64,000 nucleotides of DNA, from contig JAYFNX010000015.1 in assembly GCA_034933245.1 (NCBI GenBank), positions 6,127 through 70,126 of the forward strand, in the 5' to 3' direction. The position numbers and the translations under genes are program-made. The stretch comes from Candidatus Pelethousia sp. (GTDB taxonomy: Bacteria > Bacillota > Clostridia > Christensenellales > CAG-138). Each line of letters opens with the position of its first letter. Within the stretch, counting starts at the first letter, position 1. Below are positions 1 through 64,000 of this stretch, one piece after another. The notes beneath the pieces are model-generated. The model saw nothing but the letters and a program-made list of their open reading frames with translations, did not search any database and was not told where the DNA came from.

Positions 1-20
1 AAAAAAAGGAAGCGATCCCC

Positions 21-49
21 TTGACAACGCTCGCAGGCCGATGTATCCT
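21..49 (+). promoter_or_regulatory. sigma-A-type promoter of the cysK(pseudo)-cysE unit
   Basis: TTGACA (21-26), 17-bp spacer, TATCCT (44-49). Confidence 0.6.
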
Positions 50-56
50 ATTGTTT

Positions 57-81
57 AATTCTTACTAAGTTAATTGGAATT
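57..81. promoter_or_regulatory. CymR/Rrf2-type operator
   Basis: Imperfect 25-bp palindrome AATTCTTACTAAGTTAATTGGAATT just downstream of the -10 and upstream of cysteine synthesis genes; resembles the CymR box (AAW-C..A.T....ATxGGWWTT). Confidence 0.6.
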
Positions 82-122
82 TAGTTGGTTGGGTTTCTAT
101 TCTTCGCTAGGGGGATTTAGCT

Positions 123-560
123 ATGGCTGTTGGGAAACGCATGGATGGGCGGATTGACCGCACGCTGCTCTGGCGGCTTTCGCGGTATGGATCGGTTCAG
201 AACTGCTGTAGCCATTTCCTGGCAAAATCCACGCTTGGGCATTTACTTTTCCACTGTTCTTCCGGGTGGTGCTCGGAGGTATAAGCGCCAATTCCTTTGC
301 GCTTGGTCTGTTTTGGTTCTTCGTTTCTCCGGCGTCTTCAACTTCTTCGCGTCGGATGGGGAGAAGCGAGATTTGGTATAAATTGGGCTGCGGTTGCAAG
401 TTCAGCTAGGGCTACGGGCATTTCTGTTCGCACCGCAATACAGAGGGGCACATATGCTGGAGCAAAGGGTACCGGTGTACCTGTTGCCCTGGTTTTGCAC
501 CCACAAACAAAAATATTTGGAAAGGATCCCCTCGTCCCGCCTGTGCCGCAAGGCATGGTT
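123..560 (+). pseudogene. cysK: decayed cysteine synthase (cysK) remnant
   Basis: RBS GGGGA then ATG123. MAVGKRMDGRIDRTLLWRLSRY...FLAK resembles the CysK N-terminus (IGRTPLxxLSxY...LLAK) and stops at 284. A later segment, GISV...RGTYAG...HPQTKIFGKDP..PPV, resembles CysK DIFVAGVGTGGTITG...NPxIKIIGVEP..SPV. It lies directly upstream of cysE. The end coordinate is approximate. Confidence 0.5.
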
Positions 561-588
561 TTCAGCTGGACGGGTAAAAAATAAAACT

Positions 589-1203
589 ATGTTTCAGCGC
601 TTAAATGAATTGCTGACGGCCTATAAGCAAAAGGACCCGGCAGCCCACTCCAAATTCGAAATATTTCTTCTCTATCCCGGGGTTCACGCCATCATCTGCC
701 ACCGGGTGGCCCATTGGTTTTACAAAAAAAACCTGCGGTTTCTAGCTCGCTGGGTTTCGGAAGGCGCCAGGCGGCGCACCGGGATCGACATCCATCCCGG
801 GGCGACCATTGGGCGCCGTCTGGTCATGGACCACGGCACGGGAATCGTCATTGGAGAAACGGCTGTTCTAGGAAACGATATCCTTCTTTATCAGGGGGCC
901 ACCTTGGGCGGTAGCGGCAAGGATGTGGGCAAGCGTCACCCCACTTTAGAGGATCATGTAACCGTGGGGGCGGGAGCCAAGATTTTAGGCAGCTTCACCG
1001 TGGGCCGCGGCAGCCGCATCGCCGCCAATGCCGTAGTTCTCTCAGCCGTTCCTGAAGACGCCACCGCCGTGGGCGTACCGGCCCGCGTCGTGAAAGTGGC
1101 AGGCCGGCGGATAGATGATTTGGACCATACGCACATTCCGGACCCCATCATGCAGGAGCTTTGCCGCATCAATCGCCGTATCGACGAATTGGCCCAAGGC
1201 TAA
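589..1203 (+). CDS. cysE: serine O-acetyltransferase
   Basis: DPAA, YPGVHA, TGIDIHPGA, DHGTGIVIGET, KRHPT and hexapeptide repeats; start set at ATG589 (MFQRL). Confidence 0.95.
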   Translation: MFQRLNELLTAYKQKDPAAHSKFEIFLLYPGVHAIICHRVAHWFYKKNLRFLARWVSEGARRRTGIDIHPGATIGRRLVMDHGTGIVIGETAVLGNDILLYQGATLGGSGKDVGKRHPTLEDHVTVGAGAKILGSFTVGRGSRIAANAVVLSAVPEDATAVGVPARVVKVAGRRIDDLDHTHIPDPIMQELCRINRRIDELAQG

Positions 1204-1308
1204 GCCTATAACAGAATGTTCACAATCTTCTCCCATCCAGCGGTTGAATAAGGCAGAAATGTTTTGTAAAATAATATAGCTGATAGATGGTTGAATGGGA
1301 GATTTTTT

Positions 1309-2223
1309 ATGAAAAAGCGCTTGCTGCTTATTATGAACCCAGCCGCTGGCGTAAGAAAAGCAAACCGTCATTTGACGGCCATGGTAGCCTTGTTTAATGC
1401 CCATGGCTATATTTGCACCGTGTATTGTACCGCAGGACGGGGGGATGCCACCCGTATCGCGCAAGAGAATGCCGCCTGTTTTGACTTGGTGGTATGCGTG
1501 GGTGGGGACGGAACCCTCAATGAAGTTTTGGCCGGTGTCATCGATAGCGGCGCCCAAGCGCCTATCGGTTACATTCCCGGGGGCAGTACCAACGATTTTG
1601 CCAGCAGCCTTGGCCTCTCCAAAGAAGTGCTGACCGCCGCGCAGGATATTATGGAAGGCTTACCCAGGCCTTTGGATGCAGGCTGTTTTAACGGCCGCCG
1701 TTTTTCCTATGTGGCCAGCTTCGGCGCTTTTACGGAGGCCAGTTATGCTACCCCCCAGAGCTCCAAGAATATCTTGGGGCATCTTGCTTATGTTTTGGAA
1801 GGCATGAAGGACTTGCCTAACATCCGCCCCGTGCCCCTCGCCTTGAAGGCTGCGGGGCAGCACTTTGAAGGGGAATATATCTTTGGGGCCATCAGCAACG
1901 CCACCACAATTGGCGGCATTCTCTCCCTGGATAAGCAGCTTGTCGCCCTAGACGACGGGCTTTTTGAGATTACGCTCATCAAATCTCCCCAAAACCTTGC
2001 GGAGCTCAACCGCATCGTGGTTTCGCTCCAAACCCGGCAATACGATGGGGAATTGATTTCCTTCTGCTTGGCGAATAAGGCCGTTGCTTTCGCCAATCCG
2101 AATATGCCTTGGACGTTGGATGGGGAATATGCCCCCGGCAGCGCCCATATTTGCATTGAAAATCAGCATCAGGCCTACCGCATGATCATCAATGACAAAA
2201 AGCAAGGGAGCTTTTTCCTATGA
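1309..2223 (+). CDS. diacylglycerol kinase-family (YegS/BmrU-like) lipid kinase
   Basis: NPAAG, GGDGTLNEV, IPGGSTNDFA, LDGE motifs. Confidence 0.9.
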   Translation: MKKRLLLIMNPAAGVRKANRHLTAMVALFNAHGYICTVYCTAGRGDATRIAQENAACFDLVVCVGGDGTLNEVLAGVIDSGAQAPIGYIPGGSTNDFASSLGLSKEVLTAAQDIMEGLPRPLDAGCFNGRRFSYVASFGAFTEASYATPQSSKNILGHLAYVLEGMKDLPNIRPVPLALKAAGQHFEGEYIFGAISNATTIGGILSLDKQLVALDDGLFEITLIKSPQNLAELNRIVVSLQTRQYDGELISFCLANKAVAFANPNMPWTLDGEYAPGSAHICIENQHQAYRMIINDKKQGSFFL

Positions 2224-2870
2224 GGTTAGACCTGCGTATCCCCGAATATCGCCATTGGCTATGGGCTCTCTACCTGCCGCTCTATTTGGCGGCTTTCTTT
2301 TGGGTAGAAGGTTGCATTTCGCCCGATATTCCCTATTGGATTTCTTATTGGCCCCTTGTGGATGATGCCATCCCCTTCTGCCCGCCCTTTGTGCTGGCTT
2401 ATTATTTTTGGTTTCCCTTTATGGTGGTCACCGGGCTTTATCTGGGCGCCCGCCATCCGGATTGCTTCCGGCGCTATATGAAATTCATCGCCTTGGGCTT
2501 TTCGGCCAGCATTGTGTTTTTCTTGATTTTGCCCAACGGGCAGGATCTTCGTCCGGCCACCTTGGCGGAAGACGACCTCTTCACCCGCATGATCGGCGCC
2601 ATCTACGCGGCGGATACCAACACCAATGTGCTTCCAAGCATTCATGCCTTGGGTTCTGTGGCCGTAGTAATTGCCGCCTATGACTGCCCTGCCTATAAGC
2701 CATGGTTGCGAATTACGTGCATATTGCTGGCGGCGCTCATCTGCGTCTCCACGCTTTTTATCAAGCAGCATTCCATTCTGGATATTATTACTGGCGTTTT
2801 CATGGCGGTTCCTGTATACTTTTTAATATACTCGCTGCCTCGCCGAAAGAAAAGGGAGCAGGCCGCCTGA
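2220..2870 (+). CDS. PAP2-superfamily membrane phosphatase/phosphotransferase
   Basis: Multiple TM helices; NVLPSIH and KQHSILD motifs; ATGA overlap with the kinase gene. Confidence 0.8.
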   Translation: MRLDLRIPEYRHWLWALYLPLYLAAFFWVEGCISPDIPYWISYWPLVDDAIPFCPPFVLAYYFWFPFMVVTGLYLGARHPDCFRRYMKFIALGFSASIVFFLILPNGQDLRPATLAEDDLFTRMIGAIYAADTNTNVLPSIHALGSVAVVIAAYDCPAYKPWLRITCILLAALICVSTLFIKQHSILDIITGVFMAVPVYFLIYSLPRRKKREQAA

Positions 2871-2897
2871 ATTTTTATGTAAAGGTGCAATCCTCTC

Positions 2898-3665
2898 ATG
2901 CCTGATCTATTCCACACCTTACTAATCGTATGCCCCCTTCTATTTCTCGCCGGTTTTGCCGATTCCGTGGCCGGCGGCGGCGGCGTTATTAGTGTGCCCG
3001 CAGGCATGCTCGCCGGCATCCCGATTCATACCGTATACGGTACCAATAAATTTGCCATGAGCTTCGGTACGCTTACCAGCGTGTTTCAGTATGGCCGCAG
3101 CGGCAATGTTTCCTGGCGGATCGCCCTCTTCGCCGCAGGCGGCGCTTTGGCCGGGTCCAATTTGGGTGCAAGGCTGGCCTTGCTCTTAAGTGAGCGCTAC
3201 CTAAGCTATTGTCTCATGGTTCTGCTTCCCGCGGCCGCCCTGTTTCTTGCCCTGAACAAAGGATTTGGCCAGGCGCCGAAGCCCCGGGAGTTCACCAAGC
3301 TCCAGGAAGCCGTTTTAGCCGTGCTTATCGGCTTATCCGTTGGCGCGTATGACGGTTTCTTCGGCCCCGGCGCGGGTACGTTTTATATTATCCTCTTTTG
3401 TACCGTTCTGGGCTCCGATCTGATTTTGGCCAACGGGAATGCCAAAGTGGTCAATTTGGCCAGCAACATCGGGGCGCTTACCGCTTATCTTTTAAGCGGT
3501 AAGGTATGGTTTGCCGTGGGAATTCCCATGGCGATCTGCTCCATGGCCGGCAATTATCTGGGCAGCCGGCTAGCCATTAAAAACGGCGCCCGCTTTATCC
3601 GCCCCATCATGGCTTTGATGATTGTGCTGCTTCTGCTAAAAATCGTTACGGATTTCATCCTATAA
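2898..3665 (+). CDS. TauE/SafE (TSUP) family membrane transporter
   Basis: AGFADSVAGGGG, GTNK, YDGFFGPGAG motifs; highly hydrophobic. Confidence 0.9.
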   Translation: MPDLFHTLLIVCPLLFLAGFADSVAGGGGVISVPAGMLAGIPIHTVYGTNKFAMSFGTLTSVFQYGRSGNVSWRIALFAAGGALAGSNLGARLALLLSERYLSYCLMVLLPAAALFLALNKGFGQAPKPREFTKLQEAVLAVLIGLSVGAYDGFFGPGAGTFYIILFCTVLGSDLILANGNAKVVNLASNIGALTAYLLSGKVWFAVGIPMAICSMAGNYLGSRLAIKNGARFIRPIMALMIVLLLLKIVTDFIL

Positions 3666-3709
3666 AAATCTGCCGTTATTTATGTACCAACGTTTCTTGC
3701 GGGAATCTC

Positions 3710-3760
3710 AACGGCCCGGCGCATGATCATTCGCCGGGCCGTTTGTGTTTTCCCTTTTTT
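3710..3760. terminator. terminator hairpin between convergent tauE-like gene and ppdK
   Basis: AACGGCCCGGCG / CGCCGGGCCGTT inverted repeat followed by a T-rich tract. Confidence 0.7.
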
Positions 3761-3788
3761 ATCCGCACCCCGATGGGGGCTCGCTCGC

Positions 3789-6431
3789 TTATTCTTCCGT
3801 CTTATCGTTCCTGTGCCGGATGCAGGCCTGCGCGGCCGCAAGGCGGGCGATGGGAACCCGGAAGGGAGAGCAGGATACATAATTGAGTCCTACTTGGTGG
3901 CAAAAATCCACGGTGGAAGGATCGCCGCCGTGCTCGCCGCAGATACCCAGCTTAATATCCGGCCGCACGCTACGGCCCAGCTTCACGGCCATCTTAATCA
4001 GCTTGCCCACGCCGGCTACGTCCAGCTTGGCGAAGGGGTCGAACTCGTAAATCTTCTTATCATAGTAAGAATCAAGGAACTTACCCGCATCATCCCGGCT
4101 GAAGCCAAAGGTCATCTGGCTCAGGTCGTTGGTTCCGAAGGAGAAGAACTGCGCCTCACGGGCAATCTCATCGGCAGTGAGGGCTGCGCGGGGGATTTCA
4201 ATCATCGTTCCCACGAGGTAGGGGATGTCCACATCATTTTCAGCCAGCACTTCTTTCGCGGTTTTGTCAATGATGCGCTTCACATACGCCAATTCCTTAT
4301 CCTCGCCTACCAGCGGAACCATGATTTCAGGCACCACGTTAATGCCTGTCTCCCTACGCACGTTAATGGCAGCTTCGATAACCGCGCGGGTCTGCATCTC
4401 CGCGATCTCCGGATAGGTTACGGAAAGGCGGCAGCCGCGGTGGCCCATCATGGGGTTGAACTCATGGAGGTTTGCAATGGTGCTCTTAAGCCGTTCCGGG
4501 GTGATGCCCATGGTTTTGGACAGCTCCTGAATATCCTCTTCCTTGTTCGGCAAGAACTCGTGAAGGGGCGGGTCCAGGAAGCGGATGGTAACGGGATAGC
4601 CGCCCATGGCTTTATAGATTCCCTCAAAGTCTTTACGCTGCATGGGAAGAAGCTTGTTAAGCGCATCCCGCCGCGCCTGCACGCTGGGGGCCAGGATCAT
4701 TTCCCGCATAACGGGAATCCGGTCCTCTTCAAAGAACATATGCTCCGTGCGGCAAAGGCCAATGCCTTCCGCACCGAAGCGGACGGCCACGGAAGCATCG
4801 TGCGGGGTATCCGCATTGGTGCGCACGCCCAGGCTGCGATACTTGTCCGCCCAACCCATCAGGCGGGCGAAATCGCCGCCGATTTCCGCTTCTACCGTAG
4901 GAATCTTTTCACCGTAAATATTGCCTGTGGAGCCATCGAGGGAAATATAGTCTCCCTCCTTGAATACGCGGCCGTCCAGGCTGAAGGTCTTGTTGGCCTC
5001 ATCCATGATGATATCGCCACAGCCGGAAACGCAGCAGGTACCCATGCCCCGAGCAACCACCGCCGCATGGCTGGTCATGCCGCCGCGCACGGTAAGAATG
5101 CCCTGGGAGTTATGCATACCCTCGATGTCCTCGGGGCTGGTCTCCAGCCGAACCAGGATCACCTTTTTGCCCCGGCCAACCCATTTTATAACATCTTCCG
5201 CCGAGAACACCACCCGGCCCGTGGCAGCGCCCGGAGAAGCGGGCAAGCCCCTGCCGATGGGTTTGGTGCTCTTCAGAATCTTGATGTCAAATTGGGGATG
5301 GAGCAGCGCGTCCAACTGCTTGGGGTCTACGGTCATGACGGCCTCTTCTTCGGTAATCATGCCTTCATCCACCAGATCGCATGCGATCTTCAGCGCCGCA
5401 GCCGCGGTTCGCTTACCGTTGCGGGTTTGGAGCATGAAGAGCTTCTTCGCTTCAATGGTAAACTCCATATCCTGCATATCCCGGTAATGGCGCTCCAGCT
5501 TCTCCGAGATATCCACAAATTGCTGATAGGCTTCGGGAATAATCTTGGCAAGCTCGTCTATGGTCTGGGGCGTACGCACGCCGGCCACCACATCCTCGCC
5601 CTGGGCATTCATAAGGAATTCGCCGAAGAGCTTCTTCTCGCCTGTGGCAGGATTGCGGGTAAAGGCCACGCCAGTGCCGGAGGTATTCCCCATGTTGCCG
5701 AATACCATCATCTGCACGTTTACCGCCGTACCCCAATCCGAGGGAATATCGTTCATGCGGCGGTAATAAACAGCCCTGGGATTATCCCAGCTGCGGAATA
5801 CGGCCTTAATGGCTCCCATAAGTTGTTCTTTGGGGTCCGACGGAAATTCTTTGCCGATTTTATTCTTATATTGTGCCTTAAACTGCTCCGCCAGACATTT
5901 GAGATCCTCTGCGGTAAGCTCGGTATCCAGCTTGACACCGCGCTCAGTCTTCATCTTATCAATGAGTTCCTCAAAATATTTCTTGCCAACTTCCATGACC
6001 ACGTCGGAGTACATTTGAATAAAGCGGCGGTAGGAATCGTAAGCAAAGCGCGGGTTGTTGGTCTTCTTGGCAAAGCTCTCCACCACCTCGTCGTTAAGGC
6101 CAAGGTTCAGAATGGTATCCATCATACCGGGCATGGAGGCGCGTGCACCGCTACGTACGGAAACGAGCAGGGGGTTTTCTTTATCGCCAAACTTTTTGCC
6201 GCTAAGCTTTTCCAGCTTGGCCATGTTGGCATAAATTTCATCCGCAATGGCATCGTTGATTTGCTGCGCATCCGCGTAATACTGCATACAGGCATCGGTA
6301 GTAACCGTAAAGCCATGGGGCACAGGCATGCCAAGGCCCGTCATTTCTGCCAGGTTGGCGCCTTTTCCGCCCAGCAGCTCCCGCATGCCGGCATTGCCTT
6401 CGCTAAAAAGGTATACAAACTTTTTTGCCAT
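3789..6431 (-). CDS. ppdK: pyruvate, phosphate dikinase
   Basis: LGGKGANL, SVRSGA, GGMTSHAAVVARG (phospho-His), GLCRTEHMF, GICGEHGGDP. Confidence 0.98.
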   Translation of the reverse strand: MAKKFVYLFSEGNAGMRELLGGKGANLAEMTGLGMPVPHGFTVTTDACMQYYADAQQINDAIADEIYANMAKLEKLSGKKFGDKENPLLVSVRSGARASMPGMMDTILNLGLNDEVVESFAKKTNNPRFAYDSYRRFIQMYSDVVMEVGKKYFEELIDKMKTERGVKLDTELTAEDLKCLAEQFKAQYKNKIGKEFPSDPKEQLMGAIKAVFRSWDNPRAVYYRRMNDIPSDWGTAVNVQMMVFGNMGNTSGTGVAFTRNPATGEKKLFGEFLMNAQGEDVVAGVRTPQTIDELAKIIPEAYQQFVDISEKLERHYRDMQDMEFTIEAKKLFMLQTRNGKRTAAAALKIACDLVDEGMITEEEAVMTVDPKQLDALLHPQFDIKILKSTKPIGRGLPASPGAATGRVVFSAEDVIKWVGRGKKVILVRLETSPEDIEGMHNSQGILTVRGGMTSHAAVVARGMGTCCVSGCGDIIMDEANKTFSLDGRVFKEGDYISLDGSTGNIYGEKIPTVEAEIGGDFARLMGWADKYRSLGVRTNADTPHDASVAVRFGAEGIGLCRTEHMFFEEDRIPVMREMILAPSVQARRDALNKLLPMQRKDFEGIYKAMGGYPVTIRFLDPPLHEFLPNKEEDIQELSKTMGITPERLKSTIANLHEFNPMMGHRGCRLSVTYPEIAEMQTRAVIEAAINVRRETGINVVPEIMVPLVGEDKELAYVKRIIDKTAKEVLAENDVDIPYLVGTMIEIPRAALTADEIAREAQFFSFGTNDLSQMTFGFSRDDAGKFLDSYYDKKIYEFDPFAKLDVAGVGKLIKMAVKLGRSVRPDIKLGICGEHGGDPSTVDFCHQVGLNYVSCSPFRVPIARLAAAQACIRHRNDKTEE

Positions 6432-6529
6432 GTTGTTTCCTCCCAGATTGAATTCTTATATATAAATTTCTTATATATTACCAATTTACTTCTCAGCACA
6501 AGAGAGCCCCGATCCATCAAGGCTTCATC

Positions 6530-6557
6530 ATTATAACATACAGAGGGAAATAATCAA
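6530..6557 (-). promoter_or_regulatory. sigma-A promoter of ppdK
   Basis: Minus strand TTGATT-16-TATAAT with extended TG. Confidence 0.55.
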
Positions 6558-6686
6558 CTATTTTCAACGTAGTTTTGCAGCGCTTCTTGCATTTTGTTTA
6601 TCTAATATTTAACGTAATGACTTGTGGGTTGCATATTGTGACATATTTCGCGTTCTTAGCGATGCTTATACCATTCGGAAACGGGT

Positions 6687-7418
6687 TTAGATCTGCCCCG
6701 CTGCCCGGAACTTGCGATCCAGCATATATTCAGCATAAGCATTAAGGGCGGTCTTTAATTCCTCCCGCACGCGTTTGGGAAGCGCGACTTTCTCCATTTC
6801 CCGGTTGGATAGCAAAAGCATCCGGCGCGCCGCCTCCAAAGAAAGCGGGCTAACGGCCATGCTGTCGGACCCCATGCAGGCGCGGCATACGGCTCCGCCC
6901 GAACCCGGATCAAATCCCATCTGGGATAAGGGCCGCAAATCCGCCCCGCAGCGGGCGCAGTGGGTAAGGCGGGGGGTATATCCCAGGATAGCCAGGCAGC
7001 GCATCAAGAAACAAACGGCCATATCCGTTGGGTTTTGTTTCCCATAGGCAGTGTAGCTAAGGGCATAGTAAAGCAAATCGAAAAGCTCCTCGCTTTGCTG
7101 TCCCTTCGGCGTGCAGGCCTCCGTTACCGAAAGCATGTAGGCCCCGGCCGCCAGACGATCCATATCCTCCCGCAAGGAATAGAAGCGCTCCCGCACATCG
7201 CATGCATCCACCGTATATCGGCCCCGGCCTTCAAACAGAACGAACTCGCCATAGGTGAAAATCTCGCTACAGCTCAAAAGGCTGGAGTCAGGCCTGCGGC
7301 AACCCCGGGCGGATGCGCTCACCGTTCCCCGTTCTCTGGTGAAGATGGTGAGAATCCGGTCGTTATCCCGGTAGTTCGCATAGCGCAGCACAATGCCCGT
7401 AATCGTAAGGCTTGCCAT
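6687..7418 (-). CDS. recO: DNA repair protein RecO
   Basis: GIVLR...DRILTIFT..G..SASARG, CxxC...CxxC zinc motif; downstream of era. Confidence 0.95.
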   Translation of the reverse strand: MASLTITGIVLRYANYRDNDRILTIFTRERGTVSASARGCRRPDSSLLSCSEIFTYGEFVLFEGRGRYTVDACDVRERFYSLREDMDRLAAGAYMLSVTEACTPKGQQSEELFDLLYYALSYTAYGKQNPTDMAVCFLMRCLAILGYTPRLTHCARCGADLRPLSQMGFDPGSGGAVCRACMGSDSMAVSPLSLEAARRMLLLSNREMEKVALPKRVREELKTALNAYAEYMLDRKFRAAGQI

Positions 7419-7529
7419 GCTATCCTCCTTCCAGATTTGTCATGGATTGCTTGGCATGTGGGATCTACAACCCGCGGATACTAAAAGGAGACAGCATACA
7501 TAGCCTGTCCCATGAAAGGAGACATGCCC

Positions 7530-7670
7530 ATGAAGGATACCGTGCCCCGGCAGAAATGGAATCACTTCTCCAAAACCGGCCGTCCGGAGGATTATATGGC
7601 CTATCGGGAAGAGGAAAAGCGGCAAAGCGGCGAAACAGAAAGTTCAGGCCCTCGCCGCCCGCTCCTATAG
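7530..7670 (+). CDS. YqzL-like small protein (46 aa), not in the ORF track
   Basis: RBS AAAGGAG then ATG7530: MKDTVPRQKWNHFSKTGRPEDYMAYREEEKRQ...; WxxFxKTGxxxxYxxYxE is the YqzL pattern; located between era and recO. Confidence 0.7.
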   Translation: MKDTVPRQKWNHFSKTGRPEDYMAYREEEKRQSGETESSGPRRPLL

Positions 7671-7746
7671 GATACGGAGCGGGCTGATTAGCCCACTCGG
7701 TTATTATCATCAATTTGCGGGTCATGCAAAAAGCATCCCGCAAATT

Positions 7747-8631
7747 TTATTCATAGCCCAGTTCTCCAAGCATGGCGGCGCTGTTGCGCCAATCCTCTTT
7801 CACCTTGACCCAAAGCTGAAGGTTCACCTTGTTCCCCAAAAGCCACTCGATATCCTTGCGGGCCTCCGTACCGATTCGCTTGAGCATGGCCCCCTGTTTT
7901 CCGATAACGATTCCCTTATGTCCATTCCGCTCACAATAGATGGTAGCCCAGATATCCTGCACGCCATCCTCTCTTTGTTCCATTTTATCCACGCCTACGC
8001 CCAAACCGTGCGGCACTTCTTCCCGCAGCATCTGTAGCGCCTTCTCCCGGATGATCTCCCCGCAAAGGATTCGCTCGGGCTGATCCGTAACCATATCATC
8101 CGGAAAATACTGCGGCCCCTCCACCAAATAGGATGCCAGCGCCTCGGTAAGCTGATCCACGCCTCTTCCCTCCAAAGCGGAAAGTTTCACCACTTGCCGG
8201 ATGCAGGGCTCCTTTTCCAGCCTTTCCCGGGCGGTCTCAATATCGTCCAGCGTACAAAGATCCGCCTTGTTAATGCCTGCCACCACGGGTGCTTTTGCTT
8301 CCCGGAGCTTTTCGAGAATGGCCTCATCCTTGCGGCCTATGCCGCGCTTTGCATCAACAAGAAAAAGAATAGCCTCTACCTCGTGGAGGGCTTCGTAGGC
8401 TACCTTCAACATATAATCCCCTAAACGGTTCTTCGGCGTAATCACGCCGGGGGTATCTAAAAAGACGATTTGCCAGCCCGGCCGCGTCATCACGCCCATG
8501 ATGCGGTTGCGCGTGGTTTGGGCCTTATCCGAAACAATGGATACCTTTTGCCCAACCAGGCGATTCATAAGCGTGCTTTTGCCCACATTGGGAGAGCCGA
8601 TGATGGCTACAAATCCCGAACGGTATGTCAT
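7747..8631 (-). CDS. era: GTPase Era
   Basis: GSPNVGKSTL, QTTRNRI, DTPG, NKAD, EEVPH, KGIVIGK (KH domain). Confidence 0.98.
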   Translation of the reverse strand: MTYRSGFVAIIGSPNVGKSTLMNRLVGQKVSIVSDKAQTTRNRIMGVMTRPGWQIVFLDTPGVITPKNRLGDYMLKVAYEALHEVEAILFLVDAKRGIGRKDEAILEKLREAKAPVVAGINKADLCTLDDIETARERLEKEPCIRQVVKLSALEGRGVDQLTEALASYLVEGPQYFPDDMVTDQPERILCGEIIREKALQMLREEVPHGLGVGVDKMEQREDGVQDIWATIYCERNGHKGIVIGKQGAMLKRIGTEARKDIEWLLGNKVNLQLWVKVKEDWRNSAAMLGELGYE

Positions 8632-9041
8632 TGCATATCCCTCGCGCTGAAAGCTTCGGGCAAAAGCTCACCCAAGGCGAAAATTCTATATTCCCCCGTC
8701 CGGTTAGCGCAGACCACAGGCATTTCCGCATCACAAAACTCGCTGAGAACCTGGCGGCAAACGCCGCAGGGCATGGCATAATTCTCACCATCCCAAATAA
8801 TGGCCAAGGCGTCAAAATCCCGTTCGCCCTCATATACCGCTTTAAATATGGCGCTGCGCTCGGCGCATATGCTGGGACTATAAGCGGCGTTTTCAATGTT
8901 GCAGCCCATATAATAAGCCCCGTTGCTGGCCTTAAGGCAGGCGCCCACCCGAAAGTTGGAATAAGGTACATAGGCACGGCTTCTGGCTTCCGTAGCCATA
9001 CGCACCATGCTCCTGGCTTCAAATTCATGTATATTGCTCAT
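8628..9041 (-). CDS. cdd: cytidine deaminase
   Basis: AYVPYSNFRVGA, NIENAAY, CAE, PCGVCRQ. Confidence 0.97.
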   Translation of the reverse strand: MSNIHEFEARSMVRMATEARSRAYVPYSNFRVGACLKASNGAYYMGCNIENAAYSPSICAERSAIFKAVYEGERDFDALAIIWDGENYAMPCGVCRQVLSEFCDAEMPVVCANRTGEYRIFALGELLPEAFSARDMQ

Positions 9042-9484
9042 CGTAATACTCCCATCTCGATCAATATTTCATCCTGTTTGGCAAACATGCGCGCAGCATC
9101 TTCTTGCCGCATATGATCGTAACCTAAAAGGTGGAGCGCGCCATGCACCGTCAGAAAACTCAACTCCCGTAAAAGTGAATGGCCGTATTCCACTGCCTGT
9201 TCCTCTGCCCTGGGCAGGGAGATCACGATATCCCCTAAAAATCCATCCGGGACGCCGATGATATCCTCGCCTTCTTCCATAGGAAAACTGAGGACATCCG
9301 TGGGACGATCCACACTTCTAAAATCCCGGTTGAGGGCATGGATTTCCGCATCGTCCACTACCGTGGCTGAAAGCCAGGCATCCCCTGCCTTCTCGTGGGA
9401 CAAGGCGGCTTCCGCCGCCCGCATAACGATGGCTTGCATGTCCAAGCCTTCCGGTGGCGTTATCCGCAGGCATACTTCTATCAT
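9038..9484 (-). CDS. ybeY: rRNA maturation endoribonuclease YbeY
   Basis: PTDVLSF, HGALHLLGYDH. Confidence 0.97.
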   Translation of the reverse strand: MIEVCLRITPPEGLDMQAIVMRAAEAALSHEKAGDAWLSATVVDDAEIHALNRDFRSVDRPTDVLSFPMEEGEDIIGVPDGFLGDIVISLPRAEEQAVEYGHSLLRELSFLTVHGALHLLGYDHMRQEDAARMFAKQDEILIEMGVLR

Positions 9485-11607
9485 GGCTTTTTCTCCTCCG
9501 GATATTCAATCCGGTCATGCATGATCCCGCTGAAGGTACGTAAAAAGCTCCGCTCGATCTCGCTCAACTCATGGAAAGTAAGCGGCGCGTTGGAAAGCAG
9601 ATTTTCCGAGCCTTCCGTAAGCTTGCTCCAGAGCACCTTATGCACCATTTCTTCCCGTGCTTCCTTTGTGCATTCTCCCAGGCTTCGTACCGCCGCCTCG
9701 CAGCAATCCGCCAGCATTACGATGGCCCCTTCCTTCGTGCCCGGACGGTTGCCTGGATATCGGAATTTCTTGGAATCCACGCCTTCGCCGCCGCTCATCT
9801 GCTGGGCCTTATGATAAAAATAGGCCACCAGGGAATTGCCGTGATGCTCCGCCGCAATGCGGATTACGGCGCTGGGCATCTTATTTTTAGCCAGAATAAT
9901 CGCCCCATCCTTTTGGTGGGAGATGATGATGGCCGCGCTTTCCTCCGGCGGCAGCGTATCGTGTATGTTCTCGCCCTGTTGGTTTTCCATGAAATAAAGG
10001 GGGCGCCTCAGCTTCCCAGCATCGTGGTACCAGCCGCCCACCCGTGCCAGCAGGGGGTCCGCCCCCACCCGCTCCGCGGCGCTCTCCGCCAGGGCAGCCA
10101 CATTCATGCTGTGCTGATAGGTCCCCGGCGCTTCATACATGAGCTGCTTGAGAAGGGGATGGCTTGTGTTAAGCAATTCGTTAAGCCGGGCCGGCGTCGC
10201 GATGTCGAACAGGTTCTCCCAAATGCTCAGGGAACCCACCACAAGCAAGCCGGAAAGCACCGCGCTCAAAAGGGCCCATGCAGCATCCGTAAGCAGCACG
10301 GGAAGGGTTGCATTCTCAATTAAATAGGCCGCTATCATGCAAACGGAGCCCAGGGCGCCGCCCACGGCCGCCGCCGCGATGATAGCGCCGCGAGTTTGCA
10401 CCCGGCGAAGCGCGAAGGTTGCGCCCATGCCGGCGGTGAGGGTAAATAGCAGCATCGCGCAGGCGTCAAAGCCAAATGGGCTTCCCGGCTGGGATGCCAG
10501 CATGGCCGCCAGCAGCGATAGAAGAACCGAAACGGCCAAGCCGATCCGCTCGCTTACCAGGATGGCCACCAGCATGGCGACCAGGGGCATGGGGGAAATA
10601 TGCAAATCCACCATGTTACAAACGAGGGCCAAAGGCGGCGCAGCGATGAGCAGCAGGGCCAAAATGAGAATCCGCTTGAAGTCATGGTATACCTGCCGCT
10701 GTAAAGTATAAAGATCCACCCAAAATAGAGCGTAAATCAGCACCACGTAGATGGCCAGGCCGACTCGCGCAGGCCCATCCTGCCCCTCGCCCCGGACCAT
10801 ATCCATCTCCCGCAGCAGAGCCATCTGTTCGCTCGTTACCGCTGCCCCTTGCCGAACGATTATATCCCCCCGTTTGATTTGAACCGGTTCCACCGCAGCA
10901 GCGGCCTGCGTTCGGGCTGCTTCGGTGGCAGCCTCGTCCACGGCGTATGTAGGCTGGAGGTAAGCCGTGAGGGCAAGGATACCCGTCCGCTTAAGTCCGG
11001 CGCTTAGGCTGGTGGATGCGTTTACTTCCGCAATGGCGGCGCTGCGGACCTTATCCACGCCCGCCTCTGCCAGCCCGCCCGAAAGGGCTGTGCTAAGCTT
11101 GGGCAGAATAATTTCCCGCAGCATGGTGAGTTCGCTTTCCTTTGCCGTCAAAATCCCTTCAAGCGCCGCCTTATCCAATGCGGGAGTCATGCCATTGCCC
11201 AAGGATGCCACCGTTTCCTCCGTGAGGAGGGCGTCCCAATCGGCTTCCTCCAAGGCATGCCCCTGGGCCAGATTTTGCGCCTTGGCCCGAACATCCGTCA
11301 GGCTTTCAAAGAAAGACACGGCTCCGGCCTCCAGCGTGTCCACGGCATCGCCGTCAATGCGGTACGTAGGCTGCACGGCGTCCCTTGCGCTTTTGCGCAA
11401 GGCCTCTGTAGCCGTGTCGTCATCCATGTTGCGGTTCGCGCGGATGGTTTCCGGGACGGCAACCCCTTCCTGCACGGTATACCGCTTGGGGGTAATGCAA
11501 GCGAGGCCCGATGCATAGGCCGAAAGAACGGCCAGAATGAGCAGCAGTGCCATCACCAGGCTCATATAGGCCGCCGGTTTTGCTTTCTTCTCCCGCGCCT
11601 TTGCCAT
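9481..11607 (-). CDS. pgpH: 7TM-HD phosphohydrolase (YqfF/PgpH-like, c-di-AMP phosphodiesterase family)
   Basis: Extracellular domain, 7TM block, APGTYQHS, YHDAGK, YFMENQ, EHHG, MLADCCEAA; conserved phoH-yqfF-ybeY order. Confidence 0.85.
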   Translation of the reverse strand: MAKAREKKAKPAAYMSLVMALLLILAVLSAYASGLACITPKRYTVQEGVAVPETIRANRNMDDDTATEALRKSARDAVQPTYRIDGDAVDTLEAGAVSFFESLTDVRAKAQNLAQGHALEEADWDALLTEETVASLGNGMTPALDKAALEGILTAKESELTMLREIILPKLSTALSGGLAEAGVDKVRSAAIAEVNASTSLSAGLKRTGILALTAYLQPTYAVDEAATEAARTQAAAAVEPVQIKRGDIIVRQGAAVTSEQMALLREMDMVRGEGQDGPARVGLAIYVVLIYALFWVDLYTLQRQVYHDFKRILILALLLIAAPPLALVCNMVDLHISPMPLVAMLVAILVSERIGLAVSVLLSLLAAMLASQPGSPFGFDACAMLLFTLTAGMGATFALRRVQTRGAIIAAAAVGGALGSVCMIAAYLIENATLPVLLTDAAWALLSAVLSGLLVVGSLSIWENLFDIATPARLNELLNTSHPLLKQLMYEAPGTYQHSMNVAALAESAAERVGADPLLARVGGWYHDAGKLRRPLYFMENQQGENIHDTLPPEESAAIIISHQKDGAIILAKNKMPSAVIRIAAEHHGNSLVAYFYHKAQQMSGGEGVDSKKFRYPGNRPGTKEGAIVMLADCCEAAVRSLGECTKEAREEMVHKVLWSKLTEGSENLLSNAPLTFHELSEIERSFLRTFSGIMHDRIEYPEEKKP

Positions 11608-11624
11608 ATCCGGCCTCCTTTTCT

Positions 11625-12641
11625 TTAGTCTTGGCTATGTGGCCTCCCGGACTCCGCCCGATCATAGGCCCGAATAATGCGTTGCACCATTTCATGGCGC
11701 ACCACATCCTTATGGGTAAGGTACACCTGGCTGATTCCCTCCACATCCCGCAGCACGTCCAATGCGTGAACCAGCCCGCTCTTTCGCTCCCTGGGAAGGT
11801 CGATTTGTGTAATATCCCCGGTAACCACCACCCTGGAGCCTTCCCCGAAACGAGTCAGAAACATCTTCATTTGCTCGCAGGTGCAGTTCTGCGCCTCGTC
11901 AAGAATGATGAAGGCGTCGTTCAGCGTCCGGCCCCGCATATAAGCCAGGGGAGCGACTTCGATAGCCCCGCGCTCCACAAGCTGGTGGAAATTTTCAGAG
12001 CCCAGAAAATCGTATAGCGCGTCATACAGGGGGCGGAGATACGGATCCACCTTGTTTTGCAGATCGCCAGGCAAAAAGCCCAGTTTTTCTCCGGCTTCCA
12101 CTGCGGGCCTCGTGAGAATTATCTTTTCCACCTCTTTATTTTTAAAGGCCAGCACCGCCATGGCTACGGCCAAATAGGTCTTTCCCGTACCCGCCGGGCC
12201 CACGCCGAATACTACCGTATGGCGTTTGAGGGCGGAAACATACTTTTTCTGGCCCAGGGTTTTGCACTTAATGCGCCGCCCCTTATTGGTAAAGGCCACA
12301 ACATCGTCCAGCAGCTCCAGGATAAGCTCCGCATTGCCTTCCTTTGCTAAATCCACCGCATAGCGGATGCGGCTGCGGTCGATGTTTTCGCCCCGGCGCA
12401 GAATGCTGAGAAGTTTATCCATCACGGCATAAGCAAGGGACGCCGCCGTCTCCTCCCCGGTAATGCGGATGCTTCCCCCATCCGTTTTAATGATAGCGCC
12501 CGTTTCCTGCTGGATAATGCTCAGGTTCTCGTCAAAAACGCCAAAGAGGCGGAGAACCTCGTCCATACTCTCAACGGCAAGCTCGTATTGATGCGGCGCA
12601 CGAACTTGTTCTGTGTCCAATGCTTGGTCAAAATCATTCAT
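11625..12641 (-). CDS. phoH: PhoH-family ATPase
   Basis: GPAGTGKT, RPAVEAGE, LGFLPG, YMRGRTL, DEAQN; start set at ATG12641, overlapping the yqfD stop. Confidence 0.95.
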   Translation of the reverse strand: MNDFDQALDTEQVRAPHQYELAVESMDEVLRLFGVFDENLSIIQQETGAIIKTDGGSIRITGEETAASLAYAVMDKLLSILRRGENIDRSRIRYAVDLAKEGNAELILELLDDVVAFTNKGRRIKCKTLGQKKYVSALKRHTVVFGVGPAGTGKTYLAVAMAVLAFKNKEVEKIILTRPAVEAGEKLGFLPGDLQNKVDPYLRPLYDALYDFLGSENFHQLVERGAIEVAPLAYMRGRTLNDAFIILDEAQNCTCEQMKMFLTRFGEGSRVVVTGDITQIDLPRERKSGLVHALDVLRDVEGISQVYLTHKDVVRHEMVQRIIRAYDRAESGRPHSQD

Positions 12642-13791
12642 CTTCGGCATGCAATGCTCCGCTCTGTGCGATATTTTCTTCAGCAATGACGTTCAAAATA
12701 ACCGTCACGCCCGTTTCATCCGTTTGCTGCTCGCTTTGGACCGAAAGGATGCGGGCACTATGGTCCACGCCCTGGTCCAAAAGGTTTTGTGCCCCCGCCT
12801 GCGCAAGAGGCAGCAGCTCGGCCTCCGTAAGGATGCGGGGCTGATCCGCCAGCTCATGGCATGTGATCGTTACCACCTGTATGGGCAAACCTGCAGGCAA
12901 TGTATATTCCGTCCCCCGCTCCTGCTCATACGTGGAGAAAGGAATGGAGGGCGAAGGCAGGCAATGGCCCCGCAAGCTCAGCTCCGTATAGGTAAACACG
13001 TTGCCGTTGCGGCTGGGAAGAACCTGCTCGTAAGGCGCCGTATACGAAAAACGGTAAAGCACCCTGGCAACGGCTTCTCCCCGTGCCTGCACGGCGATGC
13101 CGTTTCCCAAATTGCCGGTGATGAGTTCCTGCCCTTTGAGTACCGCGTCCCCGGCGTTAAACAGGGCTTTCCCGGAAAGGGGCGTAATGCGCCGGAGCAC
13201 ACCGTCCTTGGCCGCATAGAGGCTTTGGGGTTCCCCAACCTCCAGCACCTGCGGCGTTTCGCTGGCTTCCCGGATGGAAATCTGCAGCACCACCCCGTAA
13301 AGCTCCGCGCCCGCCCATGCGATGCGCGAGTCCGTAGCCATCACAGCTTGCCCCAGGCCGCTGGTGGTGATGCTGCCCCGGCGGATGCCGGGGTGAATGC
13401 CCATCGCATCCAATGTTTGAACGATCTGCTCCTCGCGCACCTTATCGCATCCCTCGATGCGCAAAAACCAGATGAAGCGGGAGGCAACCAACAAAGCCGC
13501 CAAAACCAAAAGCCAGCCAAAGGCCATTACCTTGCGAAAGCGCATCCTGGAAAGGACAATGGGCAAGCCGTGTTTTTCCAAAATCCGAATGCGACAATGC
13601 AGGCCCCGGTTGAGTTTATGAAGGGCATAGAAGCTCTCCACGCTCACATAGGCGGATATGGTATTCCGCCCTGTACGGGAGACTTCCCAAATCTCCAGCC
13701 CTTCCCGAAGCGCCCGGTTAACGAAACGCTCCAGGCCTGTGCCTTCAACCTGTATCATAACATATCCCGCAAGAGAATTCCACATATCCAC
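12634..13791 (-). CDS. yqfD: sporulation protein YqfD
   Basis: GYVMIQVEG..ERFVN, GLP, one TM helix, IWFLRIEG, AAKDGV; yqfC-yqfD-phoH synteny. Confidence 0.9.
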   Translation of the reverse strand: MDMWNSLAGYVMIQVEGTGLERFVNRALREGLEIWEVSRTGRNTISAYVSVESFYALHKLNRGLHCRIRILEKHGLPIVLSRMRFRKVMAFGWLLVLAALLVASRFIWFLRIEGCDKVREEQIVQTLDAMGIHPGIRRGSITTSGLGQAVMATDSRIAWAGAELYGVVLQISIREASETPQVLEVGEPQSLYAAKDGVLRRITPLSGKALFNAGDAVLKGQELITGNLGNGIAVQARGEAVARVLYRFSYTAPYEQVLPSRNGNVFTYTELSLRGHCLPSPSIPFSTYEQERGTEYTLPAGLPIQVVTITCHELADQPRILTEAELLPLAQAGAQNLLDQGVDHSARILSVQSEQQTDETGVTVILNVIAEENIAQSGALHAEDE

Positions 13792-13831
13792 AGCCGCCTA
13801 CGCTCCCCCCCAGGGTGCTTCACCCAGTTGT

Positions 13832-14140
13832 TTACATTTTATTAACCTTCGTGCCAAGCCCCTCCTCGTAGCGCAGGCTATCCACACGGCCGCTGATATA
13901 AAGTCTTTCGGGTGTGATCTCCAGGAGGGTCAGCGCCTCTCCGGTTATATGAAGCATACCCGCTTTTGTGGAAAGGCATATCTCCTGGGCACGGTATTGG
14001 TAAATGCCCGTATGGTTTTCTATAAGTGCATGCTCTCTTCCCAGCACCGTAAGCTTGGGCGTGCCCGCAGCTTCCTCGGGCAAATCCAAGGCGGATAAAA
14101 GCCGCCTTCCCAGGCGGATACGCCGCTTGTTTTTCTGCAT
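13832..14140 (-). CDS. yqfC: sporulation protein YqfC (YabP/YqfC family)
   Basis: ALDLPEE..PKLTVLG..ALIENHTGI.QY; position upstream of yqfD. Confidence 0.88.
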   Translation of the reverse strand: MQKNKRRIRLGRRLLSALDLPEEAAGTPKLTVLGREHALIENHTGIYQYRAQEICLSTKAGMLHITGEALTLLEITPERLYISGRVDSLRYEEGLGTKVNKM

Positions 14141-14162
14141 AACAAAAGCCCCCATACACGAT

Positions 14163-14191
14163 ATCGTATGCGGGCCTTGCAGCAAATATTT
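14163..14191 (-). promoter_or_regulatory. sigma-E promoter of yqfC-yqfD
   Basis: Minus strand AAATATT-14-CATACGAT, matching the mother-cell sigma-E consensus. Confidence 0.65.
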
Positions 14192-14198
14192 TAACGCC

Positions 14199-14486
14199 TT
14201 ATTCCGTTCCTTCCGCCAACTCTTCCATTAAATCCAGAAAGTGGTCGAACACTTCGTTGAGAAGCACCTCGCTATCAAGGGTGGCATAGGTTTCTTCCCC
14301 GTCCTTTTCCACGACCTTCAGAAGAACGACCTCGGCCTCATCCGCTTCGGCGTCCGTCCCTTCCTCTAGAGGGGAGAGGGCGATATACCTTTCTTTTTCA
14401 TACAGAAAGGTCAGAATGTGTTCAAACCGTACGGGTTCCCCCGCTTCGTCCAGTAGAACCACTTCGTCCATACGCTCGTTATCCAT
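14199..14486 (-). CDS. DUF1292 family protein
   Basis: Acidic small protein (VVLLDEAGEPVRFE...YIAL.P); ireB-ruvX-DUF1292 synteny. Confidence 0.85.
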   Translation of the reverse strand: MDNERMDEVVLLDEAGEPVRFEHILTFLYEKERYIALSPLEEGTDAEADEAEVVLLKVVEKDGEETYATLDSEVLLNEVFDHFLDLMEELAEGTE

Positions 14487-14504
14487 GCCGCGCTTCTCCT
14501 TCAT

Positions 14505-14927
14505 TTATAACTTGGGGCTGGTCGCGAGATATCCTTGCAGGATCACCACGGCCGCAACCTTGTCTACCACCTTGCGGCGTTGCTGCCAGGTGAGCTCCGC
14601 CTCGCATAAAGCCCGTTCTGCAGCCACGGTCGTAAGCCGCTCGTCATAAAAATCATGCTCGCCCGTAAATCCTTGAAGCACCAGATCGGCAAACGCGCGC
14701 ACTTTCTCGCTCTGGAAGCCGTAAGATCCGTCCATATTCCGGGGCAATCCAAAGAGCAACCGCACCGGCGCATACTTTTCAGCCAAGCGGCGAAGATAGG
14801 CGGCGTCTTCCGCATCGTCCCCGGTGCGCACATAAGTCTCAAGCCCCTGGGCCGTTAGGCCCAGGGGATCGCTCACGGCGACGCCGATGCGTTTATCCCC
14901 TACATCTAAAGCGAGAACACGCCGCAT
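14505..14927 (-). CDS. ruvX: YqgF/RuvX nuclease
   Basis: LALDVGDKRIGVAVSD, GLP.NMDG, DERLTT, VDKVAA..ILQ.YL. Confidence 0.96.
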   Translation of the reverse strand: MRRVLALDVGDKRIGVAVSDPLGLTAQGLETYVRTGDDAEDAAYLRRLAEKYAPVRLLFGLPRNMDGSYGFQSEKVRAFADLVLQGFTGEHDFYDERLTTVAAERALCEAELTWQQRRKVVDKVAAVVILQGYLATSPKL

Positions 14928-14929
14928 AA

Positions 14930-15193
14930 TTAATCCCCTTCATGGGCTTCTACATAGAAGCGTACCAGTTCTTCCAAAAGCTCATCCCTTTCCAGCATGC
15001 GGATCAGGTATCGAGCATTGTTATAGCTGGTGATGTATGTCGGATCGCCGGAGATGAGGTACCCTACGATCTGGTTCACAGGATCATACCCCTTTTCCTC
15101 CATGGCGGTGTAGACCTGCATAATCACGTCGCTGGCCTTGCTCTTTTCTTTTTCCAAGCGGAAATGCATGGTTTCATTGGTTCCATCGGCCAC
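14930..15193 (-). CDS. ireB: IreB (UPF0297) regulatory phosphoprotein
   Basis: [38 protein letters not shown]; GTG start behind an AGAGGGGG RBS. Confidence 0.92.
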
Positions 15194-15341
15194 GCGGCTC
15201 ACCCCCTCTTCGGTATCTGTTCCCAGTATACCCTGCTTTGCCATTTTTTTCAATCGTGTTCCCCTGTTCATTCCAAAAAAAGAAGGCCAGCACCGGGGCG
15301 ACTTCCTGTAGTAAACGCCCCCTGCCGGCCTGCCCCTTTGC

Positions 15342-15500
15342 TCAGTTAAACATGCCGTTCACCATACGCCTGCCATAACGCACAGCGCGGCGGGAATCAC
15401 GAGCCATACGGCGGGCCACATCCGGATAAATGGCCGTAACTGCCATATAGCCCGCGGCCGCCCCTGCCACCACGCCGAGCATAACGGGAAATGCTTTCAT
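15342..15500 (-). CDS. small membrane protein (52 aa), not in the ORF track
   Basis: RBS AAGGAAGGAG then ATG: [52 protein letters not shown]; Gly/Ala-rich TM helix and basic tail (YtxH/DUF3918-like); followed by a hairpin and T-tract at about 15275-15335. Confidence 0.7.
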
Positions 15501-15568
15501 GCTGCTCACTCCTTCCTTTCATATGGGCTTAGTTTATCCCAAAGGAAAGGATATGCACGTGGTAATTC

Positions 15569-16249
15569 CTACAAGATATGCCTGTGTTTGAGCGCCTCCC
15601 ACGTTTCATTCGCAATCGCATCCGGGGTGCGGAAAATGCCTTTTTCCATGCACCGGATTACCATAATATCTTCCCTGCGCGCCGCGGCTTCCAGGTATTT
15701 AGACCGGGCGCGTTCCTGAATCCCTTGGGAAGCCTCGTATACATCTTTTTCGCACGCCAAATATACCCGGCGACCCTTTTTTAAAACGTTTTCTCCTGCC
15801 TGCTCCGTATCCACATCATAAAAAATAAAAATATCCGCCGGAGGAAGGCCAAAATGGCCGTATTCCAATTCGAAAGTCCAATCGAGGAGATCCGGTTTCC
15901 CCAAGTCGATATCCCGAATGGACTGATAGACACCGTTGCTCAGAACATACCGGTTAATGAGCAGGATGTCCGCCTCTCCATCGGTATAATTTTTCAGGTT
16001 TTCCCACCTATCCAAGGCATACCAAAGAGCCATGGAGCGCCCATCCACCTGGTCCGCCCGCACGCCGCCGCTACCCGAAAGATAGCGGCCTACCTCTGCG
16101 CCGAAATAGCTGCCATATACCGGGTATTCCCGGGTGTCCACCCGCATGCCCGCCTCCCGGCACCGCTGGGCTAATCGGGCAAACTGCACGCTTTTGCCGC
16201 TGCCGTCAATCCCTTCGATGGCAATTACCCTCGTTTTCGTTTCGTTCAT
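15569..16249 (-). CDS. tmk: thymidylate kinase-family protein
   Basis: IAIEGIDGSGKS P-loop, YALDR, INRYVLSN, LPPAD; start at MNETK overlapping the hflX stop. Confidence 0.8.
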   Translation of the reverse strand: MNETKTRVIAIEGIDGSGKSVQFARLAQRCREAGMRVDTREYPVYGSYFGAEVGRYLSGSGGVRADQVDGRSMALWYALDRWENLKNYTDGEADILLINRYVLSNGVYQSIRDIDLGKPDLLDWTFELEYGHFGLPPADIFIFYDVDTEQAGENVLKKGRRVYLACEKDVYEASQGIQERARSKYLEAAARREDIMVIRCMEKGIFRTPDAIANETWEALKHRHIL

Positions 16250-18030
16250 ATTTGCCCTGCCTCCCCCAGAATGCGCCGCAGACGCCACAGGGTATCCTCC
16301 TCGGCCTGAACGCGAAGCCAGGTGCCGGTTTCGTCGTGGCGTTCCTCCAGAATCCGGGCTTCGTCCCGCAAAATGGTCATGGCCTCATATTTATCATAAG
16401 GTACAAAAACCTCCAGCTCCTTGCGTCCGCTGGAAAGCGCTTGCTCCACCGCCGCCAGAAGCCCTTCTATGCCGGCCCCCGTCAGGGCGCTAATAGCCAA
16501 CCCATCCTGGGGGGGCGGGCCTTGCAGCTTATCCGCCTTATTATAAACCCGGATGCTAGGAATATCGCCGGCTTCCAGTTTGGAGAGCACCTCCTCCACC
16601 ACTTCCCGCTGGCTTTCATAATAATCGGAGGAAACATCGATCACATGGAGAATCAGATCCGCCTGACGCACCTCCTCCAAGGTGGATTGAAATGCCTGGA
16701 TAAGGTCATGGGGGAGCTTGTTGATAAAGCCCACGGTATCGCTTAGGAGCACCAGGGTTCCATTGGGCAAAGCAGTCTGGCGAACCACCGGGTCCAGCGT
16801 GGCGAAAAGCTTATTTTCCGCAAGCACCCCCGCCCCGGTAAGCGCGTTGAGCAGGGTGCTCTTCCCGGCGTTTGTATAGCCCACCAACGCGATTCTCGGC
16901 GTGGTATCCTTCTGCCGACGTTCCCGGCGCAGACCCCGCTGTTTCTCTACGGCCTTGAGTTCTTCTCCCAGCTCATAGATGCGCCTGCGGATGCGCCGCT
17001 TGTCGCTTTCCAGTTTGGTTTCGCCCGGTCCCCGTGCAATGGTACCCGCGCCCTGGCGGGAAAGATCCTTTCCTTGCCCAAAGATGCGGGGCAGTTCATA
17101 TTTTAGCTGCGCAAGCTCTACCTGGAGCTTGCCTTCCCGGCTTTTGGCGTGCCGTGCGAATATATCCAAAATAAGGGCCGTGCGGTCGATGACCCGTACG
17201 CCCGTGATATTTTCCAAATTTCGGGATTGCACCGGACTGAGTTCCTCGTCAAAAATCAACAAATCCGCTTCCAGAGCGCTGGCGGAAAGGGAGAGTTCCT
17301 CCGCTTTCCCACTGCCGATATACGTAGCGTTATCGATTTCTCGCTTGCGCTGGGTAGCCCGGCCAACTACTACGGCGCCGGCGGTAGCCGCCAGTTCCCC
17401 CAATTCCGCCAGGGTGTCGTACCCCGCGTCGTTCTCCAGCCCCACCAGAATGGCCCGCTCCGGCTCCGCTTCGCGAACCTCCTTAGTAGCGCTTTTGAGG
17501 CGGTCGTCAGCAAGATAAATCTCTTGCATTAAAGCCTTTTGCGGGAGCTTATTCGGCCGCAAAGGGCCATAAAGCAGAACTTGCCGGGTTCCGTCTTCCT
17601 CCATTTCCCCTAGATACCCTGCGTAAAAGTTCATGGGTTGGCCTTCCGGGCCCACGCCCAGAGCCGCCATGGCATCCAGGCGCATGGAGCGCAAGGTTCC
17701 CGCATCCACGCTGGAAAGGCGGCCATCCCCATTTGGATGGGTATGGATGCAGCGCACGCCGCAAAGCCTGTCCGCATTGCGCACCAAGCGCATATTGGGC
17801 ATGGATACCTTCCCGCTGTCCCCCACGGACACATCCACCACCCGGCCGTCCCTGGCCACGTATACGGATATCTCCCGGGCAATGGTGCCGGTGAATTCGG
17901 CCATGGCACAGAGCAGTTCTGTGGAAGCGAACACGTTCGCTTCCATGCGCAAGTCATAGAGGGCAGCCATGCGCTCCAGCAAAGCTGCCCGAATTCCTTC
18001 TATTTTTCCGTTTATTTTTTGATTTTCCAT
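16246..18030 (-). CDS. hflX: GTPase HflX, long form with N-terminal extension
   Basis: YIGSGK, LILDIF, EGKLQVELAQL, RGPGETKLE, GYTNAGKST, LFATLD, DTVGFI, NKAD; about 190 extra N-terminal residues. Confidence 0.95.
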   Translation of the reverse strand: MENQKINGKIEGIRAALLERMAALYDLRMEANVFASTELLCAMAEFTGTIAREISVYVARDGRVVDVSVGDSGKVSMPNMRLVRNADRLCGVRCIHTHPNGDGRLSSVDAGTLRSMRLDAMAALGVGPEGQPMNFYAGYLGEMEEDGTRQVLLYGPLRPNKLPQKALMQEIYLADDRLKSATKEVREAEPERAILVGLENDAGYDTLAELGELAATAGAVVVGRATQRKREIDNATYIGSGKAEELSLSASALEADLLIFDEELSPVQSRNLENITGVRVIDRTALILDIFARHAKSREGKLQVELAQLKYELPRIFGQGKDLSRQGAGTIARGPGETKLESDKRRIRRRIYELGEELKAVEKQRGLRRERRQKDTTPRIALVGYTNAGKSTLLNALTGAGVLAENKLFATLDPVVRQTALPNGTLVLLSDTVGFINKLPHDLIQAFQSTLEEVRQADLILHVIDVSSDYYESQREVVEEVLSKLEAGDIPSIRVYNKADKLQGPPPQDGLAISALTGAGIEGLLAAVEQALSSGRKELEVFVPYDKYEAMTILRDEARILEERHDETGTWLRVQAEEDTLWRLRRILGEAGQI

Positions 18031-18035
18031 CCGCA

Positions 18036-19895
18036 CTATTCGGCCGGCGTAGAAGCCGGCTTGACATAATTCCGCAAGTAGTTCAAATCCACCCCATAAA
18101 TCAGGCCGCCCCGGGTTCCCACCACCACCATGTTGTTAAACACGGCGGGAGAAGCCTCCACGTTGCTGCCCAGGCTCATCTCGTTAATAATCTCGCCGCT
18201 CTGGCCGTCGACCAGGTGGATGTAGCCGGATTTGTTGCACTGAATGAGATACCCTTTGCCCGCGGTATCATATACCGCCACCGGGGAAGACCAAGGATAC
18301 CCCGCAAAGTTGCACTCCCATTTCACGCTCATATCCGCCGTATTAAGGGCCACCAATTTGCCTTTCATGCCTTCCGTCATTGCCACAGGCACAAAGATGA
18401 GCCCTTCCAGGTCATGCTCGCCAATGGCCAATGTGCCTTGCACACCGCCGGATACCTGGTTGGGGGAGCCGATGGTCTGGCAATGGTAATCCGTGTTTTT
18501 AGCCACGATCTCCCCTGTTACCGCATCAATTTTCCAGATGGGGATAACCGCGGTGCTGTTCTCCTTTGCCCGCCAGCCTGGGTGGAAGGAGGTGGAGGTA
18601 TATACATAAGGATGCTTATCCGGCCCCTCCAGCGCAAGCACAGGCGTGCAGTTGGTATCGTCCAGCGTATCCTGCACCCAAACGGCCTTCATGGTGTTTA
18701 GATCCAGGCAGATCATATGGCCGCCGTTATCCGTAAAAATGGCGTGTCCCCGCCATAGGATGGCACTGTCCTCAATGCCCAGCCACCAGCCTTCCGTGCC
18801 ATCCGCCGTGGCTTTGGAAAGGTTTCGGGTTCCCTTATAATGCCACTTCACCGTTTCCGGAGCGATCGAGATCGTGCCCGCGCTCTGGTCATACTGGGTA
18901 TTGAGCTTAATGGTATAGAGGATACCCGATTCGCCGGGATATATGAGCGTATCCGTTTCCGCATCCACCAAGGCCGAACTGTCGAAGTAGGAAAGATCCC
19001 GCAGGGCGAACCCATCCTGGGAGCCGAATTCATAGAGGATCTTCCCATCGATGAGACTGATGATAAAAGCCCGGCTGCTCCCTTTGCCTGCGGTGGGGCT
19101 ATCATCCCCGCTCCCCACATACATGAGGGGATACCCACGCGGGTCCAAAGCGCCGGCGCCTTTAAAGGGGAAGCCCATGTTGATGGGGTCCCGGGTTTTC
19201 TCGCCCGTATACAGGTTCAAGAAATAGATATGCCCATCCATGGTAGCATAAATTATCTCCACCAGATCCGGGTCGTTCTTGGCCGCGTCATAAAGGTTCA
19301 TGATGCGCTTGGTGGCTTCCGGCCATTTTACCAGAAGGGGTTGGCCCGTCCAACCGCAACCCGTCCAACTGCCGCTACCGTACATTTTCGTGAGGCTGCC
19401 CACGGAAAAAGTCCAAGGTTCGCTTCTCTGCCCCGTGAAGTCTACGGTGCCGTAGGCGGCGGAATTTCGGAAATTATTGCCCCGGAAGGTGATCACGCCC
19501 TCCAGTTCCGTATACTTTTCCCCCTCCAGCAGATCGATGGCTTCCGCCCGGTTATAGCTGGCTGTCTGCGCGCCATTTTCCTCAATCGCCTCTTCCAGTC
19601 CAAAGTCGCTGGGGTTCGTGCCATCCACCGGCGCCGGATTAAAGGCAGGCACAGGCGTGGGCGTAGGCTCCGGCGTTTCCTCGGGCTCAAGCGCAGGTGT
19701 TTGTTTATTGAACAGGCCGCCGATCAAACCCGGTTTGCTTTCCTCATCCGAATCGGGCTTAACCGCTACGCAGGATTTAACCACCAGCACCGCCATTGCG
19801 ATAACCGCAAGCAGCAGCACCAAGAGCAAAATAACCCGTCCAACATGCACCCGCACCCGGCGGCGCCTTCTTCGCTTACCCGTTTGAGAACCCAT
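18036..19895 (-). CDS. membrane-anchored PQQ-like beta-propeller protein
   Basis: Basic N-terminus, TM helix, Pro/Glu/Thr linker; TFRGN, GWTGQP, WSSPV and EASPAV repeats typical of PQQ-type propellers. Confidence 0.75.
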   Translation of the reverse strand: MGSQTGKRRRRRRVRVHVGRVILLLVLLLAVIAMAVLVVKSCVAVKPDSDEESKPGLIGGLFNKQTPALEPEETPEPTPTPVPAFNPAPVDGTNPSDFGLEEAIEENGAQTASYNRAEAIDLLEGEKYTELEGVITFRGNNFRNSAAYGTVDFTGQRSEPWTFSVGSLTKMYGSGSWTGCGWTGQPLLVKWPEATKRIMNLYDAAKNDPDLVEIIYATMDGHIYFLNLYTGEKTRDPINMGFPFKGAGALDPRGYPLMYVGSGDDSPTAGKGSSRAFIISLIDGKILYEFGSQDGFALRDLSYFDSSALVDAETDTLIYPGESGILYTIKLNTQYDQSAGTISIAPETVKWHYKGTRNLSKATADGTEGWWLGIEDSAILWRGHAIFTDNGGHMICLDLNTMKAVWVQDTLDDTNCTPVLALEGPDKHPYVYTSTSFHPGWRAKENSTAVIPIWKIDAVTGEIVAKNTDYHCQTIGSPNQVSGGVQGTLAIGEHDLEGLIFVPVAMTEGMKGKLVALNTADMSVKWECNFAGYPWSSPVAVYDTAGKGYLIQCNKSGYIHLVDGQSGEIINEMSLGSNVEASPAVFNNMVVVGTRGGLIYGVDLNYLRNYVKPASTPAE

Positions 19896-19938
19896 TTGTT
19901 TACCTCGTTTTATTGTAGATAATTTCATTGCCTGTTAA

Positions 19939-19967
19939 ATTATACCCCACTTGCATCCATCAGACAA
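19939..19967 (-). promoter_or_regulatory. sigma-A promoter of the propeller-hflX-tmk unit
   Basis: Minus strand TTGTCT-17-TATAAT. Confidence 0.65.
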
Positions 19968-20006
19968 GCGCGCGGGACTCATGTGCCATGAATATTATGT
20001 AAACGT

Positions 20007-20044
20007 ATGCAAAGGGCCTCCGATAAACCGAAGGCCCTTTGCAT
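20007..20044 (-). terminator. hairpin after the small membrane gene
   Basis: ATGCAAAGGGCCT / AGGCCCTTTGCAT inverted repeat. Confidence 0.65.
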
Positions 20045-20100
20045 GGCGCTTATTAAATTTATATTATCCCGTGGGAAGGGATACGAAGAAAAACAGGCCT

Positions 20101-20310
20101 TCAGGCTGCCAGGGAATCATCCATTGTGGAAATATAAAGTGCCCGCCTGCGGCGTTGCGCCTGCCGGCCGGCCTGCCGCATTGCCCGCCGCCGGGCGGCA
20201 AAGGCGCGGCGCCGCCGTTCTTGGGCGGCCTCCCGGAAGGAAAAGGCGCCTAAAAGCCCCAGCAAAATACCGGGAAGCATAAAAGTAAAGAACAGCCCAA
20301 AGTAATTCAT
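20101..20310 (-). CDS. 69-aa single-TM, Arg-rich protein with C-terminal LAA
   Basis: RBS AGGAGG then ATG20310: MNYFGLFFTFMLPGILLGLLGAFSF-REAAQERRRR...DDSLAA; has its own consensus promoter and a terminator. Confidence 0.75.
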   Translation of the reverse strand: MNYFGLFFTFMLPGILLGLLGAFSFREAAQERRRRAFAARRRAMRQAGRQAQRRRRALYISTMDDSLAA

Positions 20311-20391
20311 AAGTATCCTCCTGGGATATTTCAAAGAATTTTTAAGTTTCCAGCATCGTCCTTCAAAGTTTCCTGTGTTCTTATTAGGGCC

Positions 20392-20420
20392 ATTATAATA
20401 TCTTTTTAAGATACTGTCAA
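20392..20420 (-). promoter_or_regulatory. consensus sigma-A promoter whose spacer is a palindromic operator (O1)
   Basis: Minus strand TTGACA-GTATCTTAAAAAGATAT-TATAAT; the 17-bp spacer is GTATCT-N5-AGATAT. Confidence 0.85.
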
Positions 20421-20461
20421 TGCTATTTTTGGCAATTTGTAGATATGTTTTTGATTTCATC

Positions 20462-20490
20462 TTGTTTTTTGTTTCTGTTTGAGATACAAT
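20462..20490 (+). promoter_or_regulatory. repressor promoter overlapped by a second operator (O2)
   Basis: TTGTTT-17-TACAAT; GTTTCT-N5-AGATAC at 20471-20487. Confidence 0.7.
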
Positions 20491-20525
20491 CAACAAGATA
20501 CCTTTGAATTGTTTAAGGAGGCTAT

Positions 20526-21164
20526 ATGAACCGTTTAAAAGAGCTGCGGCGCGCCCATGGGCTTACCCAGGAGGATGTTGCGCAAACCGTAGGGGTGCAA
20601 AAGGCAGCCATTTGTAAATATGAAACGGACCGTGTTTCCATTCCCCCGGATACCCTTATGATTCTATGTGATTTTTTCGGTGTTTCGGCGGATTATATGC
20701 TATGCCGTGCGCAGAGCGCCGGCCATCCTCTTTCTAAAACAACGGCTTCTCTTTCCGGGCTTTTTCTTCCCAACGATGATGCGGTGGTTGGCGTGCCGCT
20801 TGTAGGCCGGGTGCATGCGGGGCTCCCCATGCTCGCGAATGAAAACATAACCGAATATGTTCCCCTTCCCGCCGCAGATGTTCGCGCCGGGGATTACTTC
20901 TATATGGAAGTAGAAGGGGATTGTATGATAGGCGCATGCATCCCGGAAGGCGCGCTTGTGCTTGTGCGTATACAGGACCGTGTGGAAAACGGCCAGATCG
21001 CCGTGGTACGCTTGGGGGACGAGGTGCTTCTGCGCAAGGTGAAATGGGTAAGCGGGCAACTGGTGCTCATTCCGGCCAACACCCGCTATGAACCCATCAT
21101 TGTGGCCGGAGGGGATGTGCAGATTATCGGGCGGGTCGTAGAAGTTCGCATCCGGGGGCTATGA
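20526..21164 (+). CDS. XRE-HTH / peptidase S24 (LexA/CI-like) repressor with atypical catalytic residues
   Basis: RLKELRR..GLTQEDVA...YE HTH; VPLVGRVHAGLP (Ala-Gly site); GDCM in place of GDSM; EVLLRK in place of E.TVKR; L.PAN.RYEPI. Confidence 0.9.
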   Translation: MNRLKELRRAHGLTQEDVAQTVGVQKAAICKYETDRVSIPPDTLMILCDFFGVSADYMLCRAQSAGHPLSKTTASLSGLFLPNDDAVVGVPLVGRVHAGLPMLANENITEYVPLPAADVRAGDYFYMEVEGDCMIGACIPEGALVLVRIQDRVENGQIAVVRLGDEVLLRKVKWVSGQLVLIPANTRYEPIIVAGGDVQIIGRVVEVRIRGL

Positions 21165-21217
21165 GAATGATTTCCCTTGTGATATGCTACTATTATCAAC
21201 TATTTTGAGGTGTGAGA

Positions 21218-22303
21218 ATGAGCAAGGTTTTATTTGCCCCCTTGGGGTTTACCCGCTATGATATTGACCAAACCCTCCCTGCCCGTTTTGAACGGCTTTT
21301 GAAAAAGAGCGAAATTGCGGACATGGTGCAGGGCAAAACAGTGGCCGTTAAAATCCATGTGGGTGACAGGATGACGTATTCTACAATCCCCCCCATTTTT
21401 CTGCGCATTCTGGTCGGGTTTATAAGGGATCATGGCGGAGATTGCTTCGTATGCGACCATGCCGTGGCCGAGCGACAGCCTCAAAACCGGGGTTACACCG
21501 AATCCATCCTGGGTTGCCCGGTTCTGGATGACTGTGGCCACCTGCAAAAATATTATTATACGAAGGAAGTGGATTTTCGTTCTTTCCGCCATGTGGACAT
21601 TGCGGGCTATATTCACGATGCCGATGTTCTCATCGACTTCTCGCACGTGAAAGGCCATGGGTGCTGTGCCTATGGCGGCGCCTGCAAAAACATTGCCATG
21701 GGATGTGTTACAACCCGCACGCGCCAGGAGCAGCATTCTTTGGAGGGAGGCCTCATATGGGAGGAAGATAAATGCGTGCACTGCAATGCCTGTGTGGAAG
21801 GCTGTAACCACCATGCCAACGGCTTCGCGGAGGACGGGCAATATCGGGTGGATTATCACAACTGCACCCTTTGCCGGCATTGTCTTAAGGTGTGTCCTAC
21901 AGGCGCTATTTCCGCCACGGATCATAATTATGCCGATTTTCAGCAAGGCTTGGCGCTCTGCACCAAAACGGTGCTGGATACCTTTGCTCCCGGCCACGTA
22001 TATTACCTAAACCTCCTCACGCAAATTACCATCCTATGTGACTGTTGGGGGCTCACGACCCCGGGGTTGGTTCCGGATATCGGCCTGATGGGCTCCACGG
22101 ATATTGTCTCCATCGAGCAGGCCTCGTTGGATGCCATCAAGGTGGAAAACCTGATCCCCGCGGGCCTTCCCCAAGGTTTTCCGCTGGGTGACCATGGCCA
22201 TCTCTTCGAGCGTATTCATGGCAAAGATCCCTTTGTGCAAATTGCCATGCTGGAAAAATACGGTTTGGGCACCAGCGCATATGATCTAGTGGAAATAAAG
22301 TAG
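21218..22303 (+). CDS. DUF362 domain protein with 2[4Fe-4S] ferredoxin insert
   Basis: VAVKIHVG, SHVKGH, YGGACKNIAMGC, CxxCxxCxxxC twice, CDC, DIG..STDIVSIEQAS. Confidence 0.85.
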   Translation: MSKVLFAPLGFTRYDIDQTLPARFERLLKKSEIADMVQGKTVAVKIHVGDRMTYSTIPPIFLRILVGFIRDHGGDCFVCDHAVAERQPQNRGYTESILGCPVLDDCGHLQKYYYTKEVDFRSFRHVDIAGYIHDADVLIDFSHVKGHGCCAYGGACKNIAMGCVTTRTRQEQHSLEGGLIWEEDKCVHCNACVEGCNHHANGFAEDGQYRVDYHNCTLCRHCLKVCPTGAISATDHNYADFQQGLALCTKTVLDTFAPGHVYYLNLLTQITILCDCWGLTTPGLVPDIGLMGSTDIVSIEQASLDAIKVENLIPAGLPQGFPLGDHGHLFERIHGKDPFVQIAMLEKYGLGTSAYDLVEIK

Positions 22304-22346
22304 ATACGGATTAGCATGAACCCGATTACCGGCATGTATAAACTTC

Positions 22347-22383
22347 AAAACCGGAAGGCGTAACATTGGCGCCTTCCGGTTTT
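22347..22383. terminator. bidirectional intrinsic terminator
   Basis: AAAACCGGAAGGCG / CGCCTTCCGGTTTT between convergent genes. Confidence 0.8.
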
Positions 22384-22413
22384 CTTGGCTTATGAATAGA
22401 ATGGGAAAGGTCT

Positions 22414-23589
22414 TTATAGAGCCAGTCGGTATATTTCCTCTATTTTTTCTTGATCCAAGGGAATGATGCACGGCAGAACGATTTTTCCGTCTTCGGTGCA
22501 GTTTGCCGCCAAGGTGGGAATCTGCTTTTCCGTAAAGCCCATCTCCCCAAGGCGGGTCGGCATACCGATGGAGCGGAAGTATGTCTCCGTCCGTTCGATG
22601 CCCGCCTGGGCCGTGCGTTCGGGATGATAAAAATCCATCTCGCATCCCCAAATTCGCACCGCGTATTGGGAAAACCGCGCTAAGTCATAGCGGTAAAGGT
22701 ATTTCATATACGCAGGCCAGATCACGGCCAGCCCGGCCCCATGGGTTACCGTGGTATCCATCGCGCTCATTTCTTGCTGCAAACGATGGGCGCCCATAAA
22801 ATATTTACGGCCGGTGCTCATAAGACCGTTGTGGGAAAGCGTACCCGCCCACATAAGGGTGGCGCGGGCTTCATAATCCCTTGGATCCTGCAGCGCTTTG
22901 CGGCCCGCGGCAATGACCGATCGCAGCAGCGCCTCCGCCATGCCGTCCAGCAGCGCATTTTCGCCGCTAAGGGAAATATAGCGTTCCGCCGTGTGCATCA
23001 TGATATCGGTAATCCCCGCCGCCGTTTGGTAGGGCGGCAAGGTATAGGTTAGTTCAGGATTGAGGATGGCAAAACAAGGCCGGTTCAGCGGGCTGGAGAA
23101 CCCCAGCTTCCTGCCCAGCTCTTCGTTGGTGAGCACAGCAGATTCGCTGCCCTCGCTCCCCGTGGCGGAAATGGTTAAAATCACCCCCAATGGGAGAGCT
23201 TTCTCAGCCTGCACCTCCCGTTTTACAATCGCCCAGGGGTCCGCCCCCGTGCCCACGGCTATGGCCGCCAGTTTGGCGGAATCGATTACGCTGCCTCCAC
23301 CCACGGCCAGGATAAAATCCACTCCATTTTCGCGGATAACCTCCACGGTTTTTCGGCAAAATGCCAAATCGGGATTTGCCTTTACGCCGCCCAACTCCAC
23401 ATAGTCCACGCCGGCATCCCGAAGACTGCCCGTAACCTGCCCATACAGCCCGGTGGAAAAAATACTGCCGGAGCCATAATACAATAAGATCTTTTTCGCC
23501 CCTGCTTTTTTTAGGATCTCTCCTGCCTGCAGATGCGTATCCTTACCAAAATAAAATTTTGTGGGTGTACAAAATACAAAGTTATCCAT
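22414..23589 (-). CDS. iron-containing alcohol dehydrogenase (BdhA/YqhD-like)
   Basis: PTKFYFG, GVKANP, AVGGGSVIDSAK, ATGSE, DIMMH..E, H..Q, HGAGL. Confidence 0.92.
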   Translation of the reverse strand: MDNFVFCTPTKFYFGKDTHLQAGEILKKAGAKKILLYYGSGSIFSTGLYGQVTGSLRDAGVDYVELGGVKANPDLAFCRKTVEVIRENGVDFILAVGGGSVIDSAKLAAIAVGTGADPWAIVKREVQAEKALPLGVILTISATGSEGSESAVLTNEELGRKLGFSSPLNRPCFAILNPELTYTLPPYQTAAGITDIMMHTAERYISLSGENALLDGMAEALLRSVIAAGRKALQDPRDYEARATLMWAGTLSHNGLMSTGRKYFMGAHRLQQEMSAMDTTVTHGAGLAVIWPAYMKYLYRYDLARFSQYAVRIWGCEMDFYHPERTAQAGIERTETYFRSIGMPTRLGEMGFTEKQIPTLAANCTEDGKIVLPCIIPLDQEKIEEIYRLAL

Positions 23590-23641
23590 AATCTTCCTTT
23601 CCCGCTTCTCCGGTTTTATTGCAACCTACCCATCAGACTCC

Positions 23642-24070
23642 TTAGCTGTTGATAATGGCCAAACCCGCCAAGCATAAAACAACGCCCATCACTTGCTTAA
23701 TCCCCAGCGTTTCTTTATAAAGCGAAACGCCAATAATGAGCAGCGCCACCGCTACCGTTATGTTGCACACCAAGGACCCCAAGCTTATCTTCCATCCCGC
23801 TCGGTAAAGGTAAAGATTGCCAGCCTCCAGCCCCACGATGACCAAGCCCAGAACATAACTGGCCCAGTTCAGGCTTTTAAGATTCCGCAGGATATCATGG
23901 CCACCTCCTGCCGAGGCTACATACATAACCAGCGTAAAAGCCGCGCTCACCAGGTAAGTAACGGTGAGGGATAGAAAAGCGTTGATGTTTTGCGGGGTTT
24001 CCTTAGCGCTGATATGGTAGAGCACGTTGCTCCCAACCACAAGTAACGCGGGCCAAATAGAATTCCACAT
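23642..24070 (-). CDS. small EamA/DMT-family transporter
   Basis: About 5 TM helices; NVLYH, NWASY.LG..IVGLE.G..Y.YRAGW.IS; start MWNSI after RBS ACAGGAG. Confidence 0.8.
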   Translation of the reverse strand: MWNSIWPALLVVGSNVLYHISAKETPQNINAFLSLTVTYLVSAAFTLVMYVASAGGGHDILRNLKSLNWASYVLGLVIVGLEAGNLYLYRAGWKISLGSLVCNITVAVALLIIGVSLYKETLGIKQVMGVVLCLAGLAIINS

Positions 24071-24259
24071 GGGTACGATTCTCCTGTCTATTTTGCGGGC
24101 GCGCTTATGCCGGCATATTCGAAACATGCGGCGGCCTGAATGCCATCGACGCCCGCAAACGAACCCACGAAAGGGATTCCTTAAGGCCTGCTTCCATTTC
24201 ACAGCCAGGTACGCGCCCGTCCTTGCGCTGAATAGCGTATTTTTTATTATAATATATGG

Positions 24260-24307
24260 GCTATGGATATGGGAAGGCAGAATTTCCCGCCTTCCCATAT
24301 CCATAGC
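24260..24307 (-). terminator. 19-bp perfect hairpin after galE
   Basis: GCTATGGATATGGGAAGGC / GCCTTCCCATATCCATAGC. Confidence 0.7.
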
Positions 24308-24321
24308 TGCCCGTAGGTTGC

Positions 24322-25320
24322 TTATACACCGTACCCGTTTGGATGATGCTTATGCCAGTTCCATGCAGTCGAAAGAATGGTATGCAGGCCATCCCGGGTG
24401 GGCTTCCATCCCAAAACCGATTTTACTTTTTCGCTGGATGCCACAAGCTGGGCCGGGTCTCCCCGCCGCCGGTCTACAACCTTGGATGGAATGGATGCGC
24501 CCACCACAGCCTCCGCTGCGGCAATAACCTCCTTAACGGTAAATCCCACTCCATTCCCCAAGTTGAATATGTTGCTTCTTTCGCCTGCAAGCAAATAGTC
24601 CGCTGCCAGCAGATGGGCCTGTGCCAAATCCACCACATGGATATAATCCCGCACACAGGTTCCGTCCCGCGTGGGATAATCCTCTCCAAAGATGCTGATA
24701 TACGGCCGTTTCCCGTTGGGCACCTCCAGAATAAGGGGGATAAGATGGGATTCCGGGCTGTGTGCTTCGCCAATTTGCCCATTCTCATGGGCCCCGCAGG
24801 CATTAAAGTACCGTAGGGACACATATCGAAGCCCATAGGCGCCGGCGGCCCAATGCATCATCTGCTCCATGGTCAACTTGGTCCCACCATAGGCGCTGGT
24901 AGGTTCTGTTGGATCGCTCTCCAAAATAGGGATGTTCCTAGGCTCACCATAGGTGGCGGCTGTGGAGGAAAATACGATGTTCTTCACGCCATGCTCCAGC
25001 ATGGAAGCCAGCAATACCCGGGTACCGTTTACATTATTATCATAATAGTTCAAGGGGATCTCCATGCTCTCGCCCACCTGGGAATATGCGGCAAAATGGA
25101 TCACCGCGTTGATGGGTTCCCGCTCAAACAGGTTATCCAAAAAGGCTTTGTCCCGAATATCGCCCTGGTAAAATTTCGCGGCAGGGTCCACGGCTTGTGG
25201 AAATCCTGTTTCCAGGTTATCCACCACCACCACCTCAGCCCCGCTTTCGATGAGCGCCTTCACAGCATGGGAACCGATATAACCGGCGCCTCCCGGCACC
25301 AAAATGCGTTTGTTTGACAT
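24322..25320 (-). CDS. galE: UDP-glucose 4-epimerase
   Basis: GGAGYIGSH, HFAA, FSSTAATYG, YGGTK, LRYFN, DGTCVRDYIHV. Confidence 0.97.
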   Translation of the reverse strand: MSNKRILVPGGAGYIGSHAVKALIESGAEVVVVDNLETGFPQAVDPAAKFYQGDIRDKAFLDNLFEREPINAVIHFAAYSQVGESMEIPLNYYDNNVNGTRVLLASMLEHGVKNIVFSSTAATYGEPRNIPILESDPTEPTSAYGGTKLTMEQMMHWAAGAYGLRYVSLRYFNACGAHENGQIGEAHSPESHLIPLILEVPNGKRPYISIFGEDYPTRDGTCVRDYIHVVDLAQAHLLAADYLLAGERSNIFNLGNGVGFTVKEVIAAAEAVVGASIPSKVVDRRRGDPAQLVASSEKVKSVLGWKPTRDGLHTILSTAWNWHKHHPNGYGV

Positions 25321-25323
25321 GGG

Positions 25324-26610
25324 TTAACCCTCCTCCTTTAAAAGATACCCGCCCACAGGCCGAATGTGCAACCTGCTGCAGCAATCGTGTCCAAAGGCCG
25401 CTTGCATTCTTTTCTCATAGGCGCCGCAAAGCCTGTGGGGCACCAGCGCCTGCATGGTTCCTGCAAAGCCGCCGCCTTGAATGCGCCAAGCTCCCTTGCC
25501 GCCCAGCACCTCTTCGCTCAGCGCCAGGGCCAAGGCCACGCTGCGCTCCTCCGCCATGGGCGCGGGGTATACGTTTTGCAGCCGGTTCATGCTGGAAGCG
25601 CCGGAAGCTAACATAATGGCCTTATATGCCTCCACATTCCGTGCTCCCACGGCCGCGCCCATTTCTACGGTCCGTTTCTCCTCCCCGAAAAAATGCATGG
25701 CCCGCAGCAGCGCCCTGTCCGATACACTCCCCCGCAGGTTCCCCAGCCGGTCATAGAAGTCTTCGGCGTTCACTTGCCTGAGCACACGTTTTCCAAAGCA
25801 GGCCGCCACTTGCTCCATATCCGCGGGGATGGCCGCATATTCCTCCGTAAGCCCCGCATGGCTTCCCCCTGCGTTCACCACATACAGGGCGTGGCCCATG
25901 GCGTCAAAGTCACACTGGATACGCTCCACGCCGGGCTTTGCAGGGTCCTTCAAATCCAATGCCGCTGCTCCGCCCACGGCGGAAGCCAGCTGATCCATCA
26001 GCCCGCAGGGCTTGCCGAAATACCGATTCTCCGCGAACTGGCCCGTTTGCGCAATGCATACCGCTGGAATGCTTCCTTTGTTGTACAAATGGCTGAAAAT
26101 GCTGCCGATGAGCACCTCCAAGGCCGCAGAGGAAGAGAGGCCGCTCCCTGCCGGCACATCGGAAGTCACATAGGCGTCAAACCCTCCCACCGTATAGCCA
26201 AGCTCCCCAAGGCGGGCGGCCATACCCCGAAGGAGAGCCGTCGTGGTTCCTTTCTCCTTTTCCTTAGAAGAAAGCTCCCCAAGCTCCAGCTCCTGGCGGC
26301 CATATCCCCGGCTTTCCAGCCGGATGCGTCCGTCCATCCTGGGAGATGCCACAGCCAATATATCCAATGTAACGGCGGCAGCCAAAATATGGCCATTCTG
26401 GTGGTCCGTATGGTTGCCGCAAAGCTCCGTCCGGCCCGGGGCGGAAAGGATGCATGCGGGAGACTCCGTACCGAAGCTCTCTTCAAACGCCCGGAGGGCC
26501 CCTAGGTGCCGCTCCCGCTGCGCCTCCCCCTCCCCTGCATAAAGCCAGTCCCATTGGGCATCGTATGTTTGGCTTTTTATTTCCTCCGTCCATTCCTTGG
26601 GCAGTCGCAT
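25324..26610 (-). CDS. galK: galactokinase (GHMP family)
   Basis: SAPGRTEL.GNHTDH, PAGSGLSSSAA, GKPCGLMDQ, GGGFAG. Confidence 0.93.
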   Translation of the reverse strand: MRLPKEWTEEIKSQTYDAQWDWLYAGEGEAQRERHLGALRAFEESFGTESPACILSAPGRTELCGNHTDHQNGHILAAAVTLDILAVASPRMDGRIRLESRGYGRQELELGELSSKEKEKGTTTALLRGMAARLGELGYTVGGFDAYVTSDVPAGSGLSSSAALEVLIGSIFSHLYNKGSIPAVCIAQTGQFAENRYFGKPCGLMDQLASAVGGAAALDLKDPAKPGVERIQCDFDAMGHALYVVNAGGSHAGLTEEYAAIPADMEQVAACFGKRVLRQVNAEDFYDRLGNLRGSVSDRALLRAMHFFGEEKRTVEMGAAVGARNVEAYKAIMLASGASSMNRLQNVYPAPMAEERSVALALALSEEVLGGKGAWRIQGGGFAGTMQALVPHRLCGAYEKRMQAAFGHDCCSRLHIRPVGGYLLKEEG

Positions 26611-26616
26611 GGTCTT

Positions 26617-28278
26617 TTATCCTTCCTCATATAGTAAAACCCGGGCTTCATAGGGCTGGAGCAATCCGTTTTTATGGCTGGGATAATTGGAAAGCAACTC
26701 CCGTGCGCCCGGCTCCCACCCCAGCTCGCAGGGCGTATCCTGGGCGGCAAAGCTGCAAAGCACCAGAAGGCGCTCCCGGCGCAGCCTCCGTTCGTAAGCG
26801 TACACGCTTGGGTTTTCCTCCAGCAAGGGGGTGAAATCCCCGTGAACGATGATGGGGTAGGCTTTACGCAGCATAATCAGCCGCCTGTAATAATGGAAAA
26901 CCGAGCAGGGATCCTGAATCTGATTCTCCACATTGATGGTAAGATAGTTGGGATTTACACGAATCCAGGGTTCGCCCGCCGTAAACCCCGCATTTGGCTT
27001 GGCGCTCCATTGCATGGGCGTTCGCGCGTTATCCCGGCCGATCACCTGCAGGCAGCGCAGCATCTCCGCCTCCGTCAAAAGGCCGCCCTCCGTATATTCC
27101 GCAAAAGCATCGATGCTTTCCCGGTCCCGGTAATCCGAAAGGTGCTGGAAATAAGCGTTGGTCATGCCCAGCTCCTCCCCCTGGAAAATATAAGGCGTAC
27201 CTTGCAGCATGTGCAGGCAAGTGCCCAGCATCTTGGCGCACACCGCCCGGTATAAGGGCCCGTCGTTGCCGAACCGAGATACGGGCCGGGGCTGATCGTG
27301 GTTGCTCCAATACAACCCATTCCAGCCTATGCCCGCCAGGCCCGTTTGCCAGCTGTTGAATATCCGGCGCAATTCAGGAAAAGGGAAGGGCCTGTCCGTC
27401 CACTTATCCGCCAGGCGCGGCCCGCCGTCCACGTGCATGAACTGAAAGATCATGCTCAACTCGCCCCGTTCCTCGCCCGTATAGCGTCTGCCGTCCTCCA
27501 CGCTCACATGGCTGGTTTCTCCCACGCTAAGCATATCGTATGGCCGGAACACGCGGCTGTTCAATTCCCGCATATACGCATGAATGCGGGGGCCATTGTA
27601 CATATAGGGGAAGCCGTTTCCATAGAGGGCGCCCATTTCGCCGTCTAAAAAGCGCTGATCCTTGGAAATCATGTTGATGCCGTCCAGCCGGAAGCCGTCA
27701 ATTCCCTTTTCCCGCCACCAGAGCATGATGTCGAAAACCGCTTCTCGAACAGCCGGATTCTCCCAATTCAGATCCGGCTGTTCTGGCAGAAAACTATGCA
27801 TATAATATTGGCCCGTAGCCGCATCCGGCGTCCAGGCAGGGCCTGAAAAGATGGAGCCCCAGTTGGTGGGTGGGCCTCCATTTTTCCCATCCCGCCAGAT
27901 ATAAAAATCACGGTAAGGATTATCCCGGCTGGCTCTGCTCTGAAGAAACCACGGATGTTCCGAGGAGGTATGGTTGGCCACAATATCCATCATCATGCGC
28001 ATGTTGGCGCCGTGGGCGGCGGCGATAAGCCGCTCCAGATCCTCCATGGTCCCAAAAACAGGATCGATGGCTTTGTAATCCGAAATATCGTAGCCGTTAT
28101 CCCGGCCGGGAGAAACATACACAGGGCAAAGCCAAAGCACATTTACGCCCAGCAATTTAAGATAGGGGAGCCTTGCCAAAACGCCGGGTAAATCCCCCAC
28201 GCCGTCCCCATTGCTATCGTAAAAGCTGCGGGGGTAGATCTGGTACACCACGGCCTCTTTCCACCAGGGGCTCTGCAT
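26617..28278 (-). CDS. GH13 alpha-glucosidase (oligo-1,6-glucosidase-like)
   Basis: WWKEAVVYQIYPRSF, DNGYD, NHTS, QPDLN, GFRLD, GE, NHD, GRDNARTPMQW; start set at MQSPWW. Confidence 0.92.
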   Translation of the reverse strand: MQSPWWKEAVVYQIYPRSFYDSNGDGVGDLPGVLARLPYLKLLGVNVLWLCPVYVSPGRDNGYDISDYKAIDPVFGTMEDLERLIAAAHGANMRMMMDIVANHTSSEHPWFLQSRASRDNPYRDFYIWRDGKNGGPPTNWGSIFSGPAWTPDAATGQYYMHSFLPEQPDLNWENPAVREAVFDIMLWWREKGIDGFRLDGINMISKDQRFLDGEMGALYGNGFPYMYNGPRIHAYMRELNSRVFRPYDMLSVGETSHVSVEDGRRYTGEERGELSMIFQFMHVDGGPRLADKWTDRPFPFPELRRIFNSWQTGLAGIGWNGLYWSNHDQPRPVSRFGNDGPLYRAVCAKMLGTCLHMLQGTPYIFQGEELGMTNAYFQHLSDYRDRESIDAFAEYTEGGLLTEAEMLRCLQVIGRDNARTPMQWSAKPNAGFTAGEPWIRVNPNYLTINVENQIQDPCSVFHYYRRLIMLRKAYPIIVHGDFTPLLEENPSVYAYERRLRRERLLVLCSFAAQDTPCELGWEPGARELLSNYPSHKNGLLQPYEARVLLYEEG

Positions 28279-28385
28279 TTTCAAAAGCAATCCTTTCCGG
28301 GCCCGTCCTTTGGACAAGGTCCTATAAAAAGGCCGCGGGGCGGGGCCGCGCCCGGCCCTGCGGCCTGCTATCCTTGCGCATCTTC

Positions 28386-29405
28386 TTACCGGGGCGGCGC
28401 CGTTGTGCCACCTGCCACCAGGCTTACCGGCAGACGGATAATGCTACCCTCAACATCCTCCTTGGCGATGAGCCGCATAAGCATATCAAAGGCAAGCCGC
28501 GCCTTCTGCGTTGGATTTTGATGTATGGTGGTCAATCTCGGCCGCAGGTTCTGGCTAAGGATATTGTCATCAAACCCGGCGATGGAGATGTCTTCCGGAA
28601 TGCGGAATCCATGGTCATACAGATAGTCAAACCCCCGCATGGCATAATAGTCCGATGCGAAAAACAGAGCGGAAAAGCGATCCCTTGGCTCCAATGCCGG
28701 GGCGAGGCTTTTATTATACGCCGTCCAGCCCGGCCGGAGCATAATATAGGTTTTCTCTTCGCTGTAAGGCAGGTTCGCCGCTTCCATGGCCTCGCAATAA
28801 CCTAGCCAGCGCATCCAATCGTTACCGATTTGGTTATCCGAAAGAAAGGCGATTCGCTTATGCCCCAGGGAGATCAGATATTCCGTCATGATCCGCCCCC
28901 CCGTTTGATCTTCCAAGCCAATGTTGGAATAAGGAATTCCCACATCGCCGAAATAGCAATCCACAAAAACCATGGGCTTGGGTGTTTGGGCACGGATCTG
29001 CTTGTAATCCTGGGCATGGAACCCCGAAAGGATCAGGCCCTCCACGTTCCATGTTTTCATCAGGCGAACGATATCCCCCACGTTGGGCGCTACATATTGC
29101 ATCATATAGTAGCCCGCTTCCCGGATACTCGCCTCCAGTGCTCCCATCAGCTCGCCCGCGAAAGGATCCTGGAGGGCGTTCAGCTCCTTTTCCGGGTTAA
29201 ACTTGAGCACCACGCCAATGATCTTCGAGCTTTTTTGGGCCAGCGCCCTGGCGCTCATGTTAGGAATATAATTGTATTCGCGAACGGCCCGCTGCACCAT
29301 TTCAATGGTTGCCTGGGAGACCTCTCCGGTCTTCCCGTGAATAACATTCGATATGGTGGTTGTACTCACGCCCAGCTTATCCGCCAGTTCCTTAATCGTG
29401 ATCAT
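28386..29405 (-). CDS. LacI-family transcriptional regulator
   Basis: TIKELA..LGVS.TTISNV HTH, YIPN.SARAL, PEDISIAGFDD, LTTIHQ. Confidence 0.95.
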   Translation of the reverse strand: MITIKELADKLGVSTTTISNVIHGKTGEVSQATIEMVQRAVREYNYIPNMSARALAQKSSKIIGVVLKFNPEKELNALQDPFAGELMGALEASIREAGYYMMQYVAPNVGDIVRLMKTWNVEGLILSGFHAQDYKQIRAQTPKPMVFVDCYFGDVGIPYSNIGLEDQTGGRIMTEYLISLGHKRIAFLSDNQIGNDWMRWLGYCEAMEAANLPYSEEKTYIMLRPGWTAYNKSLAPALEPRDRFSALFFASDYYAMRGFDYLYDHGFRIPEDISIAGFDDNILSQNLRPRLTTIHQNPTQKARLAFDMLMRLIAKEDVEGSIIRLPVSLVAGGTTAPPR

Positions 29406-29435
29406 AGCCGTTCATTCCCATCTTTTCTTCCGTTT

Positions 29436-30446
29436 TTATTTTTTCGCCACGTACTTGCGAATATCCAGCGAAACAGCCATGATGATAACCATGCCCTGCA
29501 CAATATAGGTATAGTCCGAGGGCACGCCCATGAACTGCATCGCTATTTTCAGAAGCTCAAATACCAGCACGCCAATGAGCATGCCGGAGATGCGGCCCAC
29601 ACCACCATTGGTGGAAACGCCGCCAATGGTACACCCGGCGATGGCTTCCAGTTCATAGCCCATGCCCAGGTTTACGGAAGCGCCGCCGCTCTTTGCGCCG
29701 TAAAGGAAGCCTGCAATGCCATAAAGGCAGGCCGCCGTGGTATAAATGATGATCTTGGTGACGGTGGTGTTGATGCCCGCCACCTCGGCGGAGCTTTCAT
29801 TCCCGCCGATGGCATACATATATTTGCCGTGGGGCGTTTTATTATAAACGAACCACATGATCGCGCCCAGGATCAATGCGATGATGCCCAAATAGGGCAG
29901 GAATTGAATGCCGAACAGATCGCCGGAGGAAATTCTGGTATAATCCGCCCGCAGGCCGCCAATGGGCTGAGCCCCCGTATAGACCAGGCAGACGCCGTAT
30001 ACAATGGTCTGCATGCCCAGTGTGGCGATAAAGGGAGGCACATGCAGCTTGGAAACGACCAAGCCGTTCATCACGCCAAACACCATGCATACGGCCACCA
30101 CCCCCAAGAACACCCAGATGATGGGCAGCTCGCCGATGTTGGGATAAACCTTGCTTGAATAATCGCCCCGCTGCATGAAGGTAGCGGATAGGCAGGCGGC
30201 CAGGCCCACCATGCGTCCTGCGGAAAGGTCCGTCCCCTTGGTGATGAGGCAACCGGAAACGCCCAAAGCAATAATAAAACGGGCGGCGGTGTTAGAGATG
30301 AGGTTCTTGGCGTTGTAGGCCGACAAGAAATTTGGCCGCATGATGCTCACCGCTACGGCGGCAACCAGCATCATGATGATGACCGCATTGTTGAGCAGGA
30401 ATTCGCTCACCCGCTTGCCGGTTAGCTTGCTATTGTCGATCTGCAT
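29436..30446 (-). CDS. mglC: galactose/methyl-galactoside ABC permease
   Basis: GTDLSAGR, PFIATLG, GKYMYAIGGN..AEVAGI, YELEAIA.C.IGGVS..GG.G. Confidence 0.9.
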   Translation of the reverse strand: MQIDNSKLTGKRVSEFLLNNAVIIMMLVAAVAVSIMRPNFLSAYNAKNLISNTAARFIIALGVSGCLITKGTDLSAGRMVGLAACLSATFMQRGDYSSKVYPNIGELPIIWVFLGVVAVCMVFGVMNGLVVSKLHVPPFIATLGMQTIVYGVCLVYTGAQPIGGLRADYTRISSGDLFGIQFLPYLGIIALILGAIMWFVYNKTPHGKYMYAIGGNESSAEVAGINTTVTKIIIYTTAACLYGIAGFLYGAKSGGASVNLGMGYELEAIAGCTIGGVSTNGGVGRISGMLIGVLVFELLKIAMQFMGVPSDYTYIVQGMVIIMAVSLDIRKYVAKK

Positions 30447-30458
30447 TGTTGTCCTCCT

Positions 30459-31964
30459 TTAAGATTCAAAGCGCGTAGCCAGTTCCATGATCTGTTCCTG
30501 GTTCATATCCTCGCCTTCGACAAAGCCGGTCACCCGGCCGTCGCACATAACCATGATGCGATCCGCCATGCCGATGAGTTCCGGCATTTCCGAACTGATC
30601 ATAATGATGCTTTTGCCCTGCTTTGCAAGGTCGGCAATGATACAATAGATCTCATATTTAGCCCCCACATCAATGCCGCGGGTAGGCTCATCCATTATGA
30701 GCACATCCGGATCGTTGGCCAGCCAGCGGCTGATGATGACCTTTTGTTGGTTTCCGCCTGACAGGGATTGGATGGGTGTCTTATCGCTGGGGGTTTTGAT
30801 GCTCAGCTTCTGGATGTTTTGGCGCACGAGCTCAGAGATGCGCTTATCATCCAGCATAATGTGGTATTTCAGGTATTGGGAAAGAGATGCCACGGCTACG
30901 TTGTCGCTCACGGATAGCACGCCGAAGATGCCCGTGGCCCGGCGATCCTCCGTCATCATGGCAATCCCCTGGTTGATTGCTTCCTTGGGCCGGGCAATGC
31001 GAATTTGTTTCCCCAGATATTCCACGCTGCCTTCCGTGATGGCGCGCAAGCCGAAGATTCCCTCCATCAGTTCCGTTCGTTGGGCGCCTACCAGGCCGCT
31101 TACGCCCAGGATTTCTCCCTTGCGAAGCTCAAAGCTCACATGCCGGAAGGATTTTGGGTTAATGGAGGTGTAATCCTCCACTTTGAAAATCACGTCTGCG
31201 GGCACGTTTTCTTTATGGGGATACAGGTTTGTAAGTTCCCGCCCCACCATCCTGGTGATGATAAGATCGGTTGTCAGCTCTCCTGCCGGCCAGGTGCCGA
31301 TGTATTTTCCGTCTCGCATGATGGTGACTTCGTCCGAAATGCGGAGAATTTCATCCATCTTGTGAGAAATGTATATGATGGCGCAGCCTTGTTCTCGTAA
31401 GTTGTTAATAATTCTGAAAAGGGTATTCACCTCGTTCTGTGTAAGGGAGGAGGTTGGTTCATCCATAATGACAATTTTCGCATCGGCGGAAACGGCTTTC
31501 GCGATCTCCACCAGCTGCATTTGGGATACGGACAGGGTGCCGAGCTTGGCTTTCGGGTCAAAATTCAGGCCCAAGCCTTGAAGGAGCCGCTCCGTATTCC
31601 GGTGCATCTGGGTATGATCTACCATGGCCCCCCCCCATTTCGTGGGATAGCGTCCACAATAGATGTTTTCCGCTATAGACCTTTCGGGAATGGGCTGCAG
31701 TTCCTGATGCACCATGGCGATGCCCTTTTGCAGCGCATCAAACGGGTTCACAATATGAATAGGACGGTCCTCATAGAAAATTTCACCCGCATCCATTTTA
31801 TATACGCCGAACAGGCATTTCATCAGGGTAGATTTTCCGGCGCCATTTTCGCCCATAAGCGCGTGCACTGTGCCGGCCCGCAGCTTGAGCGAAACATCAT
31901 CCAGCGCCTTCACGCCTGGGAATGACTTACAAATTCCCTTCATTTCCAGCAGATATTCCGACAT
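30459..31964 (-). CDS. mglA: galactose/methyl-galactoside ABC ATPase
   Basis: FPGVKALD, GENGAGKST, LSGGNQQK, DEPTRGIDVGAK. Confidence 0.92.
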   Translation of the reverse strand: MSEYLLEMKGICKSFPGVKALDDVSLKLRAGTVHALMGENGAGKSTLMKCLFGVYKMDAGEIFYEDRPIHIVNPFDALQKGIAMVHQELQPIPERSIAENIYCGRYPTKWGGAMVDHTQMHRNTERLLQGLGLNFDPKAKLGTLSVSQMQLVEIAKAVSADAKIVIMDEPTSSLTQNEVNTLFRIINNLREQGCAIIYISHKMDEILRISDEVTIMRDGKYIGTWPAGELTTDLIITRMVGRELTNLYPHKENVPADVIFKVEDYTSINPKSFRHVSFELRKGEILGVSGLVGAQRTELMEGIFGLRAITEGSVEYLGKQIRIARPKEAINQGIAMMTEDRRATGIFGVLSVSDNVAVASLSQYLKYHIMLDDKRISELVRQNIQKLSIKTPSDKTPIQSLSGGNQQKVIISRWLANDPDVLIMDEPTRGIDVGAKYEIYCIIADLAKQGKSIIMISSEMPELIGMADRIMVMCDGRVTGFVEGEDMNQEQIMELATRFES

Positions 31965-32024
31965 GTTGCCCCCTTATTTTTCCTGTCTCGCCAATCTTTT
32001 GAGAACCCCGCCTGGGTTAATTGC

Positions 32025-32060
32025 AAGAATTGCGTGCGAGCAAGCCCGCACGCAATTCTT
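32025..32060 (-). terminator. stem-loop between mglB and mglA (partial terminator or mRNA stabiliser)
   Basis: AAGAATTGCGTGCG / CGCACGCAATTCTT. Confidence 0.65.
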
Positions 32061-32076
32061 TTGTTCCAGCGTTTGG

Positions 32077-33147
32077 TTATTTGGTGATCTTCTGATAATC
32101 GACGATCACATAGTTGGAGCCATCGGCAGCGGCACCCACAAGCTCGCCGTTAAGATACTTCATAGCGGCATCCACAGCGGCATGGCTCTGGCCGATATGG
32201 TCGTTAAGCACGGTACCGGTCATGGTGCCAGCCTCAACCATCTCTACGCATTCAGCCAGCGCATCCACGCCTACCAGATAGATATTCTCGCCAACCGTGC
32301 GGCCGGCGGAGGTAATAGCCTGGGCCGCGCCCAACGCCATCGCATCGTTATTGCAGAAGATAACATCCACTTTATCGCCGAACTGGCTCAGAGCATTGGC
32401 GGCAAGCTCCTGGCCCTTTTCCTGTGCCCAGTCGCCGCGCTGTTTGAACAGCTCTTCAACCTCAATGCCGGCATCCGTCAGGGCTTTGATGGAGAACTCG
32501 GTGCGATACTGTGCATCCACATTCTCCGGGTCACCCATGATCATAACATAGCGTACAACGCCATCGCCGTCCACATCGCCCTTGTTCGGCAGCGCAGCAA
32601 TGATTTCGCCCTGGTAGGTGCCGCTCTGGCGAGCATCAGCGCCTACGTAGCAGAGCTTATCCCAAGCCTGCATATCGGCAGCCTCGGGCTCCCGGTTAAT
32701 ATATACGACGGGCACATCCGCAGCCTTGCACTTCTCGGTGATGGTAGCGGCGGAAGAGGACTGCACCAGGTTCACGATGAGCACATCCACACCCTGGGCC
32801 AGGAAGGTATCTACCTGGTTGGTCTGCTCGGCCATATCGCCCTTGCCGTCCACAATGGTTACATCGTATTTAACAGCGTCGGTTTCCAGGGACTTGAAGT
32901 AGCTCTCGATCTCCTCGCGATAGAGGGTCATAAAGTTATCGTCGAACTTATAGATGCACACGCCAACTTTGAAGGTCTTCGCTTCGGCAGCAGGCTCGGC
33001 GGCGGGCTCGGCAGCGGGCTCGGCAGCGGGCTCGGCTGCGGGCTCAGCGGCGGCAGGCTCGGCTGCAGGTGCGGCAGGGGTCCCCGCGCACGCTACGCAA
33101 GTCAGAGCCATCATGGCTACCAGAATCAATGCAATCAGCTTTTTCAT
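32077..33147 (-). CDS. mglB: galactose/glucose-binding lipoprotein
   Basis: Lipoprotein signal (CVAC), IYKFDDNFM, NREP, YVG.DA, CNNDAMALGA, GVDAL, GTVLND. Confidence 0.92.
   Translation of the reverse strand: MKKLIALILVAMMALTCVACAGTPAAPAAEPAAAEPAAEPAAEPAAEPAAEPAAEAKTFKVGVCIYKFDDNFMTLYREEIESYFKSLETDAVKYDVTIVDGKGDMAEQTNQVDTFLAQGVDVLIVNLVQSSSAATITEKCKAADVPVVYINREPEAADMQAWDKLCYVGADARQSGTYQGEIIAALPNKGDVDGDGVVRYVMIMGDPENVDAQYRTEFSIKALTDAGIEVEELFKQRGDWAQEKGQELAANALSQFGDKVDVIFCNNDAMALGAAQAITSAGRTVGENIYLVGVDALAECVEMVEAGTMTGTVLNDHIGQSHAAVDAAMKYLNGELVGAAADGSNYVIVDYQKITK
32981..33080 (-). repeat. 12-bp coding tandem repeat, (PAAE)n linker of MglB
   Basis: About 7 degenerate GGCTCGGCAGCG units on the + strand encoding PAAEPAAAEPAAEPAAEPAAEPAAEPAAE. 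Confidence 0.85.
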
Positions 33148-33357
33148 GGTATGTTATTTCCTCCTTCAGAATTTAGAGCGTTTCAAAGCGCTCTTTATAT
33201 TCCCGGCGCGGTCTCCCGCACCAAGCTTGTAAAAACAACCGAAGTTGTTTTTCATCTTGCGTTATCTTCTGATTCTGGGAAAGTCGGGCGCACCCTGAAC
33301 AGGCGCAGATTAATCATGGTATTTGTGAATTTACACACAGCTTTTTCTGATGTTGGT

Positions 33358-33386
33358 ATCATAGCACACATCTGAATCCTTTGCAA
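33358..33386 (-). promoter_or_regulatory. sigma-A promoter of the mgl operon; candidate operator at 33324-33335
   Basis: Minus strand TTGCAA-17-TATGAT with extended TG; downstream near-palindrome TGTGAATTTACA. Confidence 0.65.
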
Positions 33387-34364
33387 TACCTTTTGCGCAT
33401 AAGGTATTGATTTTATCGCACTTTTTTATTATGTTTCGTCGTCTGCTGTCGGATAATCTAGCATAATTTTCTTTGTCATTGGGAACAAGCGTGTGTTTTT
33501 CCTCTGCTGTCATTCGCTAATATTCTGTAATTTATTATCCGCGCAAAGTCAATCCCCACGCCTTATAAATTGCCTGTGTGTGCGAAGGAAGCGAGGGTGG
33601 GAGCACACGACATCCTCCTAAGCAGTTGCCGTTGGTATCCATATGTCTGCCGCAGCATTTGAAATTGCGGCGCATTATTTTTTTGTTATATTATTATAGA
33701 ATTTGTGTTATTATTTTATTTTTTATCGAATATCCTTGTGTTATCCTCGTGAAAATATAGAATTGCTATGTAAAATTTTTCTATAAAAAATCGCCTTATT
33801 TACCAATGATTATAATTGCATTGAAAACCGTAATTGTTTTCATAATGAAAGAAAAGGCTTCCTTCTACACGAACGCGGATGATATTCGCCTATCAAACCA
33901 TGCTTTTGTCCAGCATATTAAAAAAATACCTTTTTTGAAAGAATCCAGGATCAAAATAGCATTAGCAAAACAATCTTCTCTCCTTGTCTTTTATGATAGG
34001 GTTACAAAAATTTCTTTACAATAACCATCAATAAAACCAAGCAGCCAAGCCGCGCGTCATTTTTTCGTCCCAGAAAGAAGCGCTTTCGCCCAAGCACGCT
34101 TGCCGGGGTGCGCTGTACAAAAAATTGCGGGTATAACGAAAGGCAGATAGCAGGAATAAAAAAATGGTTTTGGTTAGCTGGGGATTACAGCGCGTATGCT
34201 AGTTCTACCGCGGCAATGGTGCGAGCAGGCGGCGAATAGGGCGGCTTAACCAGAACGAACCCCGCCGCATATAACAACCGTCCCGCAAGGCGGCACTTTA
34301 ATACAGCCATGCGGGACGATATCCGGTACCCATGTTTTCTGCCTCTTTGTAGCGGCGCAAAGGT

Positions 34365-35732
34365 TTATTTTGCGGCTAATGCGATGATTGCTTCCGCATA
34401 CATTTTGGTATCCTCCAGCAAATCATCGATATGGATAGATTCACCCGCCATGTGTACGCAGTTAACGCGGTTTTCCCGTTCCGGGCCGAAAGCCACGGCA
34501 TTGGTAAGATGGCGGGCATAGGTGCCGCCGCCAATGCGCAACGGCGGCGTATGGGAACCTGTCCGTGCGGCATAAATTTTCATAAGCGTACGCACAAGTT
34601 CCGCGTCCTCCGGCAAATAATAGCCCTCGGAAAAGCGGTAGTCCGCCCGCCGGGCCAGGTGGAAGGCCAAATCCAGCTTTTCCAGGATCATCTTTTCGCC
34701 CACGGAGAAAGGCGCGCGGATATCCACGGAGAAGGAGGCCCCCTCGCTATTCCAATCCATCAAGCCAAGGTTAAACGTGAGCGCGCCAGACTCGTCTTTT
34801 GCTTGGAGGCCCAGGGATGCGCCGTCATACTCCATGCCCAGGGCGCCGGCCAACATGGATACCACCTGTTTGTCTACACCAGTAAGGGGCAATTGGTTTA
34901 CCAGCAGCAGCAGTCCCTGCAGGGCGTTATGCCCTAACTCCGGCGTAGAAGCATGGGCTGCTTCGCCGGTGGCGGTAATCTTTGTGCCGCTTTCCGTTTT
35001 TTCTGCAGCAAATGTGACCCCCGGGATTGGGCCGCAAGCCTCCATCGCCTTTTGTACGGCCGCTTCGTCAAATGGCAGGGTCGCCACGGCCAAGGCCGGC
35101 ACCGCATTAACCACGGTGCCCGCACGCAGGGTTATTTTTGAAGGAAACGCCACAGTATAGCGGGCGTGGAAGATGTTCTTTTCGGAATTCACCAACGGAT
35201 AAGAAGCGTCCGGTGAAAACGCTAACGAAGGCATCTCTGCATGCTCCGTATAATGGTGCAGGCACCGCATGTTTTTTTCCTCATCGCAGCCGAAAATCAA
35301 GCGCACACGGCGGCGAAAATCGTAACCGGCCGCCTTAACGGCAGCCAGCGCAAACACGCTGGCCACGGCCGGTCCCTTATCGTCCAGCGCACCGCGGCCT
35401 ACGATTTTCCCGTCCACGATTTCGCCTCCAAAGGGATCGTGGCGCCATCCGCTGTCAGCCGGCACCACATCCAGGTGAGACAAAATCCCCAGCATTTCCT
35501 CACCCTCGCCGCATTCCGCATAGCCTATATAGCCTTCCATGTCCTGGGTATCCATGCCGAATCCTCCACAAATATCCAGCATGCAGGCCAGCGCATCATG
35601 GCAGGCAACGCCAAAAGGCGCCCCCGGCAAGGGCTTGCCATCGTCTATGCTCTTGTAGGAAATCAGCTTTTGCACTGCGGCTATAAGTTCGTCGCGATGC
35701 CCGTCAATCCATAACTCGACCCGTGAATCCAT
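34365..35732 (-). CDS. pepV: M20 dipeptidase (PepV/Sapep family)
   Basis: HLDVVP, GRGALDDKGP, GCDEE, SPDA.YP..NSEK, AHASTP, GGGTYAR, H..GE; start MDSRV. Confidence 0.9.
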   Translation of the reverse strand: MDSRVELWIDGHRDELIAAVQKLISYKSIDDGKPLPGAPFGVACHDALACMLDICGGFGMDTQDMEGYIGYAECGEGEEMLGILSHLDVVPADSGWRHDPFGGEIVDGKIVGRGALDDKGPAVASVFALAAVKAAGYDFRRRVRLIFGCDEEKNMRCLHHYTEHAEMPSLAFSPDASYPLVNSEKNIFHARYTVAFPSKITLRAGTVVNAVPALAVATLPFDEAAVQKAMEACGPIPGVTFAAEKTESGTKITATGEAAHASTPELGHNALQGLLLLVNQLPLTGVDKQVVSMLAGALGMEYDGASLGLQAKDESGALTFNLGLMDWNSEGASFSVDIRAPFSVGEKMILEKLDLAFHLARRADYRFSEGYYLPEDAELVRTLMKIYAARTGSHTPPLRIGGGTYARHLTNAVAFGPERENRVNCVHMAGESIHIDDLLEDTKMYAEAIIALAAK

Positions 35733-35914
35733 TGCTCGCTCTCCTTTTACCAATACTCATGCACTGTTTACGACGCATTCGTATGGTTTTCCTTCATCAT
35801 AGCAGTAATATATCTTTATTATAACCTTTTAGCGCACAAATGCACGCCAATCCATCCTGGTTTTCTCTTTCAGGCAACATGTATCGTGCCAAGTTTATCT
35901 TTTTTATTGCTTGA

Positions 35915-35957
35915 GAAAACGAAAGGGGATATGCGCAAAGTCGCGCATATCCCTTCG
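35915..35957 (-). terminator. terminator closing the DUF917/Opp operon
   Basis: GGGATATGCGC / GCGCATATCCC hairpin followed by a T-rich tract on the minus strand. Confidence 0.75.
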
Positions 35958-35968
35958 CTCTTTTCTAA

Positions 35969-37111
35969 TCACATGCCGAGAATCTGCTCCGCCGGCACGT
36001 ATGGCGTATCGAAGCCGAAAGCCTTGGGGCTGAGCACGAACAGGCCGCGCTGGCTGCGGAACACATCCCGCGCCTTCATGGCGATGACCGTTACATCCAT
36101 ACCTTCTTGGATTTTGTTGTTCGTATAGGCTTCACCGGTCTTGGTATCGATCACCTGCAGCATGTCGGGGCTCGTAATGAATACCTTGCCATTCTTCCAG
36201 CTCATGTGGTTCTCATTCTTGAACCAAATAGCAAACTCTTCGCCCGCAAATTTACCTTCACCGGTAATGGTATGGGTTCCCCAGTAGTAACCGATCTTAT
36301 CCCACCATTCCTTCTTGGTAACCTTCCCACGGAAAACGATCCAGCCGCCCACGGTGTCGATAGCCGCCTGAGCAGGGTCTCGCCCTTCTTCCACGGCCTT
36401 GCGCATCGCCCGCCCCACTTTGAAGCAATCGCTCAGCGTGCCATGCATCAGGGTATCATTCATTTCCTTTACGGAAAAGCAGAAGCCCGCCTGCGCGCAC
36501 TTGCTGTAACCGGCTGCGGCAATCATCTTGCCGATGCGCTCGGTCATACGCCAGTTCACGGTGCCGGTGATGTTGGCCACATTGCCCCAACAATCAAAGG
36601 ACGTAACCGGCAATAGCTCCCGCTCAAATATGAAGGGCGTGGTCTGCTGAATTTCCGGAATCGCACGGCCGGTATAGTCGCCGTCTACCACTGCAATGCC
36701 CATTTCCGCCGCCGCGCATACGCAGGCAGCCGTGTTGGCGCCGCCCAGCTCTATGGGAACCAGCGCGGCCATCTTCTTGCCGTGCATATCCTCCAGAGCG
36801 CGGATCGCGCCCACCATGGCTTGGGTGTAATCGTGGGTCTGCGGGCCAAGGCCATAGATGGTTTCCCGTTCTTTGACGACCTCCGGATCTTCCGGCGCGA
36901 TGGATCCCATAAGGAAGGGGCAGCAGGAATAATCCCCATCGTTGAGCTGATAGGAATCCACCCATCCGATTTCGTTGCCTTTTTTTAGCTGCTTCATCAT
37001 GGCGTCTACGCCCATGGCATAATCACCGCCGCCGCCGGTGCCATAAAAGGAGCATCCATGGACAAAGTCTTCGACATCCTGCCGGTTTTTCAATGTAAAG
37101 ATCTTTTTCAC
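35969..37111 (-). CDS. DUF917 family protein (paralog 2)
   Basis: G.S.YGTGGGG, MGS, PIELGGANT, VVDGDYTGRAIPE, KNEN, TSPD. Confidence 0.88.
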   Translation of the reverse strand: MKKIFTLKNRQDVEDFVHGCSFYGTGGGGDYAMGVDAMMKQLKKGNEIGWVDSYQLNDGDYSCCPFLMGSIAPEDPEVVKERETIYGLGPQTHDYTQAMVGAIRALEDMHGKKMAALVPIELGGANTAACVCAAAEMGIAVVDGDYTGRAIPEIQQTTPFIFERELLPVTSFDCWGNVANITGTVNWRMTERIGKMIAAAGYSKCAQAGFCFSVKEMNDTLMHGTLSDCFKVGRAMRKAVEEGRDPAQAAIDTVGGWIVFRGKVTKKEWWDKIGYYWGTHTITGEGKFAGEEFAIWFKNENHMSWKNGKVFITSPDMLQVIDTKTGEAYTNNKIQEGMDVTVIAMKARDVFRSQRGLFVLSPKAFGFDTPYVPAEQILGM

Positions 37112-37140
37112 AGCTTTTTTCCCTCTTTAATATTGTTTAA

Positions 37141-38115
37141 TCAGTCATGCACCAAATGGCAGCGTATAAAGTGGCCTTCTTCCAGTTCCTTCATCTCCGG
37201 GTCATCCTTAAAGCAGCGTTCGGTGGCATATGGACAGCGCGTGTTGAAACTGCACCCTTTTGGCACGTTTACGGGGCTGGGGATCTCGCCCTTGGACTCC
37301 ACCTTATTATGGCGCACAGCCTCTTCCTCCGCGCTGATAACGGGGATAGCGGAGAGCAGCATCTGGGTATAGGGATGGCGCGGCTTAGAGAAGAACGTCT
37401 CCACCGGCGCGATCTCGGCGATTCTTCCCAGGTACATAATGGCCACCTTGGTTGCGAGGTTGCGCATAAGGCTAAGGTCATGGGTAATGAACAGATAGGA
37501 CAGGTTGCGCTGCTTCTGCAGACGCAGCAGCATATTGATGATCTTAGCCTGGACGCTTACATCCAGGGAGGATGTAGGCTCGTCCAGCACAATCATGGAA
37601 GGATCTGTGCTGATGGCGCGCGCCACTGCCAGCATCTGGCGCTCGCCGCCACCCAGGGACATGGGGTATTTATATAGGTATTCCGCGGGCAGTTCCACCG
37701 TCTCCAGCAGGCGCAGCAGTTGGCCGATCGGGTCCTTCTTATCCACCATCTTGTGGATCTGCAAAGGCAAAGTCAGAATCTGCTTGATATTTCGCTGGGG
37801 GTTCAGGGTGGTGCCGGGATCCTGGAATACCATCTGGATCTCCCGCTTCATCCATAATTCCCGATCCGCGCTCGCCATGCTGATATCGTGCCCTTTAAAT
37901 GTCATCTGCCCGGCGGTCGCATGGTACATACCGATCACGTTGTAGGCCGTGGTGCTTTTCCCGGAGCCGGACTCGCCCACCAAGCCAAGCGTTTCGCCCT
38001 CTCGGATATCAAAGTCAATGCCATCGATAGCCTTGACAAACAGCCCTTTCTGCGCGCCCTTGGTTATGGGGAAATGTTTTTTCAGTCCTTTGACGTCAAG
38101 AATGACCTCGCCCAT
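37141..38115 (-). CDS. oligopeptide/dipeptide ABC ATPase (OppF/DppF)
   Basis: GESGSGKS, DEPTSSLD, HPYT..LL, C-terminal GC.F.TRCP...C...CH. Confidence 0.93.
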   Translation of the reverse strand: MGEVILDVKGLKKHFPITKGAQKGLFVKAIDGIDFDIREGETLGLVGESGSGKSTTAYNVIGMYHATAGQMTFKGHDISMASADRELWMKREIQMVFQDPGTTLNPQRNIKQILTLPLQIHKMVDKKDPIGQLLRLLETVELPAEYLYKYPMSLGGGERQMLAVARAISTDPSMIVLDEPTSSLDVSVQAKIINMLLRLQKQRNLSYLFITHDLSLMRNLATKVAIMYLGRIAEIAPVETFFSKPRHPYTQMLLSAIPVISAEEEAVRHNKVESKGEIPSPVNVPKGCSFNTRCPYATERCFKDDPEMKELEEGHFIRCHLVHD

Positions 38116-38116
38116 A

Positions 38117-39127
38117 TCAGCACCCTCCTTCCTTTTCGTAGGCAAAACACGCTACATGATGCCCGTTGCCCGCATCATAAAACTCCGGCTTCTCCTGGAA
38201 GCAACGCTCGGTCGCCTTAGGGCAGCGCGGTGCAAAACGGCAACCCTTGGGCGGATGCAGGTAATTGGGAATACGGCCCGGAATACCTTCGGCCACGCCG
38301 CCGCCGGAAAGCCGGGGAATGCAGTGCATCAAAGCCTGGGTATAGGGATGAAGTTGTTGCTTAAACAATTCCTTGGTGGGCGCCGTTTCAACCATATTGC
38401 CGGCATACATCACGTAGATGCGGTCGCTGGTTTCTCTGGCCACTCCCAAAGAGTGGGTTATCAGGATCAGCGAGCTATGTTTGCTCTCCACCCTGTCTTT
38501 CAGGATCTTGAGGACCTGGTCCTGAATGGTAACATCCAGGTTGGTGGTGGGCTCGTCGGCAATAACCATGTCGCGTGGCGTGGCCAAGGACATAGCGATA
38601 CAGACGCGCTGCCGCATGCCGCCGCTGAGTTGAAATGGATAGCTGAGCAGAATGCGCTCAGGGTCAGGCATGGAAGTTTCCTTCAAAGCTTGGACGGCCA
38701 GTTCCTGTTGTACTTCCTTTTGGTTGGCGTCCTTCTGGCCGGAATTCCGAATAGCCTCAAACATCTGCTCTCCGATGGTGAACACAGGGTTCAGCGACAT
38801 GGTTGGGTCCTGAAAGATCATGGAAATGCCGGACCCGCGCAGGCGTTTCACTTCCGCATCCTTCATTTTCAACACATCTTTTCCCTTGAAGAAGATCTCG
38901 CCGCCGGAAATGCGGCTATTGTCGGCCAGTATGCGCAGGATGGACTTGACCGTGGTGGTCTTTCCGCAGCCCGTTTCACCCACGATGGCTACCTTTTCTC
39001 CGGAATCCACATAGAAGTTGACGCCGTTGAGAACCTTTACCATACCGGCATAGGTTTTATATTCCACAAACAGATTGCGTATGTCTGTTACGTGATTATT
39101 GGCCTTTGTTTCGCTCAATTTCATCAC
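38117..39127 (-). CDS. oligopeptide/dipeptide ABC ATPase (OppD/DppD)
   Basis: GETGCGKT, YPFQLSGGMRQR, ADEPTT.LD, HPYT, GCRFAPRC. Confidence 0.93.
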   Translation of the reverse strand: MMKLSETKANNHVTDIRNLFVEYKTYAGMVKVLNGVNFYVDSGEKVAIVGETGCGKTTTVKSILRILADNSRISGGEIFFKGKDVLKMKDAEVKRLRGSGISMIFQDPTMSLNPVFTIGEQMFEAIRNSGQKDANQKEVQQELAVQALKETSMPDPERILLSYPFQLSGGMRQRVCIAMSLATPRDMVIADEPTTNLDVTIQDQVLKILKDRVESKHSSLILITHSLGVARETSDRIYVMYAGNMVETAPTKELFKQQLHPYTQALMHCIPRLSGGGVAEGIPGRIPNYLHPPKGCRFAPRCPKATERCFQEKPEFYDAGNGHHVACFAYEKEGGC

Positions 39128-40032
39128 TCCTTGCCAGATAACATGTCCTTCACGCCGTCGCCCATCAGGTTAAAACCAAGTACGATAACCATAATGGCCA
39201 AGGCCGGGAAAATGGAGATCCACCATTGTGTGGGCAGATACTTGGCGCCATCGGAGACCATGGTGCCCAACGCCGGTGTAGGCGGCTGTTCGCCAAGGCC
39301 TACAAAGCTTAACGTGGCGCCTGTCAAAATAACCCAGCCCATATCCAGGGTCGCTTTGGTCAAAATGGAGCCGGTGCAATTGGGCAAAATCTCCCGGAAC
39401 AGAATATGCGCCTTTGATGCCCCCATAAGCTCTGCGGACTTAATGTACATCTCGTTGCGCAACGAGGTCGCCATGCTATAGGTAAGGCGGGTATACCAAG
39501 GCCACCAGGCAACGCACATTGCCAACAAGGAGTTAAGCAACGTCGGCCGTAGGATGGAGCACACGCACAGGGCCAAGATCATGGGCGGCAAAGCCAGGAA
39601 TACGTCTGTTACGCGCATAATCATGGTAGAGAACCATTTGTTCTTCCAATAACCTGCGACCAAGCCCAAAATGCTGCCCAGGGGCACTGTGGCCACCAAA
39701 ACGCCCAGGCCCATCGTAAATGCGCCGCGATACGCGTAAAATACGCGGCTCATAATGTCGCGGCCCACGGTGTCGGTGCCCATCCAGTATGCGGCGCACG
39801 GCGCTTTGCTGGCATTCTGGAAATCCACCACCGCGCCGATATGACCGGGATACGGTGCGATCCAAGGCTGAAATATGGCGAGAATCAGCACAAATAGCAC
39901 GATGCACAGCCCAACTACGGACATTCTATTGAGGGAAAATTTATACCATAGCTTCTTTGCTTCATCCCAACGGTCGCGCTTGGGCGTAGCATTTTGCTGC
40001 GTGGGCATGAAGTTGGTTTTTTCTTCGCTCAT
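39124..40032 (-). CDS. peptide ABC permease (OppC/DppC)
   Basis: GTDTVGRD, EAA-like loop YIKSAELMGA, LSFVGLG..PP. Confidence 0.92.
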   Translation of the reverse strand: MSEEKTNFMPTQQNATPKRDRWDEAKKLWYKFSLNRMSVVGLCIVLFVLILAIFQPWIAPYPGHIGAVVDFQNASKAPCAAYWMGTDTVGRDIMSRVFYAYRGAFTMGLGVLVATVPLGSILGLVAGYWKNKWFSTMIMRVTDVFLALPPMILALCVCSILRPTLLNSLLAMCVAWWPWYTRLTYSMATSLRNEMYIKSAELMGASKAHILFREILPNCTGSILTKATLDMGWVILTGATLSFVGLGEQPPTPALGTMVSDGAKYLPTQWWISIFPALAIMVIVLGFNLMGDGVKDMLSGKE

Positions 40033-41054
40033 TCTTCGCTGCCTCCCATCAAACGCACCCGAGGATCCAGCCATGCAACGATAAGATCACTCAGAATGTT
40101 CAGTATAATAAACATAAGGCCCAGTATCATAACAACCCCGGAAATCGCGTTAATGTCCTTGTTGAGCATGGCGCTCAGGCCGTAGCGGGAAAGCCCAGGG
40201 TAATTAAACAGGTTTTCCACCAGGAATGCGTTACCGAAGATAGATGCAATATCCATGGCCATTACGGTGATTGTGGGGATCAAAGAAGGCTTGAGCAGAT
40301 ATTTGTATAAAAGGCGGTTTTCCGGCACTCCGTATGCGCGCTCCGCCAGGATATAGTCCTTCATGGAATTTTCCACCATGTTGCCGCGGGTAAGGCGGGC
40401 TGCTTGCGCCATTCCGCCAAGCATCAAAGCAATGGCGGGGAGAATAAGATGTTTAAACGCGTCCCACCAGCCTGCAAAATTTCCCGTAATCAAATAATCC
40501 ACGGTATACATACCGGTAATGGTTTTAATGGGCGCCGTCATAGACTGGGCGATACGCCCCGTGGTGGGTAAGATCGGAATTAAGTATCCAAAGAGCAGCA
40601 TAAACAGCACCGCCCAAACAAATGCCGGCGATACGATGCCTAGGTAGGAAAGCACACGGATTAGGCCATCCAGCCACTTACCTGTATACTTTGTTGCCAC
40701 AATGCCAAGCAATATGCCGCCCAGCGCCATGAAAAAGGCGGATAGCAACACAATTTCAAGCGTTGCGGGCAAATACTGCCGTACGTCCTCTATTACCGCG
40801 CGTCTTGTAAGCAGGGAGGTACCCAAATCCAGCCTTGCCGCGCCTTTAAGCCAAAGAAAATATTGCGTTACGAGCGGTTTATCCAGGTTCATCTGTTGCC
40901 GCAGCGCCTGCACGGTTTCTTCGGATACATGTGGACCCAGGGCCTGCCGTGCGGGATCGCCGGGAATAACGCGGGCTATAATGAAGACAAGAATGGAAAG
41001 CCCTATGAGAACCAGCAGATAAACGCCGAGTTTTTTCAGTATCTTCAGAGCCAT
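40029..41054 (-). CDS. peptide ABC permease (OppB/DppB)
   Basis: PGDP, LDKPL..QY, LPATLE, HLILP, DYI..RAYG, VENLF.YPG, LDPRVR. Confidence 0.92.
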   Translation of the reverse strand: MALKILKKLGVYLLVLIGLSILVFIIARVIPGDPARQALGPHVSEETVQALRQQMNLDKPLVTQYFLWLKGAARLDLGTSLLTRRAVIEDVRQYLPATLEIVLLSAFFMALGGILLGIVATKYTGKWLDGLIRVLSYLGIVSPAFVWAVLFMLLFGYLIPILPTTGRIAQSMTAPIKTITGMYTVDYLITGNFAGWWDAFKHLILPAIALMLGGMAQAARLTRGNMVENSMKDYILAERAYGVPENRLLYKYLLKPSLIPTITVMAMDIASIFGNAFLVENLFNYPGLSRYGLSAMLNKDINAISGVVMILGLMFIILNILSDLIVAWLDPRVRLMGGSEE

Positions 41055-41180
41055 TATCGATTCTCTTCCTCCTCCATACGAAAATGGGGATTGTGTGAAA
41101 AGGGACGGCCGGCCTTTTTCGGCCTAGCCGCGGCCAGCCGCCCCATTCAATACGTCAGGTCAGTAGATTGTAGGGAAGGA

Positions 41181-42866
41181 TCAGTTGGCAGCCGCCATCT
41201 TCATGTCGCGGCAATAGATACCGAAGCCCATGGGCATGAAGTAATCTGTGCCGCTCTCGGTGGCACTCATAGCATCCCATTCGAGATAGCTTGTCTGCAC
41301 TGCGCGCTTTTCGATCCAGTTGAAGCCCCAAATGGTCGGGCACAAATCATAAATGTACTTCTGAATCTCGGCGTACTTCTCAAAACGGGCCTTATCGTCT
41401 ACGGTGGCCAGTGCATCTTCGATCATGGCATCCAGCGTATCGTCCTGCAACCATTCCATCTGTTCCCAAGAACCGCAGGAGGAAGAATGGTAACGGGTGC
41501 GCAGCATGCCGCCAGCCTCAAAGTAAGGCGCCGCAAAGTTAACGAAGGAGATTTGCGGGGTGGTTTCCACGCTCTGTGCATCGGTGATCATGGAGCCGAA
41601 CGGCTTCTTGGTGATAACCAGGTTGATGCCCAACTCGGAAAGGTTGGACTGCAACAGCAGGGAGATCTTTTCCTGTTCAGGCACTTCGGCGCACCAGCTC
41701 AAGTTCAGGGTGATGGGCTGCCCGGCATACTTGGATTGCGCAAGTTCTTCCTTCGCCTTGTTTATATCCCGGCTGTAAGCGGGGATGCTGCTATCAAAGC
41801 CGGGGAGCACGACGGAAACGGGGCCGTGGCTCTCCAGCGCGCCAGGATAGATCTGGGTGCGCAGCGTCTCATAATCGAAGCAATACGCGATCGCCTTGCG
41901 CAGATGGATGTCATCGGTGAATTCCGCCTTGGTGTTGAGCATCATGTTAAAGGTGTTGCTGTTGCACCACTTGGAGATATCTACGCCTTCCATTTCATCC
42001 ATGGTGTTGTAATTCTCAAGGGGCTGCAACTCATCGGTGATTTCCAATTCCTTATTGGCCATGGCGGTACGTACGGCAACGGCGTCGGTCATGTTGGAAA
42101 GCTTAAAATATTGCGGCGCACCTTCTTCCCATCCCAGGAAGTAATCTTCGAAACGGTCGGCCAGCAGGTATTCGTCCAGTTTGAACTCAACGGTCTTGTA
42201 CGGGCCGGAGCCGGCGTCGTTGGTCAGCATCCAGGTCTTGCCGTAGTCGCCCTTGTCGCCGTAGGTGCTGTCGGTAAGGTCATAATGCGATTCTACCAGC
42301 GCCTGTTCCACAACCATGAAGCGAATCAGGGAGTAGATGAAGGGGCCGAAGGAATGGTCCAGCTCAAATACCACATGGGTATCATCCGCAGCATAACAGT
42401 TTTTTACCACGCCGGTATATAGATAGGCATAGCCCTCGCCGATCTCCAGCATACGGTTCATGCTGTAAGCGACGTCGCTGGCTTTCAGCATGTTGCCACT
42501 ATGGAACTTCACGTCGTCCCGGATGGTAAAGGTATAAACCAGGGAGTCGTCGGAAACGGTCCACTCGGTTGCGAGGTGGGGTTCCACGGTACCATCGGCC
42601 TTGGGGAATACCAACGCGTCGTAGATATTGGCCTGGGCTGTGGAGCAGGAGTAGCTGGAACCTACAGCGGGGTCATAATAAGTTGGCCAGTCTTCGGTGG
42701 TGCGGACGATGGTTGCTCCTTCTTCCACAACGGCGGTGGAAGCACCGCCTGCTGCCGTGTTGCCTGCATTTCCACCATCGGGAGCAGCAGCCTGGGGCGC
42801 GCAACCGAAGACGGTGGTCAGCATGGCCAAAACCAGGAGCATGCAGAATACTCGTTTTGCGTTCAT
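41181..42866 (-). CDS. family-5 ABC substrate-binding lipoprotein
   Basis: Signal ending in VFGC; DP, YD.LV, LATEW, F.IR..VKFH.G, GSGPY, LRKAI; start MNAKR after RBS GGAGG. Confidence 0.92.
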   Translation of the reverse strand: MNAKRVFCMLLVLAMLTTVFGCAPQAAAPDGGNAGNTAAGGASTAVVEEGATIVRTTEDWPTYYDPAVGSSYSCSTAQANIYDALVFPKADGTVEPHLATEWTVSDDSLVYTFTIRDDVKFHSGNMLKASDVAYSMNRMLEIGEGYAYLYTGVVKNCYAADDTHVVFELDHSFGPFIYSLIRFMVVEQALVESHYDLTDSTYGDKGDYGKTWMLTNDAGSGPYKTVEFKLDEYLLADRFEDYFLGWEEGAPQYFKLSNMTDAVAVRTAMANKELEITDELQPLENYNTMDEMEGVDISKWCNSNTFNMMLNTKAEFTDDIHLRKAIAYCFDYETLRTQIYPGALESHGPVSVVLPGFDSSIPAYSRDINKAKEELAQSKYAGQPITLNLSWCAEVPEQEKISLLLQSNLSELGINLVITKKPFGSMITDAQSVETTPQISFVNFAAPYFEAGGMLRTRYHSSSCGSWEQMEWLQDDTLDAMIEDALATVDDKARFEKYAEIQKYIYDLCPTIWGFNWIEKRAVQTSYLEWDAMSATESGTDYFMPMGFGIYCRDMKMAAAN

Positions 42867-42976
42867 TATTTTTTCCTCCTTGTTTTTATAAGTTCCTTCG
42901 CCACAAGGGCGGCAAAATCTAATCTTATCATTATCTCGCCGGAACTTGCCCGTTTCAACCGGCAAAATAAGCAAGA

Positions 42977-44098
42977 TTATTTATTCATAAGTTCGCGTAC
43001 GGGCACATGCTCGATGTCAAAACCGAAGTATTTTGGCGTAAGCAAGGTGGTGTTTTCCTGTTCGGGCTTGCACGGCAGCGCGACGAGCGCCACGTGCTGG
43101 CCCACATGGGAGAGGGGATTGGGAACGGGTTCGCCGGTGTCGGTATCGATGGCCGCGATGATATCGGGGCTGGTGACGTAGGGCTTGCCATTCTTCCACA
43201 CCACGTGGTTCTCATTCTTAAACCAGTATTTCAGTTCGTCCTTGCCGCAATCCACGGTAACAGTGCCCCAGTAATACCCTTCCGCGTCATAATCGTCCTT
43301 GGCGGTGATGGTGCCGCGGCCCAGTTCATAGCCGTTGCGCGCGGCCATGAGCTCCTTCACGGGGTCCTTCCCCGCTTCCTTGGCTTCGCGCAGCAGCCTA
43401 CCGGCCGCGTAGCACTCGCTAAGGGTGCCGGCGATGACGGTTTCCCGGGTTTTCTTGCCATCCAGCGCCATACCTGCCTGCCCGGCCAAACCATAGCCCG
43501 CCACGCTGATCAGCTTGCCGATGTGCTCCACGGTGCGGGGATTGATGGCATATTTAATGATGCACTCGTTTCCCCATTCGTCCACGGACGCTACGGGCAG
43601 AATGCAATGTCCATGATAATTAAAGGTGATCTGCACAATCTCGGGAATCGCGCGGCCGGTATAATCGCCGTCGACGGTAACCATGCCAAGCTGGGCGGCA
43701 GCCGCTATAGCGCCTGCTGTGTTGGCTCCCGCCAATTCAATAGGCACAACCACGTTGAACTTTTTGCCCGAATATTCTTCCAGTGCCACGATGGCCTTCG
43801 CCAACCTGTCGCCCTCGGGGTTGACGCTGGTCTTATCGGTCATCTCATAAGAAGTCATTTCCTTGATGGTATCCTCGTTATGGGGCGCGATGGATCCCAT
43901 GAGGAAAGGGCACACGCTCAGCGCGTCATCGGGAATCTCGTTTACATCCACCCAACCGATCTCACGGCCGGCCTTCAGCTCCCCCATCAGGGATTTTTTA
44001 CCGTTAGCGGGCAATCCGCCGCCACCTGTAGCGAAGAACGTGCAGCCACGCACAAAGTCTTCCACTTGCTGTTCGGTTTTGAGTTTCATCGTAGGCAT
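42977..44098 (-). CDS. DUF917 family protein (paralog 1)
   Basis: GCTFFATGGGG, PIELAGANT, VDGDYTGRAIPE, FKNEN, TSPD; clearly homologous to 35969-37111. Confidence 0.88.
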   Translation of the reverse strand: MPTMKLKTEQQVEDFVRGCTFFATGGGGLPANGKKSLMGELKAGREIGWVDVNEIPDDALSVCPFLMGSIAPHNEDTIKEMTSYEMTDKTSVNPEGDRLAKAIVALEEYSGKKFNVVVPIELAGANTAGAIAAAAQLGMVTVDGDYTGRAIPEIVQITFNYHGHCILPVASVDEWGNECIIKYAINPRTVEHIGKLISVAGYGLAGQAGMALDGKKTRETVIAGTLSECYAAGRLLREAKEAGKDPVKELMAARNGYELGRGTITAKDDYDAEGYYWGTVTVDCGKDELKYWFKNENHVVWKNGKPYVTSPDIIAAIDTDTGEPVPNPLSHVGQHVALVALPCKPEQENTTLLTPKYFGFDIEHVPVRELMNK

Positions 44099-44143
44099 AT
44101 GATTGTTCCTCCTTGACGTTTTTGATGAAATGCATAAAAATCG

Positions 44144-44977
44144 TTAATCAAGATCTTTGCAGAGTTCCCGCGGGTCCCCTTGAATTGCCGACGATGCGAG
44201 AAGATCCACTCGGTAGCCCGGCTGTCGGCGCATTTGTGTTGCTTTGTCCAAATCCACATCGCATATGCCCAGCATCTGCTCGTCATATCCCAATTGCAGC
44301 ATAGGATGGCCATCCGGGCCGCATATCTGGCTTTTGCCAAACAAGTGCAGCTTCCCAAAGGTTCCCACATGGTTCACCGCAATGGTATACACCTGGTTTT
44401 CCAGCGCCCGCGAGCCGACATTCAGGTGCCATGCATGCTCATCTTCTATACGCCAGGCCGCTGGAATAAAGATAATCTCCGCGCCGGCCATGCAAAGATA
44501 CCGCGCTGTTTCGGGGAAGCCGATATCATAACAGATCAGGATTCCAATGCGGCCAAAGTCCGTGTCAAAAACGGGAAAAGCATCGCCTTTTGTAAAAAAG
44601 TTGTCTTCGGCGCCAAAGGAAAATGCCTTGTGGTATTCGCCCACGCATTGTCCCTTGCGATCATAAAGATGCGCGGCATTGTAATAGCGGCCGTTTTCCG
44701 GTACGCACAAGCCCGCGACAATGTAAATCTTGCCTGCTGCGGCCGCCTTTCCCATGGCCGCATCTATGCGCTTGGTCCATTCATCGCCTATGCTGTGAAC
44801 CTTTTCGCCCAGCATCTGTAACTGATAACCGGAGAAACACAGCTCCGGTAGCAGCACCACATCCGCGCCCGCGGCGGCTGCCTGCGCCACCAGGGATTCG
44901 GCATTTTTAATGTTTGCTTCCACATCCCCCAGCTTCGCCCCAAACTGCGCCAGCGCAATACGTGCCTTTCGCCCCAT
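44144..44977 (-). CDS. carbon-nitrogen hydrolase (nitrilase superfamily)
   Basis: Intact E-K-C triad: LPEL, YHK, ICYD.GFPE; RALENQ. Confidence 0.92.
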   Translation of the reverse strand: MGRKARIALAQFGAKLGDVEANIKNAESLVAQAAAAGADVVLLPELCFSGYQLQMLGEKVHSIGDEWTKRIDAAMGKAAAAGKIYIVAGLCVPENGRYYNAAHLYDRKGQCVGEYHKAFSFGAEDNFFTKGDAFPVFDTDFGRIGILICYDIGFPETARYLCMAGAEIIFIPAAWRIEDEHAWHLNVGSRALENQVYTIAVNHVGTFGKLHLFGKSQICGPDGHPMLQLGYDEQMLGICDVDLDKATQMRRQPGYRVDLLASSAIQGDPRELCKDLD

Positions 44978-44979
44978 TC

Positions 44980-45900
44980 TTATTTCCTCCGCAGGTGCTT
45001 CATATCGCCGTAGAGCGTCTGTAAGCGTGTGAACTCTTGGGGATTATAAAATGCACAATTGCCTTGGGTAAAGTCCTTCGCCGTTTCCACGGCAAACCTC
45101 GCCGCCAGTTCCACATCCACAAGCTGGGTAGCGCCGGTAGCGCACCCGGCCACGGGAATCTCGGATGTAATCGCCACACCTACCACCGGCGCATCCGTCA
45201 TAACGGAAGGCTGCATAATGCTGTTAAGGTGATAGATTCCGTTTCCGTACGGCGTAATATCCTGCGTGGTGATGGGCAGCACAACCGGTAGACGGCCTGT
45301 CACCCTGGTCATAATATCCAGCATGCCTTCGCTAACCCTCAAAATATAGCCCTCTTTTACGGTGGGCGTTATGGCAAAGCCGCGGCTGCAAAGGATGCGG
45401 TTTCCCTTTGTCGCATCGATGGAAAGAAGCGCATCCACGGGATATGCGGTCTCCAAGCGGCATACGTCCGCATCGCTTACAGAAGACCCCATCAGCCGAA
45501 CAGGCTCATGCGGCACGGTGGGCGCGTTGGGGCAGATATGCGTGCATAGCATAACATCGCCCGAAAGCTGGTCGCCATTGGTAAGCATGTCCGCCAATTT
45601 CAGGCCAGCCGCCAACACGCAAAGCGCGCCATCGCCATCGGAAACGAAACCCGTGATATCGGGCCGCGCGCCCAAGCCGCCCAGGCGGCCCACAATGCCG
45701 AGTGTCGGCGCGTATCCGCCATTCTTTTTTCCGTTTACGCCGGGAATCACCATGCGTAAAAAGGTCGTTTCGCCCTTTTCGCCCTGCACGTTCTGCAGCA
45801 TAACCGCGACGCCGCGCTTTGCAAACAGCTTTTGCACAGCTTCACCCGAAGCATACGCGCTGTCCAGCAAATCGTATATTTCCATACATTGGCTAAACAT
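44980..45900 (-). CDS. DUF1177 family protein
   Basis: APTLGIVGRLGG.GARP, VSDGDGA, THICP.APT.PH.P, SIDATKGNR, QDITPYGNG.YH.NS. Confidence 0.85.
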   Translation of the reverse strand: MFSQCMEIYDLLDSAYASGEAVQKLFAKRGVAVMLQNVQGEKGETTFLRMVIPGVNGKKNGGYAPTLGIVGRLGGLGARPDITGFVSDGDGALCVLAAGLKLADMLTNGDQLSGDVMLCTHICPNAPTVPHEPVRLMGSSVSDADVCRLETAYPVDALLSIDATKGNRILCSRGFAITPTVKEGYILRVSEGMLDIMTRVTGRLPVVLPITTQDITPYGNGIYHLNSIMQPSVMTDAPVVGVAITSEIPVAGCATGATQLVDVELAARFAVETAKDFTQGNCAFYNPQEFTRLQTLYGDMKHLRRK

Positions 45901-45963
45901 TTCTTTCTCCTTTATCCTTGCTATACAGAATTACATCCATAGCCTATAATATTGAAGGGATTA

Positions 45964-45979
45964 ATGTGCGTTTGCACGT
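45964..45979. promoter_or_regulatory. candidate PucR-family operator upstream of the DUF1177 operon
   Basis: ATGTGC-GTTT-GCACGT palindrome; a second copy is at 46151-46166. Confidence 0.55.
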
Positions 45980-46150
45980 TGGCTTATATTTTTTGCATGT
46001 TTGTCCTTGTTGTGCGGACAGTTTGAAAGCATATGGGGGTAAGTTTATCAGACAATATGTTTTCTCACTTTTTAATGGCAAGAGCTTGCTATATAGGACA
46101 GGGAAAATTCTATCTTTTATTTTATATGATATAGTATAATATAGAGGGTA

Positions 46151-46166
46151 ATGTGCATGCGCACAT
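46151..46166. promoter_or_regulatory. candidate PucR-family autoregulatory operator
   Basis: ATGTGC-ATGC-GCACAT just downstream of TATAAT (46135-46140) of the regulator gene. Confidence 0.55.
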
Positions 46167-46235
46167 AAACTTATGGGGCAAAGTGTTAAAACGCACCCGT
46201 CCTTATGGCAAATTCGGTTTTGAAAGGTGTTTGCA

Positions 46236-47840
46236 ATGCAGCTTACTGTACGCGAAGCAATGAAGTTAAAGCCCTTATGCAACGGCGAGGTCATAGCCGG
46301 CATCAGCGGACTGGACCGGGTGATTGGCTGCGTATCCGCCATGGAGGTATTGGATTTTACCGAATTTCTGGAACCAGACATGCTTGCGATTTCCAGTCTG
46401 TATGCCATTGCCAACGATTTTGACAGCCAGCTTTCCTTTGTGCGCATGATGAACGATTATCACGCAAGCGCGCTGATGCTGTTCAACGTTGGGCCTGTTA
46501 TGCCCTACATATCCCAGGATTTGATTGCGCTGTGCGACGAGCTGGCGTTTCCGCTCATCAATATGCCGCCGCATATTTCCTATTATGATGTGTTCAAGGC
46601 CGTCCTTGACCAGTTGCTGGAGCGCCAGGTGCACAAGCTGCAGGATTCCATCCAGCTTTACGAAGCCTATATGAACCAGTTGCTGGATGTGGACGAACAC
46701 TATTCCTCGCTGCTTGATACACTGAGCGAGACGGTAGGCAGCAATGTTCTTTTTTTCGACCACAACCAGAAATTCGTTTACCATACCCGGCCGGACGCGC
46801 AGACCCCTTCCGCGCAAACGATACAGCTTATTCAAGGCCATCTGGTTGGATTGATCGACCGGCCCAAGGACATGCTGTTTGTGGAGATCGCAGGCGTTTC
46901 TTACCTGTTTATGCCGGTTAGCCATAAATACACCTACTATGGCGCCCTGGTTATTGAAAATATTGAAAATCCCATGTCCGATCTGGCCAAGCTGGCCATA
47001 TCCCAAACCTGCCGGGCATTGTGCATCACCATATTCAACAGCGAGCGCCAGGATGAATATCGCAAGCGTATGCGCCGCGAGTATCTGCGCGATATACTCA
47101 CCGGCAATTTCGGCGACAAAGGGCTGATTATATCCCAAGGGCAGGCGCTGGATTTCAACATCACCGATGTGACGGGCGTGCTCGTTATTCACCCCGCCAA
47201 AACAGGCGCCCATGAGGAGACGGAGGATTTGTTGAAAAGCTGCGCCGTGTACGCCGAGCGCCTTACGGGCGATAGCATCATCACCATCCTGGGAGATGCC
47301 GGCGATGTGGTTATCCTTTCCACCAATAAAAACAGGCAGGATCTCCTGCAGGCGGGCAAGGGCTTGGCCGCGCTGCTGGAAAGCAGCGAGATACAGGCGA
47401 CCGTGGGCATCGGCCCCGTTTGTGAGGATGTGCAGATGATCCCCGATTGCTATAAAAAGGCGCAGAACGCCATGCGCATTTCGGACAAGTTGTTCTGCCA
47501 TCCGCATCACATAGTAGCCTGCTATGACGATCTGAAGGTTTTTGATCTGCTGCTGGAAAGCGTGGAACGCCAGAAGGCCAAAACGATTGTGGACGAGCTG
47601 TTCCGGCCTGTGGATACATATGACAGCACCTACAACGGCCAGTTGGCGGATACTTTTTTCGCTTTGCTTGTCAACAGCGTATCCACTTCGCAGGTATCGC
47701 AGGAGATGTATCTGCATAAAAACACGGTGCTGCAGCGAAAAAATAAGATCGCCGGCTTTTACAGCGACGATCCTTTTTCCAGCTCCAACCGTCTTCGGTT
47801 TGAACTGGGATATATCCTAAAAAAAATATTTGACCTATAG
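46236..47840 (+). CDS. PucR/CdaR-family transcriptional regulator
   Basis: N-terminal PucR domain (VIAG.SGLDR.I..V..ME), GIG..., YD..YNG.L.DT, C-terminal HTH MYLHKNTV.QR..KI. Confidence 0.9.
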   Translation: MQLTVREAMKLKPLCNGEVIAGISGLDRVIGCVSAMEVLDFTEFLEPDMLAISSLYAIANDFDSQLSFVRMMNDYHASALMLFNVGPVMPYISQDLIALCDELAFPLINMPPHISYYDVFKAVLDQLLERQVHKLQDSIQLYEAYMNQLLDVDEHYSSLLDTLSETVGSNVLFFDHNQKFVYHTRPDAQTPSAQTIQLIQGHLVGLIDRPKDMLFVEIAGVSYLFMPVSHKYTYYGALVIENIENPMSDLAKLAISQTCRALCITIFNSERQDEYRKRMRREYLRDILTGNFGDKGLIISQGQALDFNITDVTGVLVIHPAKTGAHEETEDLLKSCAVYAERLTGDSIITILGDAGDVVILSTNKNRQDLLQAGKGLAALLESSEIQATVGIGPVCEDVQMIPDCYKKAQNAMRISDKLFCHPHHIVACYDDLKVFDLLLESVERQKAKTIVDELFRPVDTYDSTYNGQLADTFFALLVNSVSTSQVSQEMYLHKNTVLQRKNKIAGFYSDDPFSSSNRLRFELGYILKKIFDL

Positions 47841-47959
47841 GCGCGCAAAAACCGCCCGGTATTTTTCCGAATGTGTCGTTTTGAGCCCGTTGCATCCCCG
47901 TTGCAACCGCTCGGTGTTGTAATGAGGCCGGTCAGGGCAAGGGAATCCCCGTCCTGCGG

Positions 47960-49234
47960 CTATTCTCTTGCCATGATGGTTACCATGGTGGTAAATACCG
48001 TATCCGTATAGTGCATGCTAAGATCATCCCCATCATGGGTTAGGATTCTGCGCAGGCTGACCAAGCCCAAACCGCCATCTTTTTTCCGGGAGAGCAGACG
48101 CTCTCCTTTTTTGCTTACCACCCCGTCAAAGGAATTTTCCATCAGCAACATCAAACGGTCTACCGTGAAGCGAGCGGTGATATCTATGAATCTGTTATCA
48201 TAAATGCGATCACAAGCTTCCATCGCGTTTTGCATCATGTTGCCGATTACCACACATAAGGTGAGATCGTCTATGGGGATGGTCTGGCGAATATCCAAAT
48301 CCACACGCAGCGTAATGCCGCGTTTTTCACACAGCACCCGTATGCGGTTCATGATCTCGTTGATGGCCTGGTTTTCGCACATGGTAATGACGGATACGTC
48401 GTATCGCTTTACAAGCTGCCCAAGGTATCGGTCCACTTCGGTCTTGTCCTGCATGCCCAGAACCGCCTGCACATGCAAGGTAAAATCATGCCGCAGGACA
48501 CGCATGTTGTCTATGCTCTCTAAAAGCTGGGTGTAGTGCTGGCGCTGTTCCGTTACAAGCTGTTTTGCAAAATGCAATTCATCCTCGGCATGATGTCTTT
48601 CGGATATATCCACCAGATTTTTCAGGAGCAATACGTATACGACCGCCGTGGTCATCATGAACAGCAGATAAAACGTGGCATTGGAATCCGCCTTTACCAT
48701 ATAATTGGAAGGGCGAAGGCCTATTAGAAAAACAATCAGGATGATTGCGGGATAAATTAGCAGAAGCGGAGGGAGATTATCCTCCAAAGCCGAAAACAGG
48801 CGCTCCAACGTATCTTGCAAAAACGTACGCAGCACGATGAAAAATCCTACCAACAGGAACAGATAGACCAATACGCAAATTTCATGCTGCCGCACAACAT
48901 CCTGCGGGCTCAGCAGCATGGAGAAGACGGTGGAAAACGTAAAGAATACGATGGAAAACATCCACCCGGAAAGGTATATAAACAGTTTTTTTGCGAGAGA
49001 GCCCTCAAAAAGCGGCGCCAGAATCAAGAATATTAGGATGGCGAACACATGGTTCACAAGCTCCTCATTAAGCCCATAACTTTGCACCCCAACCATGATG
49101 AGCCAAATATACACAAAGAGCGCGCCCACCAGTTCCACGCTGCCCCGGCGGATCTTCAAGCACAGGCATAATAAAAGAGCCCGTACGATAAGGTTGAACA
49201 AGGTAAGACATAATTCACAGGCGGCAATACTCAT
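47960..49234 (-). CDS. GHKL (AgrC/VirS-type) membrane histidine kinase
   Basis: About 6 TM helices, LRHD, GN.MQNAMEA, GGLGLVS. Confidence 0.88.
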   Translation of the reverse strand: MSIAACELCLTLFNLIVRALLLCLCLKIRRGSVELVGALFVYIWLIMVGVQSYGLNEELVNHVFAILIFLILAPLFEGSLAKKLFIYLSGWMFSIVFFTFSTVFSMLLSPQDVVRQHEICVLVYLFLLVGFFIVLRTFLQDTLERLFSALEDNLPPLLLIYPAIILIVFLIGLRPSNYMVKADSNATFYLLFMMTTAVVYVLLLKNLVDISERHHAEDELHFAKQLVTEQRQHYTQLLESIDNMRVLRHDFTLHVQAVLGMQDKTEVDRYLGQLVKRYDVSVITMCENQAINEIMNRIRVLCEKRGITLRVDLDIRQTIPIDDLTLCVVIGNMMQNAMEACDRIYDNRFIDITARFTVDRLMLLMENSFDGVVSKKGERLLSRKKDGGLGLVSLRRILTHDGDDLSMHYTDTVFTTMVTIMARE

Positions 49235-49237
49235 CTA

Positions 49238-49963
49238 TCAGCTCCTGGTGATGCGGTTCTTATAAAATGCAGCCTTGCTTTGGGCGAGTACGCTGCGGGA
49301 GAGCGGCACCCTGCATCCATTTCGCATGATGAAAAAGCTGCCGTCAAGTTCTACAACCATGTCCAAATTTACGAGGTAGCTTTTGTGGCACTGGCAGAAC
49401 CCGCCGAAAGATTCCAGTTTCTCCATAAAGCACCCCAGTTTCTGATATATGAGGATATCCTGGCCATTGGCAAGGTGGATGAGGGTGTTGTGCAGCCGGC
49501 CTTCCGCATAGGAAATCTGTTGTACGGGGATCTCTATCGGGATTCTGTCTACCATTACGGTAATGGTGCGCTGGTCGGGGATGTATTGGGAAAGCGCTCT
49601 ATCCAATGCGGCAAAAAGCTTGGCTTTATCATAAGGTTTTACAATGTATCCGGAAGCGCTTACGCTATATCCGCTCACCGCAAATTCCATAGAGGCGGTT
49701 ATGAATATAATGCCGGCCTTCCGGTCTTTCTCCCTCAGCTTTTCCGCAAGCGCGATGCCCGTCATATGCGGCATCACCACATCCAGCAGATACAGGTCGA
49801 ATGCGCCTGCTTCCAATAATTCGGCAGGGGAATCGAAGGCCGCAAGCTCCAGCTTCAGCCCTTTTTGTAAAAAGTATCCTTCTATATCGTCTCTTAAAAT
49901 TGCCAGGTCATTCGGCGTATCATCGCACAGCGCAACGGAAAGAGACAAATCAGCACCATCCAT
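49238..49963 (-). CDS. LytTR-family response regulator
   Basis: ALCDD, LLDVVMP..TG, FIT, YIVKP, F.QCHKSYLVNL, PLSR; alternative start TTG49948. Confidence 0.9.
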   Translation of the reverse strand: MDGADLSLSVALCDDTPNDLAILRDDIEGYFLQKGLKLELAAFDSPAELLEAGAFDLYLLDVVMPHMTGIALAEKLREKDRKAGIIFITASMEFAVSGYSVSASGYIVKPYDKAKLFAALDRALSQYIPDQRTITVMVDRIPIEIPVQQISYAEGRLHNTLIHLANGQDILIYQKLGCFMEKLESFGGFCQCHKSYLVNLDMVVELDGSFFIMRNGCRVPLSRSVLAQSKAAFYKNRITRS

Positions 49964-50194
49964 AAGAATACTATAGGGCAAAAGCCGCATCTTTGCCAGT
50001 GGCAATCCCCTCCAAGCGGCATATTTTAGCGCATAGCGGCATTATTTACACTTTCAATGGCGCCGGGCTTCCCGGTATAATTGTTATATAAGGTTCAATC
50101 ATTCTGTGAATTTATTAGCATCTGTAATCCTATATTCTATTTTTTGCACGTGCGGACGTGTTATTATAATTACTATATTTAGGAGGGACATCAC

Positions 50195-51649
50195 ATGCAA
50201 ACCAACGTGCTCGTGACGGTTATTGTTGCGATCTATCTGCTGATCATGCTCTTCATCGGCTGGTACTCTTCCAAAAAGATCACTTCCAATACCGATTTCA
50301 TGGTGGCAGGCCGCCGTTTGGGGCCCCTGCTTATGGCCGGTACCCTGGCGGCCACGGAAATAGGCGGAGGAAGTTCTTTGGGCGTGGTGCAGCAGGGCAT
50401 GCAAAATCACGGAATTAGCGCCGCATGGTACATCATTACCATGGGTCTCGCCTTCGTGATCCTCACCTTCATCGCTCCCAAGCTTCGTGCGGCCAGCGTA
50501 AAGACCGTACCGGAATTCTTCCGCAGGCGTTATGGCAAGAGCGCGGGAATCATCACCGCCATCATCATGCTCCTCCCTCTCATCGGCCTTACCGCCGGTC
50601 AATTCATCGCCTCCTCCGTTATCCTCTCCGTTATGCTCAACATTGACTATCAGGTGGCGGTTATCGTAGTTGCGGTGGTGGTTACCATTTATTCCGTCAT
50701 GGGTGGGCTTTGGAGCGTTACCCTTACGGACTTCGTGCAGGTATTCCTGATCGTAGTCGGCATGATCATCGCCGTGCCTTTTGCCATCAGGCTTGCCGGC
50801 GGTTGGGAAAGCGTTGTGGCGAATGTTCCCGTTGAAACCTTCGATATGTTCAAGGGGTATTCCCTGGGCGCCGTAATTTCCCTGACCGTCATGTATGTAG
50901 CCACCTTTACCGTAGGACAGGAAGCCGTATCCAGATATTATGCGGCGCGGGATGGAAAAGCCGCAAGACAGGGCTCTCTTCTGGCCGCCCTCGTGAACTT
51001 CATCTATGCTTTCATTCCCGCCATTTTGGGGATCATCACCCTGGCCCTCATCAACATGGGCTCTTTCTCCGCCGATCTGTTTGCAGATGTAGGCGCCCGT
51101 TATGCCCTGCCGGTGCTGGCTATCAACGCTATGCCCGCCATCATTTGCGGCCTGCTATTTGCGGGCATCATCTCCGCCACCATGTCCAGCGCGGACTCCG
51201 ATCTGCTTGGCGCGGGCTCCATATTTGCCAACGATATCTACAGAACCGTGATAAAGCCCGAAGCTTCCAGCAAGGAAGTTATGAACGTTACCAAGATCAC
51301 CATGATTATCGTAGGCATCGCTTCCATGCTGGTGGCTCTGTTCAACACATCCAGCATCGTCACGCTGCTGATGTTCTCCTTTACCTTGCGGGCAGCGGGC
51401 GCATTCTTCCCCTATGTGCTGGGGCACTATTGGCCCAAGGCTTCTCTTGCGGGAACCATCGCTTCCCTTATTTCGGGCAGTGTGATGGTGGTCTATCTGG
51501 AAAAGATCTCCACCAATGGCCTCTTTGGTTTGCCTGTTAGCCAGCCTATCATTCCCGGCCTTGTGATTGCCCTGATATTCTTCGTGGCCTTCTCCTATCT
51601 CATGCCTCCCGCCAAGGAGACCTGCGAACTTGCCGCGGAAGAGGATTAA
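50195..51649 (+). CDS. sodium:solute symporter family protein
   Basis: DFMVAGRRL, ATEIGG, TVPEF..RYG, GGLWSV..TDFVQ, SATMSSADS. Confidence 0.93.
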   Translation: MQTNVLVTVIVAIYLLIMLFIGWYSSKKITSNTDFMVAGRRLGPLLMAGTLAATEIGGGSSLGVVQQGMQNHGISAAWYIITMGLAFVILTFIAPKLRAASVKTVPEFFRRRYGKSAGIITAIIMLLPLIGLTAGQFIASSVILSVMLNIDYQVAVIVVAVVVTIYSVMGGLWSVTLTDFVQVFLIVVGMIIAVPFAIRLAGGWESVVANVPVETFDMFKGYSLGAVISLTVMYVATFTVGQEAVSRYYAARDGKAARQGSLLAALVNFIYAFIPAILGIITLALINMGSFSADLFADVGARYALPVLAINAMPAIICGLLFAGIISATMSSADSDLLGAGSIFANDIYRTVIKPEASSKEVMNVTKITMIIVGIASMLVALFNTSSIVTLLMFSFTLRAAGAFFPYVLGHYWPKASLAGTIASLISGSVMVVYLEKISTNGLFGLPVSQPIIPGLVIALIFFVAFSYLMPPAKETCELAAEED

Positions 51650-51765
51650 CCTGTCTGAGCTTCTTATCCGGCTTTCCGCCCCTCCTTGCATGTAGAATCA
51701 CAAGGGCGCGGGGTATTGTACGCAGATTCGTCCCGATGCCAAAGCAGAATAGCATGGCAAGCAAC

Positions 51766-51799
51766 TGTGCGCAGCATCAGGAAAAAGATGCTGCGCACA
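51766..51799. terminator. hairpin downstream of the symporter
   Basis: TGTGCGCAGCATC / GATGCTGCGCACA. Confidence 0.55.
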
Positions 51800-52107
51800 A
51801 CTATTATATGCATGTCAGTCTAACGTATCAACGCGCCCCCCGTCGCCAGGTTAATGTCTCCCGCTCCGTCCGTGGCCGCTTCCTTCATGGGGGCCGCCGT
51901 AAAGTCTCCAATCGACAAGGTTGTATTCCACGCCGCTCAATTTTATAATATACATATGCTTGTTAAACAGCAGGCTTGTACAGCCGTATTTTGTCTTGCG
52001 CGCAAGCATCGCGTATTTTTACCATGCGATTGGCGGGTATGAAAATCCGCCTCTCGAAAGGCATTGCGATAAAGAGGGTCGTTGCTATCAAGAAGCGGGA
52101 GGCATAT

Positions 52108-52800
52108 ATGCAAAACATACAGGAGAAAATTCAGTCCAGACTTTTTGGCCTGCAGGATCTGGAATATAAACAATTTAGTTGCAAGCTAATGCCAACGGTC
52201 CCTGCGGATACGGTGCTCGGCGTCCGTACGCCCGCTTTGCGCAAACTGGCAAAAGAACTTTCCGCAGAACCGGAGATAAGCACCTTTCTGACGAGTCTCC
52301 CCCATGCATATTATGAAGAAAATAATCTGCATGGCTTTCTGCTTGAAAGGATGCAAGATTATGATGCTGTAATTGCCGGGTTGGAAGCATTTCTCCCGTA
52401 TATTGACAATTGGGCCACCTGCGATTTAATTTCTCCAAAAATTTTTAAAAAGCATTTGCCGGAACTTTATACGCGCATTAAGGGCTGGTTACGATCCGGC
52501 GAAACCTATACGGTTCGTTTTGGCATAGAGATGCTCCTGAGCTTTTACCTTGGCGATGCATTTTGCCCCGAGATATTGGAGCTTGTAGCGGGCGTCCGTT
52601 CCGAGGAATACTATGTAAACATGATGATCGCCTGGTTTTTCGCAACCGCTCTGGCCAAGCAATATGACGCCACGATGCCCTTCTTGCAGGCCAAGTGCCT
52701 AGAAAAATGGGTGCACAACAAGGCAATTCAGAAAGCCATTGAAAGTTCCCGCATCAGCAAGGAGACAAAAGTCTATTTGCGAACCCTGAAGATTAAATAA
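52108..52800 (+). CDS. DNA alkylation repair protein (AlkD-like)
   Basis: LGVRTPALRKLAK, LPH.YYEE, IDNWATCD, YYVNMM.AWFFATALAKQ, KAIES; start MQNIQ after RBS GGGAGG. Confidence 0.88.
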   Translation: MQNIQEKIQSRLFGLQDLEYKQFSCKLMPTVPADTVLGVRTPALRKLAKELSAEPEISTFLTSLPHAYYEENNLHGFLLERMQDYDAVIAGLEAFLPYIDNWATCDLISPKIFKKHLPELYTRIKGWLRSGETYTVRFGIEMLLSFYLGDAFCPEILELVAGVRSEEYYVNMMIAWFFATALAKQYDATMPFLQAKCLEKWVHNKAIQKAIESSRISKETKVYLRTLKIK

Positions 52801-53038
52801 ATTAGCTTACCCCAAAGATCCGGCATACTTTCTGCACGGCAAATGCATAGGACACGCTTCACGGCTGGGGTTTCAGAACGGAAGCTTCTATGTTTTTCGA
52901 GGGCATCCTGCGTGGGGCTCATAAGCCGCCTTGTTTGGTTCTACGCTTTGCGCCAAGAAATGCGGCGGCGTTGTCCATGGCATATGCCGGTTGCTTTGCT
53001 GGGATAAAACAAGCGCCCTGTTGCAGAAAACAACGAAG

Positions 53039-53064
53039 AAGGACAGTTTACTCTGTCCTTTTTT
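53039..53064 (+). terminator. intrinsic terminator
   Basis: AAGGACAG / CTGTCCTT followed by a T-tract. Confidence 0.7.
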
Positions 53065-53266
53065 ATTTTCGGATTCGCCGCCTGTACTTCTCTCCCGTTG
53101 TGCCGGCGGGGCCGTAACAGCACACGCAGCACGGCCATACTATAATAGCCCAGCAGATCTTGCTGCGATACGCCTTATGGTCTTTGCATGCATCGCCTTG
53201 CTTTCACCAGCGCGACGTTCCGCGTGGAAACGTAAGCCCAATTGGTTTTTTATCTACCTGTAAATG

Positions 53267-53295
53267 GTATAGGCACGACTAATTTGGGCAGGATA
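53267..53295 (+). promoter_or_regulatory. forespore sigma-F/G-type promoter of the ger operon
   Basis: GTATA-15-GGCAGGATA. Confidence 0.55.
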
Positions 53296-53341
53296 GAAGA
53301 AGAATTACGCCGGCTATAAATCAGCATGAAAAGGTGCTTCC

Positions 53342-54928
53342 ATGTTTAAAAGATCCGTCCCCTCGCATACGCAGCAGAATCATAACCAGCAGTCCTTTTC
53401 CTCTTCCCTGCAGGAGAATATCGCTTTGCTCAAATCCGTTTTGCACGATGACGAGATGATCGTATACCGTGATTTTACGAAGCAAGGGGAAAAAAAGCCT
53501 TGCTATTGCCTTGTCTTTTCCGCGCCTGTTTCTTCGGACAAGACTATTAACAGTAGGATTGTCCACCCCATTATTAGCAAGCTTTTAGGCGGCTGCGGCT
53601 CCGGCGCAGACGCCGGCAAGGCCACGGTGCGGCCGTCCATCAAGAAGCTTTTGGGAAAGCATGCGAATGGATCGGATCTCATCGACTATGTGATAAATCA
53701 GGTAATTGAAGTCCGGGATATAAAAAAAGAGAACAACATAGAGGAAGCGGTTAAGTCTCTGCTTTGCGGCGATACGCTTTTTCTCCTGGAAGGCTCCAGC
53801 GAAATATTGATCATCGGAACCAGGGAATGGATGCTCCGCTCCATCACGGAGCCGGAATCCGAAGCGGTTGTCCGGGGACCCAGAGAGGGTTTCAATGAGT
53901 CTCTCAACACGAATATTTCTTTATTGACAAGGAGAATCGTTAATCCAAACCTGAAGTTTAAATATATGGAGTTGGGGGATATAACCAAAACGCGAATCTG
54001 CATCAGTTATATAGAAGGAATAGCCAGCGAAAAGATCATTCGGGAGGTCGAAAAAAGGTTAAACGGAATTCAATCGGACGGCATTTTGGATTCCGGCTAT
54101 ATTCAGGAGTTGATTAAAGACGCGCCTTATTCCGTTTTTCAAACCATCGGCAATACGGAAAGGCCGGATGTGGTTGCAGCCAAGCTCCTGGAAGGCCGTG
54201 TGGCTATCCTATGCGATGGCTCTCCGAGCGCGCTTACGGTCCCCTTCCTCTTTATCGAATATTTTCTAACCAACGAGGATTATTACGCGGACTACATTTT
54301 CGCTTCCATTAATAGAATACTCAGATTTGTTTGCTATTTTTTCACCATCAGCATTCCTGCAATCTATGTGGCCATCGTTTCTTTCCATCAGGAATTGCTT
54401 CCAACCCCCTTGTTGCTGAGCATCGCGATAGCAAGGCACAGCGTCCCGTTTCCTTCCGTCGTTGAACTGATTGTCATGCTGCTAGGCTTTGAAGTGATGC
54501 GGGAGGCAGGGGTCAGGCTGCCCTCCATGGTAGGCATGACGATTAGCATCGTGGGCGCCTTGGTATTAGGGCAGGCTGCCGTCAGCGCAAAAATCATTAG
54601 CGCCCCCATCGTTATCATAACGGCCTTCACAGGAATCTGCTCCTTCGTCATTTTTCGTTTAAAAGGCCCGGTCATTGTTACCAGAATTTACTTTCTGATA
54701 GCGGCTTCGTTTTTAGGGCTGGTTGGCTATATGCTAGGCATTATCACCTTGTTCCTTTATCTGGTTTCCGTTCGTTCCTTTGGCGTGCCCTATATGCTCA
54801 ATGCGTCCCTCATTGACGTAAACTCCATTCAGGATACGGCAATACGGGCGCCTTTATGGTTTATGACAAAGCGGCCCCGGTTTGCCATAAACCATAAAAA
54901 GGGAAACGCGGCTAGGCGAACAAAATGA
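53342..54928 (+). CDS. spore germinant receptor A subunit (GerKA/GerAA family)
   Basis: RSITEP.SE.VVRGPREGF.E, TERPD, LLEGRVA, DGSP, REAGVRLP, IVGALVLGQAAV, SFGVPY. Confidence 0.95.
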   Translation: MFKRSVPSHTQQNHNQQSFSSSLQENIALLKSVLHDDEMIVYRDFTKQGEKKPCYCLVFSAPVSSDKTINSRIVHPIISKLLGGCGSGADAGKATVRPSIKKLLGKHANGSDLIDYVINQVIEVRDIKKENNIEEAVKSLLCGDTLFLLEGSSEILIIGTREWMLRSITEPESEAVVRGPREGFNESLNTNISLLTRRIVNPNLKFKYMELGDITKTRICISYIEGIASEKIIREVEKRLNGIQSDGILDSGYIQELIKDAPYSVFQTIGNTERPDVVAAKLLEGRVAILCDGSPSALTVPFLFIEYFLTNEDYYADYIFASINRILRFVCYFFTISIPAIYVAIVSFHQELLPTPLLLSIAIARHSVPFPSVVELIVMLLGFEVMREAGVRLPSMVGMTISIVGALVLGQAAVSAKIISAPIVIITAFTGICSFVIFRLKGPVIVTRIYFLIAASFLGLVGYMLGIITLFLYLVSVRSFGVPYMLNASLIDVNSIQDTAIRAPLWFMTKRPRFAINHKKGNAARRTK

Positions 54929-56112
54929 AAAGGAAAAGTTTTATATTATTTATTATACTATCGTTCTTTTTATTTTCCGGCTGCTGGAATTACGACGATC
55001 TGGAAGATTTGGAGATCGTGCTGGGCGTGGCGATAGATAAGAACCTGGCAAGCGGCAATTATATTCTAACGGCGGAAATCGTAAACCAATATCAATCCGG
55101 GGGACAGAGCGAGGGGGAGGAGAGCGGAACTACCCGGCCCGGTTCAAGCTCCCTATGCGTGGAAACCACGGGCGCCACGATATTTGACGCTATGCGAAAC
55201 GCCATCAGTAAAACAGGAAAAAAGCTTTTTTGGGGGCATTGCAAAGGGATTATCATCAGCGAGGAAGCCGCTAAAGACGGCATCATCCCAATTCTGGACA
55301 TATTCTGGCGCGATGCTGAGGTTCGCCCGGATATCTGGATTATCATATCACACGGCGATGATGCGGGCGCTTTCCTCAAATTAAAAATTCGTTCCGGGGA
55401 ACTTGTTTCCGATTTCCTGAACAATACCATTCGAACGGATCGGGAGATATCAACCTTTGTCAAAAACGAAATGCTATCCTTTGTTGAAACGCTAAGCGTT
55501 AAAACATCTTCCGTCGTTGCACCTGCCGTTTATGCCGTATTGGAAAACGGGAACTTTATACCGGAGATAAAAGGCACCGCAGTTTTTAAAAAAGATGAGC
55601 TCAAATATTTTCTGGACGCAGAGGAGTCTAAAATCGCCTTATTGATACGAAACGAGCTAAAAGGCGGGTCCTTTGTTTTAGATCAAAGCAGTTCCGTGGA
55701 CGCAGAGCATGCTATGCGGATTTCCCTGGAAGTGTACGATAGTAAAGTAAAAATAAAGCCCGTTTTGCAAAATGATCGATTGATAATGGAGATAGCAGCA
55801 AATTTGGAGTTCAGCGTTTGCGAGCTGGGCGGAAGCGAGAACTATCTCGAAAAAGATCTGCGGGATATGCTGGCAAACCATATGACTGCCATGCTTGAAA
55901 GCAGGATTCTTGCCTTAGTCCAAAAAACGAAAGATTCCTATTCCACCGATATCTTTGGCTTTGATCAGGCCATAAAAAGCGCAATGCCGGATTACTGGAA
56001 AGCAAATCGAGAGGACTGGGATACCATCTACAAAGGCTTACAAATTATTCCAAAAGTAAAGGTAACCCTCGTGCTCTCCGCCAATACCTCCGACACGATT
56101 GCAATTAATTAG
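54925..56112 (+). CDS. spore germinant receptor C subunit (lipoprotein)
   Basis: Lipobox FSGCWNY, GVAIDK, TIFDA.RN, GTAVFK, DIFGF. Confidence 0.92.
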   Translation: MKRKSFILFIILSFFLFSGCWNYDDLEDLEIVLGVAIDKNLASGNYILTAEIVNQYQSGGQSEGEESGTTRPGSSSLCVETTGATIFDAMRNAISKTGKKLFWGHCKGIIISEEAAKDGIIPILDIFWRDAEVRPDIWIIISHGDDAGAFLKLKIRSGELVSDFLNNTIRTDREISTFVKNEMLSFVETLSVKTSSVVAPAVYAVLENGNFIPEIKGTAVFKKDELKYFLDAEESKIALLIRNELKGGSFVLDQSSSVDAEHAMRISLEVYDSKVKIKPVLQNDRLIMEIAANLEFSVCELGGSENYLEKDLRDMLANHMTAMLESRILALVQKTKDSYSTDIFGFDQAIKSAMPDYWKANREDWDTIYKGLQIIPKVKVTLVLSANTSDTIAIN

Positions 56113-56135
56113 CAAGCAGCACAAGGAGTTTATAT

Positions 56136-56345
56136 ATGTACATTTTTGTAATACTTGCCTATGTTTTTATTTCTTTGATAGAAATACCTTCTTTATATAA
56201 AGGAGGGTTCAGGAAAGAGGCCGTTTTTTTCTCCGCGTTAATGGCCTTTTCTTTCGTGATTAGCACGTTGCTGTTAGCGGGTGTTCATCTGCCAATACCG
56301 ATCGAAATAGTCGAAACAATCTTCTACGGTCTTGTTGCACAATAA
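56136..56345 (+). CDS. small 2-TM protein in the ger operon (putative D subunit)
   Basis: 69 aa, RBS AAGGAG, two hydrophobic helices, EIP.L...KE, P.P. Confidence 0.75.
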   Translation: MYIFVILAYVFISLIEIPSLYKGGFRKEAVFFSALMAFSFVISTLLLAGVHLPIPIEIVETIFYGLVAQ

Positions 56346-56583
56346 ACCAAGACGATGGAGGCGTTGCTATCCTGCATGCCAGGTATGCGGCGGCCAAATT
56401 TCAGCAACACGCTTTATGCGCGGATAAAACCAGTTATTTCCGGGAATTCTTGCTTATAGGGTTGCGCGCTCTTATGCGCTATGAAGTTTCGCCGTCTCGA
56501 AGGACGCAAACCGTTCACTTGGTGCGCGTTTGTTAAGCTGTAAGAAAGGGCGGATAAGTAAAAGAAATGATGTTAACGGCAGC

Positions 56584-57693
56584 ATGAATCAGAAAGAATT
56601 TATTTCAAACAGACAAGCCATTGCTTTGCTCATTTTGTTTATTAACGGCGAGGCAAGCATTTATATTGAGGGGATAGCCGCCAAGAGCGATCTCTGGCTG
56701 GCGTTTCTAGGCGGCGTGGCCATGGCAATCCCTGTGATTCTCATGTTTGCCAGATTGCTTTCGCTTTTCCCGGGAAAGAATTTATTTGATATTATCGAAA
56801 TCTGCTTTGGAAAAATTTGGGGTAAGCTTTTTATCATCATATTTACCTGGTTTTGCTTTCATTCAATTTCCATCACATTAGAGGATTGGAGTTTTTTCGT
56901 CAGAAGTGTTGCGCTTTCCGAAACGCCGGCTTGGCCCATCGTCATTATTTTTGCCTTGCCTTGCATTTATGGGGTAAAAAAGGGGTTGGAGGTATTGGGC
57001 CGTTGGAGCGAGCTGTTTTTGCCCATCATCATTGCCGTGGTAATCGTTGTATTTCTTATGTTGCTTCCCAAATGCAATTGGAGCTATCTTGCCCCTGTGC
57101 TCTATGACGGAATTGCGCCGGTTGCCCATGGCGCGCTTTTAACCTTTATATTTCCTATGACTTATGTGGTGGGTTTTCTTACCGTGCTTCCACTTCAGAA
57201 AGATAAAAACTCATTTTATAAAGTCTTTCTTTTCGGCTTGCTCATAGGGGCCTTAATCCTATTTGTGATTTATATCGGCGTAATCTTGGTCCTGGGGCCT
57301 TATAATGCCGCTAGTTTTTATTATCCAAGCTATATAAAAGTATCGATGATCAACATCGGAAACTTCCTGCAAAGGCTGGATATTCTGACGGCAGTTGTGT
57401 ATGTATGCGGCATTTTTATTCAGACATGCGTTTTTCTTATGGGAGCTTGCAAGGGTTTTGCCAAACTGTTTGCCTTTTCGGATTACCGTTTTATCGTTTG
57501 GCCCATAGCCATTCTTGCAATTACGTTAGCCCTTTACGAGCCGGGAAGCGTTATGCATTATTTTGAATACGGCACGCAAGTTTGGCCTTATTATATTTTG
57601 CTATACGAAACGGTTTTCCCCTTTCTTGTGTGGGTCGTTGCCGAAATCAAAGTCCGCATTGCCAAAAAACGGCGGGCTGTGCCGGAATCATAG
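56584..57693 (+). CDS. spore germinant receptor B subunit (APC-fold permease)
   Basis: ISNRQ, D.WLA, FPGK, L.ETP, GLEVLGR.SE, FLQRLD; start MNQKE. Confidence 0.92.
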   Translation: MNQKEFISNRQAIALLILFINGEASIYIEGIAAKSDLWLAFLGGVAMAIPVILMFARLLSLFPGKNLFDIIEICFGKIWGKLFIIIFTWFCFHSISITLEDWSFFVRSVALSETPAWPIVIIFALPCIYGVKKGLEVLGRWSELFLPIIIAVVIVVFLMLLPKCNWSYLAPVLYDGIAPVAHGALLTFIFPMTYVVGFLTVLPLQKDKNSFYKVFLFGLLIGALILFVIYIGVILVLGPYNAASFYYPSYIKVSMINIGNFLQRLDILTAVVYVCGIFIQTCVFLMGACKGFAKLFAFSDYRFIVWPIAILAITLALYEPGSVMHYFEYGTQVWPYYILLYETVFPFLVWVVAEIKVRIAKKRRAVPES

Positions 57694-57779
57694 CTTGGTT
57701 TTGCATGGCCGAACGGATGCACGCATCGGCCCGTCGCATGGCTGCACAACCATAGCCGTATTCTTGCCGTTCTTTATTT

Positions 57780-58274
57780 TTAGCGATACCCCAAGATGTG
57801 AATGCAGCGCAACTTCTCAATGGAATAACTCCGTAAGGGGCGATCATCCGCGTCATAAGAGTGGGCGGCGATCAACACATTGTTGATCCCCGGCACCGGG
57901 CCAGTGGAAACAACAGCCAAGGTGTGTGTAAAATCCTCCCCCTTCAAAGCAAGCTGGATAAAATCGCCCGGCTCCACATTGCGCAGTTCAACCTCTTCCC
58001 CAAACGGTCCCGCTCCATGGTTAGCCGTCACAAAATTATAAAAGAACGGTACGCCCGTCCAGGATGCCGTGCGCTTGTTCCCGTCGATATAAAACCAGCC
58101 TGTTACAGGCGTATAATTCATTATCCCCGTGCCGGCATAGAGTACTTGGGAAGCAAAATTGGTGCAATCGCCACCCACTTTGGAAAAATCATAGTAGCTT
58201 GGGTTTCGCTCGTACGCCCATTTATGGGCATATTGCAAAGCTTTGTTCCGGTTATATATGCTAAATTTGCCCAT
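57780..58274 (-). CDS. Amidase_6-type (CHAP/NlpC-like) domain protein
   Basis: YNR.KA..YA.KWA..RNP.Y..F...GGDCTNFASQ.L.AG, PGD.IQ, H, AAHS; RBS AAGGAGG. Confidence 0.88.
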   Translation of the reverse strand: MGKFSIYNRNKALQYAHKWAYERNPSYYDFSKVGGDCTNFASQVLYAGTGIMNYTPVTGWFYIDGNKRTASWTGVPFFYNFVTANHGAGPFGEEVELRNVEPGDFIQLALKGEDFTHTLAVVSTGPVPGINNVLIAAHSYDADDRPLRSYSIEKLRCIHILGYR

Positions 58275-58485
58275 GGTCATCCTCCTTGCTCTATACTATA
58301 CGCATTTTGCCAACAAAGGTAACCCATCTATATTCTCGGGATGCGGTTAAGGCAAATGCCGGCGTATGCCCTTTAACATCCCATACGGACGGTTTTTTCG
58401 AGTCATCAAAGCGGGCTGTTCCCAGCGAATGTAATCATGCACTGTGAACAGCCCGCTATGGTTTGCTTGCAGGTATTATGTGCGC

Positions 58486-60507
58486 CTATACGATCAGCCG
58501 TACGTCGCCAATTACTACTTTATCCGCATAGGCAAACACAGGGTTCAGATCGGCTTCCTTGATATCGGGATACAGGAAAGGCACCTGGGAAAAATCTGCG
58601 ATGAGCTGTGCCAAGCCATCAACGTCCACAGGCGTTTGACCCCGGGCACCAGTGAGCACAGGAAAACAGCGGAGCCGCCGTATCATTTCCAGCGCGCCGT
58701 CCTTGGAAAGAGGGGCTATTTCCAGAACGATATCCTTGAAAATTTCGGTGAAGATACCACCCATACCAAAGGCTATCGTGGGACCGAACTGCGGATCACG
58801 GGTAAAGCCCAAGATGAATTCCTTCCCCGGTTTGAGCATAGGATAGACCATAACGCCCCGGAAATCATGCGCTGCGGCATTCTTTTGGATGCTTTCAAAT
58901 GCGCGCTCCGCTTCGGCATCGCTTTGAATATTCAGAATGACCCCGCCGAAGTCGGACTTGTGAATGATCCCGGGGGATACGACCTTGAAAACGACCGGAT
59001 AACCTAATTGCCGTCCGGCTTTAACCGCCTCGTCCCTTTCGCTTGCAAACATGCAAGCGGGCATGGGCAGCCCCACATCTTTCAAAAGGCTAACCGCCTG
59101 CGGCTCCAGAATTTGTTCGTGCTGCCAAGCGAGGGCATCCAGAGGCTTGGGGCGCGTGCATGCGCCAAGCTTGCGTTTCCGCTCTTCATAGCGATACATC
59201 CCCGCCAGTGTGCGGATTGCCCTCTCCGTGGAGGAAAAGTTGGGAAGGCCGCCTTCTCGTATCATCTGTATGCTTTGCGGGGCATAGAGTCCGGTTTCCA
59301 TAGCGCAGGCAACCGGCTTTTTTGCATGGCGGGCAGCGTCTATCATCCCTTGGGCCATGGGCCTGGTATCTAAATAAGGAGGGCCAAAGAAGATGGGCAG
59401 CGCCGCGTCATACGTTTCCAGCATGACTTCAATGCTTTTGCGGTAGTTCTCGCCCGTACCTTCCACCGTCAAATCAACCGGGTTGGCGTAGCCCGCAAAG
59501 GTCGGAAGAAACCGTCTAAGGCTTTCCTTGGTGTTTTCGCTGGATTCGGCTACGTTCATGCCCAGTTCTTCCGCCAGATCCGCCGTCATCACGCCGGGGC
59601 CGCCGGAGTTGGTGATGATGGCAACCCGGTTACCCGCCAGGGGAGGCAGGTATTGAAAGCCCTTGCAAAGGTCGATCAGCTCATCCAGGGACGCGGCTCT
59701 TATTGCGCCGCAGGCACGGATTGCAGCATCATACACCGCGTCGGATCCGGCCATGGAGCCTGTATGGGACTGGGCGGCTCGTTTGCCGGTGCCCGTCCTG
59801 CCGGATTTGATGACCACAACGGGTTTAACGGCCGCCAGATCCCGCAATGCCTCCATAAATGTGCGTCCATCGGCGATGTTCTCAATATAAAGGCCAACAA
59901 CGCCGGTTTCAGGATCATCCTTGAGATAGCGCAGGAAATCGGCCTGGTTAAGGTCAGCCCCATTTCCATAGCTGACGAATTTAGAAATGCCAAGGCCCTG
60001 GGTTTGTGCCCACTCCATAATAGCGCCGCCCACGGCGCCGCTTTGCGAGACGATAGCCGTACTCCCCTTGGGCGGATAAGCCTGCAACGTCACGCAGAGA
60101 TTATGGTGGGTGTTCAAAAGCCCCGCGCAATTGGGCCCGATGAAGGAAATACCGTACTTTTTGGCAATCTCCACGAGCTTTGCTTCACCTTCGCTATTTC
60201 CCGCCTCCGAAAATCCGGATGTAATTACGATAGCTGCTCTCACGCCTTTTTTTCCGCATGCTTCCAGAATGCCGGCCACCGTGGTCGCCGGGGAGGCGAT
60301 CAGCGCCAGGTCAATTTTCTCCGGGATTTCCGCGATATTGGAATAGCCGGCTATATCGTCGATCCCGATGCCTTTCGGATTAACGGCAAATAGTTTTTTA
60401 TATCCGGCCTGCGCTGCCTGCCGGATCATGATTCCCGCCAGTTTCCCTTCCGAAACGGAACCGAAGACCGCAACCCCTTGGGGGCAAAACAATTCCTGCA
60501 TTCCCAT
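58486..60507 (-). CDS. ADP-forming acyl-CoA synthetase (fused AcdAB)
   Basis: GPNC.G, SQSGA, SHTGSMAG (phospho-His), TNSGGPG, NPVD, C-terminal ATP-grasp HKSD.GGV, DLNP. Confidence 0.92.
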   Translation of the reverse strand: MGMQELFCPQGVAVFGSVSEGKLAGIMIRQAAQAGYKKLFAVNPKGIGIDDIAGYSNIAEIPEKIDLALIASPATTVAGILEACGKKGVRAAIVITSGFSEAGNSEGEAKLVEIAKKYGISFIGPNCAGLLNTHHNLCVTLQAYPPKGSTAIVSQSGAVGGAIMEWAQTQGLGISKFVSYGNGADLNQADFLRYLKDDPETGVVGLYIENIADGRTFMEALRDLAAVKPVVVIKSGRTGTGKRAAQSHTGSMAGSDAVYDAAIRACGAIRAASLDELIDLCKGFQYLPPLAGNRVAIITNSGGPGVMTADLAEELGMNVAESSENTKESLRRFLPTFAGYANPVDLTVEGTGENYRKSIEVMLETYDAALPIFFGPPYLDTRPMAQGMIDAARHAKKPVACAMETGLYAPQSIQMIREGGLPNFSSTERAIRTLAGMYRYEERKRKLGACTRPKPLDALAWQHEQILEPQAVSLLKDVGLPMPACMFASERDEAVKAGRQLGYPVVFKVVSPGIIHKSDFGGVILNIQSDAEAERAFESIQKNAAAHDFRGVMVYPMLKPGKEFILGFTRDPQFGPTIAFGMGGIFTEIFKDIVLEIAPLSKDGALEMIRRLRCFPVLTGARGQTPVDVDGLAQLIADFSQVPFLYPDIKEADLNPVFAYADKVVIGDVRLIV

Positions 60508-60529
60508 GTTGTTTGCGCTCCTTTCCGCC

Positions 60530-61138
60530 TCAGCAGGCAAATGATTCGGTTGCCTTATACCCCGCTTCCAGCGCAGTAAGGTTGGATTCTATAGCTTTGG
60601 GGAACATCCGGCGGATCGTCTCCGCCACATCGCTGTAGGAAACGAATTCCTGCAGGCGCGTACGGGCAAGGGCCACGCCAATGACGAACATATTGGCAAA
60701 TACCGTCCGCCCATTCAGCTCAGGCAGCATATCCTTCCCGATAAACAGGAGGTTCTTGGTAAACGGCTTAATTTCGTTCTGTACCATCTCCGCGGCAGGA
60801 TAGGCCGCCTTGTTGGTTAAAACCGCCGTAGTATACCAATTATCGTCAAATAATAGGAAATCCGAATCCTCCTTGGCAAACCGGACGCCTTTGAGCGCTT
60901 CCGAACGTTCCATGGCGATTACCAGATCCGCGCCTTTAGGCGGAAGCGCCGGCCCCAGCTTATCGCCAAGGCGAAGCTGGCCCTGCACAAAGCCACCTCG
61001 CTGGCTCATACCCTTCGTGGGGTAGAAATTTACGTCAATCCCCTTGCGGAGGGCTGCCTGGGAAAGAACGTCTCCAATGGTCAAGATGCCCTGCCCGCCC
61101 AGGCCTACCATGTAAATGTTGTAAGCCGCTTTGCTCAT
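60530..61138 (-). CDS. iorB: indolepyruvate/2-oxoacid:ferredoxin oxidoreductase beta subunit
   Basis: VGLGGQGIL, GMSQRGG.V, AD..IAME..EA, NM..IG, N..A..AG. Confidence 0.88.
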   Translation of the reverse strand: MSKAAYNIYMVGLGGQGILTIGDVLSQAALRKGIDVNFYPTKGMSQRGGFVQGQLRLGDKLGPALPPKGADLVIAMERSEALKGVRFAKEDSDFLLFDDNWYTTAVLTNKAAYPAAEMVQNEIKPFTKNLLFIGKDMLPELNGRTVFANMFVIGVALARTRLQEFVSYSDVAETIRRMFPKAIESNLTALEAGYKATESFAC

Positions 61139-63006
61139 TTTGCGATTTCCTCCTTTACAATAGCCTGTTTGGGGCATACGCCGGCGCAAAGCCCACATCC
61201 GGTGCAAATGCTGCTGTTGATTTCAATGCAGTTCTTGCCCATTGTAATGGCCGGACAGCCCGTGGTTTTGATGCAGAGATTACACTGGATGCATTTTTCG
61301 CTGTCAACCGTCATACGGCCGTATTTTACGCCCCTACGGTTGCTTTGAATGGCGCATTCCCTTCGTGCCAGAATGACCTTGAATCCCTTAATTTTAAGGC
61401 ACTGGCCCAAAATATCCACAAACTCTGCCTGGGCAAAGGGATCGGCCACAAACAGGTGCTTGATGCCCATGCCTTGGAGGATACCCAAAATATCCACATT
61501 ATGCAGCGCCGGATACTGGAATGCCTGCTGCGTATTGGGGTTCACCTGCATGCCCGTCATCGCCGTCCACCCGTTGTCCATAACGATGAGGGTAATATCC
61601 GTATCGTGTTGAACAGCATTGACGACACCCGGCATGCCACCATGCAGGAAGGTAGAATCGCCAATGGTTGCAAATACGGGCTTGTCCACGCCTGCAAAGT
61701 GGAAACCATGCGCGCAGGGAGTAGAGGCGCCCATGGAAATTTCCATCCAGATCGTATCAAAAGGAGGGTTCATTCCCAGGATGGTGCAGCCGATATCGCC
61801 GCAAACAATCACATCTTCCTGCTTGAATCCGGCCTTTTTTATGGCTTTATTCAGCGCCATGTAGGTGCCCCTGTGGGGGCAGCCAGCGCAGCAGGTAATG
61901 GGCCTGGGCAAGGATTTGGTCGCCGTCTCCGCTCCATTTTGGAGGAATTCCTTTGATAGGCGTTTACCATAGGCCGCGCATACGGCATCGGCAACCAAGG
62001 CCGCATGGAAGGACCCGACTCTGCTCAGGGTATCGTCCAGCTTTCCGATAATGCGGACGCGCTTGCCAAGCTTCTGCGCCTGCACATACACCTCACGCTC
62101 CATGTAGGGCTCCAGCTCCTCCGCTATCACTACCGTGTCGCAATGCTGGATCATTTCGCATATCTCTTCCGTGGGATATGGTACGGTGCAGGCAGCCTGC
62201 AGGGTGGAAACCTGGGAAACATCGCAACCATTATCCGTGGCTATCTGTAGCGCTTCCTCCAAATAGCTGTTGGTGACGCCGCTGGTGATGATACCAATAC
62301 CACCCTTGGAACCCAGGGACAACTTATGCAGCCCCTTGTTATGAATGATTTTACGTCCCTTTTCCAGGCCCCGAATCGCATCCATATGCTGGGCCATGCA
62401 CATCGCCGCGCCCGCCTTCGCATACTTGTTAATATCCCGTTTGACCACCGGCGCGCTGGCATCCGGCAACACACGCTCGTGAATCTCCGCCGCCGCGTGC
62501 GATTGGGCTACGCAGGTTACGGAACGCACGAATACCGGCATTTGCAGCTCCTCAGATAAATCAAAGGCATACCGTACCATATCGTAGGTTTCTTGCACGG
62601 TGGATGGTTCCAACATGACCATATCGCTCATGAGGGCAAAGCCCCTGGAATCCTGCTCGCACATGCCCGCGGAAGTTCCCGGATCATCCGCCACGTAGAC
62701 CACCATACCGCCAATTACGCCGGAATGGGCTATGCCTATCATAGAATCATAGGCCACGTTTAAACCGGACATTTTCATGGTGCATAGGGCACGCTTACCC
62801 GCCCATGCCGTTGTGGCCGCGATTTCCACCGCAACCTTTTCGTTGATGCTCCATTCGATATGCGTTCCGGGGAACGGCCCCATTTTTAGGAGCCTGTCTA
62901 TCACCTCGGAAGAAGGGGTTCCGGGATAACCGCAAATCGTCTTTACGCCCGCGCTTAAGGCGGCAAACCCAACTGCTTGGTTGCCGCTGATCATGTTCTT
63001 TGCCAT
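61135..63006 (-). CDS. iorA: indolepyruvate/2-oxoacid:ferredoxin oxidoreductase alpha subunit
   Basis: YPGTPSSE, NEKVA, K..GLNVA, DDPG, CAGCPH, GDIGC, IGDSTF.H.G (TPP), C-terminal 2x[4Fe-4S]. Confidence 0.92.
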   Translation of the reverse strand: MAKNMISGNQAVGFAALSAGVKTICGYPGTPSSEVIDRLLKMGPFPGTHIEWSINEKVAVEIAATTAWAGKRALCTMKMSGLNVAYDSMIGIAHSGVIGGMVVYVADDPGTSAGMCEQDSRGFALMSDMVMLEPSTVQETYDMVRYAFDLSEELQMPVFVRSVTCVAQSHAAAEIHERVLPDASAPVVKRDINKYAKAGAAMCMAQHMDAIRGLEKGRKIIHNKGLHKLSLGSKGGIGIITSGVTNSYLEEALQIATDNGCDVSQVSTLQAACTVPYPTEEICEMIQHCDTVVIAEELEPYMEREVYVQAQKLGKRVRIIGKLDDTLSRVGSFHAALVADAVCAAYGKRLSKEFLQNGAETATKSLPRPITCCAGCPHRGTYMALNKAIKKAGFKQEDVIVCGDIGCTILGMNPPFDTIWMEISMGASTPCAHGFHFAGVDKPVFATIGDSTFLHGGMPGVVNAVQHDTDITLIVMDNGWTAMTGMQVNPNTQQAFQYPALHNVDILGILQGMGIKHLFVADPFAQAEFVDILGQCLKIKGFKVILARRECAIQSNRRGVKYGRMTVDSEKCIQCNLCIKTTGCPAITMGKNCIEINSSICTGCGLCAGVCPKQAIVKEEIAK

Positions 63007-63037
63007 TGCGTTTCTCCAATCTTGAAAGTGGTAAGTT

Positions 63038-63682
63038 TTAACATTTTTCCAGGAAGCATTCGGCCAGGGTTTTTAATTGGTAATACATGGTTACGGCGCC
63101 AGGGTCAAGATGCCCCACACCCTTTGTCGCCTGATAATATGCCCGCCCACGGATAGCCTCCATATCCTTGGTGCTCTCCATGCCACGCTTCGCCGCCTGC
63201 TCCATCCGAAGCAACGCTTCCCGTTCGCCCGTCCCTCCGTCCAAAGCAGCTTGCAATTCATGTGCCGCAGTGTGCAGGGTATCGATCATGGTCTTCATGC
63301 CGGGCCCCGAGTTGCCCCGTTTGCATATGCCGTCCAGCATCGCCAATAGGACCGCAGAGAGCGCCGGTACATCCATCGCTTCCCGGTCGCCAATCGCTTT
63401 TGCGGCGCTGATATAACCGCTGCCATAAAGCACACCCGAAGAGCCGCCGATGGTGCTCATCATAAGCATGCCGATTTTTTTAAACATCTCGCAAAGAGGC
63501 ATGCGCGCCAATTCATCCTGGCATTCTACCAGCTTTTGAAACCCCATATTCAGATTTGCCCAATGGTCCCCATCACCGGTAGCAGCATCAAGCTCCGAAA
63601 TATAGTCTTTTTCTGTCTCAATCAATTTGGCTGCGCGCACGCAGTATTGCGCGTAATCGTTGCTATAAAAAGCAATGCTCAT
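63038..63682 (-). CDS. dhaL: dihydroxyacetone kinase ADP-binding subunit (DAK2)
   Basis: LDAATGDGDH..N, GGSSGVLYG, KTMID, GRA.Y, GHLDPGA. Confidence 0.92.
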   Translation of the reverse strand: MSIAFYSNDYAQYCVRAAKLIETEKDYISELDAATGDGDHWANLNMGFQKLVECQDELARMPLCEMFKKIGMLMMSTIGGSSGVLYGSGYISAAKAIGDREAMDVPALSAVLLAMLDGICKRGNSGPGMKTMIDTLHTAAHELQAALDGGTGEREALLRMEQAAKRGMESTKDMEAIRGRAYYQATKGVGHLDPGAVTMYYQLKTLAECFLEKC

Positions 63683-63826
63683 TGTTTTAAGCCCTCCTTT
63701 TATAGATTTTTTGCGAAAAAATTCCCTAAGGCCTTACAAAAGGCAAGCAATGCTTGCTCCTATGCGTTCTTTTGCAGGCTTGTTCAGGGAAAGTGTGGCA
63801 ACTATAGCGGTTGCCGCTCCGCTATT

Positions 63827-64000
63827 CTACTGTTTTAGCGCCGGCGTATGACAGGGTGCGTCAAGCAAGGTTTTCAGCTCATCATCCAGCTTAAGCAAGC
63901 TGATGGAGCAGCCGGACATTTCCAGGGACGTCATGTAGTTTCCTACATAAGAACGATATACGCGAATACCCTTCGATTCCAGATAGTCACATACGTCATT
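63827..64000 (-). CDS. dhaK: dihydroxyacetone kinase substrate-binding subunit (DAK1), C-terminal part, truncated by the window edge
   Basis: ...KGIRVYRSYVGNYMTSLEMSGCSISLLKLDDELKTLLDAPCHTPALKQ*. Confidence 0.88.
   Translation of the reverse strand, partial: NDVCDYLESKGIRVYRSYVGNYMTSLEMSGCSISLLKLDDELKTLLDAPCHTPALKQ

Follow-up and report, generated by a model that had tools for sequence, protein, structure and literature searches.

Small membrane proteins that inhibit cell division are encoded divergently from SOS repressors and have no homology to one another (PMC13689564, partial text). The nearest such systems to the locus described here are lexA with yneA (Bacillus, Listeria), sosA (Staphylococcus), sidA (Caulobacter), divS, and chiZ. 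YneA acts on FtsW through its membrane helix (PMC13396833, partial text), and proteolytic turnover is part of recovery in this class (PMC13689564, PMC13396833, PMC6051672, PMC6851548, partial texts). In Acinetobacter, the non-LexA S24 regulator UmuDAb is divergent from DdrR, a lineage-restricted small protein that inhibits division; the UmuDAb regulon includes error-prone polymerases, and a non-cleavable UmuDAb blocks the response, which indicates that UmuDAb is cleaved (PMC13689564, partial text).

HdiR and IrvR (Streptococcus, Lactococcus) and FddR (Francisella) have the same HTH_3 plus Peptidase_S24 architecture as the repressor analyzed below, with an Ala-Gly site and local regulons. These proteins keep the Ser-Lys dyad, which is stated to be required or conserved (PMC7101444, PMC13148647, partial texts). 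Cleavage of IrvR can be RecA-independent (PMC7101444, partial text), and FddR is a co-opted phage-type repressor in the damage response (PMC13148647, partial text). In LexA-like proteins, ClpXP C-degrons are located at the cleavage site (PMC7101444, partial text).

The Divergent Gene Pair and Its Control Region

The window, a stretch of 64,000 nucleotides of Candidatus Pelethousia sp. DNA, contains the gene for a small membrane protein back to back with a repressor gene (Table 1). As judged by sequence comparison, this two-gene switch is conserved in uncultured gut Clostridia: a small-gene orthologue faces the repressor gene divergently in 20 of the 23 loci from relatives, and in 70 of 77 species-level loci within one family of uncultured Christensenellales. 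The repressor carriers are all uncultured MAGs. The small gene is missing beside the repressor in genomes G022 and G028, and likewise in 7 of the 77 species loci.

The neighbors of the pair are housekeeping genes only (RecO, Era, PhoH, HflX, DUF362, Fe-ADH, GalE, and GalK families), and no phage or integrase family, none having been reported nearby before, was found among the 16 ORFs of at least 150 aa and the six nearest genes (spanning 3.7–37 kb). A domesticated prophage immunity remnant, consisting of a cI-type repressor and a membrane exclusion or lysis protein without host function, is exceedingly improbable. Among PHROGs, the repressor best matches phrog_4 (E = 4.3e-37), a family of phage transcriptional repressors, and the same genome contains true prophage cI-type paralogues on contigs C44 and C6, the latter next to an integrase at the tmRNA gene. 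Nevertheless, at least 80 species have the pair, both genes of which are under purifying selection, its HflX and beta-propeller neighbors are syntenic across genera, phage genes are absent from the span given above, and the small protein matches no PHROG. By this synteny, the pair is not a prophage remnant, and the best explanation is a vertically inherited chromosomal switch in the one family of uncultured Christensenellales.

Table 1. Features of the gene pair and its control region (positions in the window)
Feature	Position	Strand	Details
Hairpin, 16-bp stem, no U-tract	20007..20044	-	RNA fold of 19985-20104; possible terminator
Small membrane protein gene, 69 aa	20101..20310	-	ORF translation
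Operator O3, GTATCCTCCTGGGATAT	20313..20329		Overlaps the Shine-Dalgarno sequence of the small gene (20316-20322)
Small-gene promoter	20392..20420	-	-35 TTGACA 20415-20420; -10 TATAAT 20392-20397
Operator O1, GTATCTTAAAAAGATAT	20398-20414		17-bp palindrome; fills the 17-nt spacer of the small-gene promoter
Repressor promoter	20462..20490	+	-35 TTGTTT 20462-20467; -10 TACAAT 20485-20490; hexamers read by eye
Operator O2, GTTTCTGTTTGAGATAC	20471-20487		Three bases common to the TACAAT -10 of the repressor promoter
Repressor gene, 212 aa	20526..21164	+	Pfam HTH_3 and Peptidase_S24
His97 codon	20814-20816	+	
Ala98-Gly99 codons	20817-20822	+	
Cys133 codon	20922-20924	+	
Arg170 codon	21033-21035	+	

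The small-gene promoter is the one 12-of-12 match in the scan of positions 19900–21300, a region with seven promoter-like sites vs. 2.2 ± 1.5 in shuffles. Its perfect hexamers and wholly palindromic spacer are as first described, as is the second palindrome over the divergent repressor promoter, which runs into the -10 element. The same -35/operator/-10 design is present in 69 of 77 species loci (TTGACA in 55 and TATAAT in 66 of these 69), and an operator half-site is fused to the -10 element (RGAWAC plus two bases, mostly RGATACAAT) in 65 of 77. O3, which was missed in the earlier count of two operators, is a third palindrome, and a similar site lies just 5′ of the small-gene start in most orthologous regions. 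Among the 68 loci in which a strict ORF pattern detected the small gene, 36 have three operator matches, 20 have two, 10 have one, and 2 have four. The operator is the pair's own and not an SOS box, as had been proposed: a GAAC-N4-GTTC box is absent from all 23 orthologous intergenic regions.

The genome-wide scan suggested in the preliminary description finds GTWTCT-N5-AGAWAC twice in the whole 2.5-Mb genome, once at the locus (O2) and once inside an ORF on contig C13; for TATCT-N5-AGATA, O1 is the single occurrence. Away from the locus, the operator pattern is no commoner than a reversed control, in genome G000 (4 vs. 7) or over 41 genomes, and each of the other high-scoring sites in G000 falls either within an ORF or at the end of a prophage (C6:31680). 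Folding of the small gene's 5′ leader is no better than that of shuffles (z = 0.16). The terminator reported after this gene corresponds to a strong hairpin that lacks a U-tract (Table 1), and a terminator scan of 19900–21300 returned no sites.

The repressor would bind as dimers to the 17-bp palindromes GTWTCY-N5-RGAWAC at three places, namely in the promoter spacer of the small gene, at its own -10 element, and beside or on the ribosome-binding site of the small gene. With operators at these places, the small gene would be held fully off and the repressor would limit its own level. This repression step is backed by sequence conservation and agrees with the initial picture of a strongly repressed small membrane protein facing a probably autoregulated LexA-like regulator.

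The switch is not fully "stand-alone," as it was first called. Operator ATTTCCTGATGGGAAAC is located within a TTGATA-17-TATAAT promoter before an IMS-family (Y-family) polymerase gene, divergent from a SRAP gene. Genome G003 has the same polymerase/SRAP arrangement together with a perfect LexA box, GAACATCTGTTC, and genome G022, of another genus, has two operator sites at the polymerase cassette; in all, the operator is present at 3 of 30 polymerase loci, in two genera. Because the same operator occurs at this promoter, once beside a perfect LexA box, the stress signal that would remove the repressor is most likely of the DNA-damage type. Five repressor-bearing genomes (G009, G019, G021, G022, and G028) have no LexA_DNA_bind match. 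In LexA-less G022, no further repair gene has an operator site, and the other intergenic sites, besides those at the repressor promoter and the polymerase, lie by an IclR regulator and unassigned ORFs. Where no canonical LexA is found, the repressor may control translesion synthesis.

The Small Membrane Protein and Its C-Terminal End

Translation of the small ORF confirms the features listed in the preliminary description, a single N-terminal transmembrane helix, an Arg-rich tail, and the end DDSLAA. Residues 1–5 are placed outside, followed by the membrane helix (about residues 6–24), the Arg-rich tail, a LYISTM motif, and the C-terminal LAA. Most species have a protein of 55–75 aa with a single N-terminal hydrophobic helix. 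There is almost no change from genus to genus in the first 18 residues, Pro13-Gly14 and Gly18 in the helix are invariant, and the invariant residues are encoded by two to four synonymous codons. Because synonymous variation underlies invariant residues, the 69-aa protein is real and under protein-level selection, as read from its codons; with orthologues in 70 of 77 species loci, the conservation of the ORF, on which the first reading depended, is borne out.

The conserved part of the tail is the terminal Ala-Ala, which is present in 62 of 70 orthologues from the species loci and, among relatives taken from databases, in 86 of 120. The preceding residue varies (RAA 30, KAA 14, NAA 8, and others). 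The tail contains an LY motif in 65 of 70 orthologues, has a median net charge of +8, and follows the pattern LY[VI]x[DST][LM]-x(3-13)-Ala-Ala. Eight of the 70 small proteins are without the Ala-Ala end and five are without the tail altogether; the latter, 39–42-aa forms in five species, keep the helix, which therefore points to the membrane helix as the effector part. The tail is predicted to be cytoplasmic solely by the positive-inside rule, that is, from the charge distribution.

No family in Pfam, NCBIfam, PADLOC, or PHROGs matched the small protein, and an Atlas look-alike search gave only unnamed clusters. In the AlphaFold2 model, the whole protein is one helix (mean pLDDT 72.6), a result that says nothing on the state of the tail. 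A complex prediction for FtsW of genome G001 (30-row alignment) and the cognate small protein scored 0.00, which is no answer either way. The gene of this relative was taken because in G000 the dcw-cluster FtsW is broken across two contigs, C25 and C28. A single library, labeled metatranscriptomic and flagged as probably DNA, contains at a depth of 30 a 292-nt contig that is identical to 20045–20336 and thus comprises the small ORF and little else. In two RNA libraries, coverage of the region is confined to the DUF362 gene. Contigs of this kind show neither transcription nor transcript ends.

The ClpX C-motif 1 has the form ...LAA-COOH, and further examples are RseA(1-108) and the LexA N-terminal fragment ending VAA. 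The ssrA-type appearance noted earlier extends to the genome's own tmRNA tag, GKSEFALAA, which ends in ALAA, and genes for ClpX, ClpP, FtsH, and RecA are present. The putative degron resembles the ssrA/tmRNA type in its conserved terminal Ala-Ala-COOH with variable preceding residues, but differs from it in that the end is gene-encoded and not added or exposed by cleavage. After repression is restored, ClpXP or FtsH would rapidly remove the small protein.

A switch of the same design could instead release a membrane-damaging toxin or dormancy peptide, comparable to TisB or DinQ, which LexA controls in E. coli, and not a specific inhibitor of division. The short hydrophobic helix with small-residue spacing (G14-x3-G18), the extremely strong and fully occluded promoter, the degron-like tail, and the position of the protein outside all known families would suit a toxin. 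This identity is nonetheless doubtful: the near-invariance of the first 18 residues across genera suggests a specific partner over bulk membrane action, and no antisense RNA or type I antitoxin feature is seen in the sequence.

Repressor Fold and Altered Active Site

The repressor consists of an HTH_3 domain (residues 4–57, Pfam E = 4.4e-12), a linker, and an S24-fold domain (residues 91–205) that matches Peptidase_S24 (PF00717, E = 7.8e-27) over profile positions 1–116 of 116. In its AlphaFold2 model (mean pLDDT 85.6), the best Foldseek matches are LexA C-terminal domains (target TM-score 0.84–0.89, rmsd about 2 Å). It is not a canonical LexA: its N-terminal domain is HTH_3 and not the winged-helix LexA_DNA_bind domain, TIGR00498 covers just the C-terminal domain and gives 92.6 bits vs. 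a required 110.95, and the true LexA is encoded on contig C16, which makes the repressor a second regulator of the same genome. The LexA-like regulator with its own operator that was first proposed stands, but it is not an ordinary Ser/Lys S24 protein.

In place of the dyad, the repressor has Cys133 and Arg170, which occupy the positions of the catalytic Ser and Lys in M. tuberculosis LexA (PDB sequence alignment), together with His97 before the cleavage site. Ala98-Gly99 is invariant in 23 of 23 orthologues, and the motif VHAG, in which the His precedes Ala-Gly, is present in 80 of 80 species loci. Cys is at the Ser position in 80 of 80 loci and Arg at the Lys position in 74 of 80 by pattern and in the other six by reading. 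The other three S24 proteins of the genome keep Ser/Lys. The 150 best representatives at 50% identity yielded 124 S24 domains, of which 111 have Ser/Lys and 5 have Cys/Arg. His precedes the cleavage site in 8 of 9 Arg-bearing rows vs. 4 of 113 Lys-bearing rows. A second sample (120 proteins around P0175, 121 scored rows) contains seven rows with His, Cys, and Arg together and no His at that position in 113 Ser/Lys rows. The three residues co-occur in a second, distant clade also; in a tree of 121 S24 domains, the Cys/Arg rows fall into two small clades, with weak deeper nodes. A metagenome scan with P0280, of this second clade, found no close relative (best 37% identity). No Cys or Arg variant of the S24 dyad was found in the literature searched, the scope of which excludes the older papers on LexA S119/K156 mutants.

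Because the defining Ser/Lys dyad is absent, self-cleavage of the repressor may be lost. In the preferred account it is kept in altered form: removal of the repressor would most likely proceed by cleavage at the retained Ala98-Gly99 bond through non-LexA chemistry, in which Cys133 would act as nucleophile and Arg170 would stand in for the Lys base, with the invariant His97 adjoining the scissile bond. The domain would then be a chemical variant of the LexA/cI domain, its Ser-Lys dyad exchanged as a set for a Cys nucleophile, an Arg, and a His from the cleavage strand, and thus a cysteine-type, possibly redox-gated self-cleaving repressor, a proposal that is tentative. In Ser/Lys peptidase structures, the side chain of the residue before P1 faces away from the nucleophile, which weakens the idea of His97 as base. 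If the proposal is true, a damage-like response and a proteolytically timed membrane checkpoint protein are tied to thiol state in strict anaerobes.

The altered site could also belong to a non-cleaving S24 fold that acts as a thiol or redox switch, in which Cys133, kept as a thiolate by Arg170 and with His97 close by, senses oxidants, electrophiles, or a metal. Modified Cys133 would free the repressor from DNA, and the small protein would serve a strict anaerobe as its effector under oxygen or thiol stress. The replacement of Ser/Lys in 80 of 80 species and the co-occurrence of His, Cys, and Arg in two clades fit such a sensor, and a reactive Cys beside an Arg is typical of peroxide-reactive thiols. 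A second Cys five residues on (GDCM[IV]GAC), found in this genus (L006–L012), would fit as well, but it is not conserved outside the genus. GRVHAGxP stays invariant, for which a non-cleaving sensor would have no need, and the extra operator target is a LexA-box-bearing translesion polymerase cassette and no redox gene; a purely sensory role is rather unlikely.

A direct feedback between the two proteins is very improbable. Here the Ala-Ala tail would bind the altered active site and hold the repressor at the membrane, and the pair would be a bistable switch tuned by tail proteolysis. The end of the tail resembles the N-terminal product of LexA-type cleavage (...AA), the active site is altered, and 70 of 77 species loci have both genes; however, species with tail-less 39–42-aa forms retain the same repressor, and G022 and G028 still have the His/Cys/Arg repressor although the small gene is missing.

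The Proposed Switch and Known Systems

With about an even chance of being right, the locus is read as a DNA-damage-type auxiliary switch that releases a short-lived membrane effector, probably an inhibitor of division or of the envelope. After removal of the repressor, the strong promoter would give a burst of a 55–75-aa single-pass protein, oriented with the N-terminus out and the basic tail on the cytoplasmic side. The conserved membrane helix would be the active part of this effector, which would probably block cell division or envelope synthesis in the manner of SOS-type small membrane inhibitors.

To our knowledge, no division inhibitor is known in this large group of uncultured gut Clostridia. 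The small protein gives the group a well-defined candidate for a checkpoint or effector, in which a timer is predicted to be built in. Replacement by His, Cys, and Arg as a coupled set, in two clades and at least 80 species, is a clean natural experiment on the Ser-Lys mechanism with two outcomes, self-cleavage by different chemistry or a protease fold turned sensor. In addition, the arrangement of three operators around a consensus promoter makes a tight-off/strong-on switch that is compact and portable.

None of HdiR, IrvR, and FddR is described with a divergent small membrane protein bearing an ssrA-like end. UmuDAb differs from the repressor here in that it replaces LexA in a genus without LexA, and DdrR differs from the small protein in that it is predicted to be cytosolic and is also a co-repressor. 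The YneA/SosA/SidA class is defined by function, not homology, and its structural hallmark, a small single-pass protein divergent from the repressor, is present in 70 of 77 loci. As in the lexA/yneA systems, a self-regulated S24-fold repressor is back to back with a homologue-less single-pass protein, and an operator is located in the shared control region. Unlike in those systems, the repressor is a second regulator beside the canonical LexA of C16, with an XRE-type HTH, a different operator, and Cys/Arg/His for Ser/Lys. YneA and SosA have their C-terminal parts exposed outside the cell and are themselves removed by extracellular proteases, whereas the C-terminal part of the effector here is predicted to be cytoplasmic and ends in Ala-Ala. 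Thus, the YneA/SosA-like partner first envisaged holds for the divergent small membrane protein itself and not for the predicted side of its tail.

Conservation of the gene pair and its control region

The repressor gene and the divergent small-protein gene form a gene pair that recurs within one family (Table). Among 60 relatives searched, 22 other genomes encode a full-length repressor orthologue (51–82% identity), all from the same family, and matches outside the family are weak (30–35% identity). The small protein was detected in 17 of the 36 family genomes and in none of 24 from other families of the order. A divergent small ORF lies upstream of the repressor at 20 of the 23 orthologous loci; at one of the other three, upstream sequence is limited to 79 nt, and at two the ORF is missing. 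A species-level scan (one genome per species) yielded 125 loci encoding a relative, and the best 80 of these 125, all from MAGs with labels such as Christensenellaceae, Candidatus Pelethousia and Clostridia, were used. The small ORF is present and divergent at 70 of the 77 loci with enough upstream sequence (at least 450 nt). The β-propeller and HflX genes are the same neighbours across genera, and the surrounding 3.7–37 kb contain housekeeping genes only, in line with the reported absence of nearby phage genes. The N-terminal extension of the HflX homologue contains H-T-H-P-N-G-D-G-R-L-S-S-V-D, which by eye resembles a JAMM/MPN metalloprotease motif; Pfam lists no JAMM/MPN domain for this protein at E ≤ 0.01.

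The 215 bp between the genes (20311–20525) have a G+C content of 31%, against 53% for the 2.5 Mb source genome. The preliminary description had noted the consensus promoter with a palindromic spacer and a second palindrome; both are present, and a third copy, overlooked at the time, lies over the Shine-Dalgarno sequence of the small gene. The arrangement of a −35 element, a 17-nt operator and a −10 element recurs at 69 of the 77 species loci, and of these 69, TTGACA forms the −35 in 55 and TATAAT the −10 in 66. Ahead of the repressor gene, an operator half-site is fused to the −10 element (RGAWAC plus two bases, mostly RGATACAAT) at 65 of 77 loci. A strict pattern finds the small ORF at 68 loci; the operator matches three times at 36 of them and twice at 20. 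The LexA box occurs in none of the 23 orthologous control regions, and the switch has an operator of its own. The terminator proposed after the small gene is represented by a 16-bp hairpin (RNA fold) that has no U-tract, and a terminator scan reported zero sites around the gene. Sequence comparison lends good support to the predicted logic of the switch; the original observation is confirmed and extended, and its interpretation was right in outline.

Features of the switch and of other loci in the source genome (positions without a contig refer to the window, which is C15:6127-70126)
Feature	Position	Strand	Content
Repressor gene (212 aa)	20526-21164	plus	HTH_3, E = 4.4e-12; Peptidase_S24, E = 7.8e-27
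Second Cys of repressor	20922-20939		GDCM[IV]GAC, five residues after the active-site Cys; in the genus (L006-L012), absent from other genera
Small-protein gene (69 aa)	20101-20310	minus	translation
Small-gene promoter	20420-20392	minus	perfect TTGACA-17-TATAAT; sole perfect match in promoter scan
Operator in small-gene promoter	20398-20414		palindrome GTATCTTAAAAAGATAT, forming the promoter spacer
Second operator	20471-20487		palindrome GTTTCTGTTTGAGATAC, continuing into a TACAAT box (36 nt before the repressor start codon)
Third operator	20313-20329		palindrome GTATCCTCCTGGGATAT, overlapping the small-gene Shine-Dalgarno
β-propeller protein gene (630 aa)	18036-19928	minus	Arg-rich N-terminus, one membrane helix, C-terminal PQQ-like β-propeller
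HflX homologue gene (596 aa)	16246-18036	minus	about 200 extra N-terminal residues
Polymerase cassette (L059)	C51:7236-9435		SRAP (YedK-like) gene divergent from Y-family polymerase gene, then an overlapping unassigned 99-aa ORF
Operator in L059	C51		ATTTCCTGATGGGAAAC inside TTGATA-17-TATAAT, between SRAP and IMS-family (Y-family) polymerase genes
Canonical lexA (L060)	C16:10259-11337		faces a Cys-rich acidic ORF without membrane helix; degenerate box only upstream (AAACATTTGTAC)
tmRNA-gene locus	C6:30744-33564		in order: smpB, tmRNA gene, 338-aa ORF (tyrosine-recombinase-like, by eye), cI-type HTH-S24 repressor (Ser/Lys)
dcw-cluster SEDS gene (FtsW/SpoVE type)	C25 end / C28 start		split at a contig break of the assembly; between murD and a murA-like gene

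The small membrane protein

In translation, the 69-aa protein runs from MNYFG through a hydrophobic helix and a tail with 14 Arg to a DDSLAA end. Comparative evidence indicates that the ORF is a true gene, in that several codons underlie invariant residues among 48 sequences starting MNYFG (Gly5: GGA 18, GGC 15, GGT 14, GGG 1; Pro13: CCC 24, CCG 23, CCT 1). M1, G5, P13, G14 and G18 are invariant in a 20-row alignment. The tail should be cytoplasmic by the positive-inside rule, because positions 1–22 contain no charged residue (49 sequences starting MNY) and the remainder carries a net charge of +8 in the median. A tail motif, L[YF][VIF]x[DSTNC][LMIFV], lies 7–23 residues before the end in 65 of 70 small proteins, and 5 of 70 are 39–42-aa forms with the helix and no tail. 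Of the LAA end, Ala-Ala is conserved (62 of 70 small proteins; 86 of 120 database relatives, among which the third-last residue varies). The database relatives all lack a Pfam family and are either unnamed or annotated as 'hypothetical'; the small protein itself has no Pfam, NCBIfam, PADLOC or PHROGs match, and an Atlas look-alike search returned nothing useful.

The source genome encodes ClpX, ClpP and FtsH, and its tmRNA carries the tag GKSEFALAA. The small protein would be degraded through its Ala-Ala end, and its membrane helix would act on a target.

The repressor and its altered active site

The repressor has the LexA fold but an altered active site: in an AlphaFold2 model (mean pLDDT 85.6), its C-terminal domain overlays those of LexA proteins with an rmsd of about 2 Å. 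In a sequence alignment with M. tuberculosis LexA, Cys133 and Arg170 occupy the positions of the catalytic Ser and Lys. The other S24 proteins of the source genome, canonical LexA (C16) and phage-type paralogues (C44, C6), keep Ser/Lys. The C6 locus, at the tmRNA gene, resembles a prophage or an integrative element, and the C-terminal half of its repressor is almost identical in the C44 paralogue.

Cys, Arg and the cleavage-site motif VHAG are present at all of the best 80 of 125 species loci. The 150 best 50%-identity representatives provided 124 S24 domains, in which the dyad is Ser/Lys in 111, Cys/Arg in 5, Ser/Arg in 3, Cys without a base position in 2, and Cys/Lys, Ala/Arg and Gly/Lys in one each. 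Of 9 rows with Arg, 8 have His directly ahead of Ala-Gly, as do 4 of the 113 rows with Lys (Fisher p = 4e-9 when rows are counted, 4e-6 with six lineages; rough values, as rows are related). In a second sample (120 proteins around protein P0175, giving 121 scored rows, one without the base position), His, Cys and Arg occur together in 7 rows, and His is at the same place in none of 113 Ser/Lys rows. Cys/Arg rows fall in two small clades of a quick S24-domain tree. The main rival reading is a thiol-sensing pseudo-peptidase in place of a self-cleaving repressor; the three changes travel as a set and Ala-Gly is kept, and the site is therefore read as an altered cleavage site that would still work, with self-cleavage by the Cys variant. 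A literature search found no description of a His/Cys/Arg-type S24 variant, and passages on related regulators treat Ser-Lys and Ala-Gly as defining residues (PMC13148647, PMC7101444).

Operator sites elsewhere and relation to known systems

Strict forms of the motif are almost unique in the source genome, and genome-wide the operator pattern is not enriched over a reversed control. A position-weight scan found one further promoter-placed site, in the polymerase cassette L059, whose promoter combines the switch palindrome with a degenerate LexA box (AAACAATCGTTC). The orthologous cassette of a relative (G003) has the same operator site plus a perfect GAACATCTGTTC box. In G022, from another genus, the Y-family polymerase has two operator sites without a LexA box, and no other repair gene has an operator site. 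Across polymerase loci, a perfect LexA box occurs in 8 of 30 and the switch operator in 3 of 30. The regulon is predicted to be small and mostly local, because there is no genome-wide enrichment and no other repair-gene site in G022. The cassette may be mobile, because close polymerase orthologues are patchy among relatives, with three copies in G014. Eight of the 41 family genomes gave no LexA_DNA_bind match, and five of these eight (G009, G019, G021, G022 and G028; completeness 80–99%) carry the His/Cys/Arg repressor. The switch presumably responds to an inducing signal.

The overall gene layout is shared with lexA-yneA, lexA-sosA, lexA-sidA and umuDAb-ddrR. In these pairs a small, lineage-restricted division inhibitor, 'more of which are likely undiscovered', is divergent from an S24 repressor gene (PMC13689564). 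YneA has FtsW as its target and the membrane helix as its acting part (PMC13396833). Unlike in those systems, the repressor here is a second regulator alongside LexA, with an XRE-type HTH and the His/Cys/Arg set, three predicted operators surround a consensus promoter, and the effector has a predicted cytoplasmic tail with an ssrA-tag-like end.

Follow-up and report, generated by a model that had tools for sequence, protein, structure and literature searches.

A predicted PucR-controlled operon with paired DUF917 genes and DUF1177, possibly serving the catabolism of cyclic amides derived from amino acids

Introduction

Classical hyu operons comprise a permease, a hydantoin racemase, a hydantoinase and an N-carbamoylase. 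The named members of the DUF917 family catalyze a hydrolytic sulfur exchange at a thiohydantoin ring. The family is now called 'S-Me-THD-like' in Pfam, with domains S-Me-THD_N and S-Me-THD_C, and NCBIfam contains equivalog models within it for a thiohydantoin and an S-methyl thiohydantoin desulfurase (NF058529, NF058532), in agreement with the reassignment of one member that the sequence-only reading had mentioned.

A further type, the non-CDPS gene clusters with a cyclodipeptide oxidase (CDO), has been described bioinformatically only (Andreas & Giessen, Nat Commun 2024, PMC11055893). According to that paper, PF00881 and PF19585 correspond to the subunits CDOA and CDOB, cyclic dipeptides are the substrates of all characterized CDOs, and the clusters, from anaerobes and archaea, contain DUF917, ABC dipeptide/oligopeptide transporters and peptidase-type genes. 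Diketopiperazines are stated to withstand ordinary peptidases; microbes cleave them in an inducible manner, and this cleavage has been associated with strains that have cyclic-amidase activity (PMC3852281).

Organization of the operon

We analyzed a stretch of 64,000 nt from Candidatus Pelethousia sp., hereafter the window. The ten genes proposed by the sequence-only reading were all found, from the ORF list, Pfam and NCBIfam, at the coordinates that it gave, and the layout it described, with nine minus-strand genes closed by a terminator and divergent from a PucR gene, was borne out by the ORFs, both databases and the hairpin:

46227..47840, plus strand: PucR-family regulator (Pfam PucR, GGDEF_2, HTH_30)
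46149..46164, no strand: candidate operator 2, inverted repeat
45962..45977, no strand: candidate operator 1, inverted repeat
44980..45900, minus strand: DUF1177 protein, 306 aa (PF06675, 410 bits)
44144..44977, minus strand: CN_hydrolase of the nitrilase superfamily, 277 aa (Pfam, 160 bits)
42977..44098, minus strand: DUF917a, 373 aa, S-Me-THD-like (PF06032 and PF20906)
41181..42866 (ORF to 42974), minus strand: SBP, family-5 solute-binding lipoprotein (Pfam SBP_bac_5)
41107..41124, minus strand: small G+C hairpin in the SBP–permease intergenic region (terminator-like match, 5 pairs, all G-C)
40029..41054, minus strand: permease B, DppB/NikB type (Pfam BPD_transp_1 and BPD_transp_1_N)
39124..40074, minus strand: permease C, DppC/NikC/DdpC type (Pfam BPD_transp_1 and OppC_N; NCBIfam)
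38117..39127, minus strand: ABC ATPase, OppD/DppD type (Pfam ABC_tran and oligo_HPY)
37141..38145, minus strand: ABC ATPase, OppF/DppF type (Pfam ABC_tran and oligo_HPY)
35969..37111, minus strand: DUF917b, 380 aa (Pfam; BLASTP against DUF917a)
35926..35953, minus strand: intrinsic terminator, bidirectional hairpin (terminator scan)

The gene layout predicts that the nine minus-strand genes are a genuine operon, with an order conserved elsewhere; from the ORF coordinates, neighboring genes overlap by up to 46 nt or are separated by up to 126 nt. The operon is closed, 16 nt past the DUF917b stop codon, by a strong terminator hairpin of 12 pairs (7 of them G-C) with a loop of 4 and a T-rich tail, CTTTCGTTTT. 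The hairpin upstream of the permease genes is possibly an attenuator or an mRNA-stability element. Translation of the SBP likely starts with the Met at 42866, followed by a lipoprotein-type signal ending in VFGC, and the in-frame ATG at 46236, preceded by GAAAGG, is the more plausible start for PucR. The host of the operon is a spore-forming anaerobe.

Related loci and linkage to cyclodipeptide oxidase

The complete gene order of the operon, with PucR divergent, recurs in L063, L077, L078 and L080, whose DUF917a is 60–83 % identical, and also in three loci truncated at contig ends (L064, L068 and L023); the arrangement therefore exceeds chance. L064 duplicates L063, and we counted five other distinct window-type loci (L063, L077, L078, L080 and L023). 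Genes for a CDO and an M29-like protein occur in three of these five (L023, L077 and L078) and do not appear in the L068 fragment, so the copy in the window is a minimal form, and it is doubtful that the system is complete, as had been claimed. In six sister operons (L067 and L069–L073; DUF917a 77–80 % identical), a two-subunit CDO and a racemase stand in place of DUF1177 and the C-N hydrolase: nitroreductase and PF19585 genes directly follow DUF917a, and an Asp/Glu/hydantoin racemase gene follows that for the SBP.

L023, L077 and L078 join a CDO to the full gene set of the window operon. With the non-CDPS CDO clusters the operon shares DUF917 genes, an ABC transporter of dipeptide/oligopeptide type and peptidase-type genes; it differs from them by the absence of CDOA/CDOB, racemase and AroM and by the presence of DUF1177 and the C-N hydrolase instead. 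Without CDOA/CDOB, it was outside the reach of the CDOB-seeded search in PMC11055893; DUF1177 has no occurrence in the main text of that paper, nor do its 11 searchable supplementary files contain PF06675, DUF1177 or PF00795. The pathway, which the sequence-only reading called unassigned, is so as to function, although the cluster type had already been described there bioinformatically. The window locus contains no gene for a CDO, a racemase, AroM or an M29-like protein, and therefore the link to diketopiperazines rests on the sister loci. In the whole genome, a tblastn panel did not detect CDOA, DUF6092 or AroM; a Pfam search for DUF6092 was also negative, a weak result since its control matched in no genome.

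The operon belongs to a broader group of DUF917 loci that include an importer and, in many cases, PucR. After dereplication and a length threshold of 8 kb, 37 DUF917 loci were compared, of which 30 contain an importer (Opp-type, NCS1 or OPT) and 22 contain PucR. The sample is biased, as its members were retrieved for their resemblance to DUF1177 or DUF917a, and related genomes in it do not count as independent. These counts fit the earlier, broad suggestion of regulated import and hydrolysis of a modified peptide or N-heterocycle, without its thiohydantoin option (see below).

Importer

The closest solved relatives of the SBP are Lmo0135 (E 1e-28), HbpA, NikA and DppA. The nearest NCBIfam models for the importer are DppF, OppD, NikB/C, DdpC and GsiC/D, and Opp2B, NikB and DppB for permease B, with none reaching its cut-off; by sequence, we place the importer in the dipeptide/nickel/glutathione size class. 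It could be an ordinary di/oligopeptide or nickel importer, cotranscribed with unrelated housekeeping hydrolases. That NikA and DppA are among the solved relatives agrees with this, as do NikA being the best NCBIfam match of the SBP and the presence just downstream of a gene for a PepV-like M20 dipeptidase (Pfam, NCBIfam). However, the SBP falls well short of the cut-offs for NikA (122.6 bits versus 393) and DppA (69.8 versus 1005), the M20 gene lies beyond the operon terminator and is absent downstream of the operon in L063 and L080, enzymes and transporter keep their order as DUF917a identity falls from 83 to 60 %, and an Opp-type importer adjoins DUF917 in 21 of the 37 loci. We thus consider ordinary uptake improbable.

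The DUF917 pair

DUF917b is a paralog of DUF917a (45 % identity, BLASTP). In the tree they fall in separate clades, with 12 rows in the a-clade and 11 in the b-clade (SH-aLRT 100 for each), and every orthologous locus contains one a and one b copy. The AF2 model of DUF917a (pLDDT 95.1) has 2o3i as its sole structural relative (Z 38.5), and the structure comparison returned no characterized relative of the fold; the designation of DUF917a as a putative ring-opening or ring-modifying hydrolase is thus an analogy.

Desulfuration of a thiohydantoin, as in the catabolism of ergothioneine or S-methyl-ergothioneine, was considered and rejected as very improbable. The window DUF917 shares both Pfam domains with the characterized desulfurases and matches both NCBIfam models weakly, but with scores (56.5 bits versus 450, and 59.1 versus 440) of around one eighth of the cut-offs. 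Additionally, neither of the partner enzymes of ergothioneine breakdown, a urocanase-like hydratase and an aromatic ammonia-lyase, was found in the 98.8 %-complete genome, whereas the controls matched in 5–6 reference genomes, and the neighboring genes are of peptide type.

C-N hydrolase and DUF1177

The catalytic triad of the C-N hydrolase, noted before as intact, is invariant in all seven aligned orthologs (E45, K117 and C149). Among solved structures it is closest to PH0642 (E 9e-34) and a Pyrococcus abyssi nitrilase entry, and its PDB and NCBIfam matches include N-carbamoyl-D-amino-acid hydrolases, beta-ureidopropionase and N-carbamoylputrescine amidase. No NCBIfam equivalog cut-off was reached (archaeal 'nitrilase', 136 bits versus 500; AguB, 119 versus 410), and we propose that the enzyme is an amidase or a decarbamoylase. 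What it would do to an unmodified cyclic dipeptide is not evident, which speaks against the model preferred below; it would better suit a hydantoin/N-carbamoyl route.

Pfam, hhalign and PDB profile searches detected no resemblance of DUF1177 to M20 or M28 proteins, at the level of either sequence or profile. Nevertheless, its single-domain AF2 model (pLDDT 86.4) predicts the catalytic-domain fold of clan MH metallopeptidases and amidohydrolases (M20/M28/M42). In VIA-align it matched M20 and M42 enzymes over 221–232 residues (Z 18.1–17.4, rmsd 3.0–3.5), the top structures being 2q43 (Z 18.1), 5ds0 (Z 18.0) and 1ysj (Z 17.6), with 229–232 residues at 3.2–3.5 Å; Z values of around 18 were obtained with M20 aminoacylases and M42/M28 aminopeptidases, 15.7 with allantoate amidohydrolase and 15.3 with a carbamoylase-family amidase. 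A structure atlas placed it at TM 0.62 to an M20/M28 cluster. DUF1177 lacks the dimerization or lid domain of clan MH metallohydrolases, and among its invariant residues are a Cys and a number of His and Asp residues, which may or may not correspond to the H-D-E-D/E-H metal ligands. We propose from the model that it is a putative hydrolase of a linear product.

DUF1177 was found in 12 of 400 genomes of the class sample and DUF917 in 30 of 401. They co-occur in 10 of the 12 DUF1177-positive genomes, and of the 11 other DUF1177 loci, 7 have a DUF917 gene no more than 7.5 kb away. DUF1177 also occurs fused to DUF917 (1 cluster), AroM (6 clusters), a PucR-type HTH (2 clusters) and an Opp-type ATPase (1 cluster).

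The window operon would share with hyu operons the logic of import, ring opening and C-N hydrolysis, with its nitrilase-superfamily hydrolase in the place of the D-carbamoylase; DUF917 replaces the hydantoinase, of either amidohydrolase-superfamily or HyuA/HyuB type. It is possible, if doubtful, that the operon is an analog of the hydantoinase process, in which DUF917a/b would convert a 5-substituted hydantoin or ureide, possibly an N-terminally carbamoylated, cyclized peptide, into an amino acid with an N-carbamoyl group. The C-N hydrolase would then act as N-carbamoylase, releasing NH3 and CO2, and DUF1177 would be another enzyme of this kind, an M20-like carbamoylase, or an aminoacylase. 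Thiohydantoin rings are indeed the target of the sole DUF917 enzymes with a name, and the carbamoylase-type matches of the C-N hydrolase and the DUF1177 fold are in line with such a process, as is the classical association of PucR regulators with purine and ureide catabolism (reference 52 in PMC11055893, as cited there). Likewise, an NCS1 permease adjoins DUF917 in 5 of the 37 loci, and L017 has the textbook, hyu-like order of NCS1 permease, C-N hydrolase, hydantoin-family racemase, DUF917 and DUF1177. However, the window importer is of peptide (Opp/Dpp) type and not NCS1, its locus has no racemase, the C-N hydrolase is below every carbamoylase cut-off and present in just 6 of the 37 loci, and the closest sister operons contain a CDO and no ureide enzyme.

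Divergent control region

The regulator scored 82.4 bits for PucR, 42.6 for GGDEF_2 and 26.8 for HTH_30 (cut-off 27), and a PucR gene also adjoins the orthologs of the operon in L063, L078 and L080. Both candidate operators contain the same inverted repeat, TAATGTGC-N4-GCAC. This pattern, with 12 specified bases, occurs four times in the 2.5-Mb genome, both strands counted, two of them in this intergenic region; by our own estimate, chance would yield ca. 0.3 per genome. In the direction of the operon, operator 1 precedes a TATTAT hexamer by 10 nt and the DUF1177 start by ca. 60 nt. In both L078 and L080, similar 6-4-6 repeats are followed by a −10-like hexamer, and L063 has only a partial, direct-repeat version. 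The repeats are putative PucR sites.

Proposed function

Our preferred explanation, to which we assign a probability of about 0.45, is a PucR-controlled operon for the catabolism of a cyclic amide that derives from amino acids, is about the size of a dipeptide and resists peptidases, 2,5-diketopiperazines being the likeliest class and 5-substituted hydantoins a close alternative. We infer that the compound would enter the cell through the Dpp/Nik-type ABC transporter with its lipoprotein SBP; the DUF917a/DUF917b pair would hydrolytically attack a ring carbonyl, opening or modifying the ring; the C-N hydrolase would release ammonia from a terminal amide or carbamoyl group; and DUF1177 would cut the remaining peptide or N-acyl bond, yielding amino acids for fermentation. 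PucR may sense the substrate or an intermediate, and act at the two inverted repeats.

Alternatively, the operon could have a non-catabolic function in processing or recycling a peptide-derived signal or secondary metabolite, such as a modified diketopiperazine, or DUF1177 could be a non-catalytic, ligand-binding partner. CDOs are known, according to PMC11055893, only from biosynthetic clusters, the fusions of DUF1177 to a PucR-type HTH are as expected for a sensor domain, and any canonical clan MH metal ligands in DUF1177 are conjectural. However, an SBP-dependent importer, PucR and three hydrolase-type enzymes are a signature of uptake and breakdown, and none of the annotated loci contains a synthase (CDPS or NRPS), making this function unlikely.

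Three traits are newly recognized here: the conserved a/b pairing of DUF917, the predicted peptidase-clan fold of DUF1177, devoid of sequence signal, and the fusions of DUF1177 to DUF917, AroM and PucR-type HTH domains.

Organization of the operon and its surroundings

ORF listing and Pfam searches located every gene that the sequence-only reading had named in this region, as follows:

35969–37111, minus strand: DUF917b
37141–38145, minus strand: second ABC ATPase with oligo_HPY domain
38117–39127, minus strand: first ABC ATPase with oligo_HPY domain
39124–40074, minus strand: second BPD_transp_1 permease
40029–41054, minus strand: first BPD_transp_1 permease
41181–42974 (ORF), minus strand: family-5 solute-binding lipoprotein (SBP)
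42977–44098, minus strand: DUF917a
44144–44977, minus strand: C-N hydrolase (Pfam, 160 bits)
44980–45900, minus strand: DUF1177
46227–47840, plus strand: PucR-family regulator

By ORF coordinates, the spacing among the nine operon genes ranges from a 46-nt overlap to a 126-nt gap. Translation of the SBP most likely begins with the Met encoded at 42866, the first residue of a lipoprotein-type signal; for the regulator, the likeliest start codon is the ATG at 46236, preceded by the ribosome binding site GAAAGG. The closing terminator proposed earlier corresponds to a 12-pair hairpin with a T-rich tail, situated 16 nt past the last stop codon. Immediately downstream of it lies a further gene:

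34365–35753, minus strand: PepV/Sapep-type M20 dipeptidase (TIGR01887, 394 bits, above cut-off)

This gene was rejected as part of the operon, because it is beyond the terminator and is not conserved downstream of the operon in two related loci, L063 and L080; its product may assist in practice.

Next to the dipeptidase gene there is an AT-rich stretch of ca. 1 kb (33400–34360; GC 0.42, vs 0.51–0.58 nearby) without any ORF longer than 72 aa, tRNA or Rfam match, and a plus-strand ORF of 501 aa (31870–33375) with an odd, Gly/Leu/His-rich composition and no Pfam match, which is probably a shadow of the minus-strand gene at 32077–33147. On the other side, adjoining the PucR gene, a minus-strand GHKL histidine kinase and LytTR response regulator face a plus-strand sodium:solute symporter (47960–51649), forming a separate sensing and uptake unit. 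An Rfam search over 33000–49000 gave no match and no tRNA was found in the window. The presence elsewhere in the window of spore-germination genes, YabP, an indolepyruvate-type ferredoxin oxidoreductase and an iron alcohol dehydrogenase is consistent with a spore-forming anaerobic Firmicute.

Regulator and candidate operators

The product of the divergent gene has the architecture of the PucR/CdaR family, with an N-terminal PucR domain (82.4 bits) and a GGDEF-like middle domain (42.6 bits), both above the Pfam cut-off, and a C-terminal HTH_30 domain with 26.8 bits against a cut-off of 27 (E 4.6e-6). In the 326-nt divergent region, the inverted repeat TAATGTGC-N4-GCAC occurs twice, at 45962–45977 and 46149–46164, each copy being followed ca. 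10 nt downstream, in the direction of the operon, by a TATTAT hexamer. Similar 6-4-6 repeats precede a -10-like hexamer in the related loci L078 and L080, and L063 has a partial version of the repeat. Both repeats are presented as candidate PucR operators, which could serve activation or repression alike. The 2.5-Mb genome contains four matches to the pattern, vs ca. 0.3 expected by our estimate; the other two are inside an ORF on contig C11 and in an unrelated intergenic spacer upstream of the window, so that no regulon is claimed.

Importer and C-N hydrolase

The five transport genes correspond to an Opp/Dpp-type (PepT) importer, since the family-5 SBP, the two BPD_transp_1 permeases and the two oligo_HPY ATPases all scored above their Pfam cut-offs. 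Of the NikABCDE nickel importer, the equivalog cut-offs of NikA, NikB and NikC in NCBIfam were missed (NikA, 122.6 vs 393 bits; NikB, 209 vs 447; NikC, 228.8 vs 358), and the nickel-import reading was rejected. That the operon merely serves the uptake of ordinary peptides or nickel is, taken together, improbable.

The C-N hydrolase belongs to the nitrilase superfamily, and the Glu-Lys-Cys triad described from the sequence is indeed intact, with E45, K117 and C149 invariant in all seven sequences of the orthologue alignment. Among PDB proteins, its match to D-carbamoylases (E ca. 6e-11) is weaker than that to PH0642 (E 9e-34). A hydantoin/N-carbamoyl route would give this enzyme a natural role, and would also fit the only known DUF917 chemistry and the gene order of L017, a DUF1177 locus with an NCS1 permease. 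The marks of a classical hyu operon were looked for with Pfam, and neither a hydantoinase (amidohydrolase-superfamily or HyuA/HyuB) nor an NCS1 permease was found at the locus; a tblastn search of the genome with one NCS1 query, from locus L051, gave no match. We consider this route possible, on the doubtful side.

DUF1177 is predicted to adopt a peptidase-clan fold

DUF1177 has more than 8000 homologues, none of them functionally named, and those from Pyrococcus and Thermococcus are ca. 60 % identical to it; a literature search on the family found no relevant paper. The model of the protein (pLDDT 86.4, pTM 0.90) matches the catalytic domain of clan MH, including M20 aminoacylases (2q43, Z 18.1; 1ysj, 17.6; 6slf, 17.4), the M42 TET aminopeptidase 5ds0 (Z 18.0) and M28 aminopeptidases, with allantoate amidohydrolase, a carbamoylase-family amidase and bacterial glutaminyl cyclase at Z 15–16. 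All 50 fold matches listed (Z 18.1 to 15) are of clan MH or M17 type; Foldseek ranked M17 aminopeptidases first (TM 0.55), and the ESM Atlas gave a TM of 0.62 to an M20/M28 cluster. The model therefore indicates a clan-MH (M20/M28/M42) catalytic-domain fold. No sequence or profile link to peptidases appeared with Pfam, with hhalign against one M28 and one M20 protein, or with phmmer and hmmsearch against the PDB.

The co-catalytic site of clan MH consists of the metal ligands His-Asp-Glu-Asp/Glu-His and a general-base Glu. In DUF1177, residues D88, D115, C123, D214 and H224 are invariant and H121, H131, D162, E183 and C253 near-invariant; judging by topology, these ten could form a site equivalent to these ligands. 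E272 is likewise invariant or nearly so. From the topology and the known clan motifs, the SDGDG segment before helix 90–107 would be the bridging-Asp motif, an Arg of the invariant GRLGG loop would take the place of the first His ligand, and His-x-Cys that of the Glu-Glu pair. With such replacements, the site would be remodeled and perhaps mononuclear.

A search for fusions, restricted to longer proteins, returned 12 matches, six of which were analyzed with Pfam and the others through precomputed Pfam lists. Six clusters join DUF1177 to a following AroM domain (residues 41–308 and 341–559 in P0245, the one checked), one cluster with three member sequences joins DUF917 to DUF1177 (P0253, 668 aa), and two clusters from different sources carry a PucR-type GGDEF_2/HTH_30 region followed by a C-terminal DUF1177 (P0254 and P0256, both of 733 aa). 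An FAD-binding oxidoreductase and an Opp-type ATPase are each fused to DUF1177 in one cluster, and P0255 has other, unrelated domains. Erroneous gene calling may account for some of these fusions, but the architectures that recur support a functional link of DUF1177 to DUF917, AroM, the regulator and the importer, and P0254 and P0256 hint that DUF1177 can act as a ligand-sensing domain.

The DUF917 pair

DUF917a shares 45 % identity with DUF917b, and proteins resembling DUF917a at 51–57 % identity occur in named species. The predicted fold of DUF917a (pLDDT 95.1) has a single structural match, the structural-genomics entry 2o3i (Foldseek E 4e-21, VIA-align Z 38.5); no other relative exceeded Z 5.1, the value for CbiG/CobE, which is too weak to use. 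Invariant residues include the GxGGGG loop, E121, D143, R149, N295, E296 and D312. A complex prediction for DUF917a and DUF1177 scored 0.00 against a mark of 0.32, which has no bearing either way.

The sequence-only reading had mentioned a DUF917 member acting as an S-methyl-thiohydantoin desulfurase and counted thiohydantoins among the substrates. This option lost ground: DUF917b and DUF917a fell well below the (S-methyl) thiohydantoin desulfurase cut-offs of NCBIfam (56.5 vs 450 and 59.1 vs 440 bits, respectively). In the ergothioneine pathway, the partner enzymes are ergothionase, with an aromatic ammonia-lyase fold, and thiourocanate hydratase, with a urocanase fold. Neither PF00221 nor PF01175 was found in the organism's own genome (98.8 % complete), whereas the controls matched in five and six reference genomes, and the ergothioneine reading was rejected on the scores and the missing partners. 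A literature search on thiohydantoin desulfurase found nothing relevant, and we regard thiohydantoin desulfuration as highly improbable.

A quick maximum-likelihood tree of 74 DUF917 sequences, with SH-aLRT support only and leaving out 11 loci that duplicate others and ORFs of less than 330 residues, separated an a-clade (12 rows) and a b-clade (11 rows), each with support 100. Each orthologous locus has one a and one b gene, whether it carries DUF1177 and the C-N hydrolase or a cyclodipeptide oxidase (CDO) and a racemase, and both locus types are interleaved inside the a-clade, suggesting that PucR, the importer and the DUF917 a/b pair make up a constant core around which accessory enzymes were exchanged. 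In a racemase/AroM module, DUF917 genes also adjoin DUF1177, and these fall into a very distant clade of their own (7 rows, support 100, branch 1.86), so that the association of DUF1177 with DUF917 holds in two far-apart DUF917 branches.

Conservation and distribution of the operon

Scanning metagenome contigs with DUF917a returned 48 loci, whose gene order was compared by tblastn with the window proteins and by a seed-based census. The order DUF1177, C-N hydrolase, DUF917a, SBP, permeases B and C, ATPases D and F and DUF917b, with PucR divergent, is complete in L063, L077, L078 and L080 (DUF917a identity of 83, 72, 61 and 60 %, respectively), and is also seen in the contig-end fragments L064 (a duplicate of L063), L068 and L023 (from genome G349). 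The operon genes therefore recur together in other genomes, as the earlier reading demanded, and the arrangement exceeds chance. L077, L078 and L023 have additional genes, for M29-like proteins and a nitroreductase, at their ends or separating DUF917a from the SBP; in L077 and L023 there is also DUF6092.

In a sample of the class, DUF1177 occurred in 12 of 400 genomes and DUF917 in 30 of 401, and none of 15 genomes from the same order had either; remnants of recombinase, integrase or phage genes lie beside L078, L077 and L063. These results indicate a patchy distribution, and the operon was probably acquired horizontally.

Sister operons and cyclodipeptide oxidase

In six sister loci (L067 and L069–L073), many of them labeled as gut metagenome contigs, DUF917a is 77–80 % identical to that of the window, and the order is divergent PucR, DUF917b, DUF917a, nitroreductase, DUF6092, permeases and ATPases, SBP and racemase. 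The main text of PMC11055893, the only paper found in a literature search on PF06032, defines CDO as CDOA (PF00881) plus CDOB (PF19585), the latter appearing as DUF6092 in the Pfam copy used here. It describes every characterized CDO as dehydrogenating cyclic dipeptides, and most CDO operons as lacking a cyclodipeptide synthase. These synthase-less operons, which include those of anaerobes and Thermococcus, are enriched in hydantoin-family racemases, DUF917, AroM, ABC dipeptide/oligopeptide and OPT transporters, and peptidases (PMC11055893). The CDOA and CDOB pair is present in L023, L077 and L067–L073, and a CDOA-type gene alone in L078.

The window operon is thus a relative of this cluster type. 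It has DUF917, in two copies (138–176 bits per domain), and the peptide-type transporter and peptidase genes are represented by the five-component Opp/Dpp-type importer, the peptidase-clan fold predicted for DUF1177 and the adjacent M20 dipeptidase. In contrast, Pfam found neither the CDOA and CDOB pair in the operon nor a racemase (PF01177) or AroM (PF07302) at the locus. A tblastn panel found no CDOA, DUF6092 or AroM in the organism's genome; a DUF6092 profile search of it was also blank, although weak, since its control matched in no genome. Five PF01177 genes occur elsewhere in this genome, and the strong members of the Asp/Glu/hydantoin-racemase family are:

C65:2590–3204
C43:13118–13768
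C18:56604–57248
C7:38188–38784

The CDO-associated cluster type is already in print as a bioinformatic observation (PMC11055893). DUF1177 is not mentioned in the main text of that paper, and PF06675, DUF1177 and PF00795 do not occur in its 11 searchable supplementary files, a count that excludes one picture-only PDF. New here are the minimal variant with DUF1177 and C-N hydrolase and without oxidase and racemases, the conserved DUF917 a/b pair, the clan-MH fold modeled for DUF1177 and the DUF1177 fusions.

The wider DUF917 and DUF1177 locus family

When 125 ORFs surrounding ten other DUF1177 loci were annotated with Pfam, a recurrent module emerged, comprising PucR, importer, Asp/Glu/hydantoin-family racemase, DUF917, DUF1177, AroM and an M29-like protein, with M20, M24, M18 or M28 peptidases frequently close by. 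The importer is of the OPT (L018, L020, L021 and L022), NCS1 (L017), Opp-type ABC (L004) or Tct (L024) type; L004 was the only locus obtained from a contig scan of the genomes with DUF1177. DUF917 lies at most 7.5 kb from DUF1177 in seven of 11 loci outside the window, being absent from L004, L016, L019 and L025, and is present in 10 of 12 DUF1177-positive genomes, related genomes not being independent; the association for which the earlier reading proposed a neighborhood analysis is thus recurrent.

Relatives of DUF917a neighbor Opp-type ABC importers or NCS1 permeases, plus PucR genes. We also took a census of 37 dereplicated loci of at least 8 kb, by blastp against seed proteins from the Pfam-annotated ORFs; the loci had been retrieved through their similarity to DUF1177 or DUF917a, and the figures characterize this sample rather than nature. 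In 30 loci DUF917 has an Opp-type, NCS1 or OPT importer nearby, and PucR (22), a racemase (19), an M29-like gene (16), a CDOA-type nitroreductase (12), DUF1177 (11) and a C-N hydrolase (6) follow; at least two DUF917 genes occur in 22.

A family of ca. 347 aa, without Pfam match at 1e-5, adjoins DUF917 in ten loci (L055, L056, L057, L059, L077, L078, L090, L100, L107 and L020); its 33 % identity (E 1e-21) with the M29-like members of the DUF1177 module suggests a divergent M29-like branch. Genome G157 has six DUF917 matches and, on contig C4, a DUF917 island (L053/L054) in which 30 kb hold four full-length DUF917 genes plus the terminal part of another, among NCS1, CDO, racemase, M20 and sugar-type ABC genes.

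Proposed role and significance

Across loci, the constant core is a regulator from a family linked to nitrogen-compound catabolism, an importer for small substrates and the DUF917 pair, with peptidase-fold proteins, racemases, CDO and C-N hydrolase as interchangeable partners. This combination suggests that a small cyclic amide of peptide origin is taken up and hydrolyzed; a non-catabolic role appears unlikely. Diketopiperazines are the favored substrate class, with a probability of roughly 45 %, because cyclic dipeptides are the only known substrates of an enzyme present in the closest sister operons, the importer is of dipeptide type and the partners are exopeptidase-like. The main weakness of the diketopiperazine reading is that a plain cyclic dipeptide gives the C-N hydrolase no clear role.

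Cyclic dipeptides and hydantoin-like rings are plentiful in protein-rich, heated or fermenting habitats. They resist ordinary peptidases, and knowledge of how they are degraded is scant (PMC3852281). Our literature search found no paper, later ones than PMC3852281 included, naming genes for diketopiperazine cleavage. A bolder and rather unlikely proposition is that DUF917a/b and DUF1177 are the long-missing 2,5-diketopiperazine hydrolase system, the operon family being the first genetically defined route for cyclic-dipeptide import and cleavage, in anaerobic peptide fermenters and hyperthermophilic archaea. If so, DUF1177 would be a new branch of the M20/M28 clan, unrecognizable by sequence, with a remodeled His/Cys/Asp active site.

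DUF917 and DUF1177 are large families that are central to a widely spread, importer-linked operon type. Being compact, with nine genes and neither oxidase nor racemase, the operon is a good minimal set for reconstitution, in which a single binding protein can be screened for ligands and four soluble enzymes can be assayed. The identity of the substrate would annotate thousands of genes from gut, sediment and hot-spring microbes, and could yield enantioselective cyclic-amide hydrolases for biocatalysis. The operon is thus a compact, testable entry to DUF917 and DUF1177, and possibly to the microbial degradation of cyclic dipeptides.
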